64,000 bases of DNA, from contig OZ316899.1 of NCBI GenBank assembly GCA_973895155.1, positions 2,379,573-2,443,572 of the forward strand, written 5' to 3'. The stretch comes from Marsupella aquatica. Lineage: Eukaryota; Plantae; Marchantiophyta. Positions 1-64,000 of this stretch are shown one piece after another. The position numbers and the translations under genes are program-made. The number at the start of each line of letters is the position of its first letter. Position 1 is the first letter of the stretch. Under the pieces are notes generated by a model. The model had not been told where the DNA came from. It did not search any database and worked only from the letters and a program-made list of their open reading frames with translations.

Positions 1-1856
1 GTGCGTGCTCGGAAGAACTTTGTCGCGGGGATTAACACTAAAAGAAAGAAGCACTTACACATACACTTTTTATTAGTTAAACCAGTTTGGAGAGATCAGG
101 AACGACACATTAACGTATGAGGTAGAGGAGGAATTTTTTGCATAGTACTATAGCACGGGAGCTGCGACGCTATTTACCTTGTGAGACAGATCATATATGG
201 ACGCAGGAGCTGCTCGGTGTTTCTTGGGATTGCAAGTGTGCAATCTCACTTTGCGGATTTTTTACTTTGATTGCTCAAGGGCTAAGAATTTTTGAAGTAG
301 AGAAGGACAAAATAAGTGGGCTGAGGATGGATTGAGGTGAGATTGGAGGGAAGAGGAACGGGAACCGGGGAGTCATATGGTTGGACCTCACGGAGGAGAG
401 GATAGAAGGACTATGATGGAGAATGGGATGTTTGGCTAAACATAAATTGCATTTGGAGAATTGAGGAAGAAACGGAAGTAGAGCGAGAAGAAGAGGGAGC
501 AGGAAGTGAGGATCAAGAGTGGGCTCAAAGGATAGCAGGAGATTGTGAATGTGTCAGTGAGAAGGGAAGGTTGAGGTCACTCGGCCTTTGGTTTGGAAAC
601 ACGGGATCTGTTGCAAAGCAGGAAGCTGTTTGGAGACCGGACATGCAAGCTAGCAAAAGGCAGGAAGGGGACAAAGGAGAGAGGACAAGTAACGTGCTAA
701 TGCAAGGGGGAGAAGTAAGGTTGGAAGACGTGAATAAGGGGATTGGAGGGACTATTAACATTGCTGCTGCGTGGAGTGAGGATGGCTCGATTGAGCTATG
801 GGACTCTTCGCTACTGATTGTAGATTCACAGATGGAGGAGACTAGAGTGATAGTCATTGCCACACCACGGCGCCGTAAGGGGGGTAGTGTGAGCTTGGAA
901 ACCTCTTTGGGTGGGCAAATGCGGATTTAGTTACAGGGATCGGGGGCAGGGGGCTAAAGAGAATGATGGAAGGAATATTGAGGGTAGTGTCCTGGAATGT
1001 CTGTGGGCTCTGCGAACCAAATCGGAAAAATGTTGTGAAAAACTGGATTGCAGCTAGGAGGGAACGAATAGATGCATTGGCCCTGCAAGAAATTAAGGCG
1101 GATAAGTTCATACTTGATATGGCCATGAGAGTAATTCTGCCAATGTACCAATGTGTTGCATGGACACCTGAGGAAGGTTGGGGAGGCACGGCATTACTAA
1201 TACATCCGAATTACAGGCTGGTCACGTTCGGGGTGGTGGATAGGGGGCGAGCAGTATGGGCGATTGTAGAGTATCAGGACTGCAAATTTGGAATCCTGAG
1301 TGTTTACGCACCGAATTCTGCTTGCCTTAGAGCCATTTTGTGGCATGAGCTTAAAATGCATCTGCCTCAGGAAAACTGGATTGTATGCGGGGACTTTAAC
1401 ATGACCAAAATAAGGGAGGACTCCACTGGTGATTCGCCCATGATTAAGGGAAGAGAAGCAGAGTTTTGGCAATTTCTGAAAGTTAGATTCAATCTGGTGG
1501 ATACATTGCTAATCAAGGGCGAGGTACCAGGGGCGCGCTACACCTGGAGAAGGAGCAGGATGGGGTCTTTGGTCCAATCAAGATTGGATCGATTTTATCT
1601 TAGTGCAAACGGTGACTGGATTTATAAACTGGTTGATTTGGTGCTTGTTTCCTGGGCACATCTTTCACGTCCCAAGATGGATGGTGGACTGGGGCTCAAG
1701 GATTTCCGAAGTCACTTGGATGCGCTGTTATCAAAATGGTTTACCTGTGCAATGGATTACCCGAATACGGAATGGGCCAGAATGTTTGCAGAAAATCTTA
1801 ATCGGATTGGTTGGACTAACTATAAAGTGGTGCGGAGGAATGGATATACCTTCCGT
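1..1856 (+). mobile_element. L1-type LINE, 5' part (endonuclease, RT deleted, start of post-RT region)
   Basis: ORF 963-2012 has APE endonuclease motifs (SWNVCGL, LQEIK, VYAPN, GDFNM, SRLDRFY). It jumps directly to the post-RT motif VSWAHLSRPKMDGGLGL and is cut at 1856 by the DNA transposon. Confidence 0.9.
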
Positions 1857-1898
1857 CTTGGGGGGGTCACTTCCGCGGAAGTGACCCATCACGTGCGA
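1857..1898 (+). repeat. Left TIR (G7TCACT - 15 nt - CATCACGTGCGA)
   Basis: Both blocks match the reverse complement of 16754-16792 with identical 15-nt spacing. Contains the perfect 24-bp palindrome GGGTCACTTCCGCGGAAGTGACCC (1864-1887). Confidence 0.85.
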
Positions 1899-2629
1899 AG
1901 AAGTATAGGCCCTTTTAATTGGGTTGGGCGGAAGACTTCCAAAGATTTGTGGAAGAACAATAGGGGTTGTTTTATTATCTCGTCAACTTTTAAGAACTAT
2001 AGGCCCCCATAAATAGGGCTGCCTTCCATGGAAGGCATCCAGGTAAGTTAGGGGTTTTATGTATAACATTTTCATGCAACACGTGGCAGTTGCTAATTGG
2101 CACACATGGCACCTTCCAATTGCTACACCTGGATTCTCTAGGAAGTATGATGAACAATTGTCAATGAGTTTGGAGACTAAGTTTTGAAGTCGCCTTGCCC
2201 ATTTCAACATTCCAATTTTTGAGACTAGCAAGACACAATTATGTAGTACCCTTACTAATATCATACTATATCATACTAGGTTTAAATTGTTTTGGGGGCA
2301 GGGGAGGAGGGGGAGTGTATTGGTTTAGCCCCAATTTGAAACGAGTATAGTTTGAAATTTGGCAAGGGGTGGTTTGGGGGGTTTTGACACGGTTATTAGC
2401 AGCCGTTGGATCTCTAGGGTTTTTGGATCCAACGCACTACAATGCCTTGGGTAAGGGTGGCCGTCATAGTAAGGATTGAGGAGGGGGGCGATTGAGCTTG
2501 CGCAGGGAGGAGGGGGTCCATTGAGCTTGCGCGGGAGGAGGCCACACTCTAGCTTTTCCTGCTTCTGAGCTTGGGCGAGAGGAGGAAAGCATTTCGATGC
2601 TCGGGCGAGACTGAGGAGGAAAGTTGATT

Positions 2630-3130
2630 GATGATGCTGTTGCTCACCATCTCCAATTGCTATTGCTGCTGCTCACCATTGTTGTTGCTACTACGAGACC
2701 ATTGTCGTTGTTGTTGCTGCTGCTGTTGCTCACCATCTCCAATTGCTATTGTTGCTGCTCACCATTGTTGTTGCTACTACGAGACCATTGTCGTTGTTGC
2801 TGCTCGCCATCTCCTTCTGCTATTGCCACCATCGCACATTTATGCTTGTCGGGTGGCCTTGTGAGTGCTGCTCGCCATCTCCTTTTGCTACTGCCACCAT
2901 CGCACATTGTTGCTCACCACCGCCTTGTGAGTGTTGCTCGCCATTGTTGTTGCTGCTACTTGCCATCTCCTTTTGCTACTACCACCATCGCACATTGCTG
3001 CTCGCCACCGCCTTGTGAGTGCTACTCACTGCCACCAGGTTGCTTGCCGCTACTGTTGAGTTTATGTCCACCATTGCTTCTCGTTGTTGCCATCGCCACT
3101 GAGTTGTAGCTCGCCATTGAGTTGCAGCTC
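2630..3130. repeat. Degenerate TTG/CTG-rich tandem repeat region
   Basis: An ~87-bp duplication (gctgttgctcaccatctccaattgctattg...) and repeated ccttgtgagtgctgctcgcca units. Confidence 0.75.
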
Positions 3131-4532
3131 GCCATCAAAAGGTATGAATGAGTGTTGCGGTTGGCCATCCCTCACCTTGTATGCTTTGCGCTGGCTATCC
3201 TTCATCTCTTCAGCTCTGCTTTGCACTGTGCAGGGAGTCCATATCGGGACACTGCCAATCAATCAGCTGCCCTCCGGTCCGTGTCGGTCATTTTTCATAT
3301 TTGTAGTGTTTTTGCACTCACGTCCTCTCCTCTCTCTTTCCCCCCTACAGCTTTTAACGACAACATAGGGTTTGATTTCACCACCATTCGATTCCGGCCA
3401 TTCTCAGTAAAGGCTCCCGCTAGAACTAGTAACCGTTCAATCTCCCCTTCGTTCTTGTTTCTTTTGTACTTATTGGTTGAATCCTTTGTCGGCGCATTTC
3501 ACCCCTTTGTAGGACAACAGTCTATAGTCTTAAACTCAATACGAGTTTCTTTAGTTCTCTCAAGACTGGGCATTCTCTTTTGTTTTGTTTCTATTCTGGA
3601 ATGACCTCTCTCTTTCTTGCATGCGCTGACTGTCTGTCTATGTAGTCTCTACCACAGCAGTGACGAAGTTGCCTGTTGCTATTTTGCTGCATGCATAATC
3701 ACTGCTAGAATGCTTTGCTTTGTAATGTGCTCCAGCATTGTTGCCTTAATGCTTGTTGCTCTAAGATTCATTCTCGCCAAATTTTTCATCCGAGCCTTGC
3801 TGTGGAATGTCTGTGCATCCTGCTTTTGTCAAACTATCAATGATTTGATTTTGTGTCTATGTCAAAAGCAATTAGATTGAAATGTCAAATTGTATTCCCT
3901 TCCCGGTTGTTGCTTCTGAACTTTGGTCGCTTGTCTTCTATTACATAGACCGCCTTGAAATCGGCAGGTTGGCTTCAGAACAGTAGTTCGTTTGCAGCAA
4001 TTGAAAAGCTTTGAAGGAGGTGGATCAACTGTGGCATTTTTGAGTGTTGTTACTACCAAATTCCACTGCGAGGTAGGTATTTGGTAATTTATTTGGACAG
4101 CAAAATAGTAACTTGTTTGCTGTTAAGTAGAATGAGTTCACTTCAGTTTATTGAAACATATGAACATTGAGTTTGTTCCCATTTCTGTGTCATGCAGGTA
4201 CTGTGTGGTTGACCTTGGTACCATCTGCTTAGTTCAATATCTTCAGTAGGTTTGAAGTCTTGGCAAAGTGCATCCAGAAGCATAGGTATATTGAATAGAA
4301 CTGCATCCCAATTTGGTGGATTCAAATGTCCGTATGATTGTTAGGTTTTGCTTAAATTTGTGATGAACATTCAATCTGTTTCAGTGAACATGTTTATCCT
4401 TCCTTGCTTTAGTCTTATGTCTCTTTTGTGTTTGACGTGTGCAGAGACTTACGGTTGTAGTACCCACCTACTTGGAGTGCCCACGTAAGCTCCACTCTAT
4501 TACAGACATCCATAGTGACAGTTTAGCATTTA

Positions 4533-4991
4533 GTGATGGGTTGTAGGCTTGAGACTACAGCCAAGCCTAGTATAGTCTCAAAGCCAATTTTCCGGGATGT
4601 TAATGCCATCTTAGTTCCAGGTGGATTTTCCAGAGCTCATTTTGAAGTGTTTCGCACAAAGCTTAAGGAACGCCAGGGTGGCCAATCCGAGGACCTAACC
4701 AGTGACATCACTCACATTGTTGCTGGATCTTGGGCAGCAGTCATGTCCAAGTGGTCATGGTCTGAAGTGAATTGTCTAGTTCAAAAGCACACATTGAAAG
4801 TTGTGTCATTTGAATGGATGTGTGAATCCCTTAAGGTAGGGTTCCGCTTGCAAGAAGACCTTTTCAACTTAATGTTGACAGAGACAGAGTCAAAAAAAGA
4901 TAATAGAAAGAGAGAAAGAGAGAAAATGAAACAGGATGAAGCAAATGCCAATTGGAGGAGTGTGAACTTGATCAGACGCAAATCGGTGTAG
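4533..4991 (+). CDS. BRCT-domain ORF or exon (resembles the DNA polymerase lambda-type N-terminal BRCT), transposon cargo
   Basis: FRTKLKERQGG...ITHIVA...VVSFEWMCESL...F has the BRCT pattern (G-G, THxV, WxxxS). Possible acceptor ttccag at 4615-4620. Confidence 0.7.
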   Translation: MMGCRLETTAKPSIVSKPIFRDVNAILVPGGFSRAHFEVFRTKLKERQGGQSEDLTSDITHIVAGSWAAVMSKWSWSEVNCLVQKHTLKVVSFEWMCESLKVGFRLQEDLFNLMLTETESKKDNRKREREKMKQDEANANWRSVNLIRRKSV

Positions 4992-5133
4992 CTTATTGTA
5001 TATGTGTCCCATGATGTTGAAGCACTTATAAAGAGGTCTTTGTCTGTTGCAAACTGTTGCAAAGATTTTCAAATGGTTGAGATAGTAACTTCACTTTCTT
5101 TTCTGCAGGGTCTATTGATATATTGCGGGAAGT

Positions 5134-5830
5134 GTGGAGGTTTTGTTGAGGCCCCTGTTGAGGTTGATCCTTGTCCCTTGTTTGTTGTGGCCTTGTCATT
5201 TTGTTAGAGTTCACAAGCACAATCTCAGTCTAGGTGCACTGAAGATGGTTGTGACTCGCAACGCACTCTCTCAGTACCATCAACAGAAGGGTGAGCGATT
5301 TTGTTTGAAGATGATTCACAGTGGGGTCGTGCCTGTAGACTGTGCTGTCACTTGGGGCTATCCAAGTGTGCCTCGCAACCATTATAGAAGGCTGAATACA
5401 TCCCCACCAGTCCCAAACAGTATCCGTCTAGTTAAACAGACAGTTGGGGTGCTGGATGAGGACTGTGTCTTCTTGGAGGCTTGTCTCCATTGTCACACCC
5501 AGACATGTGATCGTTGTAGGCGAGGTGACTCAAACAGAGTGCAAACTTTTGCACAATACATGGCAAGAATGGCATGGGGTGGTTGCCTAGCATGGAATAC
5601 TTGTCATTTCATCAATGATTGTGTCTGTGGTGGGACACGTCCAGGTTCTGCCCATGATAATGATGCACATTCAAGTTGCTGACTTGTAATTCTGCATTGC
5701 TCACATTGCAGGATGGATCAAAGGAGCCCACAGGGAAGTGATGCCCCTGGTGGAGGCTACTGGCTGTGATTGCTGGTGGACTGTTGCTCCTTTTGGTACA
5801 TCACATGCCTGCCCCTAATTTTTGAAGGTA
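5134..5830 (+). pseudogene. Cys/His-rich decayed ORF, possible zinc finger or PHD remnant
   Basis: CLHCHTQTCDRC, and a downstream VDCCSFWYITCL segment after stops. Confidence 0.35.
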
Positions 5831-6547
5831 ATTTTGCAGATCTTGTTCAGCATGGCACACATTGCTCGTCAGTTGTTGGATCCAAGATTTGGGCATAGGG
5901 AGCACCTTTGTATGGATCCCCCTTGTTGTTTTCAATGTGATGAGGGAGGAACTGTTTTGTTCTGTGATGGCCCTTGTGGTTGCCATTTTCATTATGTAGT
6001 TGATGGCCACAACCCCAATGAAGAAGATGGCCATGGACCTACATGTGAGCGCATTGTCATTTCCAGAGGACATGATTGGGCTGCAACTTGGCTTTGTGAC
6101 CTATGTCAGCAAAATAGAGGAAGATGTTTTGGTTGTGGACTTCTTGGCAGAACCTTGAGACCCAGCACAGACGAGCCCCTTGTGGTCCAGTGTTCTCATG
6201 ATGACTGCTACTCTTTTTACCATGTGGGCTGTCTCCAACTACTTCTGCATTTGGGGGAAATGCCTGTCACCCGCCATCCAGATAACCCTGATGCACATCC
6301 CGATGCTCTTATATGTCCACAACATTACTGTGAGGTCTGTAAGGAGTATTGGGAGGGCATTTGGGATTTTGTCCAATGTTGTAGATGCCCTCGTGCATGG
6401 TGTCGTGATGAAGGACCAACAGCAAACAGGCACTTGAGGAGAGGGGTGAGGGGCCGAGACACCTGGGACATTGGACAGTGGCGCATGATTTACTGTAATC
6501 GCCATGTCATTCCAGAGGGTTTTGATATCCCTAGTACCCATGACTAG
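5822..6547 (+). CDS. Tandem PHD-like fingers, EDM2/NSD-type, transposon cargo
   Basis: CFQCDEGGTVLFCDGPCGCHFH...WLCDLC...CFGCGLLG...VVQCSHDDCYSFYHVGC...ICPQHYCEVC...CCRCPRAW follows the Cys/His spacing of the plant EDM2 triple-PHD region. Confidence 0.8.
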   Translation: MKVILQILFSMAHIARQLLDPRFGHREHLCMDPPCCFQCDEGGTVLFCDGPCGCHFHYVVDGHNPNEEDGHGPTCERIVISRGHDWAATWLCDLCQQNRGRCFGCGLLGRTLRPSTDEPLVVQCSHDDCYSFYHVGCLQLLLHLGEMPVTRHPDNPDAHPDALICPQHYCEVCKEYWEGIWDFVQCCRCPRAWCRDEGPTANRHLRRGVRGRDTWDIGQWRMIYCNRHVIPEGFDIPSTHD

Positions 6548-6615
6548 ACACATCTTATAACTTTCACCTTTTTTGGAGTGGACCCATAAGACAACCTAAA
6601 TTATATGAACTTAAG

Positions 6616-9600
6616 TGTGGTGCGTCCCATGGCTCCCTAAACCCAAGAAACCCCCCAGCTCAAGCCGATTCCCGCGGGTTTCGTGCTTGGCGAGGCCGTT
6701 TCCGCGGCTTAGCGGCATGGGACGCTGCTAACCTTCTACTACTACTATTAACATTTTACACACATATACTGGACAGATCCTTCATCGGGTCATGAGATAC
6801 GTAGCCGGCCTAATATAGGCCTTCCCCTGTCTTCCCCTGTCTTCCCCTCCGTCTTGTTAGGTATGTTTGGATTCCGCCGCCGGAATGATCCCCAATAGGC
6901 TTGGTTAAGCCGCTAAGACCTCTCTCAGCTCGACACATCCAACTCTCACTCCCCTGCTTACTTTCCTTCTTTCTGTTGATGTGGGCACTCTTCACACAAG
7001 TTAATGCGACACACAAATAGCAAAATGACTCATTCTGACTGAGTCATACCATGCACTTGCCATACAAACAGTACATCTCATACACAAGTTCTGCGAACTA
7101 AGCCGTGAGGCCAACTCTATTCAGCTCTTAGGCATGAGGAAACATGAATATACACAAGGGTCACTGTATGACTAACCGAGAGCTTCTCGTACTACTTGAT
7201 CCCAGCCCGGCTGGTGCAAACTAAAAACTTGCTAAAGAAGAGGCCCTGAGCTCCCCGCTGCCCAGGTACTTATCCTGGTAGTGGATCCGCCATTCTTTGC
7301 ATCGTAAGCCTAATCTACTTAACAGTAATCTACTTGCCCGAATCTACCTATGTACAGCAAGGCAGGAGCACAAGTGTTGCTCCTACCAGTGGGACCGCAA
7401 TCCCACTAAGCTAAGTGTCAGGGCCGCTCCTGGTTCTGATCCTAATCCTAAACGTGGAGATCCGTGCCCGCCCTGCCCACTCACGCCTCCTCCCTCCACG
7501 TCCGCCCTCCCTAAAAGGAACGGCGCCCTTGCACCGTCACGACACCGGTGGTGGATCCTCAATGGACGCCCCCAACACTTCCTCCTCAGCCACTGCCGTT
7601 GGCCCGCCTACTGACAGATTACCTGCCCTTGACCGAGTCAACTCTCCCTCGGCCTGACTGGGTCCACCTTCGGCTTCAGCCTCGACACCGGCCTCGGCAA
7701 TACCCACGGCTTCGGCTTCAGCCACCCCCACGGCTTCGGCTTCAGCCACTCCCTCGGCTTCGGCCTCCCCTTCCCCTAGGGTAGTTGGATCCTTAGCTGT
7801 GACCCTGTCTGGGGTCGGTGCCGGGTCTACCTCCTTGATCACCACGGCCTGTGAAGTCGTATTACTCCTTGACCCTGAAGGTTTCCGCTTCTTCTTCGTT
7901 GGTGGCTCGGCAGCTGGTCCCTTCCCCTTCCCACTTACCTCCGGCACTGGTGCAGGTGGCGCGGCTTGTCCTTCGGCAATTACCACCCCTGGTAACTGGT
8001 TTGTCCCAACAGGAGATGGACCTGCTGCAGCTAAGCATTTAAATACTGCGGCTTGTTTCTTCAGCCGCTCTGTTTGGTTGTCGGCCCGCCGCTGTAGGTT
8101 CTCCATCTTCCTCGTGATTTCCTCCAACTCCTCTTGGGTTTCATCCAGGTCCTTACGTGCCCCCTCCAGCTCGTTTTTGGCCTCCTCCTGCTCCCTGTGG
8201 GCTTCCTCCAATTCCTTCTTCAAGGTAGCCTTCTCCTCCTGGGTTGCTCTTAGCTCCTTGTCGAGCTCTGCAATGATGACAGACTCCATCTGGTTCATCT
8301 TGGCGTAAGTCTGTTCGAGCATCTCGTCCTTCTCCCTTAGGTCGGCCTTGAAGCTGGCCGTCAGGGACGCAAGCTCCTGCTGCAGCGCCATAATCCCTTG
8401 ATAGGATTTCCCTAACTCGACCTCCTTCTACTCAAGGGCTCCGCGGATTTTCTCGAGCTCCCCTTTCAACGCCCATTCCTTTCTTTGGGTCTCCGCCATG
8501 GCCCGGCTGTTGGCTGTTATGTGGGCCTCCTCTGTATTCTTCAGCTCTTGCTTCCACTTTTCCCTTTCTTTGATCGTGTCGGCCAACTCTTCCTGCGTCT
8601 GAGTCAGTTTATCCTTGATATTCTGATTATCAGCCTGCGCGGCGTCCAACTGCCCCCGCATGATGTTCAGCTCATGTCGTTTAATCCGCAGTTCATCTTG
8701 GGCTTTCTTGGCCGCCCTTAGATCTTCAATCTCGGCTTCCATCCTCCTAAGCCGCCGAATGACCTCGTCCTTCTTGCTTCTCTCTAAAGCCACCGCTTCT
8801 TCTAATTGGTGCTTCTCCAACTGCTCCCTATGGAAAAAGGGTCCTACCTCCAACTCCTCTCCAAAGATGCCGAGCGCAAGTTCCCCACACATCTCACCAT
8901 ACTCCATGGCTCTATTCTTAGCGTAGGTGGAGTAAGTAGAAGTGATCGGCATCGCCCATCGTGGCCTCTGCTCCCAAGCCGTCCTGCGGATCTCTTCAAT
9001 CGTGGCTAGAGGTTTGCTTCCTTTTTCGGCTAGCCGCCTGATGTCCTCCGGCCAATCTCCTCCTGGTAAATCCTTTTCCTTAGCCAGGGCGGCCTCTTCC
9101 TCCTGCTTGATTCGCTCCTGAAATTCCTGCACCGTCTGTTTTATGCCGTCGAAGCTCGGGGGAGCAACATCTGGTGGGGGAGACTCAGGGCTACTCTGCT
9201 GGTTGGGGTCCCCTCGCACTACCCTTGGAAGTGTGGGGACAAACCGGCCACAGGTCCTTACTCCTGGAACGTGATGGTCCGACCCATAGCCGGAATTATC
9301 ATGGCTGCAGTCCTCCACTGCCTCCTCTACCTCTTGGATTTCCGGCTTCTCCCTCTCCTCTTCCTCGGTAGGAGCTTCAGGCAATTCTGCCTCAGATTCG
9401 GAGCTTGAGGTTCCCACGTACATTCGAACACCTGGCTTGGATTCCGGCCTGATTCTCTCGTCTCCAGCAAAGGGGTTTTCTCTTGTGAGCCGGTGTAGGC
9501 CTACCTCTGTAGTAGTGTCCTGCATGGTTGCCGTTGCCGTTGTTGTTGCCGATGCCGATTTCTTTTCTTTCTCCAGTAGTTTCAGCAGACTCTGCATGCC

Positions 9601-11272
9601 TGGTTGCTGCATTGGCAAGTCTTCCTTCCTGGGCCTAAACACCTGCTCGATCGTAGGACTAACAGGTGGTTGAGGCTTCTCAGCCAACGGCCTCGGCGTT
9701 GGAGCTTCCTCGGGTGCCCTTACCTGCAGGGGAAGTACCGGGGCAAAAGTCTGACCTCTGGCATACCGGCACAACAGCGGCATGTGATAGCCAAGCCGCG
9801 ACACGCTCCCCATGCCGATTACCTGCTGCTCCTCCTTTAAGATCTTCTTCAATTGGTTGAGGAGGTACCCGTTGTAGTCCCGGCTTGGGTCTGGCCTTTC
9901 TGCCAGATAGACCTGTGCCTTGCCGATCTCTGCCCTCGGCAAGTTACAATGCATGGTCACCCGCAAGAAGTCGATCATCTCTCCTATGTGCGGGTTGGTG
10001 CAGGTGTTCCGGAAGAAGCCATTCTTCGTTGATGGCCCGGGGAACGACCGGAACTCCTTGTCAGGCAAGGTCTTCCTGGTATCAACTTTGGTCTTATTGC
10101 CCATCGGCAAGCCAAACACTTCGGCAATCACCTTGGGAGTAAGATAGAAATCCTTCCCATATATCCTCGTGCAATTGGTCTCGGGTTCCCATGACCCCAC
10201 GAATTCTAATAGGTCTGACTCCGGTACCTCCGGCTTCAGCCATGGTAATCTTACAAAGGCCTCCAAGCCGGATCCGGCCATGAAGCCTTGGTACTTCTTG
10301 GTCTGCATGGCCGTAAAGCATGCATCCTCCTCCCGTGCAAAATGTAGTTGCACCTCCACCGGTAGGGTTGCCGCCCAGCCCTTCCAGGTGTCATCCCTGG
10401 TTGGAATGGCCTTGATGGGATCGACCTCCTCCTCTTCGGCTTCTCCCTGCCTCCTGCTCTGCTGCTCGGCTGGCTTCTTTGGTGCCGTCGACCTCGTTCT
10501 TTTTGCCGGGGTGGCTTCATCGTTGACGGCTCCCTTCCTCTTCATCTCTGCTGCCGTGGAGGTTTCTCCTAGCACCGTTGCCTGGGTCCACCTTTCCGTG
10601 CTACCCTTTAATTCCCAGTGTATGTCGTTGCAGTTCTTGATGGCCTCTCGGATGCCGACGACGCTGTCCTTGCAAAACAGAAGATCGTCGAGTTGATTGG
10701 AAGTAGGCGTCCACAGGAACTCGTCCTTGATGAGTTCGCCTCCTAAGAAAGCCGTCTTCTGCAGCTCCCACAATCGAGCGAGCTCCTGCCGTTCTCGAGC
10801 TGCCCTTTCTGACTCCTCGTCCTCGTAAGTCTTGATGTACTCAGTTGCCCGTTCGAACAGGCATCCCCAGAAATGTGCCGCTTGATTGACGTTGCTCATA
10901 CCCTCCTTAGGTTGATCGTCGGTATCTACTCTCTCCCCGAGTGCTTGCCTAAGCAGCTGACAGTAGTTGGCCTCCCGTAGTCGTCTGCCTAGTTCGTGCT
11001 CGCAAATGAGCCACCATCTCCTGCAAGCGCTCCTTACCCCTCTCCTCTGCCGGTCCTTCTTCCCGTTGATCCTTCCTAGCCGCCGACGCTTAACGCGCCC
11101 TAACCCTAATCGGGTTTTCACCCTCAGCCTTACCTCCGGCCTCTGCCCGGGTTCCATGGTTGCCCCTAATTGTTTATATTTTCCTTGTTTTGTCACTATA
11201 CTAAGGTGTTCCTAGGGTGCCTTCCTGCTTTACCCACTTAACCGGCCGAGTGATTCCTGTCTAGGCATCACA
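6616..11272 (-). mobile_element. Giant Gypsy solo LTR, family A copy 1 (4657 bp)
   Basis: TGTGG...TCACA ends. TSD TTAAG at 6611-6615 and 11273-11277. Colinear second copy at 30079-38759. No internal terminal repeats and no gag/pol. Confidence 0.88.
7537..11196 (-). CDS. LTR-encoded ~1200-aa protein (basic N-terminus, PMD/Transposase_32-like domain, long coiled coil) with one premature stop at 8428-8430
   Basis: ORFs 8428-11196 and 7537-8391 are in frame. Copy 2 reads GALEQKEAEL where this copy has GALE*KEVEL. Motif LLEFVGSWEPET...LTPKVIAEVFGLP. Confidence 0.8.
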
Positions 11273-11381
11273 TTAAGTATTTGGTTGAATGCTATGGACT
11301 TAAGTACTTGGTTGAATGATGTGGACTTAAGTATTTGGTTGAATGAAATGGACTTAAGTACTTGGTTAAATGAAAATGGAC
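11273..11381. repeat. 4 x 27-28 bp tandem repeat (TTAAGTAYTTGGTTRAATG...TGGAC)
   Basis: Units start at 11273, 11300, 11327 and 11354. Confidence 0.9.
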
Positions 11382-11570
11382 TGTAACAAAGTGGACTCAC
11401 TGAAGTGTTTTATTCACTCCAATGGATTGAGTTTAGAGTTGAGTGAATTATGCTAGTTGTGAATGGTTCAAACAAGTCCTGATCCTTTTCCATCTCTGTC
11501 CATTGTTGTATGACAGGTTCATCTACCTGATCCCTGTCCCTCACTTTCACAGCCTGTATAACTGTCCATC

Positions 11571-14500
11571 ATGGCAAACCTAGGCATGAGCACTGTCAGA
11601 TTGGTAGAAAAGGGTGAGGAGGGAGGAAAGCCTGATACGCCAATCTGTGTCATGTCCTTCAAAGAAGGGCAGACTTTGGCAGACTTCCGTACCAAATGTG
11701 TTGGTGCAGTACAGTTTGACTTTGATTTTTGGGATGAGAGGTTGCCTGGTCGAGTTCGTCGCTTTTCAGAGAAGACGGTTGGGGTGACTGAACTTCAAGG
11801 GACAGTTTATGTGATTGCACAGTTACCCTCACTTGCCTTGCCTCCTGAGAGGGTCACTATTGGTTCCTCTCATTCATCTGCTGCCACTGTGTCCAATGTG
11901 GCAGGCACGCCTCCATTGTCTCAAGGACAAACTCAAGGGGTGCCAATACAGGCTACTGTACAGCCTGTGACAGGCTCCTTTGAGTCTCACCTCATGTCTG
12001 AGGTTGCATCAAAGACCTGGAATGATGAGTGATTGAAGTTACGATCCTGGGTAAACCAGAAGGGCTTCTGTGACCACAAGTGGAGAGTGCGGACGTGGGA
12101 TGAGGAGGGGAGTGTCAAGGGCATCTAGAGTGCTTAGAGTGTAGGGAGACTTATGGGAATGCAGCCAATTCACAGGTGCTCAAGTCCATTGCCAACTTCT
12201 TTAGCAATTTCAAGACAAAGCACCTGACCAACCCTAAACACAAGGAGAATTGGTGTAAGCGAAGGGGTTTACCAGGAGCTCTGGTGACAGCTGCTTACAC
12301 TATACAGCAGCCATTGTTTGATCATAGTATGCAAATAGGGGCTGGGGTGGAAATAGTGGGAAAGTTGAATGCAGAGGTAGGTGGGGTGGTAGAAGTGTTT
12401 ACTATCACACCATCTCCCACTGATCCAACATTTGCACAAAGGTCATTCTTGTTTAAGGTCAGATGTACAGTCTGTGGCAAGCTACATACTGACATGTGCC
12501 CTAAGAAATCCAATTTGGAACACAATTTAAGACAACACCTGGTGAGTCGGGATCATATGGATGCACTTGAGAGCGTTGTGACCAGTACCCAGGCTGCACT
12601 GAGGGCAAGGAAGAAGGGGAGACCAAGGAAGCCTGATGCTCGTGATCTGTTTCCATCTCAAAATTCTATTTTGAATTTCTTTAGAGAGGACAGCTCTGCT
12701 GCAGGGAGCAGTTCAGGCAGAAGTGGGTATTCCTCTATTGAGCCAAGTGTCAGTTTGCTTTGTTGGGGCATGTGGGAGTCAGAGGTCAAGTGGACAGGGG
12801 ATTCTATGGCTGTGAAGGGCATACTTGATGATCAGGAGGGAGGAAATGTCTGGGACTATGATCGTACAGCCTGTGCTGAGGTTTTCAATGTAACTAGCTA
12901 GTCAGTTGTACATATACAAGGTTGTTTTAGGCACACGCAATGTCACAGGGTGTCCATTAATGGAGGTGGTTTTCAGAATCTCACTTGCACTCTATGTGAT
13001 TCTATAAAATGTGAAGATGATTTTCATGGCAAGGTGCACAGGGAAGCGGAAGCTTTAGTGCATAGAGGAGAAAGAACTACACATGGTGGGATGAGGTTGG
13101 CATACTTGACCAAAACCGAATTGAGGGAACATGTTGGTAACCTCACCACTCGCTTTAGGAAACAACGTTGGCTGTTGGCACAACAAGCTCAGAAAATTTG
13201 TGCCCTGAGTGTTAGGCGAAAGAAGCTAGAAGATTTATTAGGAGTAGCCCATGATAGGAAAGATTTAAGACTGTTTTTGAGGAATATAGTGAATGGACAT
13301 AGGTGTGGTGCTTTTGGTGGCAAGGAAGGGTTGTGGGATTTCTTGACAGATGTAGCCAAGAACTTGCAGAGAGTTGCTAAGGGTTATCGTTATAGTAAGA
13401 GAACCAAGGCCTTTTCCCAAGCCATGTTCCAGTTTGGAGGTAGACAAGTGGCCCATTGTTTCCAGGCAAACCTAGGTGGTCCAGGTCTGAAGACCTTGAA
13501 ACATGATAGAGCAAAACTACCACCCTTTAGACCTGGCATTCGCAAAGAGATATTCCAGGAGGTATGCAGAGTACTATGTGCATCAAAGCAGTCACTTGGA
13601 ATTTCAGAAGATGTACCAGTAATGTTTGCAGAGGATGAAACAAGGATAAAAGAGAGACCCACGTTTATGTTTTTGTCTCTGCCGTAAATTAGCTTCTTCT
13701 TTTGAATGTGTTGGGTGATCTTGCAAGTCATGAGCTAATGTCGGTATTGTATTGTGTGTGACATATGGGAAGCTAAATATGACACCCTCATTGGTTTCTG
13801 TGGCCCCTTAGAAGAGCACACATGTTCTTTTGGCTTGGAAGTACTCGTTGGAGCAGGTACTGAAGGGTATGACAAGATTGTAAGTACTTTTGAGCAGTAT
13901 GCCAAAGGCATGTATGCTAGAGTAATCATTGTCAATCCTTTGCATGCAAAGGTGCCTAAATTGGCATTGTGTGTTCTACCAACATGTAACAAGTTTAAAG
14001 CTACCTGGGTAAGAGAGCATTGGGTGCAGCTAAAGTCCATGTGGGACACACATTGCAGAGATAGTGTTGGTCCTTTGTTGGGCCATGCTAGTGATGGTGA
14101 TGCTCGTTGCAGGAAATTGATGATGGAAGATTATACTGCTGTGAATGGTTCCTTTCCTAGGTACAGTGTGGGATGGGTTGGGTGGCAATACTCAGTGTCC
14201 ATACTTCCGAATGGAGATCTATATGGTTTTGGAGACCAAGACCCACCTCACAATGGCAAGAAGGCAATTAACCCATTGGACCGAGTGTCTGCTATGTTAG
14301 TTCTTGGTGATCAGCATGCATCTTTGTCATATGTCACATCTGTTTATAACCATTATGCAATTCACGAGCATGGTTTGCATTGGGATGATGTGAATAGGAT
14401 AGATAGACAAAATTGGGCTGGCCCACAACGAATAGCTTCCAGGAGAGTGCAGGCCTGCCTGCAGCATATGTATGAGCGACGAGATGTTTGTCATGACAGA

Positions 14501-16157
14501 AGCTTTGGGACCATGATATACTTGGAGGTTTGTGCAGACTACATAGATATTTTCTTCTCTGTTAAGCATGACCTAAGAACCCGTGTTGTCTTGGCATCAA
14601 AGGTATCTTGGTTCTTCCGATTGTGGAGGCTATGGTTGAGGTATGGTGATCATTTTGTGACAGGGAATGCTAGATCTATCACAGAGAAGAACATGATTTA
14701 TGTGCAGGCTTTCCACGATATCAACATGTCTTGTCATTTTGTAGTATTGTTAGTCTATGCCTTTCGGGACAAGTTCCCATATCTGCAAGTTCCATTTCAC
14801 TTGCTGGGATCAGATTGTTGTGAGATATTTTTCAGCAAGGTAGGTGGCATGAGTGGCCATGAGAGAAATTATGACTTTGGATCTCTATTGGACAGTGGGA
14901 CTGAATCGACTAGCTGGATTAGAGTATGGACCAGAGGGATTGAAGATACGTCGATCACATGATAAACAGGATCATGTTTGGGCAACTTTACATCCTCTGG
15001 ATGAAGGAGAACAAGCTCCAAATTTATTTGATTACTCTGTAGTTCTGACTAATGAGCTGGTTGTTGATGCTCTAAAGGAAGGTTTGCAGGAAGCAAAGGA
15101 TTTGTTGTGCAAGCTGAACATGTCACCAAGGAGTTCTTTGCCAGCAGCGAAAAGACGATGGTGGGTTCATCCTTGGGAGGTGGAGGCAGAGACTTGGCCG
15201 AATACAAGTGTCATGAAAGAGGCTATGTTATGTGATGATGTTGAAGACACAGTTGAGCATCAATCTATTGTAGGCCCTAGACCTGAGCCCCCAATTGGAG
15301 AGTTTCTAGATTTTGAAGATCCTGAAGAAGATCTCAATCGGATTGATTCATGGGACACTCTGGACAGTCAGGATTGTGTTGAGCCACTAACAGTTGATGA
15401 TTGTTCGATTGAGGTGGATACTAACCCATTTTGTGAGATGGAGACACTAGGACATGAAGTAAGGCATGTCTTGGTTGGAGTTCAAGCAGACTTAACTGAT
15501 GTGCAAACACCCCGGTCAGTAGTGTCTACTGTAACTTATGAGGGGAGGACTATCTACAAGTCCACTCTTGTGAGTCAATTGTGCTGCAATCCTTTCATGT
15601 CAAAGGATAGGCTAACTAGGATAGCCCAGAAAACCTATTACACTACTGGTAAGGAGAAAGAAAATGGTGACTCTGTGACTTGTTTGGTTGACATTGGTAC
15701 TGATATAGCAGTTTTGTTTGAGTTTGCTACAGAGGTTGGTCCTTCTACCAGATCATCCAAGTCAAAGAAGAGGAAGGGAATAGATAAAGGGCCTATTGTT
15801 GATGCAACATCTACAAAGAAGGAATATTGGTTGGGTAGGATTGAGTTTATGATATAGAAGAATGGCTCCCATTGGGTCAGACGTTGGAAAGCAATAGATC
15901 TGTTGGACAGGCATGTACCTGCAGTTGGACAGAGTGGAAGTGTGTGCCGCTTGCAGTGTAATTGGTACAAATCTACTGGTAACAACAAAACTTTGTTCAC
16001 TTATGATGCAACAGATGGACAATGGATTGATATTGAGATGGTAATTTCAAATGTGAACTTGACAATGAAGTTTGGGATAGTTGACAGAGTGTATGTACTA
16101 GATGCAAGTGACTTGCAAGCTTTGACTACATACATTCAAAGTGTGAGTAAATTGTGA
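11571..16157 (+). pseudogene. P-element/THAP9-like DDE transposase, decayed, probably intron-containing
   Basis: FAEDET (D at 13634), HASDGD (D at 14093), DPPH (14240-14251), DRQNW, GSDCCEIFF (E at 14822). N-terminal C2H2-like fingers and the AT-hook KGRPRK. Stops or frameshifts near 12032, 12901, 14962 and 15857. Confidence 0.8.
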
Positions 16158-16753
16158 TATATAATTGACTATTGTTTATTAAAAGTAGTTTGTTGTGTGT
16201 GTATGCGATGCATGTGTAGGGTTAGTGGGAGGGAGTAGAGTAGGGGATGGCGGATTGGCAAATTGAGATTTATGCTCAATCAGGGGTTCAATTCCCCTCC
16301 GTCATGTGGACATCATCATGCATGAGTCTGTGAAGGAAGGTAGAGATGTGGACATCATCATGCGGGAGTTTGTGAAACAAGGTAGAGTACCGATGCCTTG
16401 GATAGGCAACCTAAGGTGTTCGGTTACCTATTCATAGTATCTGGCACCCACCATGCTTCACTATTCAAGAGTGAAATCTACAAGTTGTTGGATGATGATG
16501 AATGCAATTTACAAGATATTCAGCTTCATGATGTAAATTCATTGAATGTATTGGAAATGCGCATCAATTTGCACAATTGGCTCTACACTATTGAGGTACT
16601 TTACTTTCCTTAATAGGCATTTTTTAAATCATCATAAAACTTTCCATAAAGTTTTATAGGGGTAAACAATTCAAAAAATTGTCACTTTTCAGAAAGTAAG
16701 GGTGTGAGGAAAAAAAATTCACTTAAAAGTTAGGGGGTCCAGACCCTAAAACG

Positions 16754-16796
16754 TCGCACGTGATGTAGAGCCCTACATACAGTGACCCCCCCTGAG
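16754..16796 (-). repeat. Right TIR
   Basis: TCGCACGTGATG - 15 nt - AGTGACCCCCCC(TGAG). The spacer overlaps the hairpin ATGTAG-agcc-CTACAT. Confidence 0.85.
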
Positions 16797-16804
16797 CCTT
16801 CCGT

Positions 16805-17842
16805 GACAAGATGGTACTTGGCTGCCCTGGGGCACTCCACAGAATGGCATATACGGGGGATCTCTGGAAGGCCTGGGAATTGCTGAGAACCAATCTGATT
16901 TTCTGTCCCTCAGAGCGGATACCTAGTAGATGGTCAATTGGTGATTTTCTCTGGTGTTTAAAGGGTACGTAGGCATGGAGCACTTGTGATAGGGAATCAG
17001 TGACTCTCCTTTTATGGTCAAGCAAAAGGAATGGATGGCAAGAGCTGGCAGGAAGGTGGCCACATCTATGTGGCTTCTCTGAGGAACACTTAACTCTTGG
17101 ATGCAGATTCATAGGGTTGCTAGCAGACATTACAAGATGTGAGTGGGGGATGGAAGCTAGGCCGGAGAGCTGGTGCTGGGCTGACAACCCAACAGCTCTA
17201 AGGGTGTTCAGAATCTCAAACAAGAGAGCCTATCAGATGCTGAGAGAGGAAGTGGGAGATTTACAGAGTTTAAACGGGAGATGGGAATAGCTAACACGGG
17301 CGACAAATGGAGTGCAAACTGGGCTGGACTGTGGGGTTTGGACTTGTCTATGAGGGCTAAGACATTTATGTGGAGAGTAGTGGCGTCTGGGCTCTTCACT
17401 GGGGTTAGGGCAGTCAAAATTGGAAAAGGTAATGGCGAGTGCAAGCTGTGTCCTGGAACACTGGAGTCTATTCCACACTTGTTCATGACTTGCCAACATG
17501 CAGAGCGATGTTGGCTGCTATGTTCTCAAAGCTTTGAGGGCATATTTGCTGATCATACTTGGGGGCTGCTTGGGATGATAAATTCTGCATTGGGCAAGGA
17601 TTACAGGAAGGTAGTTAAAATGTTTGTCTTAATCAGATAATGAGCATATGTTTAAGCAGGGCGGGGCCCGGAGGATTGACATTCGATTCATTCTCTCGGA
17701 GGCGGTGGATCATGTTACAGCGGTTGGGCTTACATTGCCAGCGAGCAACAGACGGACTAGGTTGCTGCGGGTGAAAGAGATGATAAACGTGGAGAGGTTC
17801 ACATGGTTGAGGTGTAGGGACTACTGGGTCACATCAGGATAG
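16805..17842 (+). mobile_element. 3' continuation of the interrupted LINE (zf-RVT region)
   Basis: In frame with 1856. ORF 17281-17640 reads LW...RAKTFMWR...CKLC...ESIPHLFMTC...W (zf-RVT). Confidence 0.85.
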
Positions 17843-18771
17843 TGTAGGAATGACTTAATGTGGGACAACAGGCTGGATGGGCTCCTGGATTGTTGTTGGA
17901 TAAGTTTGTTATGGTTGATAGGCTGGTTTGCTTTGCCAGGATAGCTGGTAGGATTACATGGTATGGGTGTTGTTTGAAGCCGATAGCATCTGTGTGTGTT
18001 GGTGCTTGGCTGCGATTTGCTGTGCTGGATATTGTGGCAACTTTTTTGATTGTTTCCCCGCGGCCATGGGGTTTGCGTGGCCCCCAAAGTTATAAAAATT
18101 TAAAATGTTTAAAGGAAAAGTGACAGAAATTCAACTACAAATAGGGTAGCATGAACCAAAGGAAAACAAAATAATGAAAGGACATTCCCTTTCATATCTT
18201 GAGGGTCCTGAACTAAAGTAAAAAGTATCAAAATATGCTACAGGAGTACTCAAGGTTCACTAGAATGCTCCTGGAATCAAAAATTGATCAAAAGTTATCC
18301 CTAGTGTTAACTGGAGTAAAAGTGTCATTGTGCCTTTGTGGTAAAACTAACAAATAATAAGTTTGTGGGAATTTTAACTTCTAGAATAAAAGTCAAAATG
18401 AGATGAAAACTTTTCTAGGTGGAAGAATTACATACATGCTACATGCTGGAAAAATTTCAGACTTTTCTGAGGTGTCTAAATGCCTCAATAAAATTGATGA
18501 AAAGTGCTTTTGAATATAAAATACACTTTTCCGAAAAAAATTCTAAGTGTCGGAAGCGTCATTGCGCCTTTGCGCCTTTGCACACTTACGCTACAGCAAA
18601 ACTAAAATGTTAACAACTTCTAAACTACATGTTGATTTAAGTTGATACTTTCAGGTAGGTTCTACTACATAAGGGCTACCTTCTGAAAAAGTATGAGACT
18701 TTTCTATCTATGCTTACTACTTAACAAAAATTGTTGAGATTAGCTAATCTTGAGCTGAAGGGTGGAGTAGG

Positions 18772-20400
18772 TCAGTCTTCTTGAAGCAGTGCTGTCTGGT
18801 CAGGTGGTTGAAAATTCCTGAATGTCTCTGTTCGAATCACTTCTCGAAGGAAATCCATAACCTGAGTATCATGTCGAGCAAAAGGTAGAGATCTGATTTG
18901 TCGTTCAGCATTTAAAACAGGAAGTAGCCTCCTGTGGAACATAGTGTTCACCTTACTAGCTTGCATGTAGATGCCAACCAGATCATAACTACAACAAGTA
19001 GCATGATAGTTACGTGGAAACTTGTTGATGAAGGTGTCAAAGTCCTTGGCAAGGGATAGAAGTGGAGTAACACTAGGTAACAGTTCCTCCACTTCAAGGT
19101 GTAATTAGCTAGCCGTTGTGAAGTAATGTTGTTCCAGATTCTCTGGCTCTCAGCAACCGGTGTAATGAAGTGTTGAGCAACAAAAGGCTTCTCTAGAAGG
19201 GCACCATGGTTAACTTGGTATCTTTTGTTGGTTTGCCTCAGAAAGTTGATGATGAATTCTAAGACAAAGGCAGGTAAGTTTCCAAAATATGCTAATTAAA
19301 GCCAGATCTCCATTCTCCAGCACAAGGTGTCCAACCAGAATCATGACAGCAAGAATAGGGCACAAATATTCAGCTTCTGTCCAAATTTCATCCATCTCTA
19401 CTATCTCTAAGCGGGTGACTTCCTTTAGATGAAGTTTCAGGATATAGAGACATTCAACTCTCTTCTTATGATAGTACTGCCAAAACTCTAAGATAGGAGG
19501 AGTTCTAAGGTCTGAAACTCTGACAAATTCAGCAAACTATTTAATACTCTCCCGAGGGGTCTTAGGGTCAATATGCGGTGGAATGAAATTGATCTGGCTT
19601 GACATGGGGGGAGGGTGTCAGGATAAGAAATAACAAGATGTTCACCTCTGGGTGTAATCTCAGGTTCTGGAAAACTGGGGTAGAGGTGGTGTGGTTGGTT
19701 GGAAGGAGTGTAAGGTGAGGTGGGTGAATGACTAGAAGGAGGGGAAGAATAAGGAAGGTGTGATCCAGACTCTGAAGTATGGTAACGTATAGTAGAGTAG
19801 ATCTGAGTGACATGACAATGGAATAGCCGTGCAAGTCTTTGTACTAGATCCTCACATATTCTAAATGATGATCTCAATTCAAGGTGGTAGTAGCTTTTTG
19901 TAACAGATCTTCCAAAACATCAACAACATCCTTCTCGTCACACTTCAGCAACTTAGCCATTTCAATAACAAGATCAAAGTATACTCAGTTGACCGTCCTG
20001 ATGAAGTTCCGAAGGGTTGTTGAAGTTCCGTCCTCAATGGTGATATAGCCTCTCGAGATCTGGTTCCTCCAAAATAGCATCAGATATTTGAGTAGTAGGG
20101 ACAATAGGTGTCATCAATGGAGCTTCAGTGGGTTCTTAAGTGTACTGAGCAAGTCCTTCAGCAGGCGAATAGAATGAAAGAGGACTACAGGATGCTGGAT
20201 TGGTGACAGAAGATATTCATAATCTTTCAACTGCATCAATGATTTCTTCAGGTCCACAAGTTAACAAGCTAGTTAGCTTGTCAATGATCTGTTGATTGAA
20301 TAATCATTGGGATAGCTTTTGGTAAAGGAACTCCGGCTACAACTCCCCCTACTTCCTCTTCTGTTGTTGCCATAGTTGAGGCATAAGTCAAAGTTGTGAA
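18772..20400 (-). pseudogene. Decayed ORF cluster of unknown identity
   Basis: Several same-strand ORF fragments separated by stops. No recognisable domain. Confidence 0.25.
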
Positions 20401-20934
20401 TATAAAGGTGGCTGATCAAAACACGTCAAAGTGTCGTTGCACAACAACGCCGTTCCGCCTATGCTCTATGGCGCTGTTGCGCTAAAACGCTACTGACCCA
20501 AAAATGTTGTAGCACTTTTGCGCTCTTGCGCTCTTGTGCCTTAGCTTCGGAACGCCGAGTTTTTGCGCTCCTGTCTTTTATGATAAAAACTTTGCAACAA
20601 ATTCTCCGATTGTACCACAAGAATACAGACAGTGTTCTCCCTTGTTCTTCTCAACGCTTCCTCTAGGCAAAAATGTAATGTCGCAGCCAAGCGCCTCTCT
20701 TCAGAATGTCAGGTAGATTGTGAAGTTTGACTCTTTGGTAAGAAAGCGCACCAAGTAGGGCAATGCTTGCTAATTACTCAGGGTCCTATCTTAAGTCTTA
20801 ATCTTACTGATATCTAAAAGTAGATTAATTGGTTATGTTTAATCTATTTCTAACTACAATTTTTTAAAAATTTTTCATTATTTATAATTTTCTAACTTAG
20901 ACAGCTATTACATCACCTGTGGCTTATAACCCAT

Positions 20935-22546
20935 TTGGAGGATGAGCTTATGGCCAAGGGGAATGTAATTGGGGACATCCAAATGACTATGGAGCAATTG
21001 GAGATGGCAGACCACAAAGAGTTAGTCCAAGTCTCAAACCACCCGGACGGACTAAACCAAGAGCTACTTAAATTCAAAGCAGACCTTAAGGTACTTGAGG
21101 CTATTGTGACTCAACTTGAGGAGGAGTCCATAGCTCAGGTTAGCAGCTTGGCCAATTTGAACAACCAGTTTGTTCAGGTGGCCCGGCAGGTGAATACTAG
21201 CATCGCCGATCGGGATAAGTGTTGGGCCCAAAACCAAGTGGATCTTAAAACAATTGGCCTACTTAACATGGAGGTGGCCCAACTGCAAGCAAAAGTAGAC
21301 AAAGTTTCCAACAAGGTAGAGGAAGCAACGTGGGACACCAAGGCCTTGCAAGAGCAGATTATGCTATTGGTGAGCCGGCAGAGTGAGGCGGGAAGTGCCT
21401 CTAACCAAGGCGGCTCGAGGCCCCAAACCGACAAGGGGACCAACCCTGAACCAGCAGCGTGACACGCGCAAAGGGTAGTTAGGGGAGGGGACGGTCAGAC
21501 AGCCGCACGGGATAGTCACATGACAAGAGCATCTTATGTCAATTGTAGCCACAAAATAGCTGTCATTAGGCACCAATTAGTGTTTAATTAATAAGCTTTA
21601 TTAAATAATAATAAAATATTCAGTGATGGGCTCCTATATTTCATTCAAGGCAAGCGGGAGAGAGACAGTAGACAGGATTAGGACAAAATTAGTTAGGATC
21701 ATCAAGCATAGAATAGACGGAAATCAACGGGCTAGAAGCAATTGACAGTAGGATTTAGACATTAGTGCCATGGTCAACCACCCTAGCCGCTGACAGGGAA
21801 GAGGATAGTGCGCTGACAATCAACCACGTCAATAGGTTGTTGGTCAGAGGTTTTGGGGGGGAGGTAGCATCTCCCCTGGTCCTTTGGCAAGTAGTGTTTA
21901 GGTTCCCCCTTCCGCTTGGGAGGGGGGAGGCTCGTGGTATACTTTGGTAGAGTAAGCTTGCATGGTGCACGGGGCGTCCCGGCCTGAGTAGGATTAGAGA
22001 GCACTAAGGAGTGATAGCCAGAGTTGAGCTTGTTGGGCAAGTGCGAGATAGGGTTTTGTAGAGACTGGGCATCAACTGCCGTTAGGCCGGCTAATCGCTT
22101 AGACGTTGAGTCAACTATGTACATCCTACTTCTCATCTGAGTAAACTTGGCCTTTTCCTATGATCCTTGTGAGTAGTCTGTATTGCAAGCATAACTTGCC
22201 TTGACAAAAGTGCCATTTCAAGGGACGTACCGGGTGCAAACTAATGGTTGGGATTGTAAGGAAGTATGTGCTGCATGCACCACAAGTTCCAATTGTTGGC
22301 AATGGCTTGAAAGTCCCCAAGCCGGGAGTTAGTCCGAGTCATTAACTGTGGGTGTGTTCCAGCAATGGAAACCAACTATACCTATGATGTCTGCAATTGT
22401 GTAATATTATACTGATACATATATAGTTTGACTTAGACCAACTAGGGTCACTACACCCCTCCTTGCCCAAAAGCTCACCCTTACTGGTGGCTATGCCCAC
22501 ACCAACAAGTTAACCCAGATTTAAGGCCTTGGTTATTGGTGCAACA
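20935..22546 (+). mobile_element. 5'-truncated giant 5' LTR, family D, containing coiled-coil ORF 20935-21462
   Basis: Post-stop sequence, the TTCC..GGAA..CAACTATACCT motif (22357-22383) and the terminal ~90 bp (…TTAAGGCC…GGTGCAACA) align by eye to the 3' ends of LTR families A and B. Confidence 0.6.
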
Positions 22547-22792
22547 TATATGCCCCCGGTGTTTTTGGCACTAGATGGAGGGGGCATCATTTTGCCTTAT
22601 GAGTGGAGTAGTGTAGTGTGTCCCCAAACCCTAAACATACCGTGTGTCCTGTGCAATAAGGAAGGGGGATGCCCCTAACTACCTGCTTACAATCTGTGTA
22701 TTTACAGTACACAAAAGGAGCGTTGAGTTCAGAAGGGGGCGACACATTAACCAAAGCGGGGAGCAAAGCCGCCTCAAGGGAGTTGAATACTA

Positions 22793-24620
22793 CGATGGGG
22801 ACCCGGGCGCCAGCAGGCGGAGTAGCTCCACCAGCTCCGCCAGTTCCACCAGTACCAGGTGCATTATGACCTCCCCTTGGACCGCAGACCACGGTGTCAT
22901 AGCAATCTTGGTTCCATTATCGACCGTTCAAAGGACAACCTACGGATGATCTAGATGTGGTTAGCCAAATTCAAGGCCACAGCTAAAGCAAATGGCAAAG
23001 AAGCCATTAAGCTAACAATTCTTCTTGGCATACTGCAAGGGGAAGCACTCCCATGGCTTAACTTACAAACACTTGGGTTTACATGGACCCAATCCCGGAC
23101 AACTTTTTTGCAAGAGTTCAAGCCTGTCGGTATCGAGTCCCAAGCCTTGTTGAAGATAGGACAAATACAGAGGAGTAAGCATGACTCACTCCGCAAATTC
23201 TTGGAGAGATTTGAAGGTTGCGACCAAGATTTGACCTAAGCCTGATGACTCATTGTTGAGGAAATGGTTCATCAACGCACTACCTCAAAAGATGGTGTTT
23301 TCAGTTATGGATAAAAAGACCACTACCTTACAATAGGCAATTGATAGTGCAGAATCCTTCCAAGTATCACACTATGCCTCTCAACTTAACCGCAGGACAA
23401 AGAGTAAGAAAAACAAGAGATATCAGACCTTCAGCGATTCAGACTCTAAGTACAATGAGAAGAAGAAGAAGAGAAGGAAGCAATGCAGGAAGAAGGGGAG
23501 GACAAGTTCTTTGTCAGAATCCAACTCGGAGTCTAGCAAATCATCTTCCAGTAGTCCGACCACGTCTATCTCATCTTTCAGCGATACCAAATTGGACTCC
23601 CAAGCCCAATGGAAGAAGAAGGACTCCCGGCTGGGCGCGGTCAAACTTAGACCATGAGCAAAATCAGCCCCTATGGATCCCAAGGCCGTGGAGGTTGAGA
23701 AACTAAACAAGATCACAAATTGGCTTAAGACACTAATCAGTACACTTGGTGGAAAAGCCACCGGAGAAGAAGCAGCCACCAAAAACCAAAGCACATGCTT
23801 GGTGCTCCAAGTATTACCAGTCTAGGCACGTGGTACAAGAATACCCGAGTGCATCAAATAGAGTTGAAGCCAGAGCAATCAGAGCTTGAAGGAAGCACGA
23901 TGGAGTACTTCTTTGAGGATCCAACCAAGGCGTTGTTCCAAATGAGTATGACCGGACCTCGCACGTTAAGCGGGCATAATTTGGGGTTTCACACCCCGTA
24001 TTTATATCCCCCAGAATGGGCGTGGCCCACACATGGTCAGTAATCCGAGTATACCTCCTAAGCCGGGAGTCTGGCGGACTCCGGTACGTTACAACTATGA
24101 GAAGCCCGACCATTTTGCACGAGAATGTACGGAGAAATGTAAACAAGGAGACAGGAGAGCGCTTCTGTTGTGCCAAGTTTGCTACACCAAAGCCCATTCC
24201 AGGACAAGCTATCCATTGGTGTTAGCCGTGAAGGCCGGAGCCCTCTGCGCCGCCCTGCCAACAGCACCGCCTAGCACGGATGCGGTAATCCAGATGGTCA
24301 CGGTAGAATGGCAGGACAGTGCCATTGAGTGGATCAACTTAATAGAAGCAGTCAAACAAATGGGTGCACTCGCGGATGATGAATGCTACCAAGTCTCTAC
24401 CAGGTCATCTTGGAAGAGGGACAAGTATGAAGATGGACGGGCCCAAAGGGACTGTAAGCATGTGGAGTCTGTTGCAGATAAACCTATCTTGGTCAAACCA
24501 AAAGAGGATGAAGATTACCAACGGGATAATCCAAAGTTGTTTTACCCACGCGTGGAGGAATTGGTCAAGAAGCAGTTGGAAGCTTGGTTGGAAGCCTACA
24601 AAGCTCAAGAACATGAGAAG
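22793..24620 (+). pseudogene. Gypsy gag (retrotrans_gag plus CCHC knuckles), interrupted by the Copia and continuing at 41904-~42020
   Basis: WLAKFKATAKAN...LQGEALPW...FLQEF...FLERF; CYNxEKPDHFAREC. The frame EHEK|AIKKDIV is restored across the Copia TSD. Confidence 0.75.
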
Positions 24621-24758
24621 TGTTGTAACCTAAGTTAACCCAGGGTCAAGTCTACTACAGTCAGGCTAGTCATAACCGCCTAACTGCCTAGCTACCTAAG
24701 GAACCATATGTATTGGTTGGACGATGAATGAAGCATTAGTTGTTGACACACCACAACA

Positions 24759-24772
24759 CGTTATCAGCACGA
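24759..24772 (+). promoter_or_regulatory. Primer binding site CGTTATCAGCACGA (half-tRNA type)
   Basis: Directly after the 5' LTR. No TGG. Complementary to UCGUGCU-IAU-AACG, the recalled tRNA-Ile anticodon arm. Confidence 0.65.
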
Positions 24773-27700
24773 GGCTCCTTGCCTTAATTTTTTTCTCCCT
24801 TTGTTTTTTTACTCAGATTTCATAGATGATTCATGACCACCAAAGAATGGAGGAACAGGGTCATGGACTAAGGAGATCGACCATCTATCAATAGACCACC
24901 TACAGAACCTCCGCGGAGAGACAAGGCACCAAAGGCCAAAATCATAAGTGAATCACAAACAAGTACTTGATTGCAAGAGGACGAGGGCAATTAGAACCAT
25001 CGGGAGAGTAAACGCGAGCCAACACAGAGCTCACCAACTTCAATTTACATAGAAAGAACCACCATACAAAAATATCATCAATCCTACACATTTAGTAGGA
25101 TGTCAATCCCCACAAACCCCATCGAAAAACTCCTATTTCAAGCCCTCAGTATAGACAACGCTAATTACTTATCCTGGACCTTAGACGTAGAAGCACACCT
25201 CGCAGCTAAGGATCTCCAGGACACGATCATAATAGATGCAAGAACAACTTTATAGCAAAAGGCAAAAGCCTTGATACTAATCCGACACCACTTAAGCGAC
25301 TCCGTGAAAAGACAATACTTGAACAAATTCAATCCGTGAGTACTCTGGGAGGAGCTTCAATCCCGCTTTGACCACACTCAAACCATTTACCTGCCAGCTG
25401 CACAACATGACTGGATTAATTTGAGAGTTCAAGATTACAAGATGATTGCAGACTACAATAGCGAGCTATTCAGAATCGTAGCGCAATTGGCAAATTGCGG
25501 TCAGCCAATAAACGACGCGGAGCAAATAAAAAAGACGCTATCTACTCTACACTACGAATACTCCAAACTAATCGCCCACATGCTTCTGGTTGAGAAGCAC
25601 CAACTCCTATTACTACAAAATGCACAGAAGCGACCCCCAGGAACCCTCCCTCCACATACAACTCCAGAAACCAACTATGCAGAACCACAAAGGGGAGAGG
25701 GAACATCTTACCGAGACTGGGGAGGTAGCAGAGGGAGAGGCCCCTACAGGGGCCGAGGAACTAATTCCCAACGCGGCGGAAGAGGAAACTTCTCACGTGG
25801 ATGAGGACGAGGCAGATACCGATATAATGGAGGGAGCTCGAGAAGTACCTGGAAACGAGATAACAACAATCAGCCCCTGACAAAGTTCAACCAAGAGCAA
25901 TACAACCCACAAGATAAAATTGAACACCCTGCTCTCTATTTTTGTTGTGGAACTAAAGGGCACATCCAGAAAACATGTCGAGCCCCTATACACCTAGTGG
26001 CACTCTATAAGAAAAGCATCACAACAAATGAACCCGAAACATATGGAACATTTATGGACTCTACGGAGATCCTGACTGAGATAAATATGATTGGCCACAA
26101 GGAACCCCATAAAAACACCAGTCGACCCTTCCTACTGTATAGTCGACAATGGGACCTCACATTCTATCTTGAAAAATAAAGAATACTTCACTCACATAAC
26201 ACGATGGGCCAACATCAATTGGAGGAAGGATTTGGACTGGCAACGGTGATCCTACCTCAAGGGACACCCATAAAAATACACTCGGCCATTTACGCACCCA
26301 GAGCAACGAGAAACCTGATAAGCTTCGGAGACATAAGAGCCAACAACCTGCATATAGAGACGGGAACCTCAAATGAACGAGAAGTCCTACACATAACGTC
26401 CAAGACACCAACGAACAAGGGAATCTTGGAGACACTAGATGCAACCCCTCCCAAATTTTACGTCACAAACATACAGAGCTTCCAAACCGAAACTCACAAT
26501 AATACTGTTACCAAGATTTGGCACAGGAGGCTCGGCCACCTTGGCCTTAACATGTTTCAGAGGATTATTAAACAAACCAAGGGCATACCAACCACGATAC
26601 ACCCCACATCCATGCAAGAGCCGCGCCTAGCATGCTCACAGGGAAAACTGATAATTTGGCCTTCCCCATCAACAATTGAAAGCCGAATCCCCAACTTTTT
26701 GGAGTGGATACACGCTGGTGTCTGCGGACCCATAGATCCCCCCAGCGGCCCATTTTGTTTCTTCCTAGTAGTCATAGACGCATCTACCAAATGGTCCCAA
26801 ATTTCCCTCCTATCCACACGAAACTTAGTGTTCTCCCGTCTCCTATCTCATATCCTAAAACTGAAAGCACAATTTCCGGATAACCACATTCGGACACTCA
26901 AAGTAGATAACGCAGGGGAATTTACCTCTAAAACTTTCAAAGAATTTTGTACTGCTACAGGAATAGACGTACAGTACCCGGTCCCCCACGTACACTTCCA
27001 GAATGGGACAGCAAAATCCTTGATAAAATGCCTCCAGATAATTGCTAGGCCACTATTAATGCAGTGTAACCTCCCCACAACAGCATGGGGACATGCAATT
27101 CTCCACTCCACCACACTGCTGAGCTATAGACCATCAGCATTTAACTCTAGTTCACCCCACCACCTGGCATTCGGCAATATTCCAAATGTCTCCCACCTGA
27201 GGACGTTCGGTTGCCAAGTAATGGTACCAATCTTGGGCCCCAAGCGAACAAAGATGGGCCCTCAGAGACAACCAGGCATATATACTGGATGTGACTCCAC
27301 ATCAATTATTCGCTACTTGGAACCAACCACATCCGATGTATTCAAAGCACGCTTCGTAGACAGCCATTTCTATGAAGACACCTTCCCGAGATTACATACG
27401 AAACAGTAAATGGATAAAGTGGAATGGCTCGATATAGGTTTATGTAAGAAACTTGTCATTTTTTTGCTTTTTGAACAAGGAATAGTAAGAAAGACGTTTT
27501 AAGTGCTATCGGAGTAACTAGGTTTTAGGAACTTAAGTAGGTAGAATAGGAAAGATAGTGGAATGGAAGGTTACTGAGTTGTAAGCAAGTGACAAGGGAT
27601 AAGAAAGGTCTTTATGATGGGGCATACAACGTTCCGTCCTTATTTAGAATAGGCGACTATTTCGAGTCGGAGAAACAACCCGACACTTGAAGTCTTAGTT

Positions 27701-28619
27701 TTGGTTCAAATTTTTCTCATAGATGCTAGGAGGTCCCTAGAGCACCCCTAAAAAGTTAGATGTCAAAGTGGGGTCTCAACCTAGGTGTTTTGGTGTTTCC
27801 TTGTGTTTTGGTGCGACTTAAATTAACAAAATAGCGGGTCCCGGGAAAAATAGCTGATGAGTAAATTTAGGAGTTCCAAGTTTGGGAGTGGGTGAAATAT
27901 GGTCCACTATATCCTTGGGAACTTGTGGTAGAACTTGGTTATCTTTGGTTGCTTTTTGGGAGCATCTCAAAGTTGAGAAGAATTTTGGAAAACATAACAA
28001 TTAACACTCTTTACCTAATTTTAGAAAATTGGTTATAAAGTTTTGTTTAGATATTAATAAACCAGTACATAGGCCTATGTCCAGAGAATATGTGTATCTA
28101 CTCAGAAGTCATTTTGGACTCATGGGTGATTTTTTGGGGAAATCCAAAACAGCCTGGAAATGCAGTTTTTTCCAGAAAAACCAACATTTTTTCTCTAAGT
28201 GTTGGAATGACGACGCGCAAGCTACGACTCAAGCATGAGGCCGATGAGGAAGTCAAGCACGAGTAGGCTGTCCAAAGGTGCTGCATGTTGCTTGAGGTGC
28301 CAATTGAGCACAAGGGCGGCTGAATTGAAGGAAGGGCGGCTGAATTGAAGGACGGGATGCTTGAATTGAAATGGCTGCTACTGCGAATTGAAGAGCTATA
28401 GCTGCTGAGAAGGAATAGAGCTATGGTTGCAAATTAGGATTGCTGCTAGTTGCGAAATTGACTAGGTTGGCTGTGAGCTATGGCTGGATGTGGGCTGTCG
28501 CTGCTGATGAATTGAAGAGCTACGAGTTATGGCTGCTGAAGAAGTAGCTATTCTGGCTGTTGGAGAATTAGAGCTATGGAGGATTGACATGCTGCTGGAC
28601 AATCCTCTTGTGAACCAAG

Positions 28620-28620
<1 letters not shown>

Positions 28621-28670
<50 letters not shown>
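28621..28670. repeat. (CT)25 microsatellite
   Basis: Read directly. Confidence 0.97.
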
Positions 28671-28672
<2 letters not shown>

Positions 28673-30994
28673 GTAAACATAATTCCCTTCATAAGCACGA
28701 GAGTCTCCCCTGGTGACACCTGGAATCTCCATAAGGGGCATGTAAAGTAAGTGTAATTGGGTTGCCACTTACACCCACTTTACACCAAAAACAGGCCTTG
28801 GGAGAATGGGCATAACTTTGGCTAGGGGTAGCCATTGGGGCCCAATTTTTTTTGTGCTGAGTTAGGGGAAGGTAAGGCACCCCTTGGTGAAGGTGGAAAC
28901 CCAGAAAAAGAATCACTCAAATATATTTTTAGCCGAGGCCATGAGGGGGGTCCCGATAGCTTGCAAACCAAAGTCGGCATAGGGGGAATGAATACCAGAT
29001 TTAGGGGCTGACTATCTTGCATCCATACCACTTTAGTTAGGCTCTAGAGAAGGGTACTTACCTTTGGTCAAGGCTATAAGGTCATAAAGTTAAGAGAAGT
29101 AAAGTATAGGGGATAGTTTACTTAGGGTAGTAAAAGGGTTACAAGTAAAATAAGGCCAACTTTGACTTAGCATAACTTGAGACTCACTCACTCTTTTTGC
29201 GAGATTTCAAGTGGGTTGGAAATATGGTGAGGAGGGCCATAAGTATGAGCAGGTTTGGAGGTCAAAGCATGCAACTCATGTGTGGCATATTCCAGGGCTT
29301 GGAAGAGGCAAAACAGCAAGTAGTAGGGTGGGCTACGAACTATAGAGTTGGACTTTGTGTGTTAGGAGGACTTGGGGGAGGTGCAGTTGGACCCCAGGTT
29401 GAGCTTGGTTGGTGTGGAAGGAGAATAGTATAAGAGGAGGAAGTTTTCCTTTGTTAGGGACTGGGAGTCTCATCTCTTAAGTGGAATCTCTACCTTGCCA
29501 AGGTAGGGCTAAGCTTGAGAAGGGAGAGGTGGTCCATGCTTAGTGTGGAAAATGTGTAGTGAACTTTTGTTGTAAAGGTGATACAATAAAATGAGACTTG
29601 TCAATCTTCATTGTGACCATTAAGTGTGAGTGCATTTGAAGTGTATGAGATCAAGAGAAGAGTCCATGCTATGGTGTAATCTTGGTCTAAGCTCAAAGGG
29701 GATGTGCTAGTACAAAACCAAGGCCAAGGAGGCAAAGTTAAGGTAGAGCACTACTTTGAGACTTAGAAAGGATTATAGCTTGAGGGTGGAAAGTAGTTTG
29801 TTTGGTGTGTGGTGTTAACAAGAAGTAAGAACAAGAGGAAGAGTCCTTAGATAGAGGAGCCTTCTCTAGCTAGTGCTCAAAGGGGATGTGTGGACCCAAA
29901 CCAAGGCCAGGGGGGCAAGGTTGAGGAGTAACACTACTTCGAGGGTCTTGAGGAGACTTAAGCTTGAAGAGGAAAGTACTTTGGGTTCTTGGATGTTTGT
30001 GTGAGAATCTACTCTAAGGTGACAGCTTGGAGTGGAGATCCCCCTCGTTGATCCTTGGAGTAGAGGAGAGGGGAAGGATGTGGTGCGTCCCATGGCTCCT
30101 GTCACGTCATCGGCTGCGGCCTTAACTCAGACTTCAGCTTAGACGGGCACATCCCTCATAAATCTGAGGGTTCGGGCAGGAAGGGAAGCACGTAATGCAC
30201 CTTATTCTCGTAAACTAGCGCTAAGTGCGCATACTGCTAAATATGGACACCTCCTAGGTATGGTTTGTGTTCCGCCGCCGGAACGTACCTTAGTCGATAG
30301 CAAGATCGACCCCGGCTTAAGGGCTTCTAAGCCTTCGTGCTGTCCGCCTTCGATCCAGATTCGATGATACAGGTCCTCAACCCGTGCTCGCAACCACTTA
30401 CCCGCAGGCTGCACCCTGTGCACGTCTCGGGTAGTGCGTTCGGCCTGGCGCTGCCACCCATATACGAGAAACCCACACACATACACGCGCACATGCATAC
30501 AATCTCGATTTACACGAAGGAAAATGATGGGAAAGGATTTTACTACAAAGGGAACATATGCGTACACTTAGTTGACCCGACAGCCCCGGAATGAACAGGT
30601 TCAAGGCCGAGGGTGCACACTACAACGGAGCCCGGCTCCGCACTCACCCGGCGAGCTTAGTCCTACCCCCTCCCCTTGGTACTCTTTCATTCCCAGAGGT
30701 CGGGACTCCCCGCACCTACCGCGGACGCCCAACTCTGCAACTAAAAACCCCCTGCCTCTACCGAGGGGTGCACTAAATACTAAGGGACGAGGGACGGGGT
30801 GTCCTCTCGCCGAAGATTCGCTGACTAAGGTCCTAACTAAGCTGACAGTCAGGCCGGAAAACGGCTATGTCTTATTAGAAGATCCTAATTTACGCAGGCT
30901 GGACAGCAGGGCAGCGCTGCTGTACCTAAGGCAGGTGCCTGTCCCAAGAGCCTGACTAAGCCAGTCCTAATCCTAATCTATTCCTACTCCGCTG

Positions 30995-33616
30995 CTAATG
31001 CCTGGCACGCTTGCCAGAGCCGCCCGAATGGGAGCGGCCATCCCGCTGCCTTCGAAGCCTGTCATTGTCCGCCTTGAGGAGCTGGACCTGGTCCAGCAGA
31101 GATTCGTTCTCTCGCCTCGCCGCGTCCGTCTCCTCTGTTGCCTCCTGACAAGCCTCCTCCAGCTGTTGGGCGTCACTTGTCAGTTTACCCGCCAGCTGGT
31201 CCTGCTTCTCGGCCTCGGTTTGGAGCCGCGCCACCTCGGCCTGCAGCGTGGCTATCTCCGCCGTGTCCCGTTGGGCTCGTTCCTCGGCCTCCTCCAGGTC
31301 TTTCTGCCAGGTGACAATTTGATTCTTCAAACTGTCAATCTGGTTCCGGAGTCGTGTAATCTCGGCCTCGTTCCCAGCTTTGGCCTGTTCGGCTAGGGCG
31401 GTAAGAGTGTGCGCCTTTGCTAACAACTCATCGGCGGCTGCAACCTTGGGTCGTAGTTGCAGAAGCTCAGCCTCTTGAGCCGCAACTTCGTTCTTTAGGT
31501 ACACGGACTCCACCCGGTACCGCTCTATCCTCTGAAGGGCCTCTGACTGGGCCGACCTGCCTTTACTGCGGCAACCAACTCCTGATTGAAGAAACAGGCT
31601 ACCTTTCGGGCCATGAACTCCCCGGTATCCCGGGCAATTTGATGAGAAAAATCTCCCAGAAGCCCGTTCAGAAATGTACCCGGTACGAAGAGTTCCGGGT
31701 GGTCCAGGTTGTGCCTGTCCGGAGTTGGGCACGGGCAGACATCAACACGCGCGGGGGCCGGGGCAGTGACGTCCAGCCCTGGGGACGTAACGTTGGAAGG
31801 GGCTGGAGTGTCCTCCTGCAGCAATGTCCGGTTCTCCGGAATAGCCACCGGTGGGTCTTTGGGAGACCCTGGCTCGGGTAAGACCTCCGTCGTACCGACT
31901 TCTGTACTTAGCCCGGCCTGTTGGGTCGCATCAACGGTTGCGACGACCGACCCATGCGGTACCTCTTCGGTTACGACTACAGCTACTTGTGGAGGTGGGG
32001 TGGGTGAAGCTTGCGTGTCCGCTGGACTTCGGGCCTCGGGTTGGGGCCGTCTCTCCAAGGCCGAGAAAACCCACCTAGCTGGGACCAGCTTTGTAACGTT
32101 GACACGGGGAAGGGTTCGTCGATCAAACTGGGCGTACCACTCAAGAATGATCTCGATGTGGCTAGCGAAATATGCCTTCTGCCAATGTACAGCGTCTTCC
32201 TTCGCCGCTCCATCTCTTCATGGAATTTCTTAGCGAAGTACGACGCCCACCTCCTAGGTCGATAGTTCTCGACCTGGATAACCTGGGTGGCGGAGATCTC
32301 CCCCCGGGGTTCCATCATGTGGAGGGCGTACCTCTGGAACTCCAGTCACTCAGCTGTCTCGGGGATGAGGCAGGTCTTCATCACAAACCCGTTGTCCACT
32401 GCTCCCTCTGAGGGAAAACTTGAAGATTGGTACTTGGCTCCCTTGCCCCCGGGAGCCCGTGATTTGACTCGATGGTCACCTTCGGGTAACCCGAAGATCA
32501 TCCTGAGCCGTTCTTTTGTGAGGGACATACTCCTTCCCCGCAGCCGAGTATGTTGACGCGCGTCGTCATAATTCCTGACGAACTCCGTCATGTCCTCCCC
32601 GTAGTACCTGCAAGTGTTCCAGGGGAGGGAGGCGAGGTGCTCGAATCCCTGAGTCTTCAGGTACACCGCATGCTTGGGATGGAGGATGTTTTTGTGAACG
32701 TTTTCCCCCATGCGGTGCATCGTCACCTTGGCCATGGCTACCGTGGCCAACGGTAACCCGGATGTAGTGGCGGATTCCTTCCTCTTCTTCCCCGTGACTG
32801 GCTCGGGGAAGGTGACACCTCCCCATCCTCCCGATCGGGCCTGGATAGTGCCACTGCCGTTAGTAACGGGCCTGGGGCGGCCATGGTCACCATGTTGTCT
32901 GCCAGGGCCGCTCCTGGGGTCAAAGCAGGGGGTGGGGACGATATAGTGTCGGCCCCCTGAGCGCTTGTTCCTCTGGGCCGCCTGGTCAAGGGTAGGGTAG
33001 CCTCGTCGTCATCGCTAAGATCCACAGCGTTGATGACGGAGCGTACTTGTGTTGGCTGGGCGATCGGTGGTGGGGTTTGGCTAGGCTGCGGCTGAGGCTG
33101 AAGCTGAGCCTGAGGTTGTATGGATACGGGTACGACTGAGTTGGTCATGTTGGTTGCTGGCCGAGTTCCTATGAAGCTCTGTAGGTGCTGGTAGAAGTTC
33201 TCCGAAGCGAGTGCAGACGACCTTGTCGAACGGATAGTGCTGGACTCGCTGTTGATGATAGCCCGAACCTGAGCAGGGATGTGGTCAAAGTGATGTCGTT
33301 GCAAGTCGATCGTACCCGGGATATTGAAGAGCTCGTCCGGAAGCCGAAGCAATGCTTCCCAGAACCCGATATATTTGTCTCCGTTGAAGAAGTACCCAGA
33401 TACCTCTGCTGGTCGATAAAGCTCGCTCTGAGACGGGTAGTCAAAGTTAAGGATGTAGTGGTGTCGTCCTGCTAGGCGGATGGCTCTCTCGTACTCGCGT
33501 TCGATTTCGTATCGGTGCGGGTTGGCGTGTTTCAATGAGTCGGCCAAGTGCCTTCCGGTAGATAGGAACTGCGTCCAGAATCGAATGGCTGAGCTGGAGA
33601 GGATCGTGTGCGACAT
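30995..33616 (-). pseudogene. Family B LTR-encoded ORF set (orphan N-terminal domain, PMD/Transposase_32-like domain, coiled coil), frameshifted
   Basis: ORFs 32738-33616, 32346-32750 (LASLPW...EFVRNY...LTKERLRMIFGLPEG), 31983-32318, 31525-32058 and 30995-31732 (coiled coil). Confidence 0.7.
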
Positions 33617-33715
33617 TCAGAGGAGATAGTAGTGGCGACTTAGAGCGAACGAGAGAGCTAGGGTCGAAGCTGGCGTGTGGACTGATGGACTGGTGCACTA
33701 CAAAGGGTTGGCTCC

Positions 33716-33726
33716 CCTTTTATACC
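33716..33726 (-). promoter_or_regulatory. Putative LTR TATA box (GGTATAAAAGG)
   Basis: Conserved at 59747-59757 in family C at the same distance (~360 bp) from the LTR start, ~100 bp upstream of the first ATG. Confidence 0.55.
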
Positions 33727-34984
33727 TTGAGGGCTTGTCGATCCCCCGACGTCCCCTCGACGCCCATAGGCTAAACCGCTCACGCTTGTGGTGTGCCGGC
33801 CACTCCGCCGGTCTGAGTCAGCGCATGTCAGTGGCCGCTTCCTTAAGTTTGTTATACGGACCCGAGGGAGGGGCCCCTCCACGCTCGTAACCCAGGTGTG
33901 CAAATAGCGACCAGCCGCCAGTCCAAACCTGAATTCCCCCTTATTGCCTAATGATATCCTACCCATAATGATTACCTAAATACTGTCGTTATGCTAATAA
34001 TAGCGGCCTAAGACACTCCTAACGCGCGTGCCGAGCGCAGTTAGACCGAATCACTCATTAACCGCCGTACCGGCGGCATCACAGCTCCCTAAACCCAAGA
34101 AACCCCCCCAGCTCAAGCCGATTCCCGCAGGTTTCGCGCTTGGCGAGGCCGTTTCCGCGGCTTAGCGGCATGGGACGCTGCTAACTTCCTTCTACTACTA
34201 CTATTAACATTTTACACACATATACTGGACAGATCCTTCATCGGGTCATGAGATACGTAGCCGGCCTAATCTAGGCCTTCCCTTGTCTTCCCCTCCATCT
34301 TGTTAGGTATGTTTGGATTCCGCCGCCGGAATGATCCCCAATAGGCTTGGTTAAGCCGCTAAGACCTCTCTCAGCTCGACACATCCAACTCTCACTCCCT
34401 TGCTTACTTTCCTTCCTTCTGGTTGATGTGGGCACTCTTCACACAAGTTAATGCGACACACAAATAGCAAAATGACTCCTTCTGACTGAGTCATACCATG
34501 CACTTGCCATACAAACAGTACATCTCATACACAAGCTCTGCGAACTAAGCCGTGAGGCCAACTCTATTCAGCTCTTAGGCATGAGGAAACATGAATATAC
34601 ACAATGTCACGGTATGACTAACCGAGAGCTTCTCTTACTACTTGATCCCAGCCCGGCTGGTGCAAACTAAAAACTTGCTAAAGAAGAGGCCCTGAGCTCC
34701 CCGCTGCCCAGGTATTTATCCTGGTAGTGGATCCACCTAATTCTTTGCAGCGTAAGCCTAATCTACCTAACAGTAATCTACTTGCCCGGATCTACCTATG
34801 TACAGCAAGGCAGGAGCACAAGTGTTGCTCCTGCCAGTGGAACCGCAATTCCACTAAGCTAAGTGTCAGGGCCGCCTCCTGGTCCTGATCCTAATCCTAA
34901 ACTTGGAGATCAGCGCCCGCCCTGCCCACTACGCCTCCTATCTCCACGTCCGCCCTTCCTAAAAGGAACGGCGCCCTTGCACCA

Positions 34985-37900
34985 TCACGACACCGGTGGT
35001 GGATCCTCAATGGACGCCCCCAACGCTTCCTCCTCAGCCACTGTCATAGGTTCGTTCTCTGACAGATTACCTGCCCTTGACTGAGTCAACTCTCCATCGG
35101 CCTGACTGGGTCTACCATCGGCATCGGCGTCGGCTCGGGAATCATTCTTGGCTACGGCCTCAGCCTCGGCCATGGTCTCCCCAGCCTGCTCAAGAGGCGG
35201 ATCTGGGATACCGGCCTCATTATTGAGTAGTTCGGCTTGGGCCGCGTCATCCCCACCTTTGGTGATAGCGGAATCTATTGCCGTGTTCATGCCGGAGGTT
35301 GGTGCTGGGTCTACCTCCTTGGTCACCACGGCCAGCGGAGTCGTATTACTCTTTGACCCTGAAGGTTTCCGCTTCTTCTTCTTTTCTGGTTCGGCAGCTG
35401 GTCCCTTCCCCTTCCCACTTACTTCCAGCACTGGTGCAGGTGGCGCGGCTTGTTCTTCGGCCAGTACCACTCCTAGTAACTTGGTTGCCCCAATTGGAGT
35501 TGGGCCTGATGAAGACAAGCACTTAAATACTGCGGCTTGTTTCTTCAGCCGCTCTGTTTGGTTGTCGGCCCGCCGCTGTAGGTTCTCTATCTTCCTCGTG
35601 ATTTCCTCCAACTCCTCCTGCACCTCGTCCAGGTCCTTGCGCGCCTCCTCTAGTTCCTTCTGGGCTTCCTCCCGTTCCCTGTGGGCTTCCTCCAGTTCTT
35701 TCTTCAAGGTAGCCCTCTCCTCCCGGGTTGCTCTTAGCTCCTTGTCGAGCTCTGCAATGATGACAGACTCCATCTGGTTCATCTTGGCGTAAGTCTGATC
35801 GAGCATCTCGTCCTTCTCCCGTAGGTCGGCCTTGAAGCTGGTCGTCAGGGACGCAAGCTCCTGCTGCAGGGCCATAATCCCTTGATAGGATTTCCCTAAC
35901 TCGGCCTCCTTCTGCTCAAGGGCTCCGCGGATTTTCTCGAGCTCCCCCTTCAACACCCATTCCTTTCTTTGGGTCTCCGCCATGGCCCGGTTGTTGGCTG
36001 TTATGTGGGCCTCCTCTGCATTCCTCAGCTCTCGCTTCCATTTCTCCCTGTCCTTGATTGCGTCGGCCAACTCTCATTGGGTCCGCGTCAGTAGATTCTC
36101 GATCATCCGATTATCAGATTGTGCGGTATCCAACTGGCCCTGCATGATATTTAGCTCATGCCGCTTAATCCGCAGCTCATCTTGGGCTTTCTTGGCCACC
36201 CTCAGGTCCTTGATTTTGGCTTCCCTTTCCCTAAGCCAACGGATGACCTCGTCCTTCTTGCTTCTTTCCAAGGCCACCGCTTCTTCTAATTGGCGCTTCT
36301 CCAACATCTCCCTCTGGAAAAAGGGTCCCTGCTCCAACTCCTCCCCAAAGATGCTGAGCGCCAGTTCTCCACACATCTCCCCGTACTCCATGGCTCTATC
36401 TTTAGCATAGGTGGAGGAAGTAGAAGTCATCGGCATCATCCACCGTGGCCTCTGCTCCCAAGCCGTCTTGCGGATCTCTTCAATTGTGGCTAGAGGTTTG
36501 CTTCCTTTTTCGGCTAGCCGCCTGATGTCCTCCGGCCAATCTCCTCCTGGCAAATCCTTTTCCCTAGCCAGGGCTTCCTTCTCTTCCTGCCTGATTCGCT
36601 CCTGAAATTCCTGCGCCGTCTGTTTTATGCCGTCAAAGCTCGGGGGAGCAACATCTGGTGGGGGAGACTCAGGGCTACTCTGCTGGTTGGGGTCCCCCCA
36701 TACTACCCTTGGAAGTGTGGGGATAAACCGGCCACAGGTCCTTACTCCTGGAACGTGATGGTCCGACCCATAGTCGGAGTTATCATGGCTGCAGTCCTCC
36801 ACTACCTCCTCTACTTCTTGGACTTCCGGCTTCTCCCTCTCCTCTTCGTCGGTAGGAGCTTCAGGCAATTCTGCCTCAGATTCAGAGCTTGAGACTCCCA
36901 TGTATATTCGAACACCCGGCTTGGATTCTGGCCTGATTCTCTCCTTGTCTCCAGTAAAGGGGTTTTCCCTTGTAAGCCGGTGTAGGCCTACCTCTGGAGC
37001 AGTGTCCTGCATTGTTGCCGTTGCCGTTGTTGTTGCCGATGCCGATCTCTTTTCTTTCTCCAGTAGTTTCAGCAGATTCTGCATGCCTGGTTGCTGCATC
37101 GGCAAGTCCTCCATCCTTGGCCTAAACACCTGCTCAATCGTAGGGCTAACAGGTGGTTGAGGCTTCTCTGCTACCGGCCTCGGTGCTGGAGCTTCCTCGG
37201 GTGTCCTTACCTGCAGGGGAAGTACTGGGGCAAAGGTCTGACCTCTGGCATACCGGCACAACAGTGGCATGTGATAGCCAAGCCGCGACATGCTCCCCAT
37301 GCCAATTACCTGCTGCTCCTCCTTTAAGATCTTCTTCAATTGGTTGAGGAGGTACCCGTTGTAGTCCCGTCTTGGGTCTGGCCTCTCTGCCAGATAGACC
37401 TGTGCCTTGCCGATCTCTGCCCTTGGCAAGTTTTAGTGCATTGTCACCCGCAAGAAGTCGATCATCTCTCCTATGTGTGGGTTGGTGCAGGTGTTCCGGA
37501 AGAAGCCATTCTTCGTTGATGGCCCGGGGAACGACCGGAACTCCTTGTCAAGCAAGGTCTTCCTGGTATCAACTTTGGTCTTATTGTCTATCGGCAAGCC
37601 AAACACTTCGGCAATCACCTTGGGAGTAAGATAGAAATCCTTCCCATATATCCTCGTGCAATTGGTCTCGGGTTCCCATGACCCCACGAATTCTAATAGG
37701 TCTGAATCGGGTACCTCCGGCTTCAGCCATGGTAATCTTACAAAGGCCTCTAAGCCGGATCCGGCCATGAAGCCTTGGTACTTCTTGGTCTGCATGGCCG
37801 TAAAGCATGCATCCTCCTCCCGTGCAAAATGTAGTTGCACCTCCACCGGTAGGGTTGCCGCCCAGCCTTTCCAGGTGTCATCCCTGGTTGGAATGGCATT

Positions 37901-38644
37901 GATGGGATCGACCTCCTCTTCGGCTTCTCCCTGCCTCCTGCTCTGCTGCTCGGCTGGCTTCTTTGGTGCTGCCGACCTCGTTCTTTTTGCCGGGGTGGCT
38001 TCATCGTTGACGGCTTCCTTCCTCTTCATCTCTACTGCCGTGGAGGTTTCTCCTAGCACCGTTGCCGGGGTCCACCTTTTCGTGCTACCCTTCAATTCCC
38101 AATGTATGTCGTTGCAGTTCTTGATGGCCTCTCAAATGCCGATGATTCTATCTTTACAAAACAGAAGATCGTCGAGCTGATTGGAAGTAGGAGTCCACAA
38201 GAACTCGACGTTGATGAGTTTGCCTCCTAAGAAAGCCGTCTTCTGCAGCTCCCACAATCGAGCGAGCTCCTGCCGTTCTCGAGCTGCCCTTTCTGATTCC
38301 TCGTCCTCGTAAGTCTTGATGTACTCAGTTGCCCGTTCGAACAGGCATCCCCAGAAATGTGCCGCTTGATTGACGTTGCTCATACCCTCCTTAGGTCGAT
38401 CGTCGGTATCTACTCTCTCCCCGAGTGCTTGCCTAAGCAGCTGACAGTAGTTGGCCTCCCGTAGTCGTCTGCCTAGTTCGTGCTCGCAAATGAGCCACCA
38501 TCTCCTGCAAGCGCTCCTTACCCCTCTCCTCTTCCGGTCCTTCCTCCCGTTGATCCTTCCTAGCCGCCGATGCTTAATGCGCCCTAACCCTAATCGAGTT
38601 TTCACCCCCAGCGTCCTTACCTCCGGCCTCGGCCCGGGTTCCAT
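34985..38644 (-). pseudogene. Family A LTR-encoded protein, copy 2 (three in-frame stops)
   Basis: ORFs 38132-38644, 37433-38095, 36074-37429 and 34985-36070 are colinear with copy 1. Confidence 0.85.
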
Positions 38645-41600
38645 GGTCGCCCCTAATTGTTTATATTTTCCTTATTTTGTCCCTATACTAAGGTGTTTCT
38701 AGGGTGCACTCCTGCTTTACCCACTTAACTGGCCAAGTGATTCCTGGCTAGGCATCACAAAGGATGTGAGTGCAAAAGTAGTCAAGGGGACTACCTCTCT
38801 ATAAGTGGAGAGTTGAAATTACTTATGTATGGAGTGATTAGACATTGTAAGCACATTTCAGAAGTTTTGTCAATCCTTTGTGACCCTGGTATGACATGGA
38901 GCAGGTAGTAGGTAGTTTTTTAGGAGAAAAGTCCCTTAAGCTCCTTGACAAGTGTTTAACAGATAATGACAAGCCGCTCACCTGGAAAATCCAATCTGCA
39001 TTTTGGAATGACCCTCAAACCAGCCATTCAGACACAGAAGTTCAACGGATTCTGCACCTCGCAAAGATGGTAGAACAACTACTAGACTCTTTTGCAGACG
39101 CTGCAAAAATGACTAGATCCCATATACTGGCGGCAAATGCACCATCTAGAATACAGATGGAAACTCAACCCGCCATAGTAACGGCACCAAGAGCCAAGCG
39201 AGGCCGCCCACTAGGCTCTGGAGACAAACAACCGAGGCAGAGGAGGGCAACCCCCTCTAGAGAGGCAGCACCAATCCATAGGGCCCCTGCCTCCCCACAG
39301 CCTGAGACACGAGAAGATAACGAAGAGATTGCCATCAACTACGGCAGCACAGGGCACATATGGGACAGACAACAGACAATACTAGATGAACACTTTGCCT
39401 TCCACATATCTCAACAAATAGAAGAAGACTTACCTGACCCAAGGACAATCCCAGAAGCACAAACTCACCCAGACTGGCCAGAGTGGGAGAAAGCTATTCA
39501 TCTCGAATTGGACTCACTTCGGCCCAGTAACCCCAGCAACCCCAGGTACACACCTGACGGGATACAAATGGACTTTTGTGAAGAAGCGCTATGCAAAGGG
39601 GGAGGTGGTTAGTGTGGCACGACTAGTAGCTAAGGGATTTACTCAAATCCCAAGCACGGACTATGACCTCACATATTCCCCAGTAATTGACGTAATCACT
39701 TACCACTACCTGATCACCTTTTCCCAACATCATAACTTATCGATGCATCAAATGGACATAGTGACAACTTATTTATATGGCCACCTGGATAGAGTAATTC
39801 ACATGGAGGCACCACTCGAACTGATACAACGAGCGGAACACCACAGTAAGGGGGAGAAAATACATCAAGAACCACATAAGCATACACACAGTACCTTCGA
39901 CCACACCAACGCAGCAGTACTTAATAAAACAGCAAAATCAATAACATTGGGAGCTTCTTTAAAGCAAGAGTTGCAAAAGAAAAATCTTACCACACGAACT
40001 CGTTTAGCAGTACAAGTACTCCGCTCAATGTATGGCCTGAAACAGAGCGGCCTGACATGGTATAAGAGATTTAAATCAGAAATTCTAGCAATGGGATTCA
40101 CGAACGCTGATATAACACCATGCCTTTTTATTAAGCGAGCAGGACGCAAACTCATTATCATTGCCATATATGTAGACAACTTGAACTTATTTGGCACCAG
40201 CAGAATCATGCTGGAAACTATTAAATTACTGAAACAGGCATTTGAGATGAGAGACTTGGGGCAAACTACTTTCTGCCTCGGATTGCAATTCAAACACTTG
40301 CCCACTGGAATTTTCCTGCATCAATCTACATATACAAAAAAGATATTGAGGCAATTTAACATGCATCAGGCAAAACCAGTCCAATCTCCTATGGACATTC
40401 GTTCCTTGGATAAAGATAAGGACATCTTCCGGAAGAGAAACGAGAAGGAGCCACTACTTGGCCCAGAAAAACCGTACCTATCTGCAATAGGTGTCCTGAT
40501 GTTCCTCGCCAATCAAACAAGACCCGCCATAGCATTTGCGCTGAATCTATTGGCCCGCCACAGTGCAGGACCAACTATATGCCATTGGAATGGTATCAAA
40601 AGAATATTTTGCTACCTAACTGGCACAATAGATCAGGGATTGTTTTACCCTGAGAATGCTACTTACTTACTAACCGGGTATGCAGACACAAGATACTTGT
40701 CAGACCCGGAGGACGCTAAGTCCAGACCGGGTACATGTTCTTGATGGGACAAATGGCGATGTCATGGAGGAGCAGCAAACAAACGCTAATTATGACTTCA
40801 TCTAACCATTCAAAAATAATTGCCCTGTATGAGGCCAGTTGTGAGTGCATATGGCTACGTAATGTAATTAATCATACATGAACACACAGGAATGCCAGAA
40901 TTACATGCACCAACACATGTGTATGAGGACAACCGACCATGCGTTGACCAAATCCAAGCCGGCTTCATCAAGGGTGACCGCACGAAGCATATAGCCCCTA
41001 AGTTTTTCTTCACCCATGAGCAACAAAACAAGAACATCAAGTACGCTGGATTCCAAGTGAATCAAACTCTACAGATATGTTTACGAAATCCCTACCGCCT
41101 GCCATTCACAAAAAGCATGCACATTCCATAGGGCTACGAAGCTTATCTCAATTACTGCTGAACTTACAAAGTTGGGGATTGCAGCTAACGTGCTTGCAGC
41201 ATTCAGGGGGAGATTCGTCCGACCGTAGCCAAAAAACTGCAACTTTGCAGACGTCGATACCTCCCCAACATAAGCCAACGAGGCACTTCTCAACACACAA
41301 GCTAGGAACAGACTGACACCATCACAACGATCAACGGGAGCGCAGTGAACGTTGGCAAGACCCTGCAACACAACTCAAAAAGCGCAATACCAACTTCCAA
41401 GGAACCCTAATGCTCCCAGTACTCCACACCGTCGAGGAATTAGACACGTACATTGTTAGGGCTACGAGCTTGCAGGGAAAAATGCCACAAGACCGAGCTA
41501 AACCACATAACATTTTCCCGACAAATACATCTTCAAACATTATACTATTTTTACATTAGACCATACACATTAAATCATTTATATAACCTGGAGGGAATGG

Positions 41601-44273
41601 TAATACTCTTTCCCCCTACAAGAAAGGAGGGGGGGTTTTAATGAGGGTTACATTCCCCTCCTAATTATAAACTTCAAATAGATCAAAAATCATCATTCCT
41701 TAGAGTAGACTTCAAATGGTGGCAACATTTCCCCCAAGTCATGTTACCCCCAAGGGGGAGTGTTGTAACCCAAGTTAACCCAGGGTCAAGTCTACTGCAG
41801 TCAGGCTAGTCATAACCGCCTAACTGCCTAGCTACCTAAGGAACCATATGTACTGGTTGGACGATGAATGAAGCATTAGTTGTTGACACACCACAACAAG
41901 AAGGCTATTAAAAAGGATATTGTTGATGCCAACGCAGCCAAAGAGGAGGAGGAAGCCAAGATTGTGATGGAAGCCAAAGTCAAGGAGGCAAGAGAGTCGC
42001 AACCATATCACGTACCCCTCACTAATATCAGATATCAGTCAAAGATATCAGTCTTTTGAGACGGGATTGGAGGCAACTCAACGAGGCCGCAGAGAGGGAG
42101 GATAGACCAGGTTCCCATATTTGCGCCAAAAAGATCCAGCTTTATTTCCTTGATCGTAAATAAGTTCCGGTCGCACACAGACTAACCTCAAGTTACAACT
42201 ATGGCAAATTCCATATTACTCTAAGCTAATCTCACCGTGAGGCCCCACTATTAACATTCCTTCTTTGTCAAACATTGGTCGACCTCCCGCTTGTGTTCCC
42301 GAACTCTGCTTCTCAAGAGTTATCATTTTACAAGGATGCCATTTCATCTCTCCAACCAACTTTCTCCCAGTCGCGACATCCTTCTCTTAAATAATGCTCT
42401 CGATTGAATTTTGAACATTTATCCGTAGATCAATTGCCCTGGAATAAATTCCTAATCTTAGAAACAACCAAATCCCTGACAATTCCTAAAATTCAGAGCA
42501 AAATGAACTTAAACATACCACTTTGGTGGAATGAAACCGATATGTCCATCACAATCCTTTCAAAATTCAGCATCCGCAGCATTTCTTGGTGGAGGCCAAA
42601 GATTGTCTTCCTTCCGTCCAGCTACCGCAACCTCTCTTGCCCATTTTGCAGACTCTCTATTGCTTCCCATCTGCAAGATTCGTATTGCAAGCTTAGGATG
42701 AAGTTCCTCTCTGCAGCAACTCCACAACCAGTAACTTGAATTCTCTAAATGCAAGAATGAAGTTCCTCTCCGCATGAACTCCACTATAAATTGATAACTT
42801 GAATTCAACAGAGCGTTTATTCAACACGTGACATGAATTCTTATGAACTGTCTTGGCATCCACAAAGGTCAGTCGCCCCCCAAAACCCATCCTCTTTTGA
42901 ATTTGACAGCTTGTCAGATTTAGGGTTGACAAATGAACTTTCAAATCACTATATCTGTCATACTCATGCCGCAAAATGGGCAATGTCATTTTCAAGTTTT
43001 TAAATTCCCGTACGGAAAGCCACTCCATTTGTATGATTACCACATGGCGACCCTTGTTGAAAAGGCTGTTCGCTCCACAATGAAAGTAAGGGTCATTGGA
43101 ATTGAGAGATTTTCTATATACAAATAGTAATGATTTGAAAATGACATTTGCGTCGCGGAGGGAACCGATACTTTGTCGAGCAAATATACACCGCTCAGCG
43201 AGGGTCACCGAGATTAACGTGAATGGAATCAATATTTTCTATGTACGGAGAGTGGTTGACATGCTACAAGAAAGTTCCACCAAAGAAGTGGAATTCCTTT
43301 CGGGTGAGATATTATCGCTACAAATGACACAATTGAAGACAACAGGCGATAGGCAGGTTCTACAAAAGAAATGGTAACTTTTATTCAGTCAAACATATTC
43401 AAACATCTTGTGTTCCATGCTACAACAACGAGCACCATGGGCTTAACTGCAGAGAGAAACTTCACTTTCAAACGAGGATGCGAACACAATCATTCAACAC
43501 TCTCTCAAACACATGAGGAAACGATTGGCGCTAAGCAAAACTACCAAAACCTTTGGAACTAAGTTGATGATTCACATTCGTCATTCAATCCCGTAGTTGC
43601 TCGCTTGAAGCATTGTTGAAAGCCAATATACCGTCGCTTCACATAGCGCGCACTCGCAATCCTCATCACGGGGCGAAGAAGAGGAGAGTTTCATATATTT
43701 GAAGTCAAAAAAATCAACACAACCAAAATATTCCTGAACTTGTAATGCCACCTCCCGATCACTGATCTCCACTCTATTTTCAGGAGATACCTAATGGATA
43801 CAGAACCTCTCGGCAAATGGTCTCGGGGGTGAATTTGGTAGCCATGGAATGTTCCTCTCCCTGGGACTCATTCCTTCATTGGTGGGTAGCAGATGTCAAT
43901 TTCAAATTGTAGAAGTTTTGGTTTCTCGTGACTCATCATAAAAAATAGAGGACGACCTTCCAGTGTCCAGTTGAACGACTCTTGCTCGGGCTCCTCTCTG
44001 ACTTTCTTCTAATCTCAGACACTCGATCTGGAATGGGAGATGAGCCTCCTTGCTACTTGGACAATCCATTGCAAGGTAAACAACTTGTCAAGAATCAAAC
44101 CCTCAACTCTCTAAAAATGTACTTTGTCTCTCCAAGACTGAAAGCTTGCCCCCTATGTGAAGACTGTCCAAGAACTTGAGTCTTTAAAGTAAATTTACCG
44201 CTTCTCTCTTCCTCCAAGAACTTGGGATATCCCTGGATACAGACGATGATGATTGAGGTTCTCGAAAGATTTG

Positions 44274-44570
44274 AATTTTTAGTTAGACGGTCAGCAAGGC
44301 TCGCTGAGCAGAGTCAAGTCTCGTAGATCCTCAATCATGATTCAAGACTTTGACACATGTGAATTTTTGGTTATACAATCAACGAGGCTAGGTGACGCAG
44401 AGTCAAGTGTCCGCGCATTCATCCTCAATCATCAGGAATTTTGGTTATAGAGTCAGCAAGGCTCGCTGAGGAGAGGGAAGTGTCGCCGATCCCTTGGTTC
44501 TCAAAAATGATTTAGTACCTTGGGACATCTGAATTCAGTTAGACAGTCAACGAGGTGCGCTGACCACATT
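44274..44570. repeat. Four degenerate ~75-95 bp tandem units (GAATTT..GTTA..GTCARCRAGG.TCGCTGA)
   Basis: The core GCAAGGCTCGCTGA recurs, with outliers near 44841 and 46982. Confidence 0.55.
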
Positions 44571-45125
44571 GGCATTGGGTCGAGTATTGATGGTGAATTT
44601 AATGATTTCACGTGTGAGAGGAATGATGGCGCATTGCCGCATTCAATGAAGTCTATTGCAACGTGGACGATTGCAATACGTGGACGTGGACAAGGGATTG
44701 TGTGCAGATACGTCATATCCATTTATTTCTCTCAATCATTCCCTTTGTGGGATGGGAAGTAGCAATGAGTGAACGGTCAATTGTCCGAGCGTGGAACGCG
44801 AAGTATGATGATATGATGCCTGACCGTAGAATCGCATTTGGCAAGGCTCGCTGAGCCCTTGTGGAGACATGAAATACAAATGAGTCAAGACGAGAAATCC
44901 TCCGAGCGTGTGAATGACAAGTACAACGGTTGACCATACAAATCATGGCGGGAAGTTATTTGGCGGTCTCGCTCAACTGATTGCGAAAGGAGGCATGATC
45001 CATTTGAAGCAATTCAATTTGACCTCTTTGGCGGCGATTGGATTTGAGGATGTTAGAGATAGTGTTGAGGATGATTCTAGGAAAACAAGGAGAGCATTTA
45101 GACAAGACTGTGCATTGTCAAATCT

Positions 45126-45695
45126 TTGAAGATGGCTTTTCCTGAGGAAATTTCCGATAAGACAATGTCAAAAATTATGAGTGCTGCTTATTGGGAGAAA
45201 CGTTTATCAAATGGAAGATGGGCAAGGGATCACATCAGAACTTACATTGAGGCGGAGGAGATAGAGGATGGAGTTGTGGTTAGGGAGAAGCCCGGACCTT
45301 TGTTACCTGGTCTTCCAATCAAAATTGTTGAACGGAGAATTTTACCGCTCATTCTTAAATTGGTTTGCAGCCTATCGAAACTTGGCAAAGTCAAGAGGGA
45401 GAAAGCGTTTGCTACAATGCAGGTTGTCCGACTCTTAAGCAAGTTATGGAATCATCTTGTGAGTTATACTTATGAATGGGCTATTTTTCGATTAGTAAGG
45501 CACGACCATCAAGAAGGGTGGGTGATGATCATGAACTGGCCAAGGAGAGTCTCACCTCTGACTGAAATGTCAAGGATGATGGACCTCCTGCCTGATCCAA
45601 CGTCTTTCATGAATTTCCCAAACTCAATGGGTGTCTTGCAAGATAAGGAGCTTTGGATATGGCGTGCATTTCTCAATGTGTGCGGTAAGTTTTGA
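45126..45695 (+). CDS. Hypothetical 189-aa ORF, no recognised domain
   Basis: Open frame with ordinary protein composition only. Confidence 0.25.
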   Translation: MKMAFPEEISDKTMSKIMSAAYWEKRLSNGRWARDHIRTYIEAEEIEDGVVVREKPGPLLPGLPIKIVERRILPLILKLVCSLSKLGKVKREKAFATMQVVRLLSKLWNHLVSYTYEWAIFRLVRHDHQEGWVMIMNWPRRVSPLTEMSRMMDLLPDPTSFMNFPNSMGVLQDKELWIWRAFLNVCGKF

Positions 45696-48505
45696 CGGGA
45701 AGGTCAATCATTGCATTGCGGGAAAGTTGGTGAGTCCAAAATCTGTTACCATTGTCTCTTTTATCCTCGGAGTATTGCTGAGCTTGATCCCCCTGTGGGA
45801 CACAAAACTCAATTCAACTCAGAAGAAGAGGGAGTTCTAGAAGGACCCAACGGCGAAGATGTTTAGATGATATTGCTAGGCGTGAGAGCAGTTTGTTTGT
45901 GGGCTTACATTCGTAGCAACTTTTGTTTAGAACTCCGAAGACTGCAAGAATTTTTTTGAAGAAGTAATTTTATTGTTTGAATAATTTGCAAAATACAAAA
46001 ATGCTATTTGAATTTGGCCAAAACGTAGAGCGCCCTACATATCCTGATTGATTTCATAGTCTACTTGCAAAACGCAAATTGATGCCAAGTATGAAACTGT
46101 TGAACCTACATGTCTATTCAATTGTCAACAAATGACAGAACTACTCGAACCCATATTACATACATATTCAACCCCAAGATCATAGTAAAATTTATCCATA
46201 CGAGTCTTCTTCCAAGTCTCGACTCTCTTGCCTTCAATAGGAAAAATGTCGAGGTACTCGTCGACCTTGTTGGACTGACAAAACAACCAAGAGTCGAGCC
46301 GGTGAAAGCACGCTCGAGGGCAGCTGACTCCATATATCAATTGGCGGAAAAGCTTTTACCCTTTCTCCATAGAAGTAAGGGGTATCATAAGGCAATCTCC
46401 TCTCACACCATATCACCGTTGAAACCATTGTTGCCCACGGTTTAGAGTTGGTTGCCAAATGTCTTCATTTCCTATTGATATGCGCACTCGTTTGAACTAT
46501 CTCCGCGATGATTTTAAATCCAGAATCATCAACATTCATTACATCTTCGAGGATCCATAGGACTTTCGGCCAAATATGCAACTCAACAAGATCATATGGT
46601 AGCCCAGAAATCAGCGGACCTGGAGGAGGCCGACATCAGAGTGGATAACGAGATACCGAGATCCTCGCACGCTGTTCATGTTCTCTCGGAAGAATTGTCT
46701 GCAATTCTAATCAAAGTTTCTGTCGGGTATTATTGATCTCCTGTCTCTTCTTCTCCACAACATCCATTTGTAAGAGAGTCCCGCTATTCCGAATATCGAT
46801 TGTGAAATAGTAACCAAGTATCTGAGCCTCATGACTCTCAACAAGTCTCCTCCAAAGCAAGCAACATTCAGAACGACATTCAAAAATGAATGCACGAGGG
46901 ATAAGTACGGGTCCGCAATGTCACTCATCAAAATTCCATATGATGTCTCGCTAACAATGACAGAATCTAGGCAAGAGCTTGGCAAGGCTTGCTGAAGGAA
47001 TTCTCAATAAAATTCAGTAGCCCCTCTGAGTATGAATTGTGTGCCTAAACATCTCCTGTCCAACGGACGGATGACAGTAGAGTAGACACCTCACTCACAG
47101 TCAAAATGGGCTGATGAATTAAATCATTCCGATCCAAGTCGCAGCCATAGAGTTTCCAAAAGCACTAGTAGAGATGTTTGCATGGGTAGTAGGGTCCTGA
47201 AGAGGACTCCCGCGTTGTGAAATCGATACAAAAACAAGAGGGGAAGACACAAATCTGAACAATATGGATCCCTTGTGTCCGCTGACTTTGTCGAGTGGAG
47301 ACTTTTTGCGCGGAGTCCTGTGGCATTCCCATCTTGAACCTGAAGTACTGAATTGCAGGACATCACTTCTTTCTTTGCTAAATTCATCCTTTTTCAACCA
47401 TCAGTCAAGGGGACTCCTCTTCGACGCCGAGTGTGCCCATTCCTGGTTTTTAGTCTCTCATCTGGATACGAGTGATGAATGTGTTTGGGATAACTATCAA
47501 GGTTAATCACAATGTCACCGAGAGTGACTCGAAAGTTCAAGATTTAATCAAATGGTCGCTAGTGAGCATTTTGTGCTAAAGGTAGAACTTGAACCCCATT
47601 ATGTTGTAGGAAATCAATCTCCTCTTTTGCTAGGGATGTTCTGCAAATGACTGGGAGGACATAGGGGAGTGAGGGGAGGCTTCCTATGGCATTTGGCTGT
47701 CCAGACTTTTGGCAACATTTGTTGTTTGGACAGAACCAATACGGAAATGGACAGGTGTGGAATTTGCTTGTACCTGTGAAGCAAAGCGCAACAACCCCAC
47801 GTCCAGGTTGAGGAAGTCCCACTCATCAAATGAAGGTACCGCACACACCTCGTTCCTTACCTCTATATGCACCTTGACATCCAAGACTTGAACCAGTTGT
47901 CAAAGTGCGACGGATATGCCAGGTACGTGGTTGGACGTCCACCTCAATTACCATAGGAGTGGAATGTGGACGTTCCCTGGGAGTCCCTGGTCAACCAGTG
48001 GTGTTCTCAAGAATGTCCACATCTGAATCTCCTCCCCGGACATCTGTCTGAGGTCTGGTTCTTGTCTGTGGAGGAGGAGTGTCAAGAATCTTGATGGAAT
48101 CTGCATCAGTAGTTGTGTGATTGATGCTGGTTTGATGCTTCAACGAGGTTGGATCTGGAATAAATCTCTTTCAACGACGCAAGGGGGGTGAACTCTGCTT
48201 CATCGAGAGCATCTTCAAACGTCTTTTGTTTGAATGGGCTCTCAAGAATGTGAACAATTTCAACATCCGAATCAATCGGTTGAATTGGATTGGATCCGCT
48301 TAACCTTCTTGACCGAGTCACTCAAATGTCGATATTGGATTCAGGTAGTGGACCATGGAGGATGTGGACAGGTGGGACAGGACTTGACCTGGTTTGCCGT
48401 TTGGAGGGGGTGACCTTAGGTGCTGGACTGTCGGTTTCAAGATGCTGATTACAGATATCTAGCTGCGTTTGTGTCATCTCAAACTGAGACGGGCTTGACT
48501 CAATG

Positions 48506-48715
48506 GACCTCCTTGATAGTCTGCGCAAAGGCCTCTCCTCAACGTCAGATGGCCCAGATGAATTTAGATTGATGACTTGGGGAGACTTTGGAGTTTTGAG
48601 AATCTTAACGTTTGCCAATGGATCCTTTTCACTGATGTTAGTCGACCTCCTTGAAAGTCTGCACAAAGGCCTCTCCTCAACGTCAGATGGGCCAGATGAA
48701 TTCAGATCGATGACT
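48506..48715. repeat. 72-bp direct duplication (48506-48577 / 48644-48715) inside a Ser/Pro-rich minus-strand ORF
   Basis: The peptide VIxLNSSGPSDVEERPLxRLSRRS occurs twice in ORF 48322-48969. Confidence 0.8.
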
Positions 48716-49441
48716 GGAGATGACACCGGAAGTGGAGTCTTCAAGTTTGTGCTTGAAACTCCTTTGTATCTTTGTTTTTTATGTGTTGTCACAAGGAGTA
48801 CATCGGGGTGGTGAGAATCTTCTACAGCAATTGCCGTTCCATGGACAGAACCGTGCGGAACCCTTTGTGTGGTGAAATCACCTGGTTCCTCTCGGGAGTA
48901 TGGGCACATAGATGGTTTGATCATTGTTTTGTTGAGGGCTGGGAAGAAATTTTCCACCTTTCCAAACAACCTTGCATGTCAAATTTCAAGTTCAAAGAAA
49001 CTTGGACCTTGCCCTTTCCTCCCATGGTCTCGATAGTTCACATAGACACCAATCTGATACCTTGCTTGAAGTGCATCCAGTGTGCATGATTCCACAGGCC
49101 CAATTTTCTTGTTTAGTGACCATGTCGTGCGCATACACATCGCTACACAACATACATTGCTTGTCACATACATCCAGACATAGTCACATTGCCACATCAC
49201 AAACACAAGAGAATGGAATACAAGTGGAACTCATGTCCACACATGATTGTCCAAAACCCACAATCGCCCCCCTAGCTGGGAGTAAGGTCCCCTAACTCTA
49301 GCTAGCCATGAGTTCTACAAGGTTGATATACACCTTTTCAGGTGTGAAGATCAGGAGGCCGGGTGCAAGTGAGCCCCATCGATCACCTACCTGCAATCCA
49401 TATCTGCCAAGAGAACACAAATGATAACTAGTCGGCTTCAC

Positions 49442-49580
49442 CAACACTGAGGACACAACCATGATCCACTAGGAATCACCTGCAATGGTGGTGTCAAACA
49501 TGACATGTGTCATCCTCTAGAACACTTATCACAAATCAACATAGTAGCTGCTCTCTGAGCAGATCCACACAACATACATT
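49442..49580 (-). pseudogene. PHD finger at the integrase C-terminus
   Basis: CMLC...LICDKCSRG*HMSCLTPPL...WLCPQC is C4HC3. The stop at 49510-49512 is TGA in place of TGG. Confidence 0.85.
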
Positions 49581-52500
49581 TAAAGCCAGCACAAACATGT
49601 GCCAAGCTTGGATCTACTGTACCATCAATGTTGGGAAGGTGACATGGTGCACAGTTGCGCACATGATCCTTCCAAACCATACCATTGCGTCCCTCCAACA
49701 TCAGGACACCAGAAGGCAACACTTCACGCACACGTAAGATTGTCCGGCCTGCAGTCACATCAAGTGTTGTGGGTGCTGTTTGCTGCAAATAAACATAATC
49801 ACTAGGATGAAATCGGCGAATGCTTGCACGGTAACCTCCTCCACGAATAGTGGCATACCTCAAACTATCACGATGTTGGGCAATGGCAAGGTTGTCAAAA
49901 GCCATGGGCATCACTCTGTGAAGTACCCGTGCTCTCTCTGAACACACCTTGACCCAAACATCAGGATCATCCAAGTTCACAACTGGTGCAGCATCACAAC
50001 GAATAGCTGCTGGCAAATCTGGCTCTCTACCATAGAGCAAAAAGTAAGGTGAGAAGGATGCAAGTGATGCTTGCCAACTGAAATGGTAGCCCATAGCTAA
50101 CCAAGGTAGCTGGAGATCCCAATCTCCCAAATGACCAACCTGCAAGCCATACTTACGCAATCCTCTCTTCACAGTTTGCACAACTCTCTCAGCTAATCCA
50201 TCTGCCTCAGGATGATCACGAGAGGTAGTACGATGATCAATCAAAGCTTGCTCACACAAATTCTCAAACTCTCCACGGAACTCAGTTCCCTGATCAGTCA
50301 ATACCTCAACTGGTGCTCCAAAATGACTGAGTACACGATCCAAAAATGTAGTAGCAACTCCTCCACTGGCTTTATCTGGCAACGCCACTAACTCAATCCA
50401 CTTGGAGAAGTGCTCCACCATGACCAAAACATATCGATTATGACGTTGGGTAAGAGGTAATGGACCAGCAAAATCCAAACTCCAACAATATCCCAAACCC
50501 ATGATTGGTAACGGGTGCAACTGGGGAGGGGAGCATTAAATGATGCTCTCACTCTATCACATACCACACATTTTGTTATCAACTGCTGGACATGAGTGTG
50601 CATACCACGCCACCAATACTGTGTCTGTAGCAAGCTGTAAGTGCGCTTCACACCAAAGTGACCCAACTCCTCATGCGCATGTCGCACCAAATGTACTCGT
50701 TGTGATGGTTTTGGTACCACCAACACCCTACCATCATGCAGTACTCTCAGAAGATGGTTTCCTTCCCATCAAAACCTCTTGGCTCTTTGCAGAACCCTGT
50801 CACGCTCCTTGGCATCAACACTGCCAACAATAGAACCACTGCGCAGATATTCCAACACTCTCACATCATTGTGAATATCTTGTTGTCCAGAAGTTACCTC
50901 ACCAACATCCACATCTGAAGACTCATCATCCACTCCATCCAATGGGGTAGAGTCCATGGATCCACTGTATGCTGGCACCCAACAAAGAAAGGCAGATGCA
51001 TGCCATCCTAGCACCATCTCCTTATCTGACTCATCATGCCATCTGGCTCCAGTCTCATCCTGCTGACTGGTACATGGGTTGCGGCTCAACCCATCTGCAT
51101 CCAAGTTCACCTTTTCAGGTCTATGTACAACCTGGAAATCATATTCCTACAACAACAATGCCCATCTTGCAAGCTTCCCAGTGAGCTTGTCAGACTCCAT
51201 TAACCACTTGAGAGGCTGATGATCAGTGATCAAGGTGAAGGGGTTACCAAACAAGTAGCAACAAAAGTGTGCAATAGCCCACATTGCTGCCAAACACTCT
51301 CCCTCATAAGAGCTATACTTAGCCTCTGTTGAATTGTTTGATCTACTGGCATAAGCCACAACAAACTCATTCCCCTCATCATCCTTCTGAGTCAGCACTA
51401 CTCCAAGTCCTACTCCACTCCAATCAGTGTGTAGCTGAAATGGTCTGCCTGAAATGGGTCTTCTCAAAATAGGGGATGATGCCAACCTTTGCTTCAACTC
51501 CTGAAAGGCATGCTCTTGGTCATCACCCCAAATCCATTCCTGATCCAACTTAGTGAGTATGGTCAAAGGTTTAGCAAGCTTGCTAAATCCTTTAACATAC
51601 CTCCTGTAGTAGCTCGTCAATCCCAAGAATGTACAAACTCTACTCACATCAGTAGGACAAGGAATCTGTGTAATGGCCTCCACTTTAATCTGTTGTACAC
51701 CTAATCCCCCTGGGTATATAGTGTGGCCCAAATACTCAATCTGGTCTTGGAAGAACTTACACTTGCTAGATGGAGCTTCAACCCATGTGCTCTCAATCTC
51801 TCCAACACAATCTGCAAGTGCTGCTGATGTTCTTCCACAGTAGAAGAATAGACCAAAATATCATCAATATTGTTAACATCTGACAAAATCCAAACCTGCA
51901 AGGATTCGATCCATGACTCTCTGGAACTCAGCTGGTGCATTCTTCAACCCAAATGGTAAGAATAATCACTGATACAAATGATCTTTGTCATAAGAATCAA
52001 TCCCCCAGAATGCTGTCTTGGACCTGTCAGCATGCCTAATTGAAAGTTGATGGTATCCTGCCCTTAGATCCAATGAATTGAAAACCTTTGCATGCCCCAC
52101 AACATCAAAGATCTCCTCAGGTGTGGGCATGGCATATCTATCAGATTTTGTCTGGCGATTAATGGGTCTATAATCACCACACATGCGCCTATCTGTGTAA
52201 TTGCCATGGACATCCTTCTTGGCTGGCATCACTGTAGCAGATGCATACTCCCCATATGAAATCTCCACCAAATGCGCCTTACCTTTTTTTTCTGCGAATC
52301 AACAAATTCAATAAGGTATTTGGCCATTTGACCAGTGCTGTCGGATAATATTCAATAAAGCTAAGAAAGCTGCCTGTAGGCGATACCGACGAGGTCCAGC
52401 CAGATGAGCGCCGGCCAAGGCGGGTTGGAAGTCAGAAGGCCCGCAGTACCCGCCTAAACCTTTGCTTCGAGAAGGGGAAGGCACTGGAAACACCAGTAAT

Positions 52501-52946
52501 CGGGAAGGGGCCTAGGATTGCACGTCCGGTGATTACTCCGGGTCCGGCGCTTCCCCCGAAAATAGGAAAGAAATATATTTTCCTGGAGCACTTCAATCGA
52601 GTTGGCTTTTGAAACGGATCCAGCCTCTAACAAATCTTGAGTTCTGCTTTGAATTAGAGCTCTCTCCATGTCACTATAACGGTATGGCCTACGAAAGATT
52701 GGCGCATCACTAGCCAATTCAATCTAAATACCAGGACCCTTTAATGTCCCCAAATCCTTTATGCTAAATGCAAAACAATTCCAGTAACTCTTCAGGAATT
52801 GATGCATGCGACGTCTCTCCTCCCCTGTCAACTTAGGGCCAAGTTGTGGTTCCCAACTCTCCACCAAATCCCTAATATCTCTTTGTAGGGTAGAAGAGAT
52901 AGCCGATGATTGCTATTTAGCAGTAGATTGAGCAGTCCCTTCCTGC

Positions 52947-54104
52947 TCAACAATCTGTCCAGTCTTGGCCAATCCCCATACATCCATGGACCGTCTGCTC
53001 GCCCCCAGCTGTGGTTTGTACTATCTCAGTGGACCGCAAGCTCACCAAGGGACAATCAGTAATTCCAGCAGAGCGCATCCGCAATTGTTCAGCTACTCTC
53101 AAGCTGATAATCCAAGTCAAACAATTCAGATCCATTGCTTGACCAAGAACCTGGAGCCGCAAACCCTCTGACACAGAGGCAACTGCAGTGGTACCAGTCA
53201 AAAATCCCATAGCACGCTCTCTCTCATCAGCAGTAGGTTCCACTAACTGTTGGAGAGTTGTGTCCCACACAAGTCCAAGGCCACCTGCTCTGAATGCATA
53301 TGAAGCAGAGTGGCTTACAAGAGTGGGTAATGCACAACGTGGGCGCCCAACTGCATTGACCACTGCCAATGGAGGTCTATCAGGTTGGGTCACACCCTGT
53401 GCACGACGCCCAGGATCCAAAATATCATCCACCACTAAGGCTGGTGAGCGTGGAATGTTGTCAAATGCGCGCTTCAGCATCTCACATGGGATCAAATTAG
53501 TCCACCACAAGCGTGGACGATGTGCACGAGAACCCACACGTGCAGCATCCAATAACACAACAGGTCCAATCCAAGACCTCACTTGGTGAACATTGGCAAC
53601 AATCCAACTACGATCATCACCTAACAATGGCACATTCTCCAAAATGTATGCTGGAGACTGTGTTTGATGTAGCTGGAGATGACGTAGCACCCGTAACATC
53701 TCCCAAAACAATGCAGAGCGTGGATCATGAAGTCCATGCCCAACGCCAGCTCTAGATTGGCCCTGACATGGCTAACCAGCAATCACCAAATCAATGGGGC
53801 CAACACGATGCAGATGATCCACCCCCAACAATGAAATATCAACAGGTAGTGCATGCTGATAACCACAAACAGCATCCACTGGCAGCAACTGTGGATATCT
53901 ATCCACCAACATAGCCATATGTCGCAATGAGACCCTCCGTGCTGTCTCATCTGTCTCCACATACAAATAACGACGCACGGGAATTCTTGCCTGAAGAACA
54001 ACAGCCAATCCAATGCTAATCCCACCAAAAAGATCCAACAAACAAATACCCTCCGGTGGATACTGCCAAGCAATAGGAGTGGTATCCAATGGTGAAAGAG
54101 TCAC
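52947..54104 (-). pseudogene. C5 cytosine DNA methyltransferase domain within Gypsy pol
   Basis: Motif I LLDLFGGIS, II VETD, IV IAG*PCQG (TAG for TGG at 53772-53774), VI ILENV, VIII RPRLWWTN, IX ERERAMGF, X LGQAM. Confidence 0.88.
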
Positions 54105-54959
54105 AGGTCCATCTGCAAGAGACTGCTTTGCTCCTGACTATGGTGTAAAAGCATGAAGCCATGCATCATGTACCAATCGTGCTGCTACCTATGGCAAGGC
54201 TTGTGCAGTGCCCCACACTGGTGGCACAACATTGCCAACAGGTAATCCTCGTATGATGTGCTCCTCATGAGACTCCTCCAATGGTGGAACATTTGCTGCA
54301 TGCGCATTACCCTCAATCAAATCATCAGGTCCAGCAATTACACCACTGAATGCTGCCAAAGACAATGGTGTGGATTTAGGGCCTCCCACAGGTCCACTAA
54401 ATCTCACTGGCAATTTGTTCAATCGAGCATCTCCTGACTGCCAATCAGGTCTATATGACACTAATTCCTCCAAAAAATCAAGAATAAATCCCATGGGGTA
54501 GAGCACTGTACATCTCACCAACACATCATATGACTTTGCTTAGTCATAATAGCTCGCGCTTGTATCTGTGAGCTATCTGTGGTATGACCTTCCTGAATCC
54601 TCAAATCAAGAGGTCTCTTGGTAATGTGCTGTGTAGGTGTAAGTCCCCCCAATGAAGTCTGAATGGGAAAGGGACAATCCTCCAAATCCTCTGGATGCAA
54701 TCCCAATCCACGTATGACAGACTTTCCCAACATCAAGGGCTGAGCACCAGTATCCAGTAACACCCTCTTTGGCTGGTATATTGCTCTAGAAGGCCCAACT
54801 AATCGGAAGATGCCACTCCGATTATCCAGTGATACAACACTAGGTTTAAACCTAGTCCTCTCAAATGCAGGGCGTGCTGGTAAATCCACCAACCTCGCTG
54901 CTGCTGCATGCCATGTCTCACTAGTAGCAGTAGGTGGCATGGTCTTCATTGCTTCAACA

Positions 54960-57900
54960 CTCAGAAAGAGCTGACCCACCATCGTGTTCCAATTTCATCA
55001 GTTGGTCAATCCACTCTCCATTGTCACTGAAATAGAACCTGTCCAGCCGGGATTGCACCATTTTGCCATTTATGTTCCTGCGCCAAGTAAAGCTCGCCCC
55101 GTCAACAGCTCCCTTAAAGATTATTGCATCTACCAGGTTAAATCTGACCTTGAAAAACCGCCAGAACTCTGCCTCTCGACCCTTAATTAGAGGGGAGTCC
55201 CCTGTAGAGTCTTTCCTCCGCTCTATCATATTAAAATCCCCGCAAATGATCCAGTTAGCCTGAGGCAATATCTGCTTGAGCTCGTTCCATAGTATTGTTC
55301 TTCGTCTAGGCAAATTAGGTGCATATACACTTAATATCCCAAAATTGCATTTTGCATATCTCACTAATGCCCATACTGCACGCTCGAGATCCACCATTCC
55401 CGACGCGATCAGTTGTACAGCCGGGTGTAAGAGTAAGGATGTTCCTCCGCGTCCCTCCTCAGGGGCCGAGGTGACACACCGGTATAGGGGCAATATTGCT
55501 CGCATAGCTACGTCCAATCTAAACTGATCTGCTTTGATTTCCTATAGTGCCAAAATATCCAGCCTTTCCTTTCGCGATTCTATCCAAATCTTAACAACAT
55601 TCTTCCTATTGGGCTCACACAGCCCACACACATTCCAAGAGGCGATCTTCAACATTCCACCCATGCTGTGTCCACCTCCCCACAATCCCCTAGCACTTAC
55701 AGCCAATTCCGGCACCCGAAGAAGTACTCGACCCAACACTCCAGCTCCTGCGGCTCCTGGGTGTCTCCGTTAGAAAATCCCCAATCTCCTCCATCAGGTG
55801 ATCCCCTACAGGTGACGCGGTGCCCACCAAATCACCCCCTCCACCAGCTCCCGGTGGGGTGGCAATATCCACTGTCATCCTCGCCCTCTCCTCCCCGGGT
55901 GAACACTAAAATGCCTTCCCTGAAACAGGTACAGACAAAAGTGAGAACTTAAGGGAGCGCTGTTTTTTTGCCTCTTGAGGTGCACAGTCCTTCTTAGCCA
56001 CTGGCGGTGTCCTCTTGTCCAGCTTCCTTGCTCTCTCTTTCCCTTTGCCGGAGACATACTCCTCATACTCAGACATATCCACATCAGTGTCCCCATGAAA
56101 CGAATATGCCTCCGCTTCCACCCCATCCTCATCGCTGTGCGTTTCAATCGAGTCTGCAATAGTCGATGCAGCCTTCCCGCTAGGTGCAAAGCTCCATGCC
56201 TCGGCATCTAGAATGCTAGGCAACAACACTTTGGTTGCCGGTTGTTCCGTTGTCAACACCCTGCTCAGGGCAGGTCGCAGCTCCTCTCCCCTGTCCCTCT
56301 GAGAGGCAATAGTCAAATTTTCTGCATTCCCCTTCCCACCTTGTTGATTGTCAGTGGAATCTAAGGCTGCTTCTTCTCGCATCAAAGCTTCAACAGCCAG
56401 TAAGTCCGCAGTTACCGTGTTGTCCTCCCTAGGGGCAGTCCTTCCCACTCCCATTTTGACCCGTAGATTCGAGGCTAATTGCCTCCTCAACACCTCTTTT
56501 GGGTCTCCCTTGGCTACCTCATCCAATTTGTCAGGAGTATCATCTGCCGCCTCCCCTTTGTTCTCTTGATCAGCTTCCGCCACTACGTCTCTTCCCTCTC
56601 GGCATTCCCGGGCAAGGTGCCCCTTCTTGTTACATTTGAAACAGTGAAAAGGAATGTTCTTGAATAGAATCGGTTGCCAAATTATTATATCCTCTCAAAT
56701 TTTGACTCTAGCACTTTGTGGCACCTCCCGTTCCGTATCCCACAGAATGCAGGCCCTATCATGCGGATAAGAGCTGTAGTCATCACCTTGACTGTAATGC
56801 AGCAGCTTCCCCAGTGATTCCGCAATCTTAATGCGACACCCCTCTAATACCAGCGCGCGGAACGGTAGCTCTATCCACCCCTGGAAACTTAGTGAATTTT
56901 GCAGACCTGATATCAAAGGAAGGATCCCAAGGAAAAGTAAATACTAATTTCCGTTCCAAAAACCAGGGGGCGGCCTCTAGGGCCAAATCACGATGGTCCG
57001 CATTTTCAAACACCACCATATAGAAACTTTTCCCTACAAATTTCACTTGCAATACCGGCCAATTGTGCTCCTCAATCATCCATTCTTCCACCCATGCCCA
57101 AAACGTTGGCAACATTGGGGTCCAGTCGGTGAAGTAACAGAGCATTGCACAATTGTACAGTTGCTTCACATTCCCCGTTGCCTCCTCAAGACTCCAGTCC
57201 ACCGTTGTGTACAACTTAGAGCTCCAGTCCCCCTTTTTGTTATCCGCAATCTCTTTTAATATATTGATGCATTTGTCCGACACTTCTTCCCTCTCAGGTC
57301 CTTCCCCTGCTTCAATGTCACTCCTGCTATAGAAACTCCTGGCTCAGCTGATTGTGATCCCTGGATAGGAGATTTTGCATCACGGATACGAACTTCAGCT
57401 CCCAATGTTCAAGCTGATGCCGCAGAACTCAGTTTGGTCGGCTCCACCCCCGGGCATAGTGATGCCCCAGCTGCACGCGTATCACCAGTCTCCTCTCGAA
57501 GTGCCCGGGGTTCTCCAAAATCCAATTGCCGCTTACGAGCACGCTCAGAGTTTGCATACAAATCAAAGGGCGGCTGAGCCACAAAGTAAGGCCGCCTGTT
57601 TGGCGCGTCCTACGCTCCCCTGCCCTGGGGTAGAGGCAAGCTTCGTGAATCCTGCCTACTGTACCTCCCATTTATCTCATTGTGCAATGTCATCTTACTG
57701 AAAATGCAGGAGCAATACCAAAGTAATAAGGGACAGTTGCCTCTCACCTCACGCCCCAAGCTTTCAGTGTGTTTTGTGGCCTGCGATCCTTGCTTAATCT
57801 TCCTCTTACCGTTTCCTCAGCTATTGCATTCTTTGTTTACACCTTCCAGCCTCGTCCCTTGGCCTTGCACTGTTCACCGACCACTTCCACTATGTCCGAT

Positions 57901-58250
57901 TCTCCCGATCCACCGCTGCAACCCTCTTGCTGATCTTCAGCCAGCCCTTACCCTATCTATTCCTTGCCCACGCTCTCTTGTTTTCTCTTAATCTGCTCTT
58001 ACTTGCCTCTGTGCTTCCATCTCTTCTCATCTTAATCCCTAATCCCTCCTCCCCGTTGGCTCTCCTATAGTTTTATCCGTTGGTTTCTCACTTTTCTGCT
58101 TTTCTTGTTACCCTGATACCAGAAGCAATGGTTTTCCCGTCTAATCCCACTTACTCCCAATCCCTAATCCACCTTTGCAAACCGTATACTCCCACTCCTT
58201 ACTCAAACCCTTAGTTTACACTCTCGTTCAAAAGAGCTTCCCCAAGTCAA
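54960..58250 (-). mobile_element. Second L1-type LINE, 3'-truncated (ORF1 with DUF4283 and CCHC; ORF2 endonuclease)
   Basis: 56828-57283 is DUF4283-like (FYMVVF...APWF). CFKCNKKGHLAREC near 56610-56650. Endonuclease SWNVCGL, VYAPN, GDFNM, SRLDRFY at 54960-55660. Confidence 0.88.
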
Positions 58251-58949
58251 TCTACAGAATCTAATCGCCTTCCACCCCCAACCCGATGACCCAGCAAGGC
58301 ACATCCCCAAATTAATGTTCCGCTGTCCGCCTAGGTCCTCAGTTCTCCTCAGTTCCGCTTCCTCAAATTTGCCTCTTGGCCTGCTCAAACCCCTGTATAT
58401 ACTTAGAGTTAACTCAATGCATAGTATTTGTTTGAATGAAATGATCTTTTTTGTTGAATGATTCTAGATCTTGTCATTAGAATAAATATTAGTTGGATGG
58501 AATATTTGATAGTACAATAATGCCCAGACCAGTACCTGTTCTCCTCTCCCTATTCCTTTCCTTATTAGAATTCATGTACTCCAAAAAGAGATAATGCGTC
58601 AGCATATGACTTTTCACTTTGGAGAAGTATTTGCAACTGCAGTGTTAAATTCAATAGAGCCACTTGTATACCCTTATGTAGTTTACGGGCAGGATTGGGC
58701 TTGCACAATTTTTATCTTGTATTGAGATGGATCTCAACAAACCTCCCTCCGATGAATCTCCCGTTTCTTTCTCGTTGGGAGATATTTGTTTTGTGACTCG
58801 ACCCAAGGTAGCTGCCAAGGAGGCAATAGTCCGTAGGTATGGAGAAAAGGGTTATGATGTTGTGCTTTCATCCACAGAACCATTCCTTGTGGTGTCTGCT
58901 ACCCAATCTAGAATAGTAATCATGATTTTAACTTAAGTTCTCTCTTGAC

Positions 58950-60115
58950 ACTAGCAGCCATAGGCCCGGTGCTTCCTCAAGGACCACATTTTCCCCCCAG
59001 ACACCGTGCTGTCTACCAGGGCTATGGTCTCTGGACAAGAGGAGGATGAGCATCCTCATCCTCTGAGCTGATGTTCACTACATTCACCACGGATTGTACC
59101 CAAACGAGTGGTGCAACTAGTGGTGGAGAGTGGCTTGAATGAGGCCAAGGCGGCGGTTGAAATAGTGCCAATGAGTTGGCTGCGGGTGTAGGTAGAGGCA
59201 ATGCCATAGGATTCAGAAGGTCGTAGGGAAAGCCGAGTGATGTGAGGATTGATGACTTGCCCGTATTTGGACTACCAAATTGGTAGTCAAGGAAAGACTG
59301 AACTTTGGCGGGTATATGGTTGAAGTGATGTTGTTGCAGGTCCATCGTGCTCGGGAACATGAAGACCTCATCCGGAAGTCAAAGGAGCGCTTCTCCAAAG
59401 CCAAGATACTTTGAACCGTTGAAGAAGAATTCGACGATCTCATTGTCTTGACAAAATTTTCTCTGAAAGGGAAGGTTGAGGTCATTGTTGTAGTGAGAAC
59501 GCCCGACCAAACGGATGAGTTGTTCGTACTCTCTTTCGGCTTTGTACCTGCGCGGGTTGAATTTGGCAAGCATTTTTGCCAGATGATTACCACTAGACAG
59601 AAATTGAACCCAAAAGCAAATGGCCAAAATGGACATAATTGTGACAGACATATGGTGAGGTGTGGTGGATAGTAAGGAAGGAACGAACGAGCTGGGATCA
59701 AAGCTGGCCCGAGTGAAGTGCCGATACTAAGCAAGGGAATGGCTTGCCTTTTATACCCTAGTGGGACGTTGGTCGATCGGCCCCTACCCCTTTCCGATAG
59801 GCTGAGTTCTTCACGCTTGCAGTGTACCGGCCACTCCGCAGGTCCAAATCAGGGCGTCTTAGAGAGCTGCTTCTTGATCCGTTATATGGACCCGAGGTAG
59901 ACGGCCATAACAAACTCATAACCCGGCGGTACGGGTGGCGCTCTGCTGCCAGCCCAAGCGTAAATGCTCTTTATTGAGTAATTTTGTCTTATTCATGATT
60001 ACTAACTATTTTAGTGTCGCTATGCTAATAACTACGGACTACTAAGTCCGTAGCGTGCATGCTCAGCATGGATTAGGCCGAATTACTCATTACTAGCCGT
60101 GCTGGCGGTGTCACA
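58950..60115 (-). mobile_element. Truncated 3' LTR, family C (homologous to family B, including the first ORF)
   Basis: Starts TGTGACACC right after the PPT. FFNGSKYLGFGEALL...MDLQQHHFNHIPA matches family B FFNGDKYIGFWEALL...IDLQRHHFDHIPA. The left boundary is approximate. Confidence 0.8.
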
Positions 60116-62215
60116 TAGCTCCCTACTTAATTGTGAAGCGTCCTCGCAAACATCACTATCGGCGGTATTGTCTTGATGATGGTACTTCTTGACACAATCA
60201 TAACTGACTCGTGTGGGGAGTAAATCGTCGGCGTACATCACGAGTTCCATAGATCCGTTTGGGAGTATTTGATTGACTAGGAAAGGTCCCAACCAGGGAG
60301 TTGCAGCTTCCCTAGAATTGCATGTACCGGCTGTCGTATAGGAGCACCAAATCCCCCGTCATGATGTCAATCTTCCGTAGTCCTTTGTCATGCTGATTCT
60401 TAGAAGCTGCCTACTGCTTTGCTGTGTGTCGGGCTGCGAGTACCCGGGCTTCCTCCAATGTTTCAATCTGATAAACTTTATCCAAAGAACTTTTGGCTTT
60501 GGGTAAGCAATCACGAATACTCACCCGCGGCGTGTGGATTTCAAACTCGACCGGAACTAGAGAGTGTTGCCCAAACACGAGGAAGTACGGAGTATGACTA
60601 GTGGTAGTCTTGTAGGCCAAGTTGTATGAGTATACAGCTGCATACAACTTGTCATTCCAATCCGTTTTGTGAGCGGCTACTGTTTTGTTGAGTATTTTTG
60701 ATGATCCCATTGGCTTGTTCGGTCAGTCCGTTGGCCTTAGGATGGTATGGGGTGGTCTTACGGTGTTTGACCAGGTACCATTCAGTAAGCCGTTCCACTG
60801 TCTTGTTGATGAAGTGTGTACCCCGGTCGCTGACTATCTCCAAGGGTGGCCCAAAGCGAGTGAATATATGTTTGTATAAGAACCTGGCACTGGTGGCCGC
60901 GTCATCTTTTACTGTAGCTTGGGCTTCAACCCACTTGGTCAAATAATCAATGGCCAGCAGGATGTACCTGCATCGCCACTGGCGAGTGACTGGTGTAAAC
61001 GGCCCAATGTAATTGATGCCCCATTTCTCAAACGATGCAAGCAAAAGTACAGAGGTGAGAGGGTGGTGGTGTGACTTCTGTGGGGCGGCAGCCCGCTGGC
61101 ACAAATCACATCCCTTAATGAATTGTTGTACATCCCGGTGGAGAGTGGGCCACCAGTACCCCAAATCCAGAATTTTGTGGGCAGTGGTGATGGCCGCAAA
61201 AGGGCCGCCCGCATCCTCCTCATGTAAGGCTTGCATCACAATGAGGGTCTCCTTGTATTTGAGGCAGCGCCGTAGCTTCCCATTGACGCCTTCTTTATGC
61301 AAGTGGACTTGGATCATCATGTACGGCCCGGCCTTGCGTAAAAATACTGTTGCGGCTTCTTGATTAATCCCGTCAGGGATTTTCCCAATCAGGAGGAAAG
61401 TAATGAGCGGTCCGTACCAGGTGGATGTGCACTCCCCTATATGGAACAACTCTTCATCTGGGAAGGTATCATTGATAGGCTGATCGATGGGTACACCATC
61501 CAGTCGTGAAAAGAAATCCGCATTAAGGTGTGCCTTCCTTGGCCAAACCCAAACTTTGTAGTTAAACTCTTGCAAGAGCAGAACCCATCTGGCTATCCGT
61601 CCCGTGACATCTGTTTTGTTCAGCATATACTTCAGGCTATCATGATCCGTGTGGAAAATAACTTTATAGCCGAGTAGATAATGCAAGAACTTCTTGCATG
61701 AATAGATAATCCCAAGAGCCTCTCGGTCCATAGGAGAGTAATTTTTCTCGGCTGCAAACAGCTAACGGCTGGCAAAGTAGATGGGGTGATTGCGACCGTG
61801 GTCATCTAGCTGGCTCAGAACGGACCCAATGCAAAATCCCGAGACATCGACGTACACATGGAACTCCTTATTCCAATCCAAGGTTACCATGATGGGTGTT
61901 GTGGTGAGTCAATGCCTGAGTTCCTCAAATGCTATGCGCCTTTGGGGTGTTTCTTTGATCACTACGTCTTTCTTCATCATCTCCGTCAATGGTAGCGCAA
62001 TCTTGGCAAAGTCTTTGATGAAGCAGCGATAGTAGCTTACGCACCCGAGGAACAATTGGACTGCTTTTTGATCGACGGGAAACACAGCCGCCATCCAGGC
62101 TGCCACCTTCTCCTAATCCACCTCTATACCCCATTTTGACACACGATGGCCGAGTGACACTCCTTCTTCTACCGCCAAAAAGCACTTGGCCGGATGAAAC
62201 TGTGACGCCGATGAC
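60116..62215 (-). mobile_element. Gypsy pol 3' half (RT end, RNase H, integrase with GPF motif, no chromodomain) and PPT
   Basis: FLGCVSYYRCFI, HTDHDSL, integrase HHCC, SDRGTHF, HPKANG, GPF. PPT TTAAGTAGGGAGCTA at 60116-60130. Confidence 0.88.
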
Positions 62216-62860
62216 ATGGTCCTTATTCTATGATCTGATTAAGTAGGCTGCTGTATGCAAGGAGTAGCTATTGATATTGCATAACAATTAGCAAGCTGGC
62301 AAGAATAAGGGCAATCATGGCGTTAAGAGTAGGGATAAAGGTATTTCAGCTTGAAGATTGCACAACCAAGGCAGACACAGTTGAGGTAGTCACTGTCAAG
62401 GCCACAAAAGAGAAATTGGGAAGAGAGGATCCAGCTCTTCAAGCATACCATCTTCTTGACAAGCAAGATGGAGCATGGAGGCTCTTCAAGACGCCGGTAC
62501 GGAGGTAGGTATGGTAATTCAAGGAAGCGAGTCTCCATAGCTGAATATGAATTGCGTGGTATGGTGATTGTTCTCATGATAAAATCTGAATGTCTTTGGG
62601 TGTGTAGCTTCATTTTGTTATTTGAGTTAGTGGTTCATAGTCTAGTCTTAGAAAGTTAGGGAAATAAAAGCTATATCGCGGGTGGTTGGTGACCATATCT
62701 CTTTCAATATGTCACCAAATCCAGATCTGTAAGAGCATTGGAAAGATCTGATCAAGGCGAGTAAAATCGATATAAAACACTCGAGAAACGGAGGTGTATT
62801 AAGAAAGATACAACCTGATTAGTGTGACGGGTTAACTTGTGGCCAAAATTAGCGGATTCG

Positions 62861-63260
62861 GTTCAGTTTCGGGTTAACCCAAGCTCGGCCACGGCTTAGC
62901 TCATGTGAACACAGCTTCAGCTTAGCTTAGGTTAGCACGGCTTCAGCTTAGCTCAGGTCAGCATAGCTTCAGCTTAGCTCAGGTCAGCACTGCTTCAACT
63001 TAGGCTTAACCCGGGTTAGATTGAACTTGGGTTAGCCTAAACTCGGTCTCAGGTTAGCATAGGCAAGCTCGGGTTCGGGCTCAGCTTAGCCTAGGTTAGC
63101 GGATAGTGGGTAGCGGCCTAACCTGAGACCACGGGTTAGCTCTACTCGGGTTAGATAGGATAGCTAGGTTAGCCAAACTCAGGTTAGCTCTACTCGGGTT
63201 AGATAGGATAGCTAGGTTAGCCAAACTCGGGTTAGCTATGTAACTCGGGTTAGCATAGCA
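62861..63260. repeat. GGTTAG/CTTAGC-rich composite tandem array
   Basis: About 3 x 26-bp units (ttcagcttagctcaggtcagca) and 2 x ~48-bp units (ggttagctctactcgggttagataggatagctaggttagccaaactc). Confidence 0.8.
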
Positions 63261-64000
63261 GTGAGTACCCCCTCTCGGTTGTGGGGGCATAACTTTCTCT
63301 ATATATACCCAAATCGGCTATAATTGACCTTGTTGGAAAGAGGAGCTCAAGCTGCTTCCAACTCTACTATCCACGCAGCAAATGGTTGAATAGAGAAATC
63401 GGGAGAGGAGGCGCAAGCTCGCAAAAACCATGGAGGAGGGCCAAATCCGAAGTACATAGCCAATTCGAGATAGAAATAAAGTTGCGAGTTAGGGTTCAGT
63501 AGTTAGAGATAGTGGCGGCTCTGTTAGGGCTGGGATGGGGCTCCAACAACGTAGTATCCACCCATTTGGGCTGAGTATGAGAGTATATAGAGCAGCCCCT
63601 GGTAGAGGCAAGGGGGGGGGAACTTCAGTTGTGTGACCTCACGTAGACTGAGCAGCAGGGAGGAGCTCTGTGCAAGGAAGGCTGGGCTTGGAAGTTGTGG
63701 GTTGGGGAGAGCTTGGTTGTGTTATTACTCAGGGAGTGATTAGTCACGCTTCACAGCAACAGTTGGCCAAGTTTGCAAGCTGGATTGTGGCTCTTTCTAG
63801 TAGGCAACACAACTGGGTTCTTTTCCCCCGATACAGAGCCTTGGTGATAGGTGATGTGTTGGTGATTGTAAAATGTGGGGAGGATTTCAATGTGATTTGC
63901 GGTGAGCACATTAGGGAGGCTGAGATACTGATTGAGGGGCAGCAGGAGGAGCATTTACAGTTTAGTCTAGCAAGGCTATGTGATCCATGGGGAGTCCCGG

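Follow-up and report, generated by a model that had tools for sequence, protein, structure and literature searches.

P elements are the textbook animal transposon family, and the locus described here raises the question of whether a relative of theirs resides in a land plant. Within the window, the whole 64,000-nucleotide stretch of DNA that was analysed, an earlier note had read positions 1857-16796 as a giant, native, multi-gene P-like transposon. The P-like reading was largely supported: the interval is likely to be a defunct copy of a formerly autonomous cut-and-paste transposon that represents a divergent branch of the P/THAP9 superfamily in a land plant, probably a liverwort.

Boundaries and Native Length of the Element

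The interval 1857-16796 is a DNA transposon with exact 8-bp duplications of its target site (TSDs) and terminal inverted repeats (TIRs) of 15-16 bp. Identical copies of CCTTCCGT abut the 5' end (1849-1856) and the 3' end (16797-16804) of the element, as the earlier note had observed. The 5' TIR on the forward strand, CTTGGGGGGGTCACT (1857-1872), is followed by the perfect palindrome GTCACTTCCGCGGAAGTGAC, and the 3' end (16751-16796, reverse strand) reads in reverse complement as CTCAGGGGGGGTCACT...CATCACGTGCGA, that is, the TIR followed by a subterminal motif. The TIRs that had been claimed are present. In this copy they are short, and imperfect in that CTTGGGGGGGTCACT and CTCAGGGGGGGTCACT are one indel and one mismatch apart; the 12-mer GGGGGGGTCACT within them is confined to these two sites in the window. 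The subterminal motif CATCACGTGCGA (1887-1898, forward strand) recurs inverted at the 3' end, lies ~31-34 nt inward of each terminus, and has related forms in the Riccia and metagenome elements described below. The motif is a candidate binding site for the transposase. In public sequencing runs, the depth of the terminal bin of ~180 bp (1868-2051) was at least 10 times that of the flanking bins.

The element interrupts a LINE whose reading frame (963-1856; 298 complete codons) matches the Pfam family Exo_endo_phos with an E-value of 1.5e-11. Translation from position 16805, directly past the second TSD copy, remains open for 55 further codons, which is consistent with the proposal that excision would restore the LINE frame. 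The element is itself interrupted by an LTR-like unit of 4,657 bp (6616-11272) with TG..CA ends and the 5-bp TSD TTAAG (6611-6615 and 11273-11277), a second copy of which, 91% identical, is located elsewhere in the window (34084-38759). Contigs from two public runs join position 6616 directly to the sequence following 11278, and copies of the element without the nested insertion therefore exist. The nested unit is foreign to the P-like element, whose native length is thus 10,278 bp, in agreement with the ~10.3 kb estimated earlier. Related elements span 8.9-10.7 kb. A size of ~10 kb, though large by the standard of P elements, does not warrant the epithet giant.

Organization and Decay of the Transposase Gene

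The transposase is encoded on the forward strand by segments that are now separated by lesions. The N-terminal region (11571-12901) begins with an ATG at 11571, comprises a domain common to Riccia proteins, and includes a C2H2/BED-like zinc finger (CTVCGK...HNLRQH). The region is closed by an in-frame TAG (12899-12901) that is read as a nonsense mutation because it is situated inside gap-free homology to related proteins. The adjoining segment (12902-13666) specifies a CxxH/CxxC region, a coiled coil and a helix-turn-helix (HTH) region, and includes the first catalytic aspartate in the motif AEDET (Asp codon at 13634-13636); the match to profile A2 (profile positions 12-195) spans 13142-13666. 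Comparison with homologues delimited a 99-nt insert with three stop codons (13667-13765, forward strand) immediately downstream. At the same site the matched segments of a Riccia homologue are separated by a gap of ~430 nt, and those of a metagenome homologue by none. The insert probably represents an intron that has decayed or is non-canonical. A search for canonical GT..AG introns whose removal would eliminate the stops at 12899 and 13685-13738 yielded none that brings back the reading frame.

The segment 13766-14896 (forward strand) encodes the RNase H-like catalytic core, including a helical insertion domain. The core contains GHASDGD with the second aspartate (14081-14101), DQDPPH with the D(2)H signature (14234-14251), DRQNW (14402-14416), YIDIFFS (14540-14560), and SDCCEIFF with the catalytic glutamate (codon at 14822-14824). 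The C-terminal part (14897-16154, forward strand) continues in a different frame after a frameshift near 14893-14900 and is broken by an in-frame TAG (15855-15857); the segment 15870-16142 corresponds to a BAH-like domain in the predicted model of a relative, P0072. The catalytic motifs that had been claimed for the protein (AEDET, GHASDGD, DQDPPH and SDCCEIFF) were all recovered. Across the family AEDET, GHASDGD, DQDxxH and SDCCExFF are conserved and describe a DDE RNase H-like core in which the second aspartate and the glutamate flank the D(2)H signature. In alignment A1, Asp-114, His-166 and residues near them do not vary; in alignment A2, Asp-369, His-425 and Glu-606 are conserved. The present copy is dead: it bears two in-frame stops, one frameshift and one stop-bearing insert, and cannot be regarded as intact.

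Affinity of the Transposase with P and THAP9

A Pfam scan of all open reading frames in the element detected no transposase family and no significant P model, the P/THAP9 models in question being PF12017, PF21787, PF21788 and PF21789. Searches of PDB sequences, by phmmer with the core reading frame and by a first profile of 18 sequences, returned nothing meaningful. A profile of 53 family members matched the Drosophila P transposase (6p5a) with a borderline E-value of 7.8e-4, a second segment not being significant alone. The alignment is collinear: the HTH regions coincide, LAFDEM of P is opposite laeDET, and WFDIFNS of P is opposite YIDIFFS. The P-type HTH model PF12017 was matched by five of the 53 members (best E-value 6.4e-5).

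Structural comparisons were performed with an AlphaFold model of the relative P0072 (pLDDT 82), which is 38% identical to the window protein over the core; the model of the window's own 402-residue reading frame, built from a shallow alignment, attained a pLDDT of 55 and was left out of the fold search. Foldseek matched P0072 to 6p5a with an E-value of 2e-11 and a TM-score of 0.68 by target, the next match being at 1.2e-2. Among Swiss-Prot models the P transposase scored 1.2e-11 and THAP9 3.6e-9, and hAT-derived proteins 1e-3 or worse. The comparison with P, THAP9 and Hermes that the earlier note had suggested was thus run on P0072 and placed P foremost: VIA-align superposed 408 of 442 residues on the P transposase with a Z-score of 21.4, followed by Transib (11.4), RAG1 (9.8) and Hermes (8.6). 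Residues 145-641 of the P0072 model aligned with chain residues 133-566 of 6p5a, through the HTH and then the split RNase H fold, with 14-15% identity. In the ESM Atlas, the clusters that neighbour P0072 are TNP-like, and so are those around the reading frame of the window. Relatives in AFDB that fall inside the clade gave E-values of 1e-39 to 1e-17 compared to 1e-11 for canonical P, which marks the clade as distinct. A THAP domain was matched by Pfam neither on the N-terminal reading frames of the window nor among the families listed for the 53 relatives (25 of 35). In a weak alignment to the residues of P transposase that contact GTP, the cofactor that its insertion domain binds (PMC7776569), equivalents of D444 and S409 are kept, and those of K400, V401 and N447 are not.

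Overall, the element resembles Drosophila P and THAP9 (6p5a, 6pe2) in its 8-bp TSD, short TIRs and internal subterminal repeats, in the domain order of coiled coil, HTH and an RNase H fold that an alpha-helical insertion domain splits, and in the DE(M/T) motif of the first aspartate, the D(2)H signature and the D-x-x-E-x-F-F glutamate motif; P/THAP9 is also the best structural match of the predicted P0072 model by a wide margin. Unlike P, with which the family shares ~15% identity, the plant element has reading frames that the curated Pfam P models miss, a long extension at its N-terminus and a C2H2-like finger, with no THAP domain found, and a BAH-like C-terminal domain as modelled in P0072. 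The element is also three to four times longer than Drosophila P (2.9 kb), carries a second gene, has TIRs of 15-16 bp where those of P measure 31 bp, and belongs to a family hosted by liverworts and ferns. The P-like reading stands as regards a TIR transposon with an 8-bp TSD whose transposase is closest to P/THAP9 in profile, language-model and structural comparisons; the THAP domain, a hallmark of canonical P, was not found.

Related Elements, Hosts and the Accessory Gene

Three further bounded elements possess CTC(A/G)GGG...-type termini, a ACGTGCGA-like subterminal motif and perfect 8-bp TSDs. Two are located on Riccia sorocarpa chromosomes (L002, 6251-16947; L003, 9296-19752) and one on a metagenome contig (L004, 7240-16179). 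L002 and L004 were found by a blind search for inverted repeats with an 8-bp duplication and L003 by a motif-guided search; at locus L001 neither type of search found a bounded element. The TSDs of the four elements, including that in the window, are exact (CCTTCCGT, CAAAGTTG, ACTTTTAG and AGTAGCTT).

A word search retrieved 71 transposase homologues, which lack any recorded Pfam domain; those that are named come from Riccia sorocarpa, R. fluitans and Adiantum, the Riccia proteins being named C2H2-type. A profile search with a cut-off of E<=1e-3 gathered 3,728 cluster representatives, and structural relatives are labelled, for example, 'Cnidarian restricted protein', 'PHD-type' or 'C2H2-type domain-containing protein', so the family is not plant-specific. 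The best named matches are to Riccia for the transposase and to Calypogeia for a Copia reverse transcriptase in the window, which makes a liverwort the probable host. Irrespective of that host, the two bounded copies on Riccia sorocarpa chromosomes establish the presence of the family in land plants, a conclusion with which the protein matches in a fern agree and which upholds the occurrence proposed earlier. Nothing specific on P elements of bryophytes emerged from literature searches; 'lower plants' have been reported to harbour MITEs assigned to P and to Novosib (PMC3964958).

Upstream of the transposase, on the same strand, is a predicted accessory gene (2029-6547). A TATA-like box is followed by an ATG and a GTAAGT donor (~2010-2046), and a tandem-repeat or low-complexity stretch occupies 2623-3109. 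The predicted exons include one that is BRCT-like (4527-4988; Pfam BRCT E-value 0.0046, under the curated cut-off) and one with a PHD_NSD zinc finger (5819-6544; E-value 4.6e-8). A homology search with the PHD reading frame yielded a single match, on a Logan contig. When the element was compared by tblastx with the Riccia and metagenome elements, the transposase alone was matched, and the second gene of the Riccia elements is a different one, on the opposite flank of the transposase. Termini and 8-bp TSD thus recur in other copies, but the cargo does not: the BRCT-like/PHD gene is specific to this lineage and is not a family trait, and the notion of a multi-gene family is not borne out insofar as the non-transposase genes differ between species.

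Alternative Explanations

That TSD and TIRs coincide by chance in a mosaic of unrelated repeats, and not in one mobile unit, is scarcely credible. The TIRs are indeed short and imperfect in this copy, and the three occurrences of CCTTCCGT in the 64-kb window, two of them the TSD copies, are unremarkable since that number was reached in 17 of 100 shuffles. However, within the first 20 kb, a blind search for inverted 11-mers with an adjacent exact 8-bp duplication gave a single candidate, whose coordinates are exactly those of the element; independent, diverged contigs from public runs begin to match the window at position 1855; the LINE frame resumes past the second TSD copy; and the same architecture surrounds homologous transposases in L002 and L004 (found blind) and L003 (motif-guided). 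The comparison of four elements refutes a mosaic. An identity with hAT or Kolobok, with which the DxxH and glutamate motifs and, for hAT, the 8-bp TSD would be equally compatible, is very improbable. Like Ac and Hermes, the element combines an 8-bp TSD with short TIRs, a C/DxxH motif, an insertion domain that is all-alpha, and a zinc-finger N-terminus of the sort frequent in hAT; the Riccia termini also contain CAGGGATG, a sequence similar to Ac-type ends. Unlike hAT, a P-type HTH precedes the first aspartate, and neither a dimerisation domain (PF05699 or related) nor a BED match was found by Pfam in the window reading frames or among the families listed for the 53 members. The P0072 model moreover matched Hermes with Z-scores of 8.0-8.6 and a Foldseek E-value of 0.09, against 21.4 and 2e-11 for P, and among Swiss-Prot proteins Ac and those derived from hAT scored 1e-3 or worse. 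Kolobok similarly has a DDE transposase with the C/DxxH signature whose core no Pfam model covers, forms a large eukaryote-wide group, and encodes a second protein in some lineages, but is defined by 4-bp TTAA TSDs and 5'-RR..YY-3' termini (PMC9587614), whereas the four elements have variable 8-bp non-TTAA TSDs and 5'-CT..AG-3' ends. Both identities, which the earlier note had named as refuting its reading, are largely refuted, hAT by the structure scores and the absent Pfam matches, Kolobok by TSD and termini alone.

Zisupton/KDZ and Novosib likewise produce 8-bp TSDs, and have large transposases as here. The element might belong to another such superfamily for which models are poor, Novosib especially, or to a sister group at the superfamily level, P then being only the nearest solved relative. 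This is unlikely, although the failure of the Pfam P models on the window and most relatives, the identity of just 14-15% in structural alignments, the C2H2-like finger in place of THAP, the BAH-like C-terminus and the distinctness of the clade in AFDB scores speak for it, as do the limited and uncertain data on Novosib transposases (PMC5751038) and the lower-plant Novosib and P MITEs mentioned above. Against it are the matches of five members to the P-type HTH model, the collinearity of the family profile with P transposase, and the wide gap in Z-scores between P and every other solved transposase. KDZ elements are abundant in Basidiomycota and Rhizophagus (PMC5751038), and Basidiomycota is the commonest phylum in several ESM Atlas clusters that neighbour the present family; the KDZ transposase model is absent from the window reading frames and from the Pfam families listed (25 of 35) for the 53 members at E<=1.

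A Proposed Transposition Cycle

As a divergent P/THAP9-superfamily transposon, the native 10.3-kb element would have been bounded by TIRs of the form CTC(A/G)GGG..GTCACT with a ACGTGCGA-like subterminal motif at both ends, and would have comprised two transcription units on the same strand, the upstream BRCT-like/PHD-finger gene and a transposase of ~1,400 codons. The latter is predicted to consist of an N-terminal domain with the C2H2-like finger, a coiled coil, a P-type HTH, a DDE RNase H fold split by the alpha-helical insertion domain, an acidic linker and the BAH-like C-terminal domain. By analogy with Drosophila P, the transposase may bind the subterminal sites and pair the ends, excise the element with the D/D/E triad (13634, ~14093 and 14822), and reinsert it by cuts staggered by 8 bp that generate the 8-bp duplication. 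The cleavage stagger of Drosophila P itself measures 17 nt. More speculatively, the BAH-like domain, together with the PHD protein in this lineage, could plausibly act through chromatin to guide the element or shield it. The copy would have landed in the LINE before it acquired stop codons, the frameshift and the nested LTR insertion.

A broader scenario is offered tentatively, as we consider it doubtful. The family may be an ancient eukaryote-wide sister lineage of P/THAP9 that is invisible to domain libraries and in which a chromatin-reader module (BAH-like here; Tudor, SAP or PHD elsewhere) replaces the THAP-centred architecture. It may have survived in bryophytes and ferns, with recent mobility there, be absent from seed plants, and have recruited the BRCT/PHD gene in this liverwort lineage, with histone marks guiding insertion or escape from silencing.

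Implications for the P Superfamily

In a 2025 study that surveyed 1,007 plant genomes and used Pfam models to screen for P, recent activity was reported for just seven superfamilies, P not among them (PMC12973397). As the same models fail on the present family, that survey would have missed it. With bounded elements, their TIRs and TSDs intact, on liverwort chromosomes and homologues in a fern, the host range of the superfamily is extended to land plants, and a large unannotated clade is exposed that comprises thousands of protein clusters labelled 'hypothetical protein' by annotation pipelines. The repeated pairing of a transposase with chromatin-reader domains provides a testable handle on insertion-site choice and defence in DNA transposons.

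Element Boundaries and Nested Insertion

Exact copies of the octamer CCTTCCGT at 1849-1856 and 16797-16804 abut both ends of the P-like transposon (1857-16796), confirming the 8-bp target site duplication (TSD) that an earlier note had read from the sequence. The 5′ end of the element is CTTGGGGGGGTCACT and the reverse complement of its 3′ end is CTCAGGGGGGGTCACT; the 12-mer common to both termini has no other occurrence in the window, in agreement with the terminal inverted repeats (TIRs) proposed in the same note. A blind scan of the window's first 20 kb for inverted 11-mers next to an exact 8-bp duplication yielded the element ends as its sole pair. The interrupted LINE ORF (Exo_endo_phos, E 1.5e-11) comprises 298 complete codons to 1856, and reading from 16805, the first base past the second TSD copy, is open for 55 further codons, which upholds the claimed restoration of the LINE frame. 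The host LINE has an apparent internal deletion by which the endonuclease domain abuts the post-RT region almost directly (963-1856 and 16805-17640), and a zf-RVT domain lies at 17281-17640.

A 4.66-kb TG..CA unit that is LTR-like (6616-11272) is nested within the element with a 5-bp TSD, TTAAG, on both sides. Its G+C content is above that of the surroundings, a second copy that is 91% identical lies at 34084-38759, and public runs cover its words to a depth of at least 10^5, far above all surrounding sequence. An ORF of 922 aa on its minus strand (8428-11196) drew no match in Pfam. Contigs of two public runs join 6616 directly to sequence after 11278; thus, copies of the element that lack the nested insertion exist. 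Subtraction of the unit and one TSD copy gives the native element a length of 10,278 bp, matching the ~10.3 kb estimated previously. The cargo and transposase genes are separated by sequence holding a 27-bp tandem repeat (four copies, 11273-11382), and this array is the site of the LTR unit insertion.

Transposase Gene

Homologues are collinear with plus-strand ORFs at 11649-16112, and the first transposase ORF has an ATG at 11571. Mapping of the family profile (907 positions) placed profile positions 12-195 at 13142-13666, 195-567 at 13766-14896, 571-815 at 14901-15776, and 816-899 at 15870-16142. The gene is broken at four places: an in-frame TAG stop at 12899-12901 within gap-free homology, a 99-nt stretch with three stops between EDETRIKER and IWEAKYDTL, a frameshift near 14893-14900, and a TAG stop at 15855-15857. 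At the site of the 99-nt stretch, matched segments of the Riccia copy lie ~430 nt apart, and those of the metagenome copy show no gap. Judged by its sequence, the window copy is dead. The catalytic motifs AEDET (D at 13634), GHASDGD (14081-14101), DQDPPH (14234-14251) and SDCCEIFF (E at 14822) are undamaged at the sequence level and all in place, as the earlier note had described.

Affinity with the P Superfamily

No transposase family of Pfam was matched by any element ORF. A word-based search with the transposase recovered 71 homologues, for none of which a Pfam domain is recorded; those with named sources come from the fern Adiantum nelumboides and from two liverworts, Riccia sorocarpa and R. 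fluitans. The closest named matches were from Riccia (56-60% identity). A Copia RT ORF had its best named match in Calypogeia fissa (63%), with angiosperms at ~46%; the host is likely a liverwort. With a cutoff of E≤1e-3, an exhaustive profile search returned 3,728 cluster representatives, including uninterrupted proteins of 1,000-2,200 aa. A 53-sequence profile matched the Drosophila P transposase structure (6p5a) with E 7.8e-4, aligning the HTH region and setting LAFDEM against laeDET; a second segment, individually non-significant, placed FSDTPHLIKLVRN against the D(2)H motif and WFDIFNS against Y(I)DIFxS. The P-type HTH model PF12017 was matched by five of the 53 members.

The fold was examined with an AlphaFold model (pLDDT 82, pTM 0.73) of the relative P0072, which is 38% identical to the window core. 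A Foldseek comparison of the kind suggested in the earlier note, run on this relative, favored P: against PDB, the P transposase strand-transfer complex scored E 2e-11 (TM 0.68 by target), followed by Transib at 1.2e-2 and Hermes at 0.09, and against Swiss-Prot models P transposase scored 1.2e-11, THAP9 3.6e-9, and hAT-derived proteins 1e-3 or worse. VIA-align gave Z 21.4 for P transposase, with 408 of 442 residues aligned, versus 11.4 for Transib, 9.8 for RAG1 and 8.6 for Hermes. In ESM Atlas searches by language model and by shape, P0072 and the window's own ORF both fell among TNP-like/THAP9 clusters.

The element resembles the P superfamily (reference features from PMC7776569) in its fold, its 8-bp TSD and D(2)H signature, an HTH preceding the first Asp, and repeats both terminal and subterminal, but differs in that no THAP was detected, the transposase C-terminus is BAH-like, and the element is long with a second gene. 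Kolobok, hAT and KDZ were weighed against P. Kolobok is ruled out by its defining TTAA TSD and RR..YY termini (PMC9587614), hAT by the fold scores and absent domains, and KDZ because its Pfam model did not appear in the matches listed. With the fold compared on P0072, the P-like assignment is supported, and the transposon probably represents a divergent lineage of the P superfamily. A survey of 1,007 plant genomes that used Pfam to look for P listed as recently active just seven superfamilies, all of them other than P (PMC12973397); in fungi, a survey met Pfam-defined P in Pucciniales and Allomyces only (PMC5751038); and P-MITE lists P-type and Novosib-type MITEs from 'lower plants' that it does not specify, classed by TSD and TIR alone (PMC3964958). 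A search within one library of papers turned up no account of an autonomous P-like element from a land plant.

Related Elements and Subterminal Motifs

Three other bounded elements were delimited. Those on R. sorocarpa chromosomes are L002 (CM100794.1, 6251-16947, 10,697 bp), with TSD CAAAGTTG and perfect 15-bp TIRs CTCAGGGATGTCACT, and L003 (CM100799.1, 9296-19752, 10,457 bp), with TSD ACTTTTAG and termini CTCAGGGATGTCACT / CTCGGGTATGTCACT; L004, on a metagenome contig (7240-16179, 8,940 bp), has TSD AGTAGCTT and termini CTCGGGGGGTGCAGT. TIRs and 8-bp TSDs, which the earlier note proposed to check in other copies, recur in these elements; the cargo of the window element is not shared with L002 or L004. 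With these lengths of 8,940-10,697 bp, the description of the native element as 'giant' was overstated. No bounded element was found around the family transposase on the metagenome contig L001, where a DUF7869 (Pfam) gene (13915-14529) adjoins it. Stretches at L002 7194-7459 (element coordinates 944-1209) are 75-80% identical, in reverse orientation, to both termini of L003, the other Riccia subfamily, and may be a nested short derivative.

The 12-mer CATCACGTGCGA occurs in inverted orientation ~31-34 nt inside each end of the window element (1887-1898 and 16755-16766), and L002, L003 and L004 each have an ACGT(G/A)CGA-like motif 30-45 nt inward of both termini. Overall, a ACGTGCGA-like motif is present at this distance in all four bounded elements, across species, and is a candidate transposase-binding site by analogy with the internal binding sites of Drosophila P. 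The left-terminal bin of ~180 bp (1868-2051) was at least 10 times deeper than either flanking bin in Logan contigs of three runs, and many contigs of public runs diverged at ~1965; diverged contigs began to match at 1855. Depth and divergence suggest a family with abundant short, MITE-like derivative copies.

Cargo and Chromatin Modules

The cargo region (1857-6615) spans the 4.76 kb that precede the LTR insertion point. It has a TATA-like box, plus an ATG with a GTAAGT donor after it, and contains a BRCT-like ORF (weak Pfam match, E 0.0046) and a PHD_NSD ORF (E 4.6e-8). An 86-bp tandem repeat (2.1 copies) occupies 2623-2804. No similarity beyond the transposase was detected by tblastx with L002 and L004. 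Both have their additional DNA on the downstream side of the transposase, where the Riccia element encodes a coiled-coil protein. Thus, the cargo is lineage-specific and the proposal of a multi-gene family went too far. One ~85% identical contig from a single run matches the element at its left end and, as far as 5593, in parts of the cargo; on a Logan contig, a PHD protein with 64% identity is encoded ahead of a further ORF at similar spacing. By these sequences, the cargo is not confined to the window copy. The PHD-finger region (5364-6467) was up to ~100 times deeper than the remaining cargo in run X3, a public sequencing run, and the module probably also belongs to further repeats of that genome.

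In the P0072 model, the C-terminal ~100 residues (836-943; window equivalent 15870-16142) resemble BAH domains of Rsc2, AIPP3 and EBS (Z 7.1-7.6), a modeled likeness to histone-reader domains that is suggestive only. Other family members end in Tudor (P0077) or SAP (P0093), and the annotation of one AFDB relative names a PHD-type domain. Chromatin-associated modules thus recur in this clade.

Follow-up and report, generated by a model that had tools for sequence, protein, structure and literature searches.

An accessory gene apparently carried within the long terminal repeats of liverwort Ty3/Gypsy retrotransposons

The extra ORFs of plant LTR retrotransposons are placed in the internal region of the element by reviews and surveys (PMC7264820, PMC6317226). 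One of them is Ogre eORF-5'F, a PMD-bearing extra ORF found in Tat-lineage Ty3/Gypsy elements (Neumann et al. 2019; PMC6317226). Among DNA transposons, the Arabidopsis Mutator-like element VANDAL21 encodes the accessory protein VANC21 (PDB 9lnj/9lnk; PMC5735166, PMC10398659). VANC is a structural homologue of the PMD protein MAIN, and its coiled coil mediates dimerisation (PMC13547354). We found no description, for plant retrotransposons, of a layout in which a whole gene is borne by the LTR. The window considered here, a 64-kb stretch of DNA from the liverwort Marsupella aquatica, contains three units, A1, A2 and the nested B, that are in all likelihood solo LTRs of Ty3/Gypsy retrotransposons, each holding a whole accessory gene. 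On this reading, the units and their immediate surroundings are as follows (window positions).

6616-11272, minus strand, 4,657 bp: A1, solo LTR of family A, ends and target-site duplication read directly.
6611-6615 (left) and 11273-11277 (right): target-site duplication TTAAG of A1, read directly.
10900-11272, minus strand: 5' non-coding part of A1, with the integrase-recognised end; 4.6% divergence from A2.
6616-7536, minus strand, 921 bp: 3' non-coding part of A1; 3.1% divergence from A2.
30079-38759 (that is, 30079-30099 plus 34084-38759), minus strand: A2, second solo LTR of family A, target-site duplication AAGGA.
30100-34083, minus strand, 3,984 bp: B, solo LTR of a second family, nested in A2, with TG..CA ends and target-site duplication GCTCC.
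59000-60115, minus strand: B2, truncated 3' LTR of the B family, 66% identical to B, the similarity ending exactly at both LTR starts.
60116-64000, minus strand: Gypsy element adjoining B2, with its integrase end and a polypurine tract at 60119-60128.

An earlier note on this DNA had proposed two independent insertions with TG..CA ends, flanked by TTAAG and AAGGA and devoid of internal repeats and of gag/pol, and all of this is borne out. The plus-strand ends of A1, TGTGG at the start and CACA at the finish, can be read directly; viewed on the ORF strand, the unit begins with TGTGATGCC and ends with CACCACA. The TGTGATGCC terminus is common to the A and B families, and that of L002, a locus from another species, is nearly the same. 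A2 is 91-94% identical to A1, ends in TGTG..CACA and is flanked by AAGGA at 30074-30078 and 38760-38764. It is interrupted by B, 21 bp from its plus-strand start. The ends of B are TGTC..CACA, and GCTCC is duplicated around it; the unduplicated site is visible in A1. Each insertion has a duplication of its own (TTAAG for A1, AAGGA for A2, GCTCC for B). When the terminal 700 bp at either end of A1 are compared, no direct repeats emerge beyond chance-level matches of at most 18 nt, and a Pfam search found no gag/pol domains inside the unit. A short tandem array (11273-11373) received the A1 insertion in its first unit. A2 sits within a Copia element.

Most of A1 is occupied by a minus-strand ORF. 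The earlier note put it at about 1200 amino acids and about 80% of the unit; the long ORF is indeed there, but it comprises 1,119 sense codons, fills 72% of the LTR (about 3.4 kb) and contains in-frame stops, one in A1 (TAG, 8428-8430) and three in A2. The gene and its protein domains map as follows.

7540-10899, minus strand: LTR-borne gene of A1, 1,119 sense codons from a conserved ATG (MSNVNQ), with one in-frame TAG.
10570-10899, minus strand: N-terminal helical domain, about residues 1-110, AlphaFold pLDDT 77-93 over most of the domain.
9736-10404, minus strand: central domain with a VANC21/PMD-like fold, residues 166-388, model pLDDT 86.9, pTM 0.85.
8020-8832, minus strand: coiled-coil region, about residues 690-960, with many weak matches to Pfam coiled-coil families.

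The A1/A2 dN/dS check that the earlier note had suggested comes out at 0.32 for the whole ORF and 0.15 for the central domain; the other two frames give 1.23 and 1.14. Indels between the two copies are multiples of three in 6 of 6 cases within the ORF, as compared with 2 of 9 outside it. Purifying selection kept the gene while the family diversified; the minus-strand ORF is a real gene, once under selection, and both the A1 and the A2 copies have since been disabled by nonsense mutations. The best-conserved section between A1 and A2 is the 3' non-coding part, whose divergence of 3.1% compares with a dS of 0.20 in the ORF.

The start motif MSNVNQ of A1 is kept in L002. An ATG at 11157 would extend the ORF by 86 codons but is not taken as the start, since L002 does not share it and the extension shows 7 non-synonymous changes versus 1 synonymous. 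Because of this ratio, the 86 codons upstream of MSNVNQ are probably leader, and the 5' non-coding part of A1 is probably the promoter and leader of the gene as well as the end of the LTR. A1 contains no strict TATA box, and a scan of it for such a box and for AATAAA located neither a promoter nor a poly(A) site. In B and B2 a TATA box is conserved about 100 nt upstream of the ATG; judged by sequence, this position would either put the ORF in R/U5 or give it a promoter of its own. In one C. fissa LTR (see below) the sole strict TATA box lies 480 bp downstream of the ORF. The TATA hints on U3 placement thus conflict, pointing upstream of the ORF in the B family and downstream in one C. fissa family.

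An exhaustive HMMER search detects 24 relatives (best E-value 1.5e-49), and homologues are present in at least three LTR families and in other species. A word-based homologue search with the 922-aa A1 ORF as query gave no matches. The gene in B is decayed but homologous and has the same layout (27.5% identity to the A1 domain, E-value 1.35e-13, together with coiled-coil matches). Every homologue from Calypogeia fissa is deposited as an unnamed protein product.

The protein consists, in order, of the N-terminal helical domain, a basic linker, the central domain with the VANC21/PMD fold, a disordered stretch and the coiled coil, after which an Ala/Glu-rich repeat tail runs down to 7540. The N-terminal domain is kept in B and B2 as well as in the distant matches P0125, P0127 and P0130. 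The most divergent segments in the A1/A2 comparison fall in the coiled-coil region. The modelled central domain superimposes on VANC21 with a Z-score of 8.9 over 213 residues. When 48,161 chains are searched exhaustively, VANC21 is the sole PDB match (Z 8.5, 207 of 236 residues), the next best score being 2.3; Foldseek likewise ranks VANC21 first, with weak E-values of 0.5-0.6. Among the predicted structures of the Atlas, the PMD, DUF7745, Transposase_32 and DUF1985 clusters give TM-scores of 0.58-0.71. The earlier note had read a PMD-like motif in the ORF. Such a motif is undetectable with Pfam: the PMD, DUF1985 and Transposase_28/32 profiles (PF10536, PF04195, PF20167, PF09331) match none of the 42 family members at E-values up to 1. 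The likeness does survive at the level of the fold, through VANC21 and the predicted PMD-type models. The A1, A2 and B proteins have no match above the Pfam gathering score, just weak coiled-coil matches, and when the family profile is run against PDB sequences it retrieves no VANC21 sequence and coiled-coil noise alone. In six homologues, Pfam returns bZIP-like basic zipper matches.

The non-coding parts of the LTRs are enriched in short motifs. In C. fissa these are family-specific and abundant, with 22 occurrences of GGCTTA versus 0.6 expected and 29-32 of CGCTTA versus about 0.5. In the window copies the enrichment is weaker and must be called modest: TTAGG occurs 13 times in the 5' and 3' non-coding parts of A1 taken together (2.1 expected), and CTTAG 13 times in B (2.3 expected). 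These figures are to be read with the proviso that the pattern was first spotted by eye and tested afterwards.

It may be proposed that the protein binds DNA as a dimer and would act on the non-coding sequence of the LTR that carries its gene, either activating transcription or counteracting silencing, in the manner of VANC21 for VANDAL21. Every LTR would then amount to a self-contained promoter-plus-gene cassette. Binding would be family-specific, with TTAGG/CTTAG-type motifs as targets in the window and arrays of GGCTTA or AAGCGCTTA as targets in C. fissa. From the structural models, we consider a dimeric DNA-binding factor of this kind, activator or anti-silencer, to be possible rather than probable. 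The more specific version, in which an LTR-carried factor with the VANC/PMD fold, anti-silencing or self-activating, binds the family-specific motif arrays of the very LTR that encodes it, would be unlikely. Were it true, the location of the gene would mean that two copies are delivered with each insertion and that solo LTRs stay behind as trans-acting helper genes. The system would be a retrotransposon counterpart of the VANC system of VANDAL elements, and it might represent an early form of the Ogre PMD ORF, from which host PMD genes, too, might have come.

The units may well be LTRs and yet encode something else. The product could have a structural task or handle RNA, in particle assembly or in export from the nucleus, and would then be likened to an ORF1 or to the CERV protein of Cer1; or it could act as a tether to chromatin proteins of the host. 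A long disordered region and the coiled coil make up half of the protein, which would suit such a role. PMD proteins of the MAIN/MAIL1 type work via protein partners (PMC7156037), many host contacts are typical of accessory TE proteins (PMC13547354), and the motif enrichment in the window LTRs is, as noted, modest. However, the sole solved structure of this fold is that of a protein that binds DNA sequence-specifically and was crystallised with its target. Moreover, the strong family-specific motif arrays of C. fissa resemble VANC target arrays (PMC5735166), and the basic zipper matches of six homologues also speak for contact with DNA. On balance, the structural or tethering role is somewhat unlikely.

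Whatever the protein does, the reading of the units as LTRs draws on B2 and on a full-length relative in C. fissa, which also support the solo-LTR interpretation of the earlier note. The first base of B2 (60115) comes directly after the polypurine tract and the end of the integrase ORF. The same junction of pol end, polypurine tract and TGTGA is repeated in the C. fissa loci L003, L005, L008 and L010+L009. That a family-A LTR would also start next to a polypurine tract we infer solely from the terminal 9 nt that it has in common with B. In the merged locus L010+L009, gag, RT and integrase lie between LTRs of 4,623 and 4,401 bp. The two LTRs are 96% identical, have matching ends and an identical last 30 nt, and are flanked by the duplication CATGG; each contains a whole homologous ORF. 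The earlier note called for a search for elements bounded by the unit at both ends; it is this C. fissa relative, whose protein is just about 20-28% identical to that of family A, that has come to light, but no full-length element of family A was seen in the 64-kb window. The gene is doubled with every LTR and persists through solo-LTR formation, as the note had anticipated: the ORF is in both C. fissa LTRs, and A1 and A2 retain theirs. Because a complete accessory gene lies inside them, in the same orientation as gag-pol, the LTRs of these families are 4-5 kb long.

Into the L010+L009 element a solo LTR from a different family has inserted, 5 kb long and flanked by the duplication AAGAG. In the L010+L009 element itself, gag begins within about 350 nt of the LTR end; in two families the sequence next to the LTR end is a conserved block. 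No convincing tRNA-matching primer binding site, including one of the initiator-Met type, was found beside the LTR ends of the window and the C. fissa loci, and ARAGORN detects no tRNA genes in the 64-kb window. L003, L005 and L008 comprise 5' LTRs with the ORF plus the start of the 3' LTR; on their own they do not demonstrate repetition of the whole ORF, since the retrieved DNA stops 1.3-1.6 kb into the 3' LTR. L001 of C. fissa was discarded, as its repeats lack TG..CA ends and it contains no ORF homologous to the gene. L004 and L005, which by their accession numbers resembled an LTR pair, are instead a segmental duplication whose copies lie 370 kb apart in opposite orientation.

It is very improbable that the 4-5-kb units are themselves a kind of mobile element, a single LTR with a gene of its own that is copied and inserted in trans by Gypsy integrase, and not remnants of LTR-LTR recombination. 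The window does hold three lone units with clean duplications (A1, A2 and B) and just one attached to pol (B2), and each unit could act as a promoter-plus-gene cassette. Yet no mechanism is known for replicating a single LTR, the same type of unit stands at both ends of the complete C. fissa element, and unequal recombination accounts for lone LTRs with intact duplications, no new mechanism being needed. More improbable still, and largely refuted, is the view that the units are LARD-like deletion derivatives of short-LTR elements in which the ORF was originally internal. It would agree with the internal position of the accessory ORFs described in plants, the Ogre PMD ORF included (PMC6317226, PMC7264820). 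However, terminal direct repeats arranged head to tail are absent from A1, B and the C. fissa solo unit, and at B2 and the C. fissa loci the base next to the polypurine tract is the first base of the unit. The earlier note had considered that full-length relatives might have short LTRs with the ORF outside them. The opposite is seen, as the C. fissa LTRs are a full 4.6 and 4.4 kb, with the ORF in each and the last 30 nt alike. Finally, that the ORF is open by chance in repeat DNA rich in GC, or is a dead remnant that was at no time of use to the element, is refuted by the selection tests, barring an alignment artefact in them: the stop codons in A1 and A2, the lack of a Pfam family match and the empty word-based search fit it, but the low dN/dS next to control frames of 1.1-1.2, the frame-preserving indels, the homologues in several LTR families and other species and the confident domain model do not.

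The interpretation as solo LTRs with an accessory gene has several implications. A selected gene of about 1,100 codons in an LTR widens what an LTR, or a solo LTR, can be: beyond promoter and terminator, a transportable gene cassette that is doubled with each insertion and not lost by LTR-LTR recombination. In a land plant lineage that diverged early, its product is a concrete candidate for a factor by which a retrotransposon counters silencing or regulates itself, and with it the PMD/VANC fold becomes connected to Gypsy elements of plants other than seed plants. The finding also carries a warning for annotation, as liverwort 'hypothetical proteins' can be LTR genes.

How does this gene compare with known systems? 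With the host proteins MAIN and MAIL1 it shares the PMD-type fold, as judged from matches to predicted structures and from the published structural homology of VANC and MAIN. MAIN and MAIL1, encoded by single-copy genes of the host, act with PP7L to silence transposons (PMC5418596, PMC7156037), whereas the liverwort gene is transposon-borne, multi-copy and endowed with extra domains. Coding genes in LTRs, duplicated at both ends of the provirus, are exemplified by MMTV sag, as well as by HIV nef and the foamy virus accessory sequences that overlap U3. These belong to vertebrate retroviruses; they lie in or overlap U3 and are much shorter than the liverwort ORF, which at about 3.4 kb takes up 72% of its LTR.

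VANC21 is also a transposon-encoded accessory protein and a coiled-coil dimer, and among solved structures it alone has a fold matching the central domain. It targets arrays of short motifs in the non-coding DNA of VANDAL21, and a similar pattern is seen in the C. fissa LTRs. However, VANC21 comes from a DNA transposon of a dicot, sequence identity is 8-10% with no similarity at the HMM level, and DNA binding or anti-silencing in liverworts would be roles assigned by analogy. Ogre resembles the liverwort elements in being a Gypsy element of non-chromovirus type, with LTRs of up to about 5 kb, 5-bp duplications and a sense accessory ORF of PMD-type fold upstream of gag. The liverwort protein differs in falling below the Pfam PMD thresholds and in having a long coiled coil, and the host differs too, liverworts receiving no mention in the Ogre survey (PMC6317226). 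The main difference is one of position. The Ogre ORF is internal, downstream of the primer binding site, whereas in A1, A2, B and both C. fissa LTRs the ORF lies wholly between the first and last bases of the LTR; each element therefore has two copies of it, and it outlasts the reduction to a solo LTR.

A 4.7-kb unit is present twice in the window, as A1 and A2 (family A), which are 91-94% identical. A third unit, B, belongs to a second family and is nested in A2. These units and two other elements are placed as follows.

Gene-carrying units and other elements in the window
6616-11272: A1, gene on the minus strand; TGTGG start, CACA end, TTAAG on either side
30079-30099: first 21 bases of A2, preceded by AAGGA; A2 ends at 38759, followed by AAGGA
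30100-34083: B, a 3,984-bp TG..CA unit read as a solo LTR, inside A2, 21 bp from its plus-strand start; target duplication GCTCC
24621-41898: complete Copia element, target duplication AGAAG, enclosing A2 with B in it
48322-58121, minus strand: second Gypsy element, integrase at 49510-50520

Because A1, A2 and B each have LTR-type ends and a 5-bp duplication, they represent three independent insertions. The GCTCC at the insertion point of B is present as a single copy at the corresponding place in A1. No gag or pol was found inside A1, A2 or B. In A1 and in B, the first and last 700 bp match each other at chance level only, which rules out small elements with short LTRs. The earlier note had described A1 and A2 as independent insertions flanked by TTAAG and AAGGA, devoid of internal repeats and of gag/pol; this is confirmed, and B is added to them.

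The Copia LTRs are very short (138 bp; 24621-24758 and 41761-41898) and 97.9% identical, and A2 is inserted between the integrase (26204-27409) and the reverse transcriptase (39578-40744). Since A2 is nested in Copia and B in A2, the order of insertion was Copia, A2, B. The sequence CGTTATCAGCAC after the Copia 5' LTR may be a primer site of the half-tRNA type. A1 adjoins a tandem array (11273-11373) of ~27-bp units, each with ACTTAAGTA, and its TTAAG target site is within the first unit. The ORF at 5822-6547, which ends 69 bp before A1, has an NSD-type PHD finger (E 4.6e-08), and a LINE-type endonuclease ORF is found at 963-2012.

In A1, the minus-strand reading frame from 11196 to 7540 is broken only by one in-frame TAG (8428-8430). 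The A2 ORF is collinear, in the same frame, and has three stops. The ATG at 10899 (MSNVNQ...) is the likely start of the gene. It is kept as MSKVNQ in L002, a relative from another species, and the starts in B and in B2, a truncated B-family 3' LTR, are similar; in the 86 codons upstream, A1 and A2 differ by 7 non-synonymous and 1 synonymous changes. Counted from this ATG, the coding sequence is 1,119 sense codons long and takes up 72% of the LTR. The dN/dS between A1 and A2, a check proposed in the earlier note, is 0.32 for the whole gene and 0.15 for the central domain, against 1.23 and 1.14 in the other two frames by the same calculation, and marks a selected gene. Indels between the copies are multiples of three in 6 of 6 cases within the ORF and in 2 of 9 outside it (Fisher p ~0.006, hand calculation). 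Together, the dN/dS and the indel pattern indicate purifying selection during the separation of the A1 and A2 lineages. The ORF is a real gene that has since been disabled; the stops in A1 and A2 are later damage, two of the four being single C-to-T changes.

Divergence between A1 and A2 (6616-11272 versus 34084-38759) is 1.4-6% in the first 2.4 kb and 1.4-3% in the last 750 bp; the linker, coiled coil and tail include stretches that differ by 13-23%. Synonymous sites (dS 0.20) have changed more than the non-coding ends. The unevenness could stem from strong constraint on cis elements, from segments of the protein that evolve fast, or from recombination between subfamilies. The gene of B is decayed, with several frameshifts, and has the layout of A1 (N-terminal region, central domain, coiled coil); the two central domains share 27.5% identity (E 1.35e-13; A1 protein searched with its stop read through as X).

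On the ORF strand, the first nine bases of B and A1, TGTGATGCC, are identical. A Gypsy RNase H-integrase ORF (60652-61731, minus strand) leads into a purine-rich tract (60119-60128), immediately after which B2 begins (60115, downwards). B2 and B align over 844 bp at 66% identity, and the alignment stops exactly at both unit starts. B2 contains the N-terminal part of the gene and is cut off near 59000, where the second Gypsy element seems to occupy its place. The latter has a primer-site-like TGGTATCAGGGT at 58121, and self-comparison of the window found no LTR pair for it.

Searched exhaustively with HMMER, the protein's first 470 residues returned 24 relatives, several of them from Calypogeia fissa. 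The best database matches of the window integrase are C. fissa proteins as well (63% identity), which makes a liverwort the probable source of the window. At three C. fissa loci (L003, L005 and L008) a repeat holding the homologous gene restarts right after the integrase and the conserved pol end and tract; the fetched DNA stops before the full 3' LTR. Two others, L010 and L009, were merged via an identical 2,615-bp overlap and yield an element with gag and integrase whose 5' and 3' LTRs measure 4,623 and 4,401 bp. Its LTRs are 96% identical, with matching ends (last 30 bases identical) and CATGG flanks, and both hold the entire homologous ORF of ~830 codons. The check proposed in the earlier note, a search for full-length elements bounded by two copies of the unit, thus speaks for the LTR reading, in a distant family and not in family A. 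The element itself interrupts the ORF in an older LTR of its own family, and a 5-kb solo LTR of a further family, with the duplication AAGAG and a homologous ORF, is nested in the element. A satellite array at 33313-38531 of the merged locus (~70-bp period, telomere-like AACCCTAAAC at its start) cuts off the older element.

L002, a family-A relative, is a Logan contig (run SRR18067441; 447-3697). Its LTR starts with TGTGATACC at 447, in AT-rich flanking DNA, its ATG is at 885, and over 432 aligned residues it shares 37% identity with A1. Family A is therefore not limited to one genome.

Three lines of sequence evidence argue that the A1-type unit is an LTR, the complete pair being known from a distant family only. 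The idea of a whole gene inside the LTR is supported. The gene rides there in sense orientation and is therefore copied twice per insertion and retained in solo LTRs.

An 11-base conserved block shared by B and B2 has a TATA box; it lies ~360 nt from the LTR start and ~100 nt upstream of the ATG, and would mark the LTR promoter or the gene's own. In one C. fissa LTR the sole strict TATA box lies 480 bp after the ORF; this would place the ORF in U3, as with MMTV sag. A strict TATA box is missing from A1.

Pfam detects nothing in the A1-type protein beyond weak coiled-coil families in the C-terminal third, and none of the 42 aligned family members matches PMD (plant mobile domain), DUF1985 or Transposase_28/32. 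The zipper/coiled-coil region of six C. fissa members (e.g. P0157) matches bZIP_1 (best E 6.3e-06), that of the window copies does not; the matches hint that some families have a basic-zipper module for DNA binding or dimerisation. In the AlphaFold model, run with the family alignment, residues 1-110 form a helical N-terminal domain, a disordered basic linker separates it from the central domain (166-388), which is predicted with confidence, and what follows is disordered. A model of the central domain alone has pLDDT 86.9 and pTM 0.85. Compared with 48,161 representative solved chains, it matches above Z 2.3 only the VANDAL21 accessory protein VANC21 on its target DNA (Z 8.5, 207/236 residues aligned, rmsd 4.2; Z 8.9 in the re-examined Foldseek list). 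Foldseek also ranked VANC21 first, but weakly. Predicted structures in the ESM Atlas (TM 0.58-0.71) fall in PMD, DUF7745, Transposase_32 and DUF1985 clusters. A recent Arabidopsis transposon protein atlas reports structural homology between VANC and the PMD protein MAIN (PMC13547354). The earlier description as PMD-like is therefore right for the fold and not demonstrable by sequence.

In C. fissa, short family-specific motifs crowd the non-coding parts of the LTRs.

Motif-rich non-coding LTR parts in C. fissa
Merged L010+L009: 7241-8037 and 10519-11863
L008: 9016-9991 and 12449-14150
L003: 8739-9916

One family has 22 copies of GGCTTA (0.6 expected), and two others have 29-38 of CGCTTA/AAGCGC (~0.5 expected). 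These arrays, GGCTTA in the one and (A)AGCGCTTA in the others, stand at 35-70x background, taken from the window's own non-LTR DNA, and are nearly missing from the ORFs. Enrichment in the window LTRs is weaker (TTAGG, 13 versus 2.1 in A1; CTTAG, 13 versus 2.3 in B). The pattern was spotted by eye before testing and serves as a lead only. The arrays resemble the targets of VANC, which are short motifs arrayed in the element's non-coding DNA (PMC5735166, PMC10398659). The Arabidopsis atlas also reports that VANC21 forms dimers via a coiled coil (PMC13547354). The only solved fold relative is such a DNA-binding protein, a coiled coil follows the domain and the motif arrays are present in the C. 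fissa LTRs, which favours a dimeric DNA-binding factor that, made from the gene in the LTR, would act on the DNA of its own LTR. We hold this tentatively, as a reading somewhat short of probable; a role as a structural protein, in handling RNA or as a tether to the host has to be taken seriously as well.

The open-access full-text literature on ORFs or genes inside LTRs gave retroviral cases and nothing in plants, and a 2026 study of Tat elements, liverworts included, does not mention such ORFs. Extra ORFs recorded in surveys and reviews of plant LTR retrotransposons lie in the internal region; among them, 57% of Ogre elements carry PMD and 23% of Retand elements Transposase_28, and LTRs of up to ~5 kb are listed (PMC6317226, PMC7264820). 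We rate the find as a Gypsy accessory gene of a known kind in a new placement: its product has a PMD-type fold, and the gene sits within the LTR, whereas in Ogre and Retand the accessory gene sits in the internal region.

Follow-up and report, generated by a model that had tools for sequence, protein, structure and literature searches.

Why should a transposon retain an enzyme of the class that silences it? The question has stood since 2018, because the known carriers are hard-to-manipulate algae, and it is raised again by a Ty3/Gypsy element of Marsupella aquatica that encodes a C5 DNA methyltransferase (DNMT). The element lies in a 64,000-nucleotide stretch of contig OZ316899.1 (hereafter the window; position 1 is its first letter). 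Comparison with its relatives suggests that its family is the land-plant (bryophyte) branch of the published Gypsy-DNMT3 of the alga Klebsormidium, with a predicted readthrough switch and split long terminal repeats (LTRs). Statements about papers cited by accession or DOI refer to the text available for them.

The methyltransferase is encoded on the minus strand at 54053-53106, between the protease and reverse transcriptase (RT) of the element, within a single frame running from 54137 to 52950 whose sole internal stop (53772-53774) is immediately ahead of the PCQ of the catalytic cysteine and is private to this copy. Translation of the minus-strand frame yields what we take to be C5 methyltransferase motifs I (LDLFGG, 54038-54021), II (YVETD, 53963-53949), IV (PCQ, 53771-53763), VI (ENV, 53639-53631), VIII (RAHRPR, 53528-53511), IX (the ERERAMGF region, 53240-53202), and X (LGQAM, 53147-53133), in canonical order and without circular permutation. 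With X in place of the stop, the domain scores 41 bits against PF00145 (E = 1.7e-10; cut-off, 22 bits). Among PDB sequences, human DNMT3A is matched first (E = 4e-10), then DNMT3C and DNMT3B, with DRM2 (2e-3) and bacterial enzymes far behind; an AlphaFold2 model (mean pLDDT, 89.3) has a Rossmann-type fold, and DNMT3A, -B, and -C account for all 34 of the Foldseek matches listed (best E = 2.6e-19). The domain is a member of the C5 cytosine methyltransferases, and is of DNMT3 type by its closest sequences, fold, and motif order. A DRM identity is ruled out by the order I to X, the circularly permuted motifs being absent. Host plant DNMT3 carries DUF3444 at its C terminus (PMC6453930), and the traits of that enzyme are missing here: Pfam finds no DUF3444, and the domain is not a stand-alone gene. 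The proposal of the first-pass annotation that a Gypsy element has a C5 methyltransferase between its protease and RT is thus borne out by Pfam, PDB, Foldseek, and the flanking domains.

The window copy itself is dead, having acquired stops, frameshifts, and a 349-bp insertion, and having lost gag at a junction with a LINE. All of its domains and repeat parts are on the minus strand. The aspartic protease (LLDTGA, 54441-54781) is frameshifted and weakly matched in Pfam (E = 9e-4, under the cut-off); the Pfam-matched RT (51723-52855) contains stops, frameshifts, and the insertion (52273-52621); and RNase H (51081-51446; PF17917, E = 3e-33) is followed by a frameshifted integrase zinc finger and DDE core (50032-50720; PF17921 and PF00665). 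At the C terminus of the integrase is a PHD finger with one internal stop (49444-49578; PF00628, E = 3e-12), confirming an earlier suggestion that pol carries such a reader. The element terminates with a polypurine tract (49264-49275) and then the 140-bp part B of the right terminal repeat (49123-49262; TGTGG...CACGACA; a 71% match to B of the relative L032), beyond which is flanking DNA, with no part A at this end. At the other end, the 5' part of a LINE (54962-57343, minus strand; DUF4283, zinc knuckle, and endonuclease by Pfam), foreign to the Gypsy family, is joined straight onto the element at 54961, in place of gag and the left repeat; gag was looked for across the 64-kb window, with no match. 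Rfam likewise gave no match at 48500-58500, including the insertion. A reading of 52300-52940 as a LINE piece was dropped, this region being the start of RT plus the insertion. Of the hallmarks of Ty3/Gypsy elements, the order PR-RT-RH-INT, the DDE integrase, and the polypurine tract are all present in the window copy, and target duplications of 4-5 bp, not readable in the window copy, occur in copies of its relatives; two identical full LTRs are not found, as all relatives with ends have split A/B repeats.

Three of these lesions are private to the window copy, because contigs of other copies differ at each of them. When contig pieces from four public runs were aligned to the window (small-share air and biocrust runs being left out of the evidence), other copies had a sense codon at position 53773 in all four, skipped 349-350 bases at the insertion in two (X1 and X2), and continued into different sequence at 54961 in two. 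Runs X1 and X2 contributed 3181 and 7621 aligned pieces, respectively (summed contig depth, not copy number), which points to the existence of many divergent copies, and these cover protease, DNMT, and RT evenly. The prospect that other copies lack the domain is thus not realized.

The window holds several other repeats. LINE copies at 888-2012 (+) and 54962-55664 (-) are 67% alike and both are broken just past the endonuclease domain. A 4.7-kb repeat is present twice (6632-11272 and 34084-38759; 91% identical), with long coiled-coil-like open reading frames (ORFs), the 926-residue one having no Pfam match. ORFs at 4527-4991 and 5819-6547 (+), which match BRCT weakly and an NSD-like PHD, adjoin an unclassified CG-depleted element, and 12104-15857 (+), with long ORFs lacking Pfam matches and strong CG depletion (0.22), is probably a decayed DNA transposon. 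At 25340-27409, 38884-40744, and 60411-61761 are Copia pieces, with gag-integrase and RT parts separated by 11 kb, and a fragment of another Gypsy pol that is unrelated to the first.

Beyond the window, matches to the domain at E up to 1e-30 form 232 clusters at 50% identity, and 145 of the 199 homologues examined carry another retroelement domain; an Atlas look-up with the domain gave PF00145 clusters only. Named DNMT-bearing relatives include the land plants Marchantia polymorpha, Calypogeia fissa, Riccia sorocarpa, and several Sphagnum species, and the algae Mesostigma, Closterium, and Klebsormidium nitens. Vascular plants are not among the matches listed; as transposons are left out of gene sets, this does not show that they lack the family. 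The largest family is Sphagnum-like, with 24 loci; metagenome loci L054-L070 (17 of 70, weak matches) are excluded from every tally. Four members of the Marchantia cluster (P0520, P0521, P0522, and P0525) are located on the V sex chromosome. Two family proteins, P0224 and P0466, are filed in cyanobacterial bins (Obscuribacterales and Synechococcales) and are probably plant DNA in metagenome-assembled genomes. P0052 (Tetraselmis, EukProt) is a polyprotein of Copia type, one region of which distantly resembles DNMT (E = 3e-6).

RT and DNMT trees were built by quick searches with SH-aLRT support only and without host DNMT3, the DNMT tree having as outgroup six phage methylases drawn from 33 weak phage-type methylase loci in viral contigs. 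The window copy groups with sequences of Riccia, Calypogeia, and Marchantia and with Sphagnum-like ones, with a support of 95 in the RT tree and 100 in the DNMT tree, which has no Riccia row; this placement points to a bryophyte host. Common to both trees are the bryophyte clade, an L025/L029 clade, Closterium, Klebsormidium with P0039, and a clade with the order RH-DNMT-INT; the position of P0046 differs. All DNMT-bearing rows are separated from 15 other Gypsy rows in the RT tree (SH-aLRT, 92, in a quick tree whose deep forks are open), and chromodomain-bearing matches lie outside the DNMT clade. Because the two trees give the same groups, a single old capture fits, one that likely took place in green algae, with bryophytes inheriting the DNMT. 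In the large and unnamed RH-DNMT-INT clade (e.g., L045:3788-12478, P0040, P0059, and P0076), a single frame carries the DNMT after RNase H and before integrase. The RH-DNMT order is seen in 64 of the 199 homologues, and each tree recovers the clade as one group (support, 99 in both); its hosts are possibly green algae.

What would such an element gain from the enzyme? A clue is provided by where translation of the DNMT frame ends. In the window it closes with ...QSTAK, followed by TAG CAA TCA (52907-52915, minus strand; the stop itself is at 52913-52915), a putative readthrough context, and RT continues in the same frame. The first-pass annotation had motifs I to X in order within pol; the order stands, but pol is not uninterrupted, being divided ahead of RT by this conserved stop. 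No variants at or above 5% are listed at 52910-52922 in the four runs, and 19 other positions among the 136 aligned bases varied. We surveyed the equivalent site in 54 sequences (the window and L001-L053), of which 33 were testable, corresponding to 28 distinct copies in seven families; the 21 untestable sequences include L045, L050, and L051, in which DNMT is not followed by a stop. An in-frame TAG or TAA is present in every one of the 28 distinct copies. It is followed by CAR-YY in 26 of them (background, 105 of 12,916 stop triplets) and by the strict CAR-YYA in 7, representing five of the seven families (background, 35 of 12,916); because copies are related, the seven families are a fairer count than the 28 copies. 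Residues flanking the stop are not conserved, and no conserved methionine follows it. Copies in which both frames are intact do exist: relative L025 has a 1369-codon ORF1 (Gag-PR-DNMT), TAG CAG TTA, and a 1047-codon ORF2 (RT-RH-INT-PHD) in the same frame. At the protein level, five full-length Marchantia proteins terminate at the same point after DNMT. CAR YYA following UAG is essential for readthrough in tobacco mosaic virus (TMV) and gave ∼20% in one plant reporter (PMC2754532), and the conserved stop is likely leaky, permitting TMV-type readthrough into the RT frame.

Readthrough, enzyme activity, and methylation of cDNA are inferred here, the last already proposed in PMC5890265. Ribosomes would mostly stop after DNMT, with a minority reading through, so that particles would contain DNMT at the level of Gag and minor amounts of RT and integrase. 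Within the particle the DNMT would methylate the cDNA, part of it circular, which would then enter the genome marked like host repeats. We consider it probable, although well short of certain, that the Gag-PR-DNMT frame with its likely read-through stop serves to package the enzyme in excess and that new cDNA is methylated before insertion. Excess DNMT is not needed family-wide, because some algal-type members (P0373, P0039, P0046, P0368, and loci L050/L051) transpose with a single frame holding both DNMT and RT, and others with the DNMT placed after RNase H and before integrase.

High output could alternatively serve an action in trans, in which the DNMT targets host chromatin or copies already in the genome rather than cDNA in the particle, as self-restraint or as interference with host silencing. 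Expression at the Gag level would also supply free enzyme, and a host benefit through slower transposition is listed as an option in PMC5890265. Fusion to Gag and protease is nonetheless expected from general retroelement biology to hold the enzyme in particles, and the DNMT of this family has neither the host-type DUF3444 nor a targeting domain of its own, and we regard action in trans as rather unlikely.

The second frame might instead be expressed from an internal promoter, by splicing, or by reinitiation, any of which would leave the DNMT on the Gag side. Stop-separated junctions need not direct readthrough, as illustrated by Candida Tca2, whose junction has promoter activity and directed no readthrough in yeast (PMC2194720), and Ogre has an intron between GAG-PROT and RT (PMC6317226). 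Within the family, the Sphagnum-like elements depart from the strict CAR-YYA, with CAA CCC after the stop, and have an ATG in frame two codons downstream; a Coleochaete scutata transcript has the corresponding RT-RH-INT-PHD frame as an ORF of its own. However, the frame and CAR-YY are conserved even though the neighboring residues diverge, and 4 of 11 junctions have no methionine within 35 codons or in the stretch read, including that of the window, where the first is codon 36. On balance an expression route other than readthrough appears unlikely.

A further concern is whether the DNMT is an enzyme at all, as it could have been kept as a noncatalytic nucleic-acid-binding or structural module, or as an RNA methylase. 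In yeast, the Klebsormidium domain proved inactive, a result that its authors judged inconclusive (PMC5890265), and CG depletion is absent from GC-rich algal-type members (0.91 and 0.98). We did consider CG depletion as a sign of self-methylation, but the values do not discriminate and are uninformative: the window element has 0.34, compared with 0.54-0.69 in six other window repeats and 0.22 in a seventh, and relatives range from 0.27 to 0.98. Conservation argues against a noncatalytic role. Among 160 near-complete family domains, the catalytic cysteine is retained in 158, the motif VI glutamate in all 160, and the motif VIII arginines in 159 and 157, near-invariance across highly divergent families, and the ENV motif and DNMT3 fold indicate a DNA target. 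The family is under purifying selection, with dN/dS of 0.11-0.22 among families where dS is unsaturated, and 0.37-0.71 within the decayed Sphagnum-like family. We thus think it quite improbable that catalysis on DNA is not what is retained. Lastly, chance capture of a host DNMT3 fragment by the window copy alone, or an assembly chimera, to which the rearranged locus (LINE junction and 349-bp insertion) might lend color, is refuted by the thousands of other-copy contig pieces that span protease, DNMT, and RT in runs X1 and X2 and by the same layout, intact, in unrelated genomes.

If cDNA is the substrate, then its form is of interest, and the ends of the elements are unusual. In relatives the left end is a segment A of ∼340 bp, distinct from B, and none of 12 left ends (10 distinct) has B upstream. 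All five two-ended copies have 4-bp target duplications outside the start of A and the end of B: two are A-internal-B, one is A-internal-B-A-B (L032, the only full copy of this form seen), one is rearranged (L020), and one has a short A (L011). In the last (L011:7205-12860), the left repeat is cut to 11 bases starting TGTCA with the target duplication still present, so that either integrase used a cryptic attachment site or the repeat lost bases afterwards. The B|A joint is GACA-nn-TGTCA in four loci, which represent both groups of elements. The A|B joints have ragged ends, one retaining primer-site bases; ragged ends are expected of end-joined linear cDNA, as in retroviral two-LTR circles. 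Split LTRs with 4-bp target duplications imply integration from a site inside the LTR, and the true LTR would be B+A, with integrase acting at the inner joint. Alternatively, A-internal-B could originate by B-B recombination after insertion.

A signal for self-primed reverse transcription, as known from Tf1/sushi and Tcn1 (PMC6317226), is present in two families of relatives; the window copy has lost that region. In these two families, which differ in sequence, the bases after A complement a stretch 26 nt below the TATA box, over 16 and 15 nt in the best copies and at least 9 nt in seven of nine Sphagnum-like loci, and 3 of 2000 shuffled controls reach 10 nt. Inner-joint integration would then begin with Tf1-like self-priming, yielding a B-A-internal-B-A cDNA, and integrase would cut this cDNA within the LTR, at the inverted repeat CA-nn-TG. 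Cleavage at the two inner sites, or integration from a one-LTR circle, would give A-internal-B, and a two-LTR circle would give A-internal-B-A-B, the sole form predicted to be able to replicate again.

The PHD finger may determine where such products insert. The best PDB matches of relatives' PHDs are CHD4, PHF12, PHF21A, and KAT6A, and the finger resembles those of CHD4, PHF21A, KAT6A, KDM5 PHD1, and UHRF1, which are readers of unmodified H3; the residue two before the histidine is aromatic in none of 101 family PHDs. It is predicted to read unmodified H3, and could steer insertion to chromatin with unmethylated H3K4, away from H3K4-methylated promoters. A land-plant polyprotein uniting writer and reader had been put forward on first inspection, and this fares less well than its parts. 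Land-plant relatives can be named, but, because DNMT is on the Gag side of the stop, the predicted readthrough product is the only one that would unite it with the PHD. Nor is the combination a land-plant novelty: K. nitens protein KFL_009030040 has the order PR-DNMT-RT-RH-INT, another K. nitens pol of the lineage ends in a PHD, and 34 of the 199 homologues have DNMT and PHD in a single frame. In its most extended form, our proposal is of a green-lineage-wide Gypsy clade, alive in bryophytes including Marchantia, that would make DNMT3 at the Gag level by programmed readthrough, methylate its own cDNA, and integrate with a DDE integrase via circles from an intra-LTR site, with only two-LTR-circle products founding lineages; we offer this full chain tentatively, as possible but doubtful in its entirety.

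The question posed at the outset becomes testable with annotated full-length Gag-PR-DNMT genes in Marchantia polymorpha (Mp_4g09160, Mp_5g06330, Mp_5g06860, Mp_Vg00370, and Mp_Vg00540), together with the existing Marchantia methylation mutants that release transposons (10.1101/363937). A leaky stop, if real, predicts both the dose and the location of the enzyme. Split ends suggest an explanation for the DIRS-like repeats of Klebsormidium, noted there without comment, and an unusual route for a DDE integrase. Because of them, most copies would also escape LTR-pair finders, and this may account for the absence of the family from papers on bryophyte genomes. The available texts of PMC6453930, PMC9516144, PMC11982613, PMC12885004, PMC9985172, 10.1101/363937, and 10.1101/2021.02.12.428880 contain nothing on transposon-borne DNMTs, and that of PMC5890265 does not mention Marchantia, PHD, readthrough, or a split-repeat origin. 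PMC12344493 and preprint 10.64898/2026.05.21.726589 speak of streptophytes in their available text, without naming land plants, the preprint calling the element 'Gypsy-DNMT3'. In the literature searched, we came across no account of the family in bryophytes, of the stop with CAR-YY after DNMT, or of the inner attachment site implied by the split LTRs and their target duplications; subscription journals, Repbase, or supplements may hold one.

The closest known system is KnitGypsy-Dnmt3 of Klebsormidium nitens (de Mendoza et al. 2018, PMC5890265), which we take KFL_009030040 to represent. It has its DNMT in the pol ORF, under purifying selection, and a DIRS-like repeat arrangement according to the Fig. 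4c legend. It shares with the bryophyte family a nonpermuted, intronless DNMT3 placed after protease and before RT in a Gypsy element, purifying selection, and A-coding-B-A-B repeats (as in relative L032, the window copy keeping the polypurine tract and B only), but it is published from one alga and has DNMT in the ORF of RT, whereas the bryophyte family has a stop and CAR-YY between them. SymbioDIRS-Dnmt3, which has de novo CG methylation activity in yeast (PMC5890265), and PAT-like DIRS elements also combine a DNMT3 in a retroelement with A-coding-B-A-B repeats. They use a tyrosine recombinase, in contrast to the DDE integrase, polypurine tract, and 4-bp target duplications described here; Pfam gave no match to the tyrosine recombinase family and found the rve integrase instead. 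Tf1/sushi and Tcn1 chromoviruses are similarly self-priming, without a tRNA primer (PMC6317226), and have a chromatin reader at the integrase C terminus, but the Gypsy-DNMT family has a PHD rather than a chromodomain, a split LTR, and the additional DNMT. Retrotransposon PHD fingers are themselves already known (PMC6673714 and PMC9940879), including that of Chlamydomonas Gypsy-7a_cRei, which accompanies pol with no DNMT listed in the available text of PMC9940879. EpiLTRs likewise join methyltransferases or readers to the pol of an LTR element, but their DNMTs are sister to DNMT4 and are accompanied by DAM and a chromodomain (10.64898/2026.05.21.726589). An in-frame stop is shared with SIRE1, MuLV, and Tca2, and the CAR-YYA context with TMV-type UAG-CAR-YYA signals; in SIRE1, MuLV, and Tca2 the stop follows gag or precedes env, whereas in the Gypsy-DNMT family it follows protease and DNMT.
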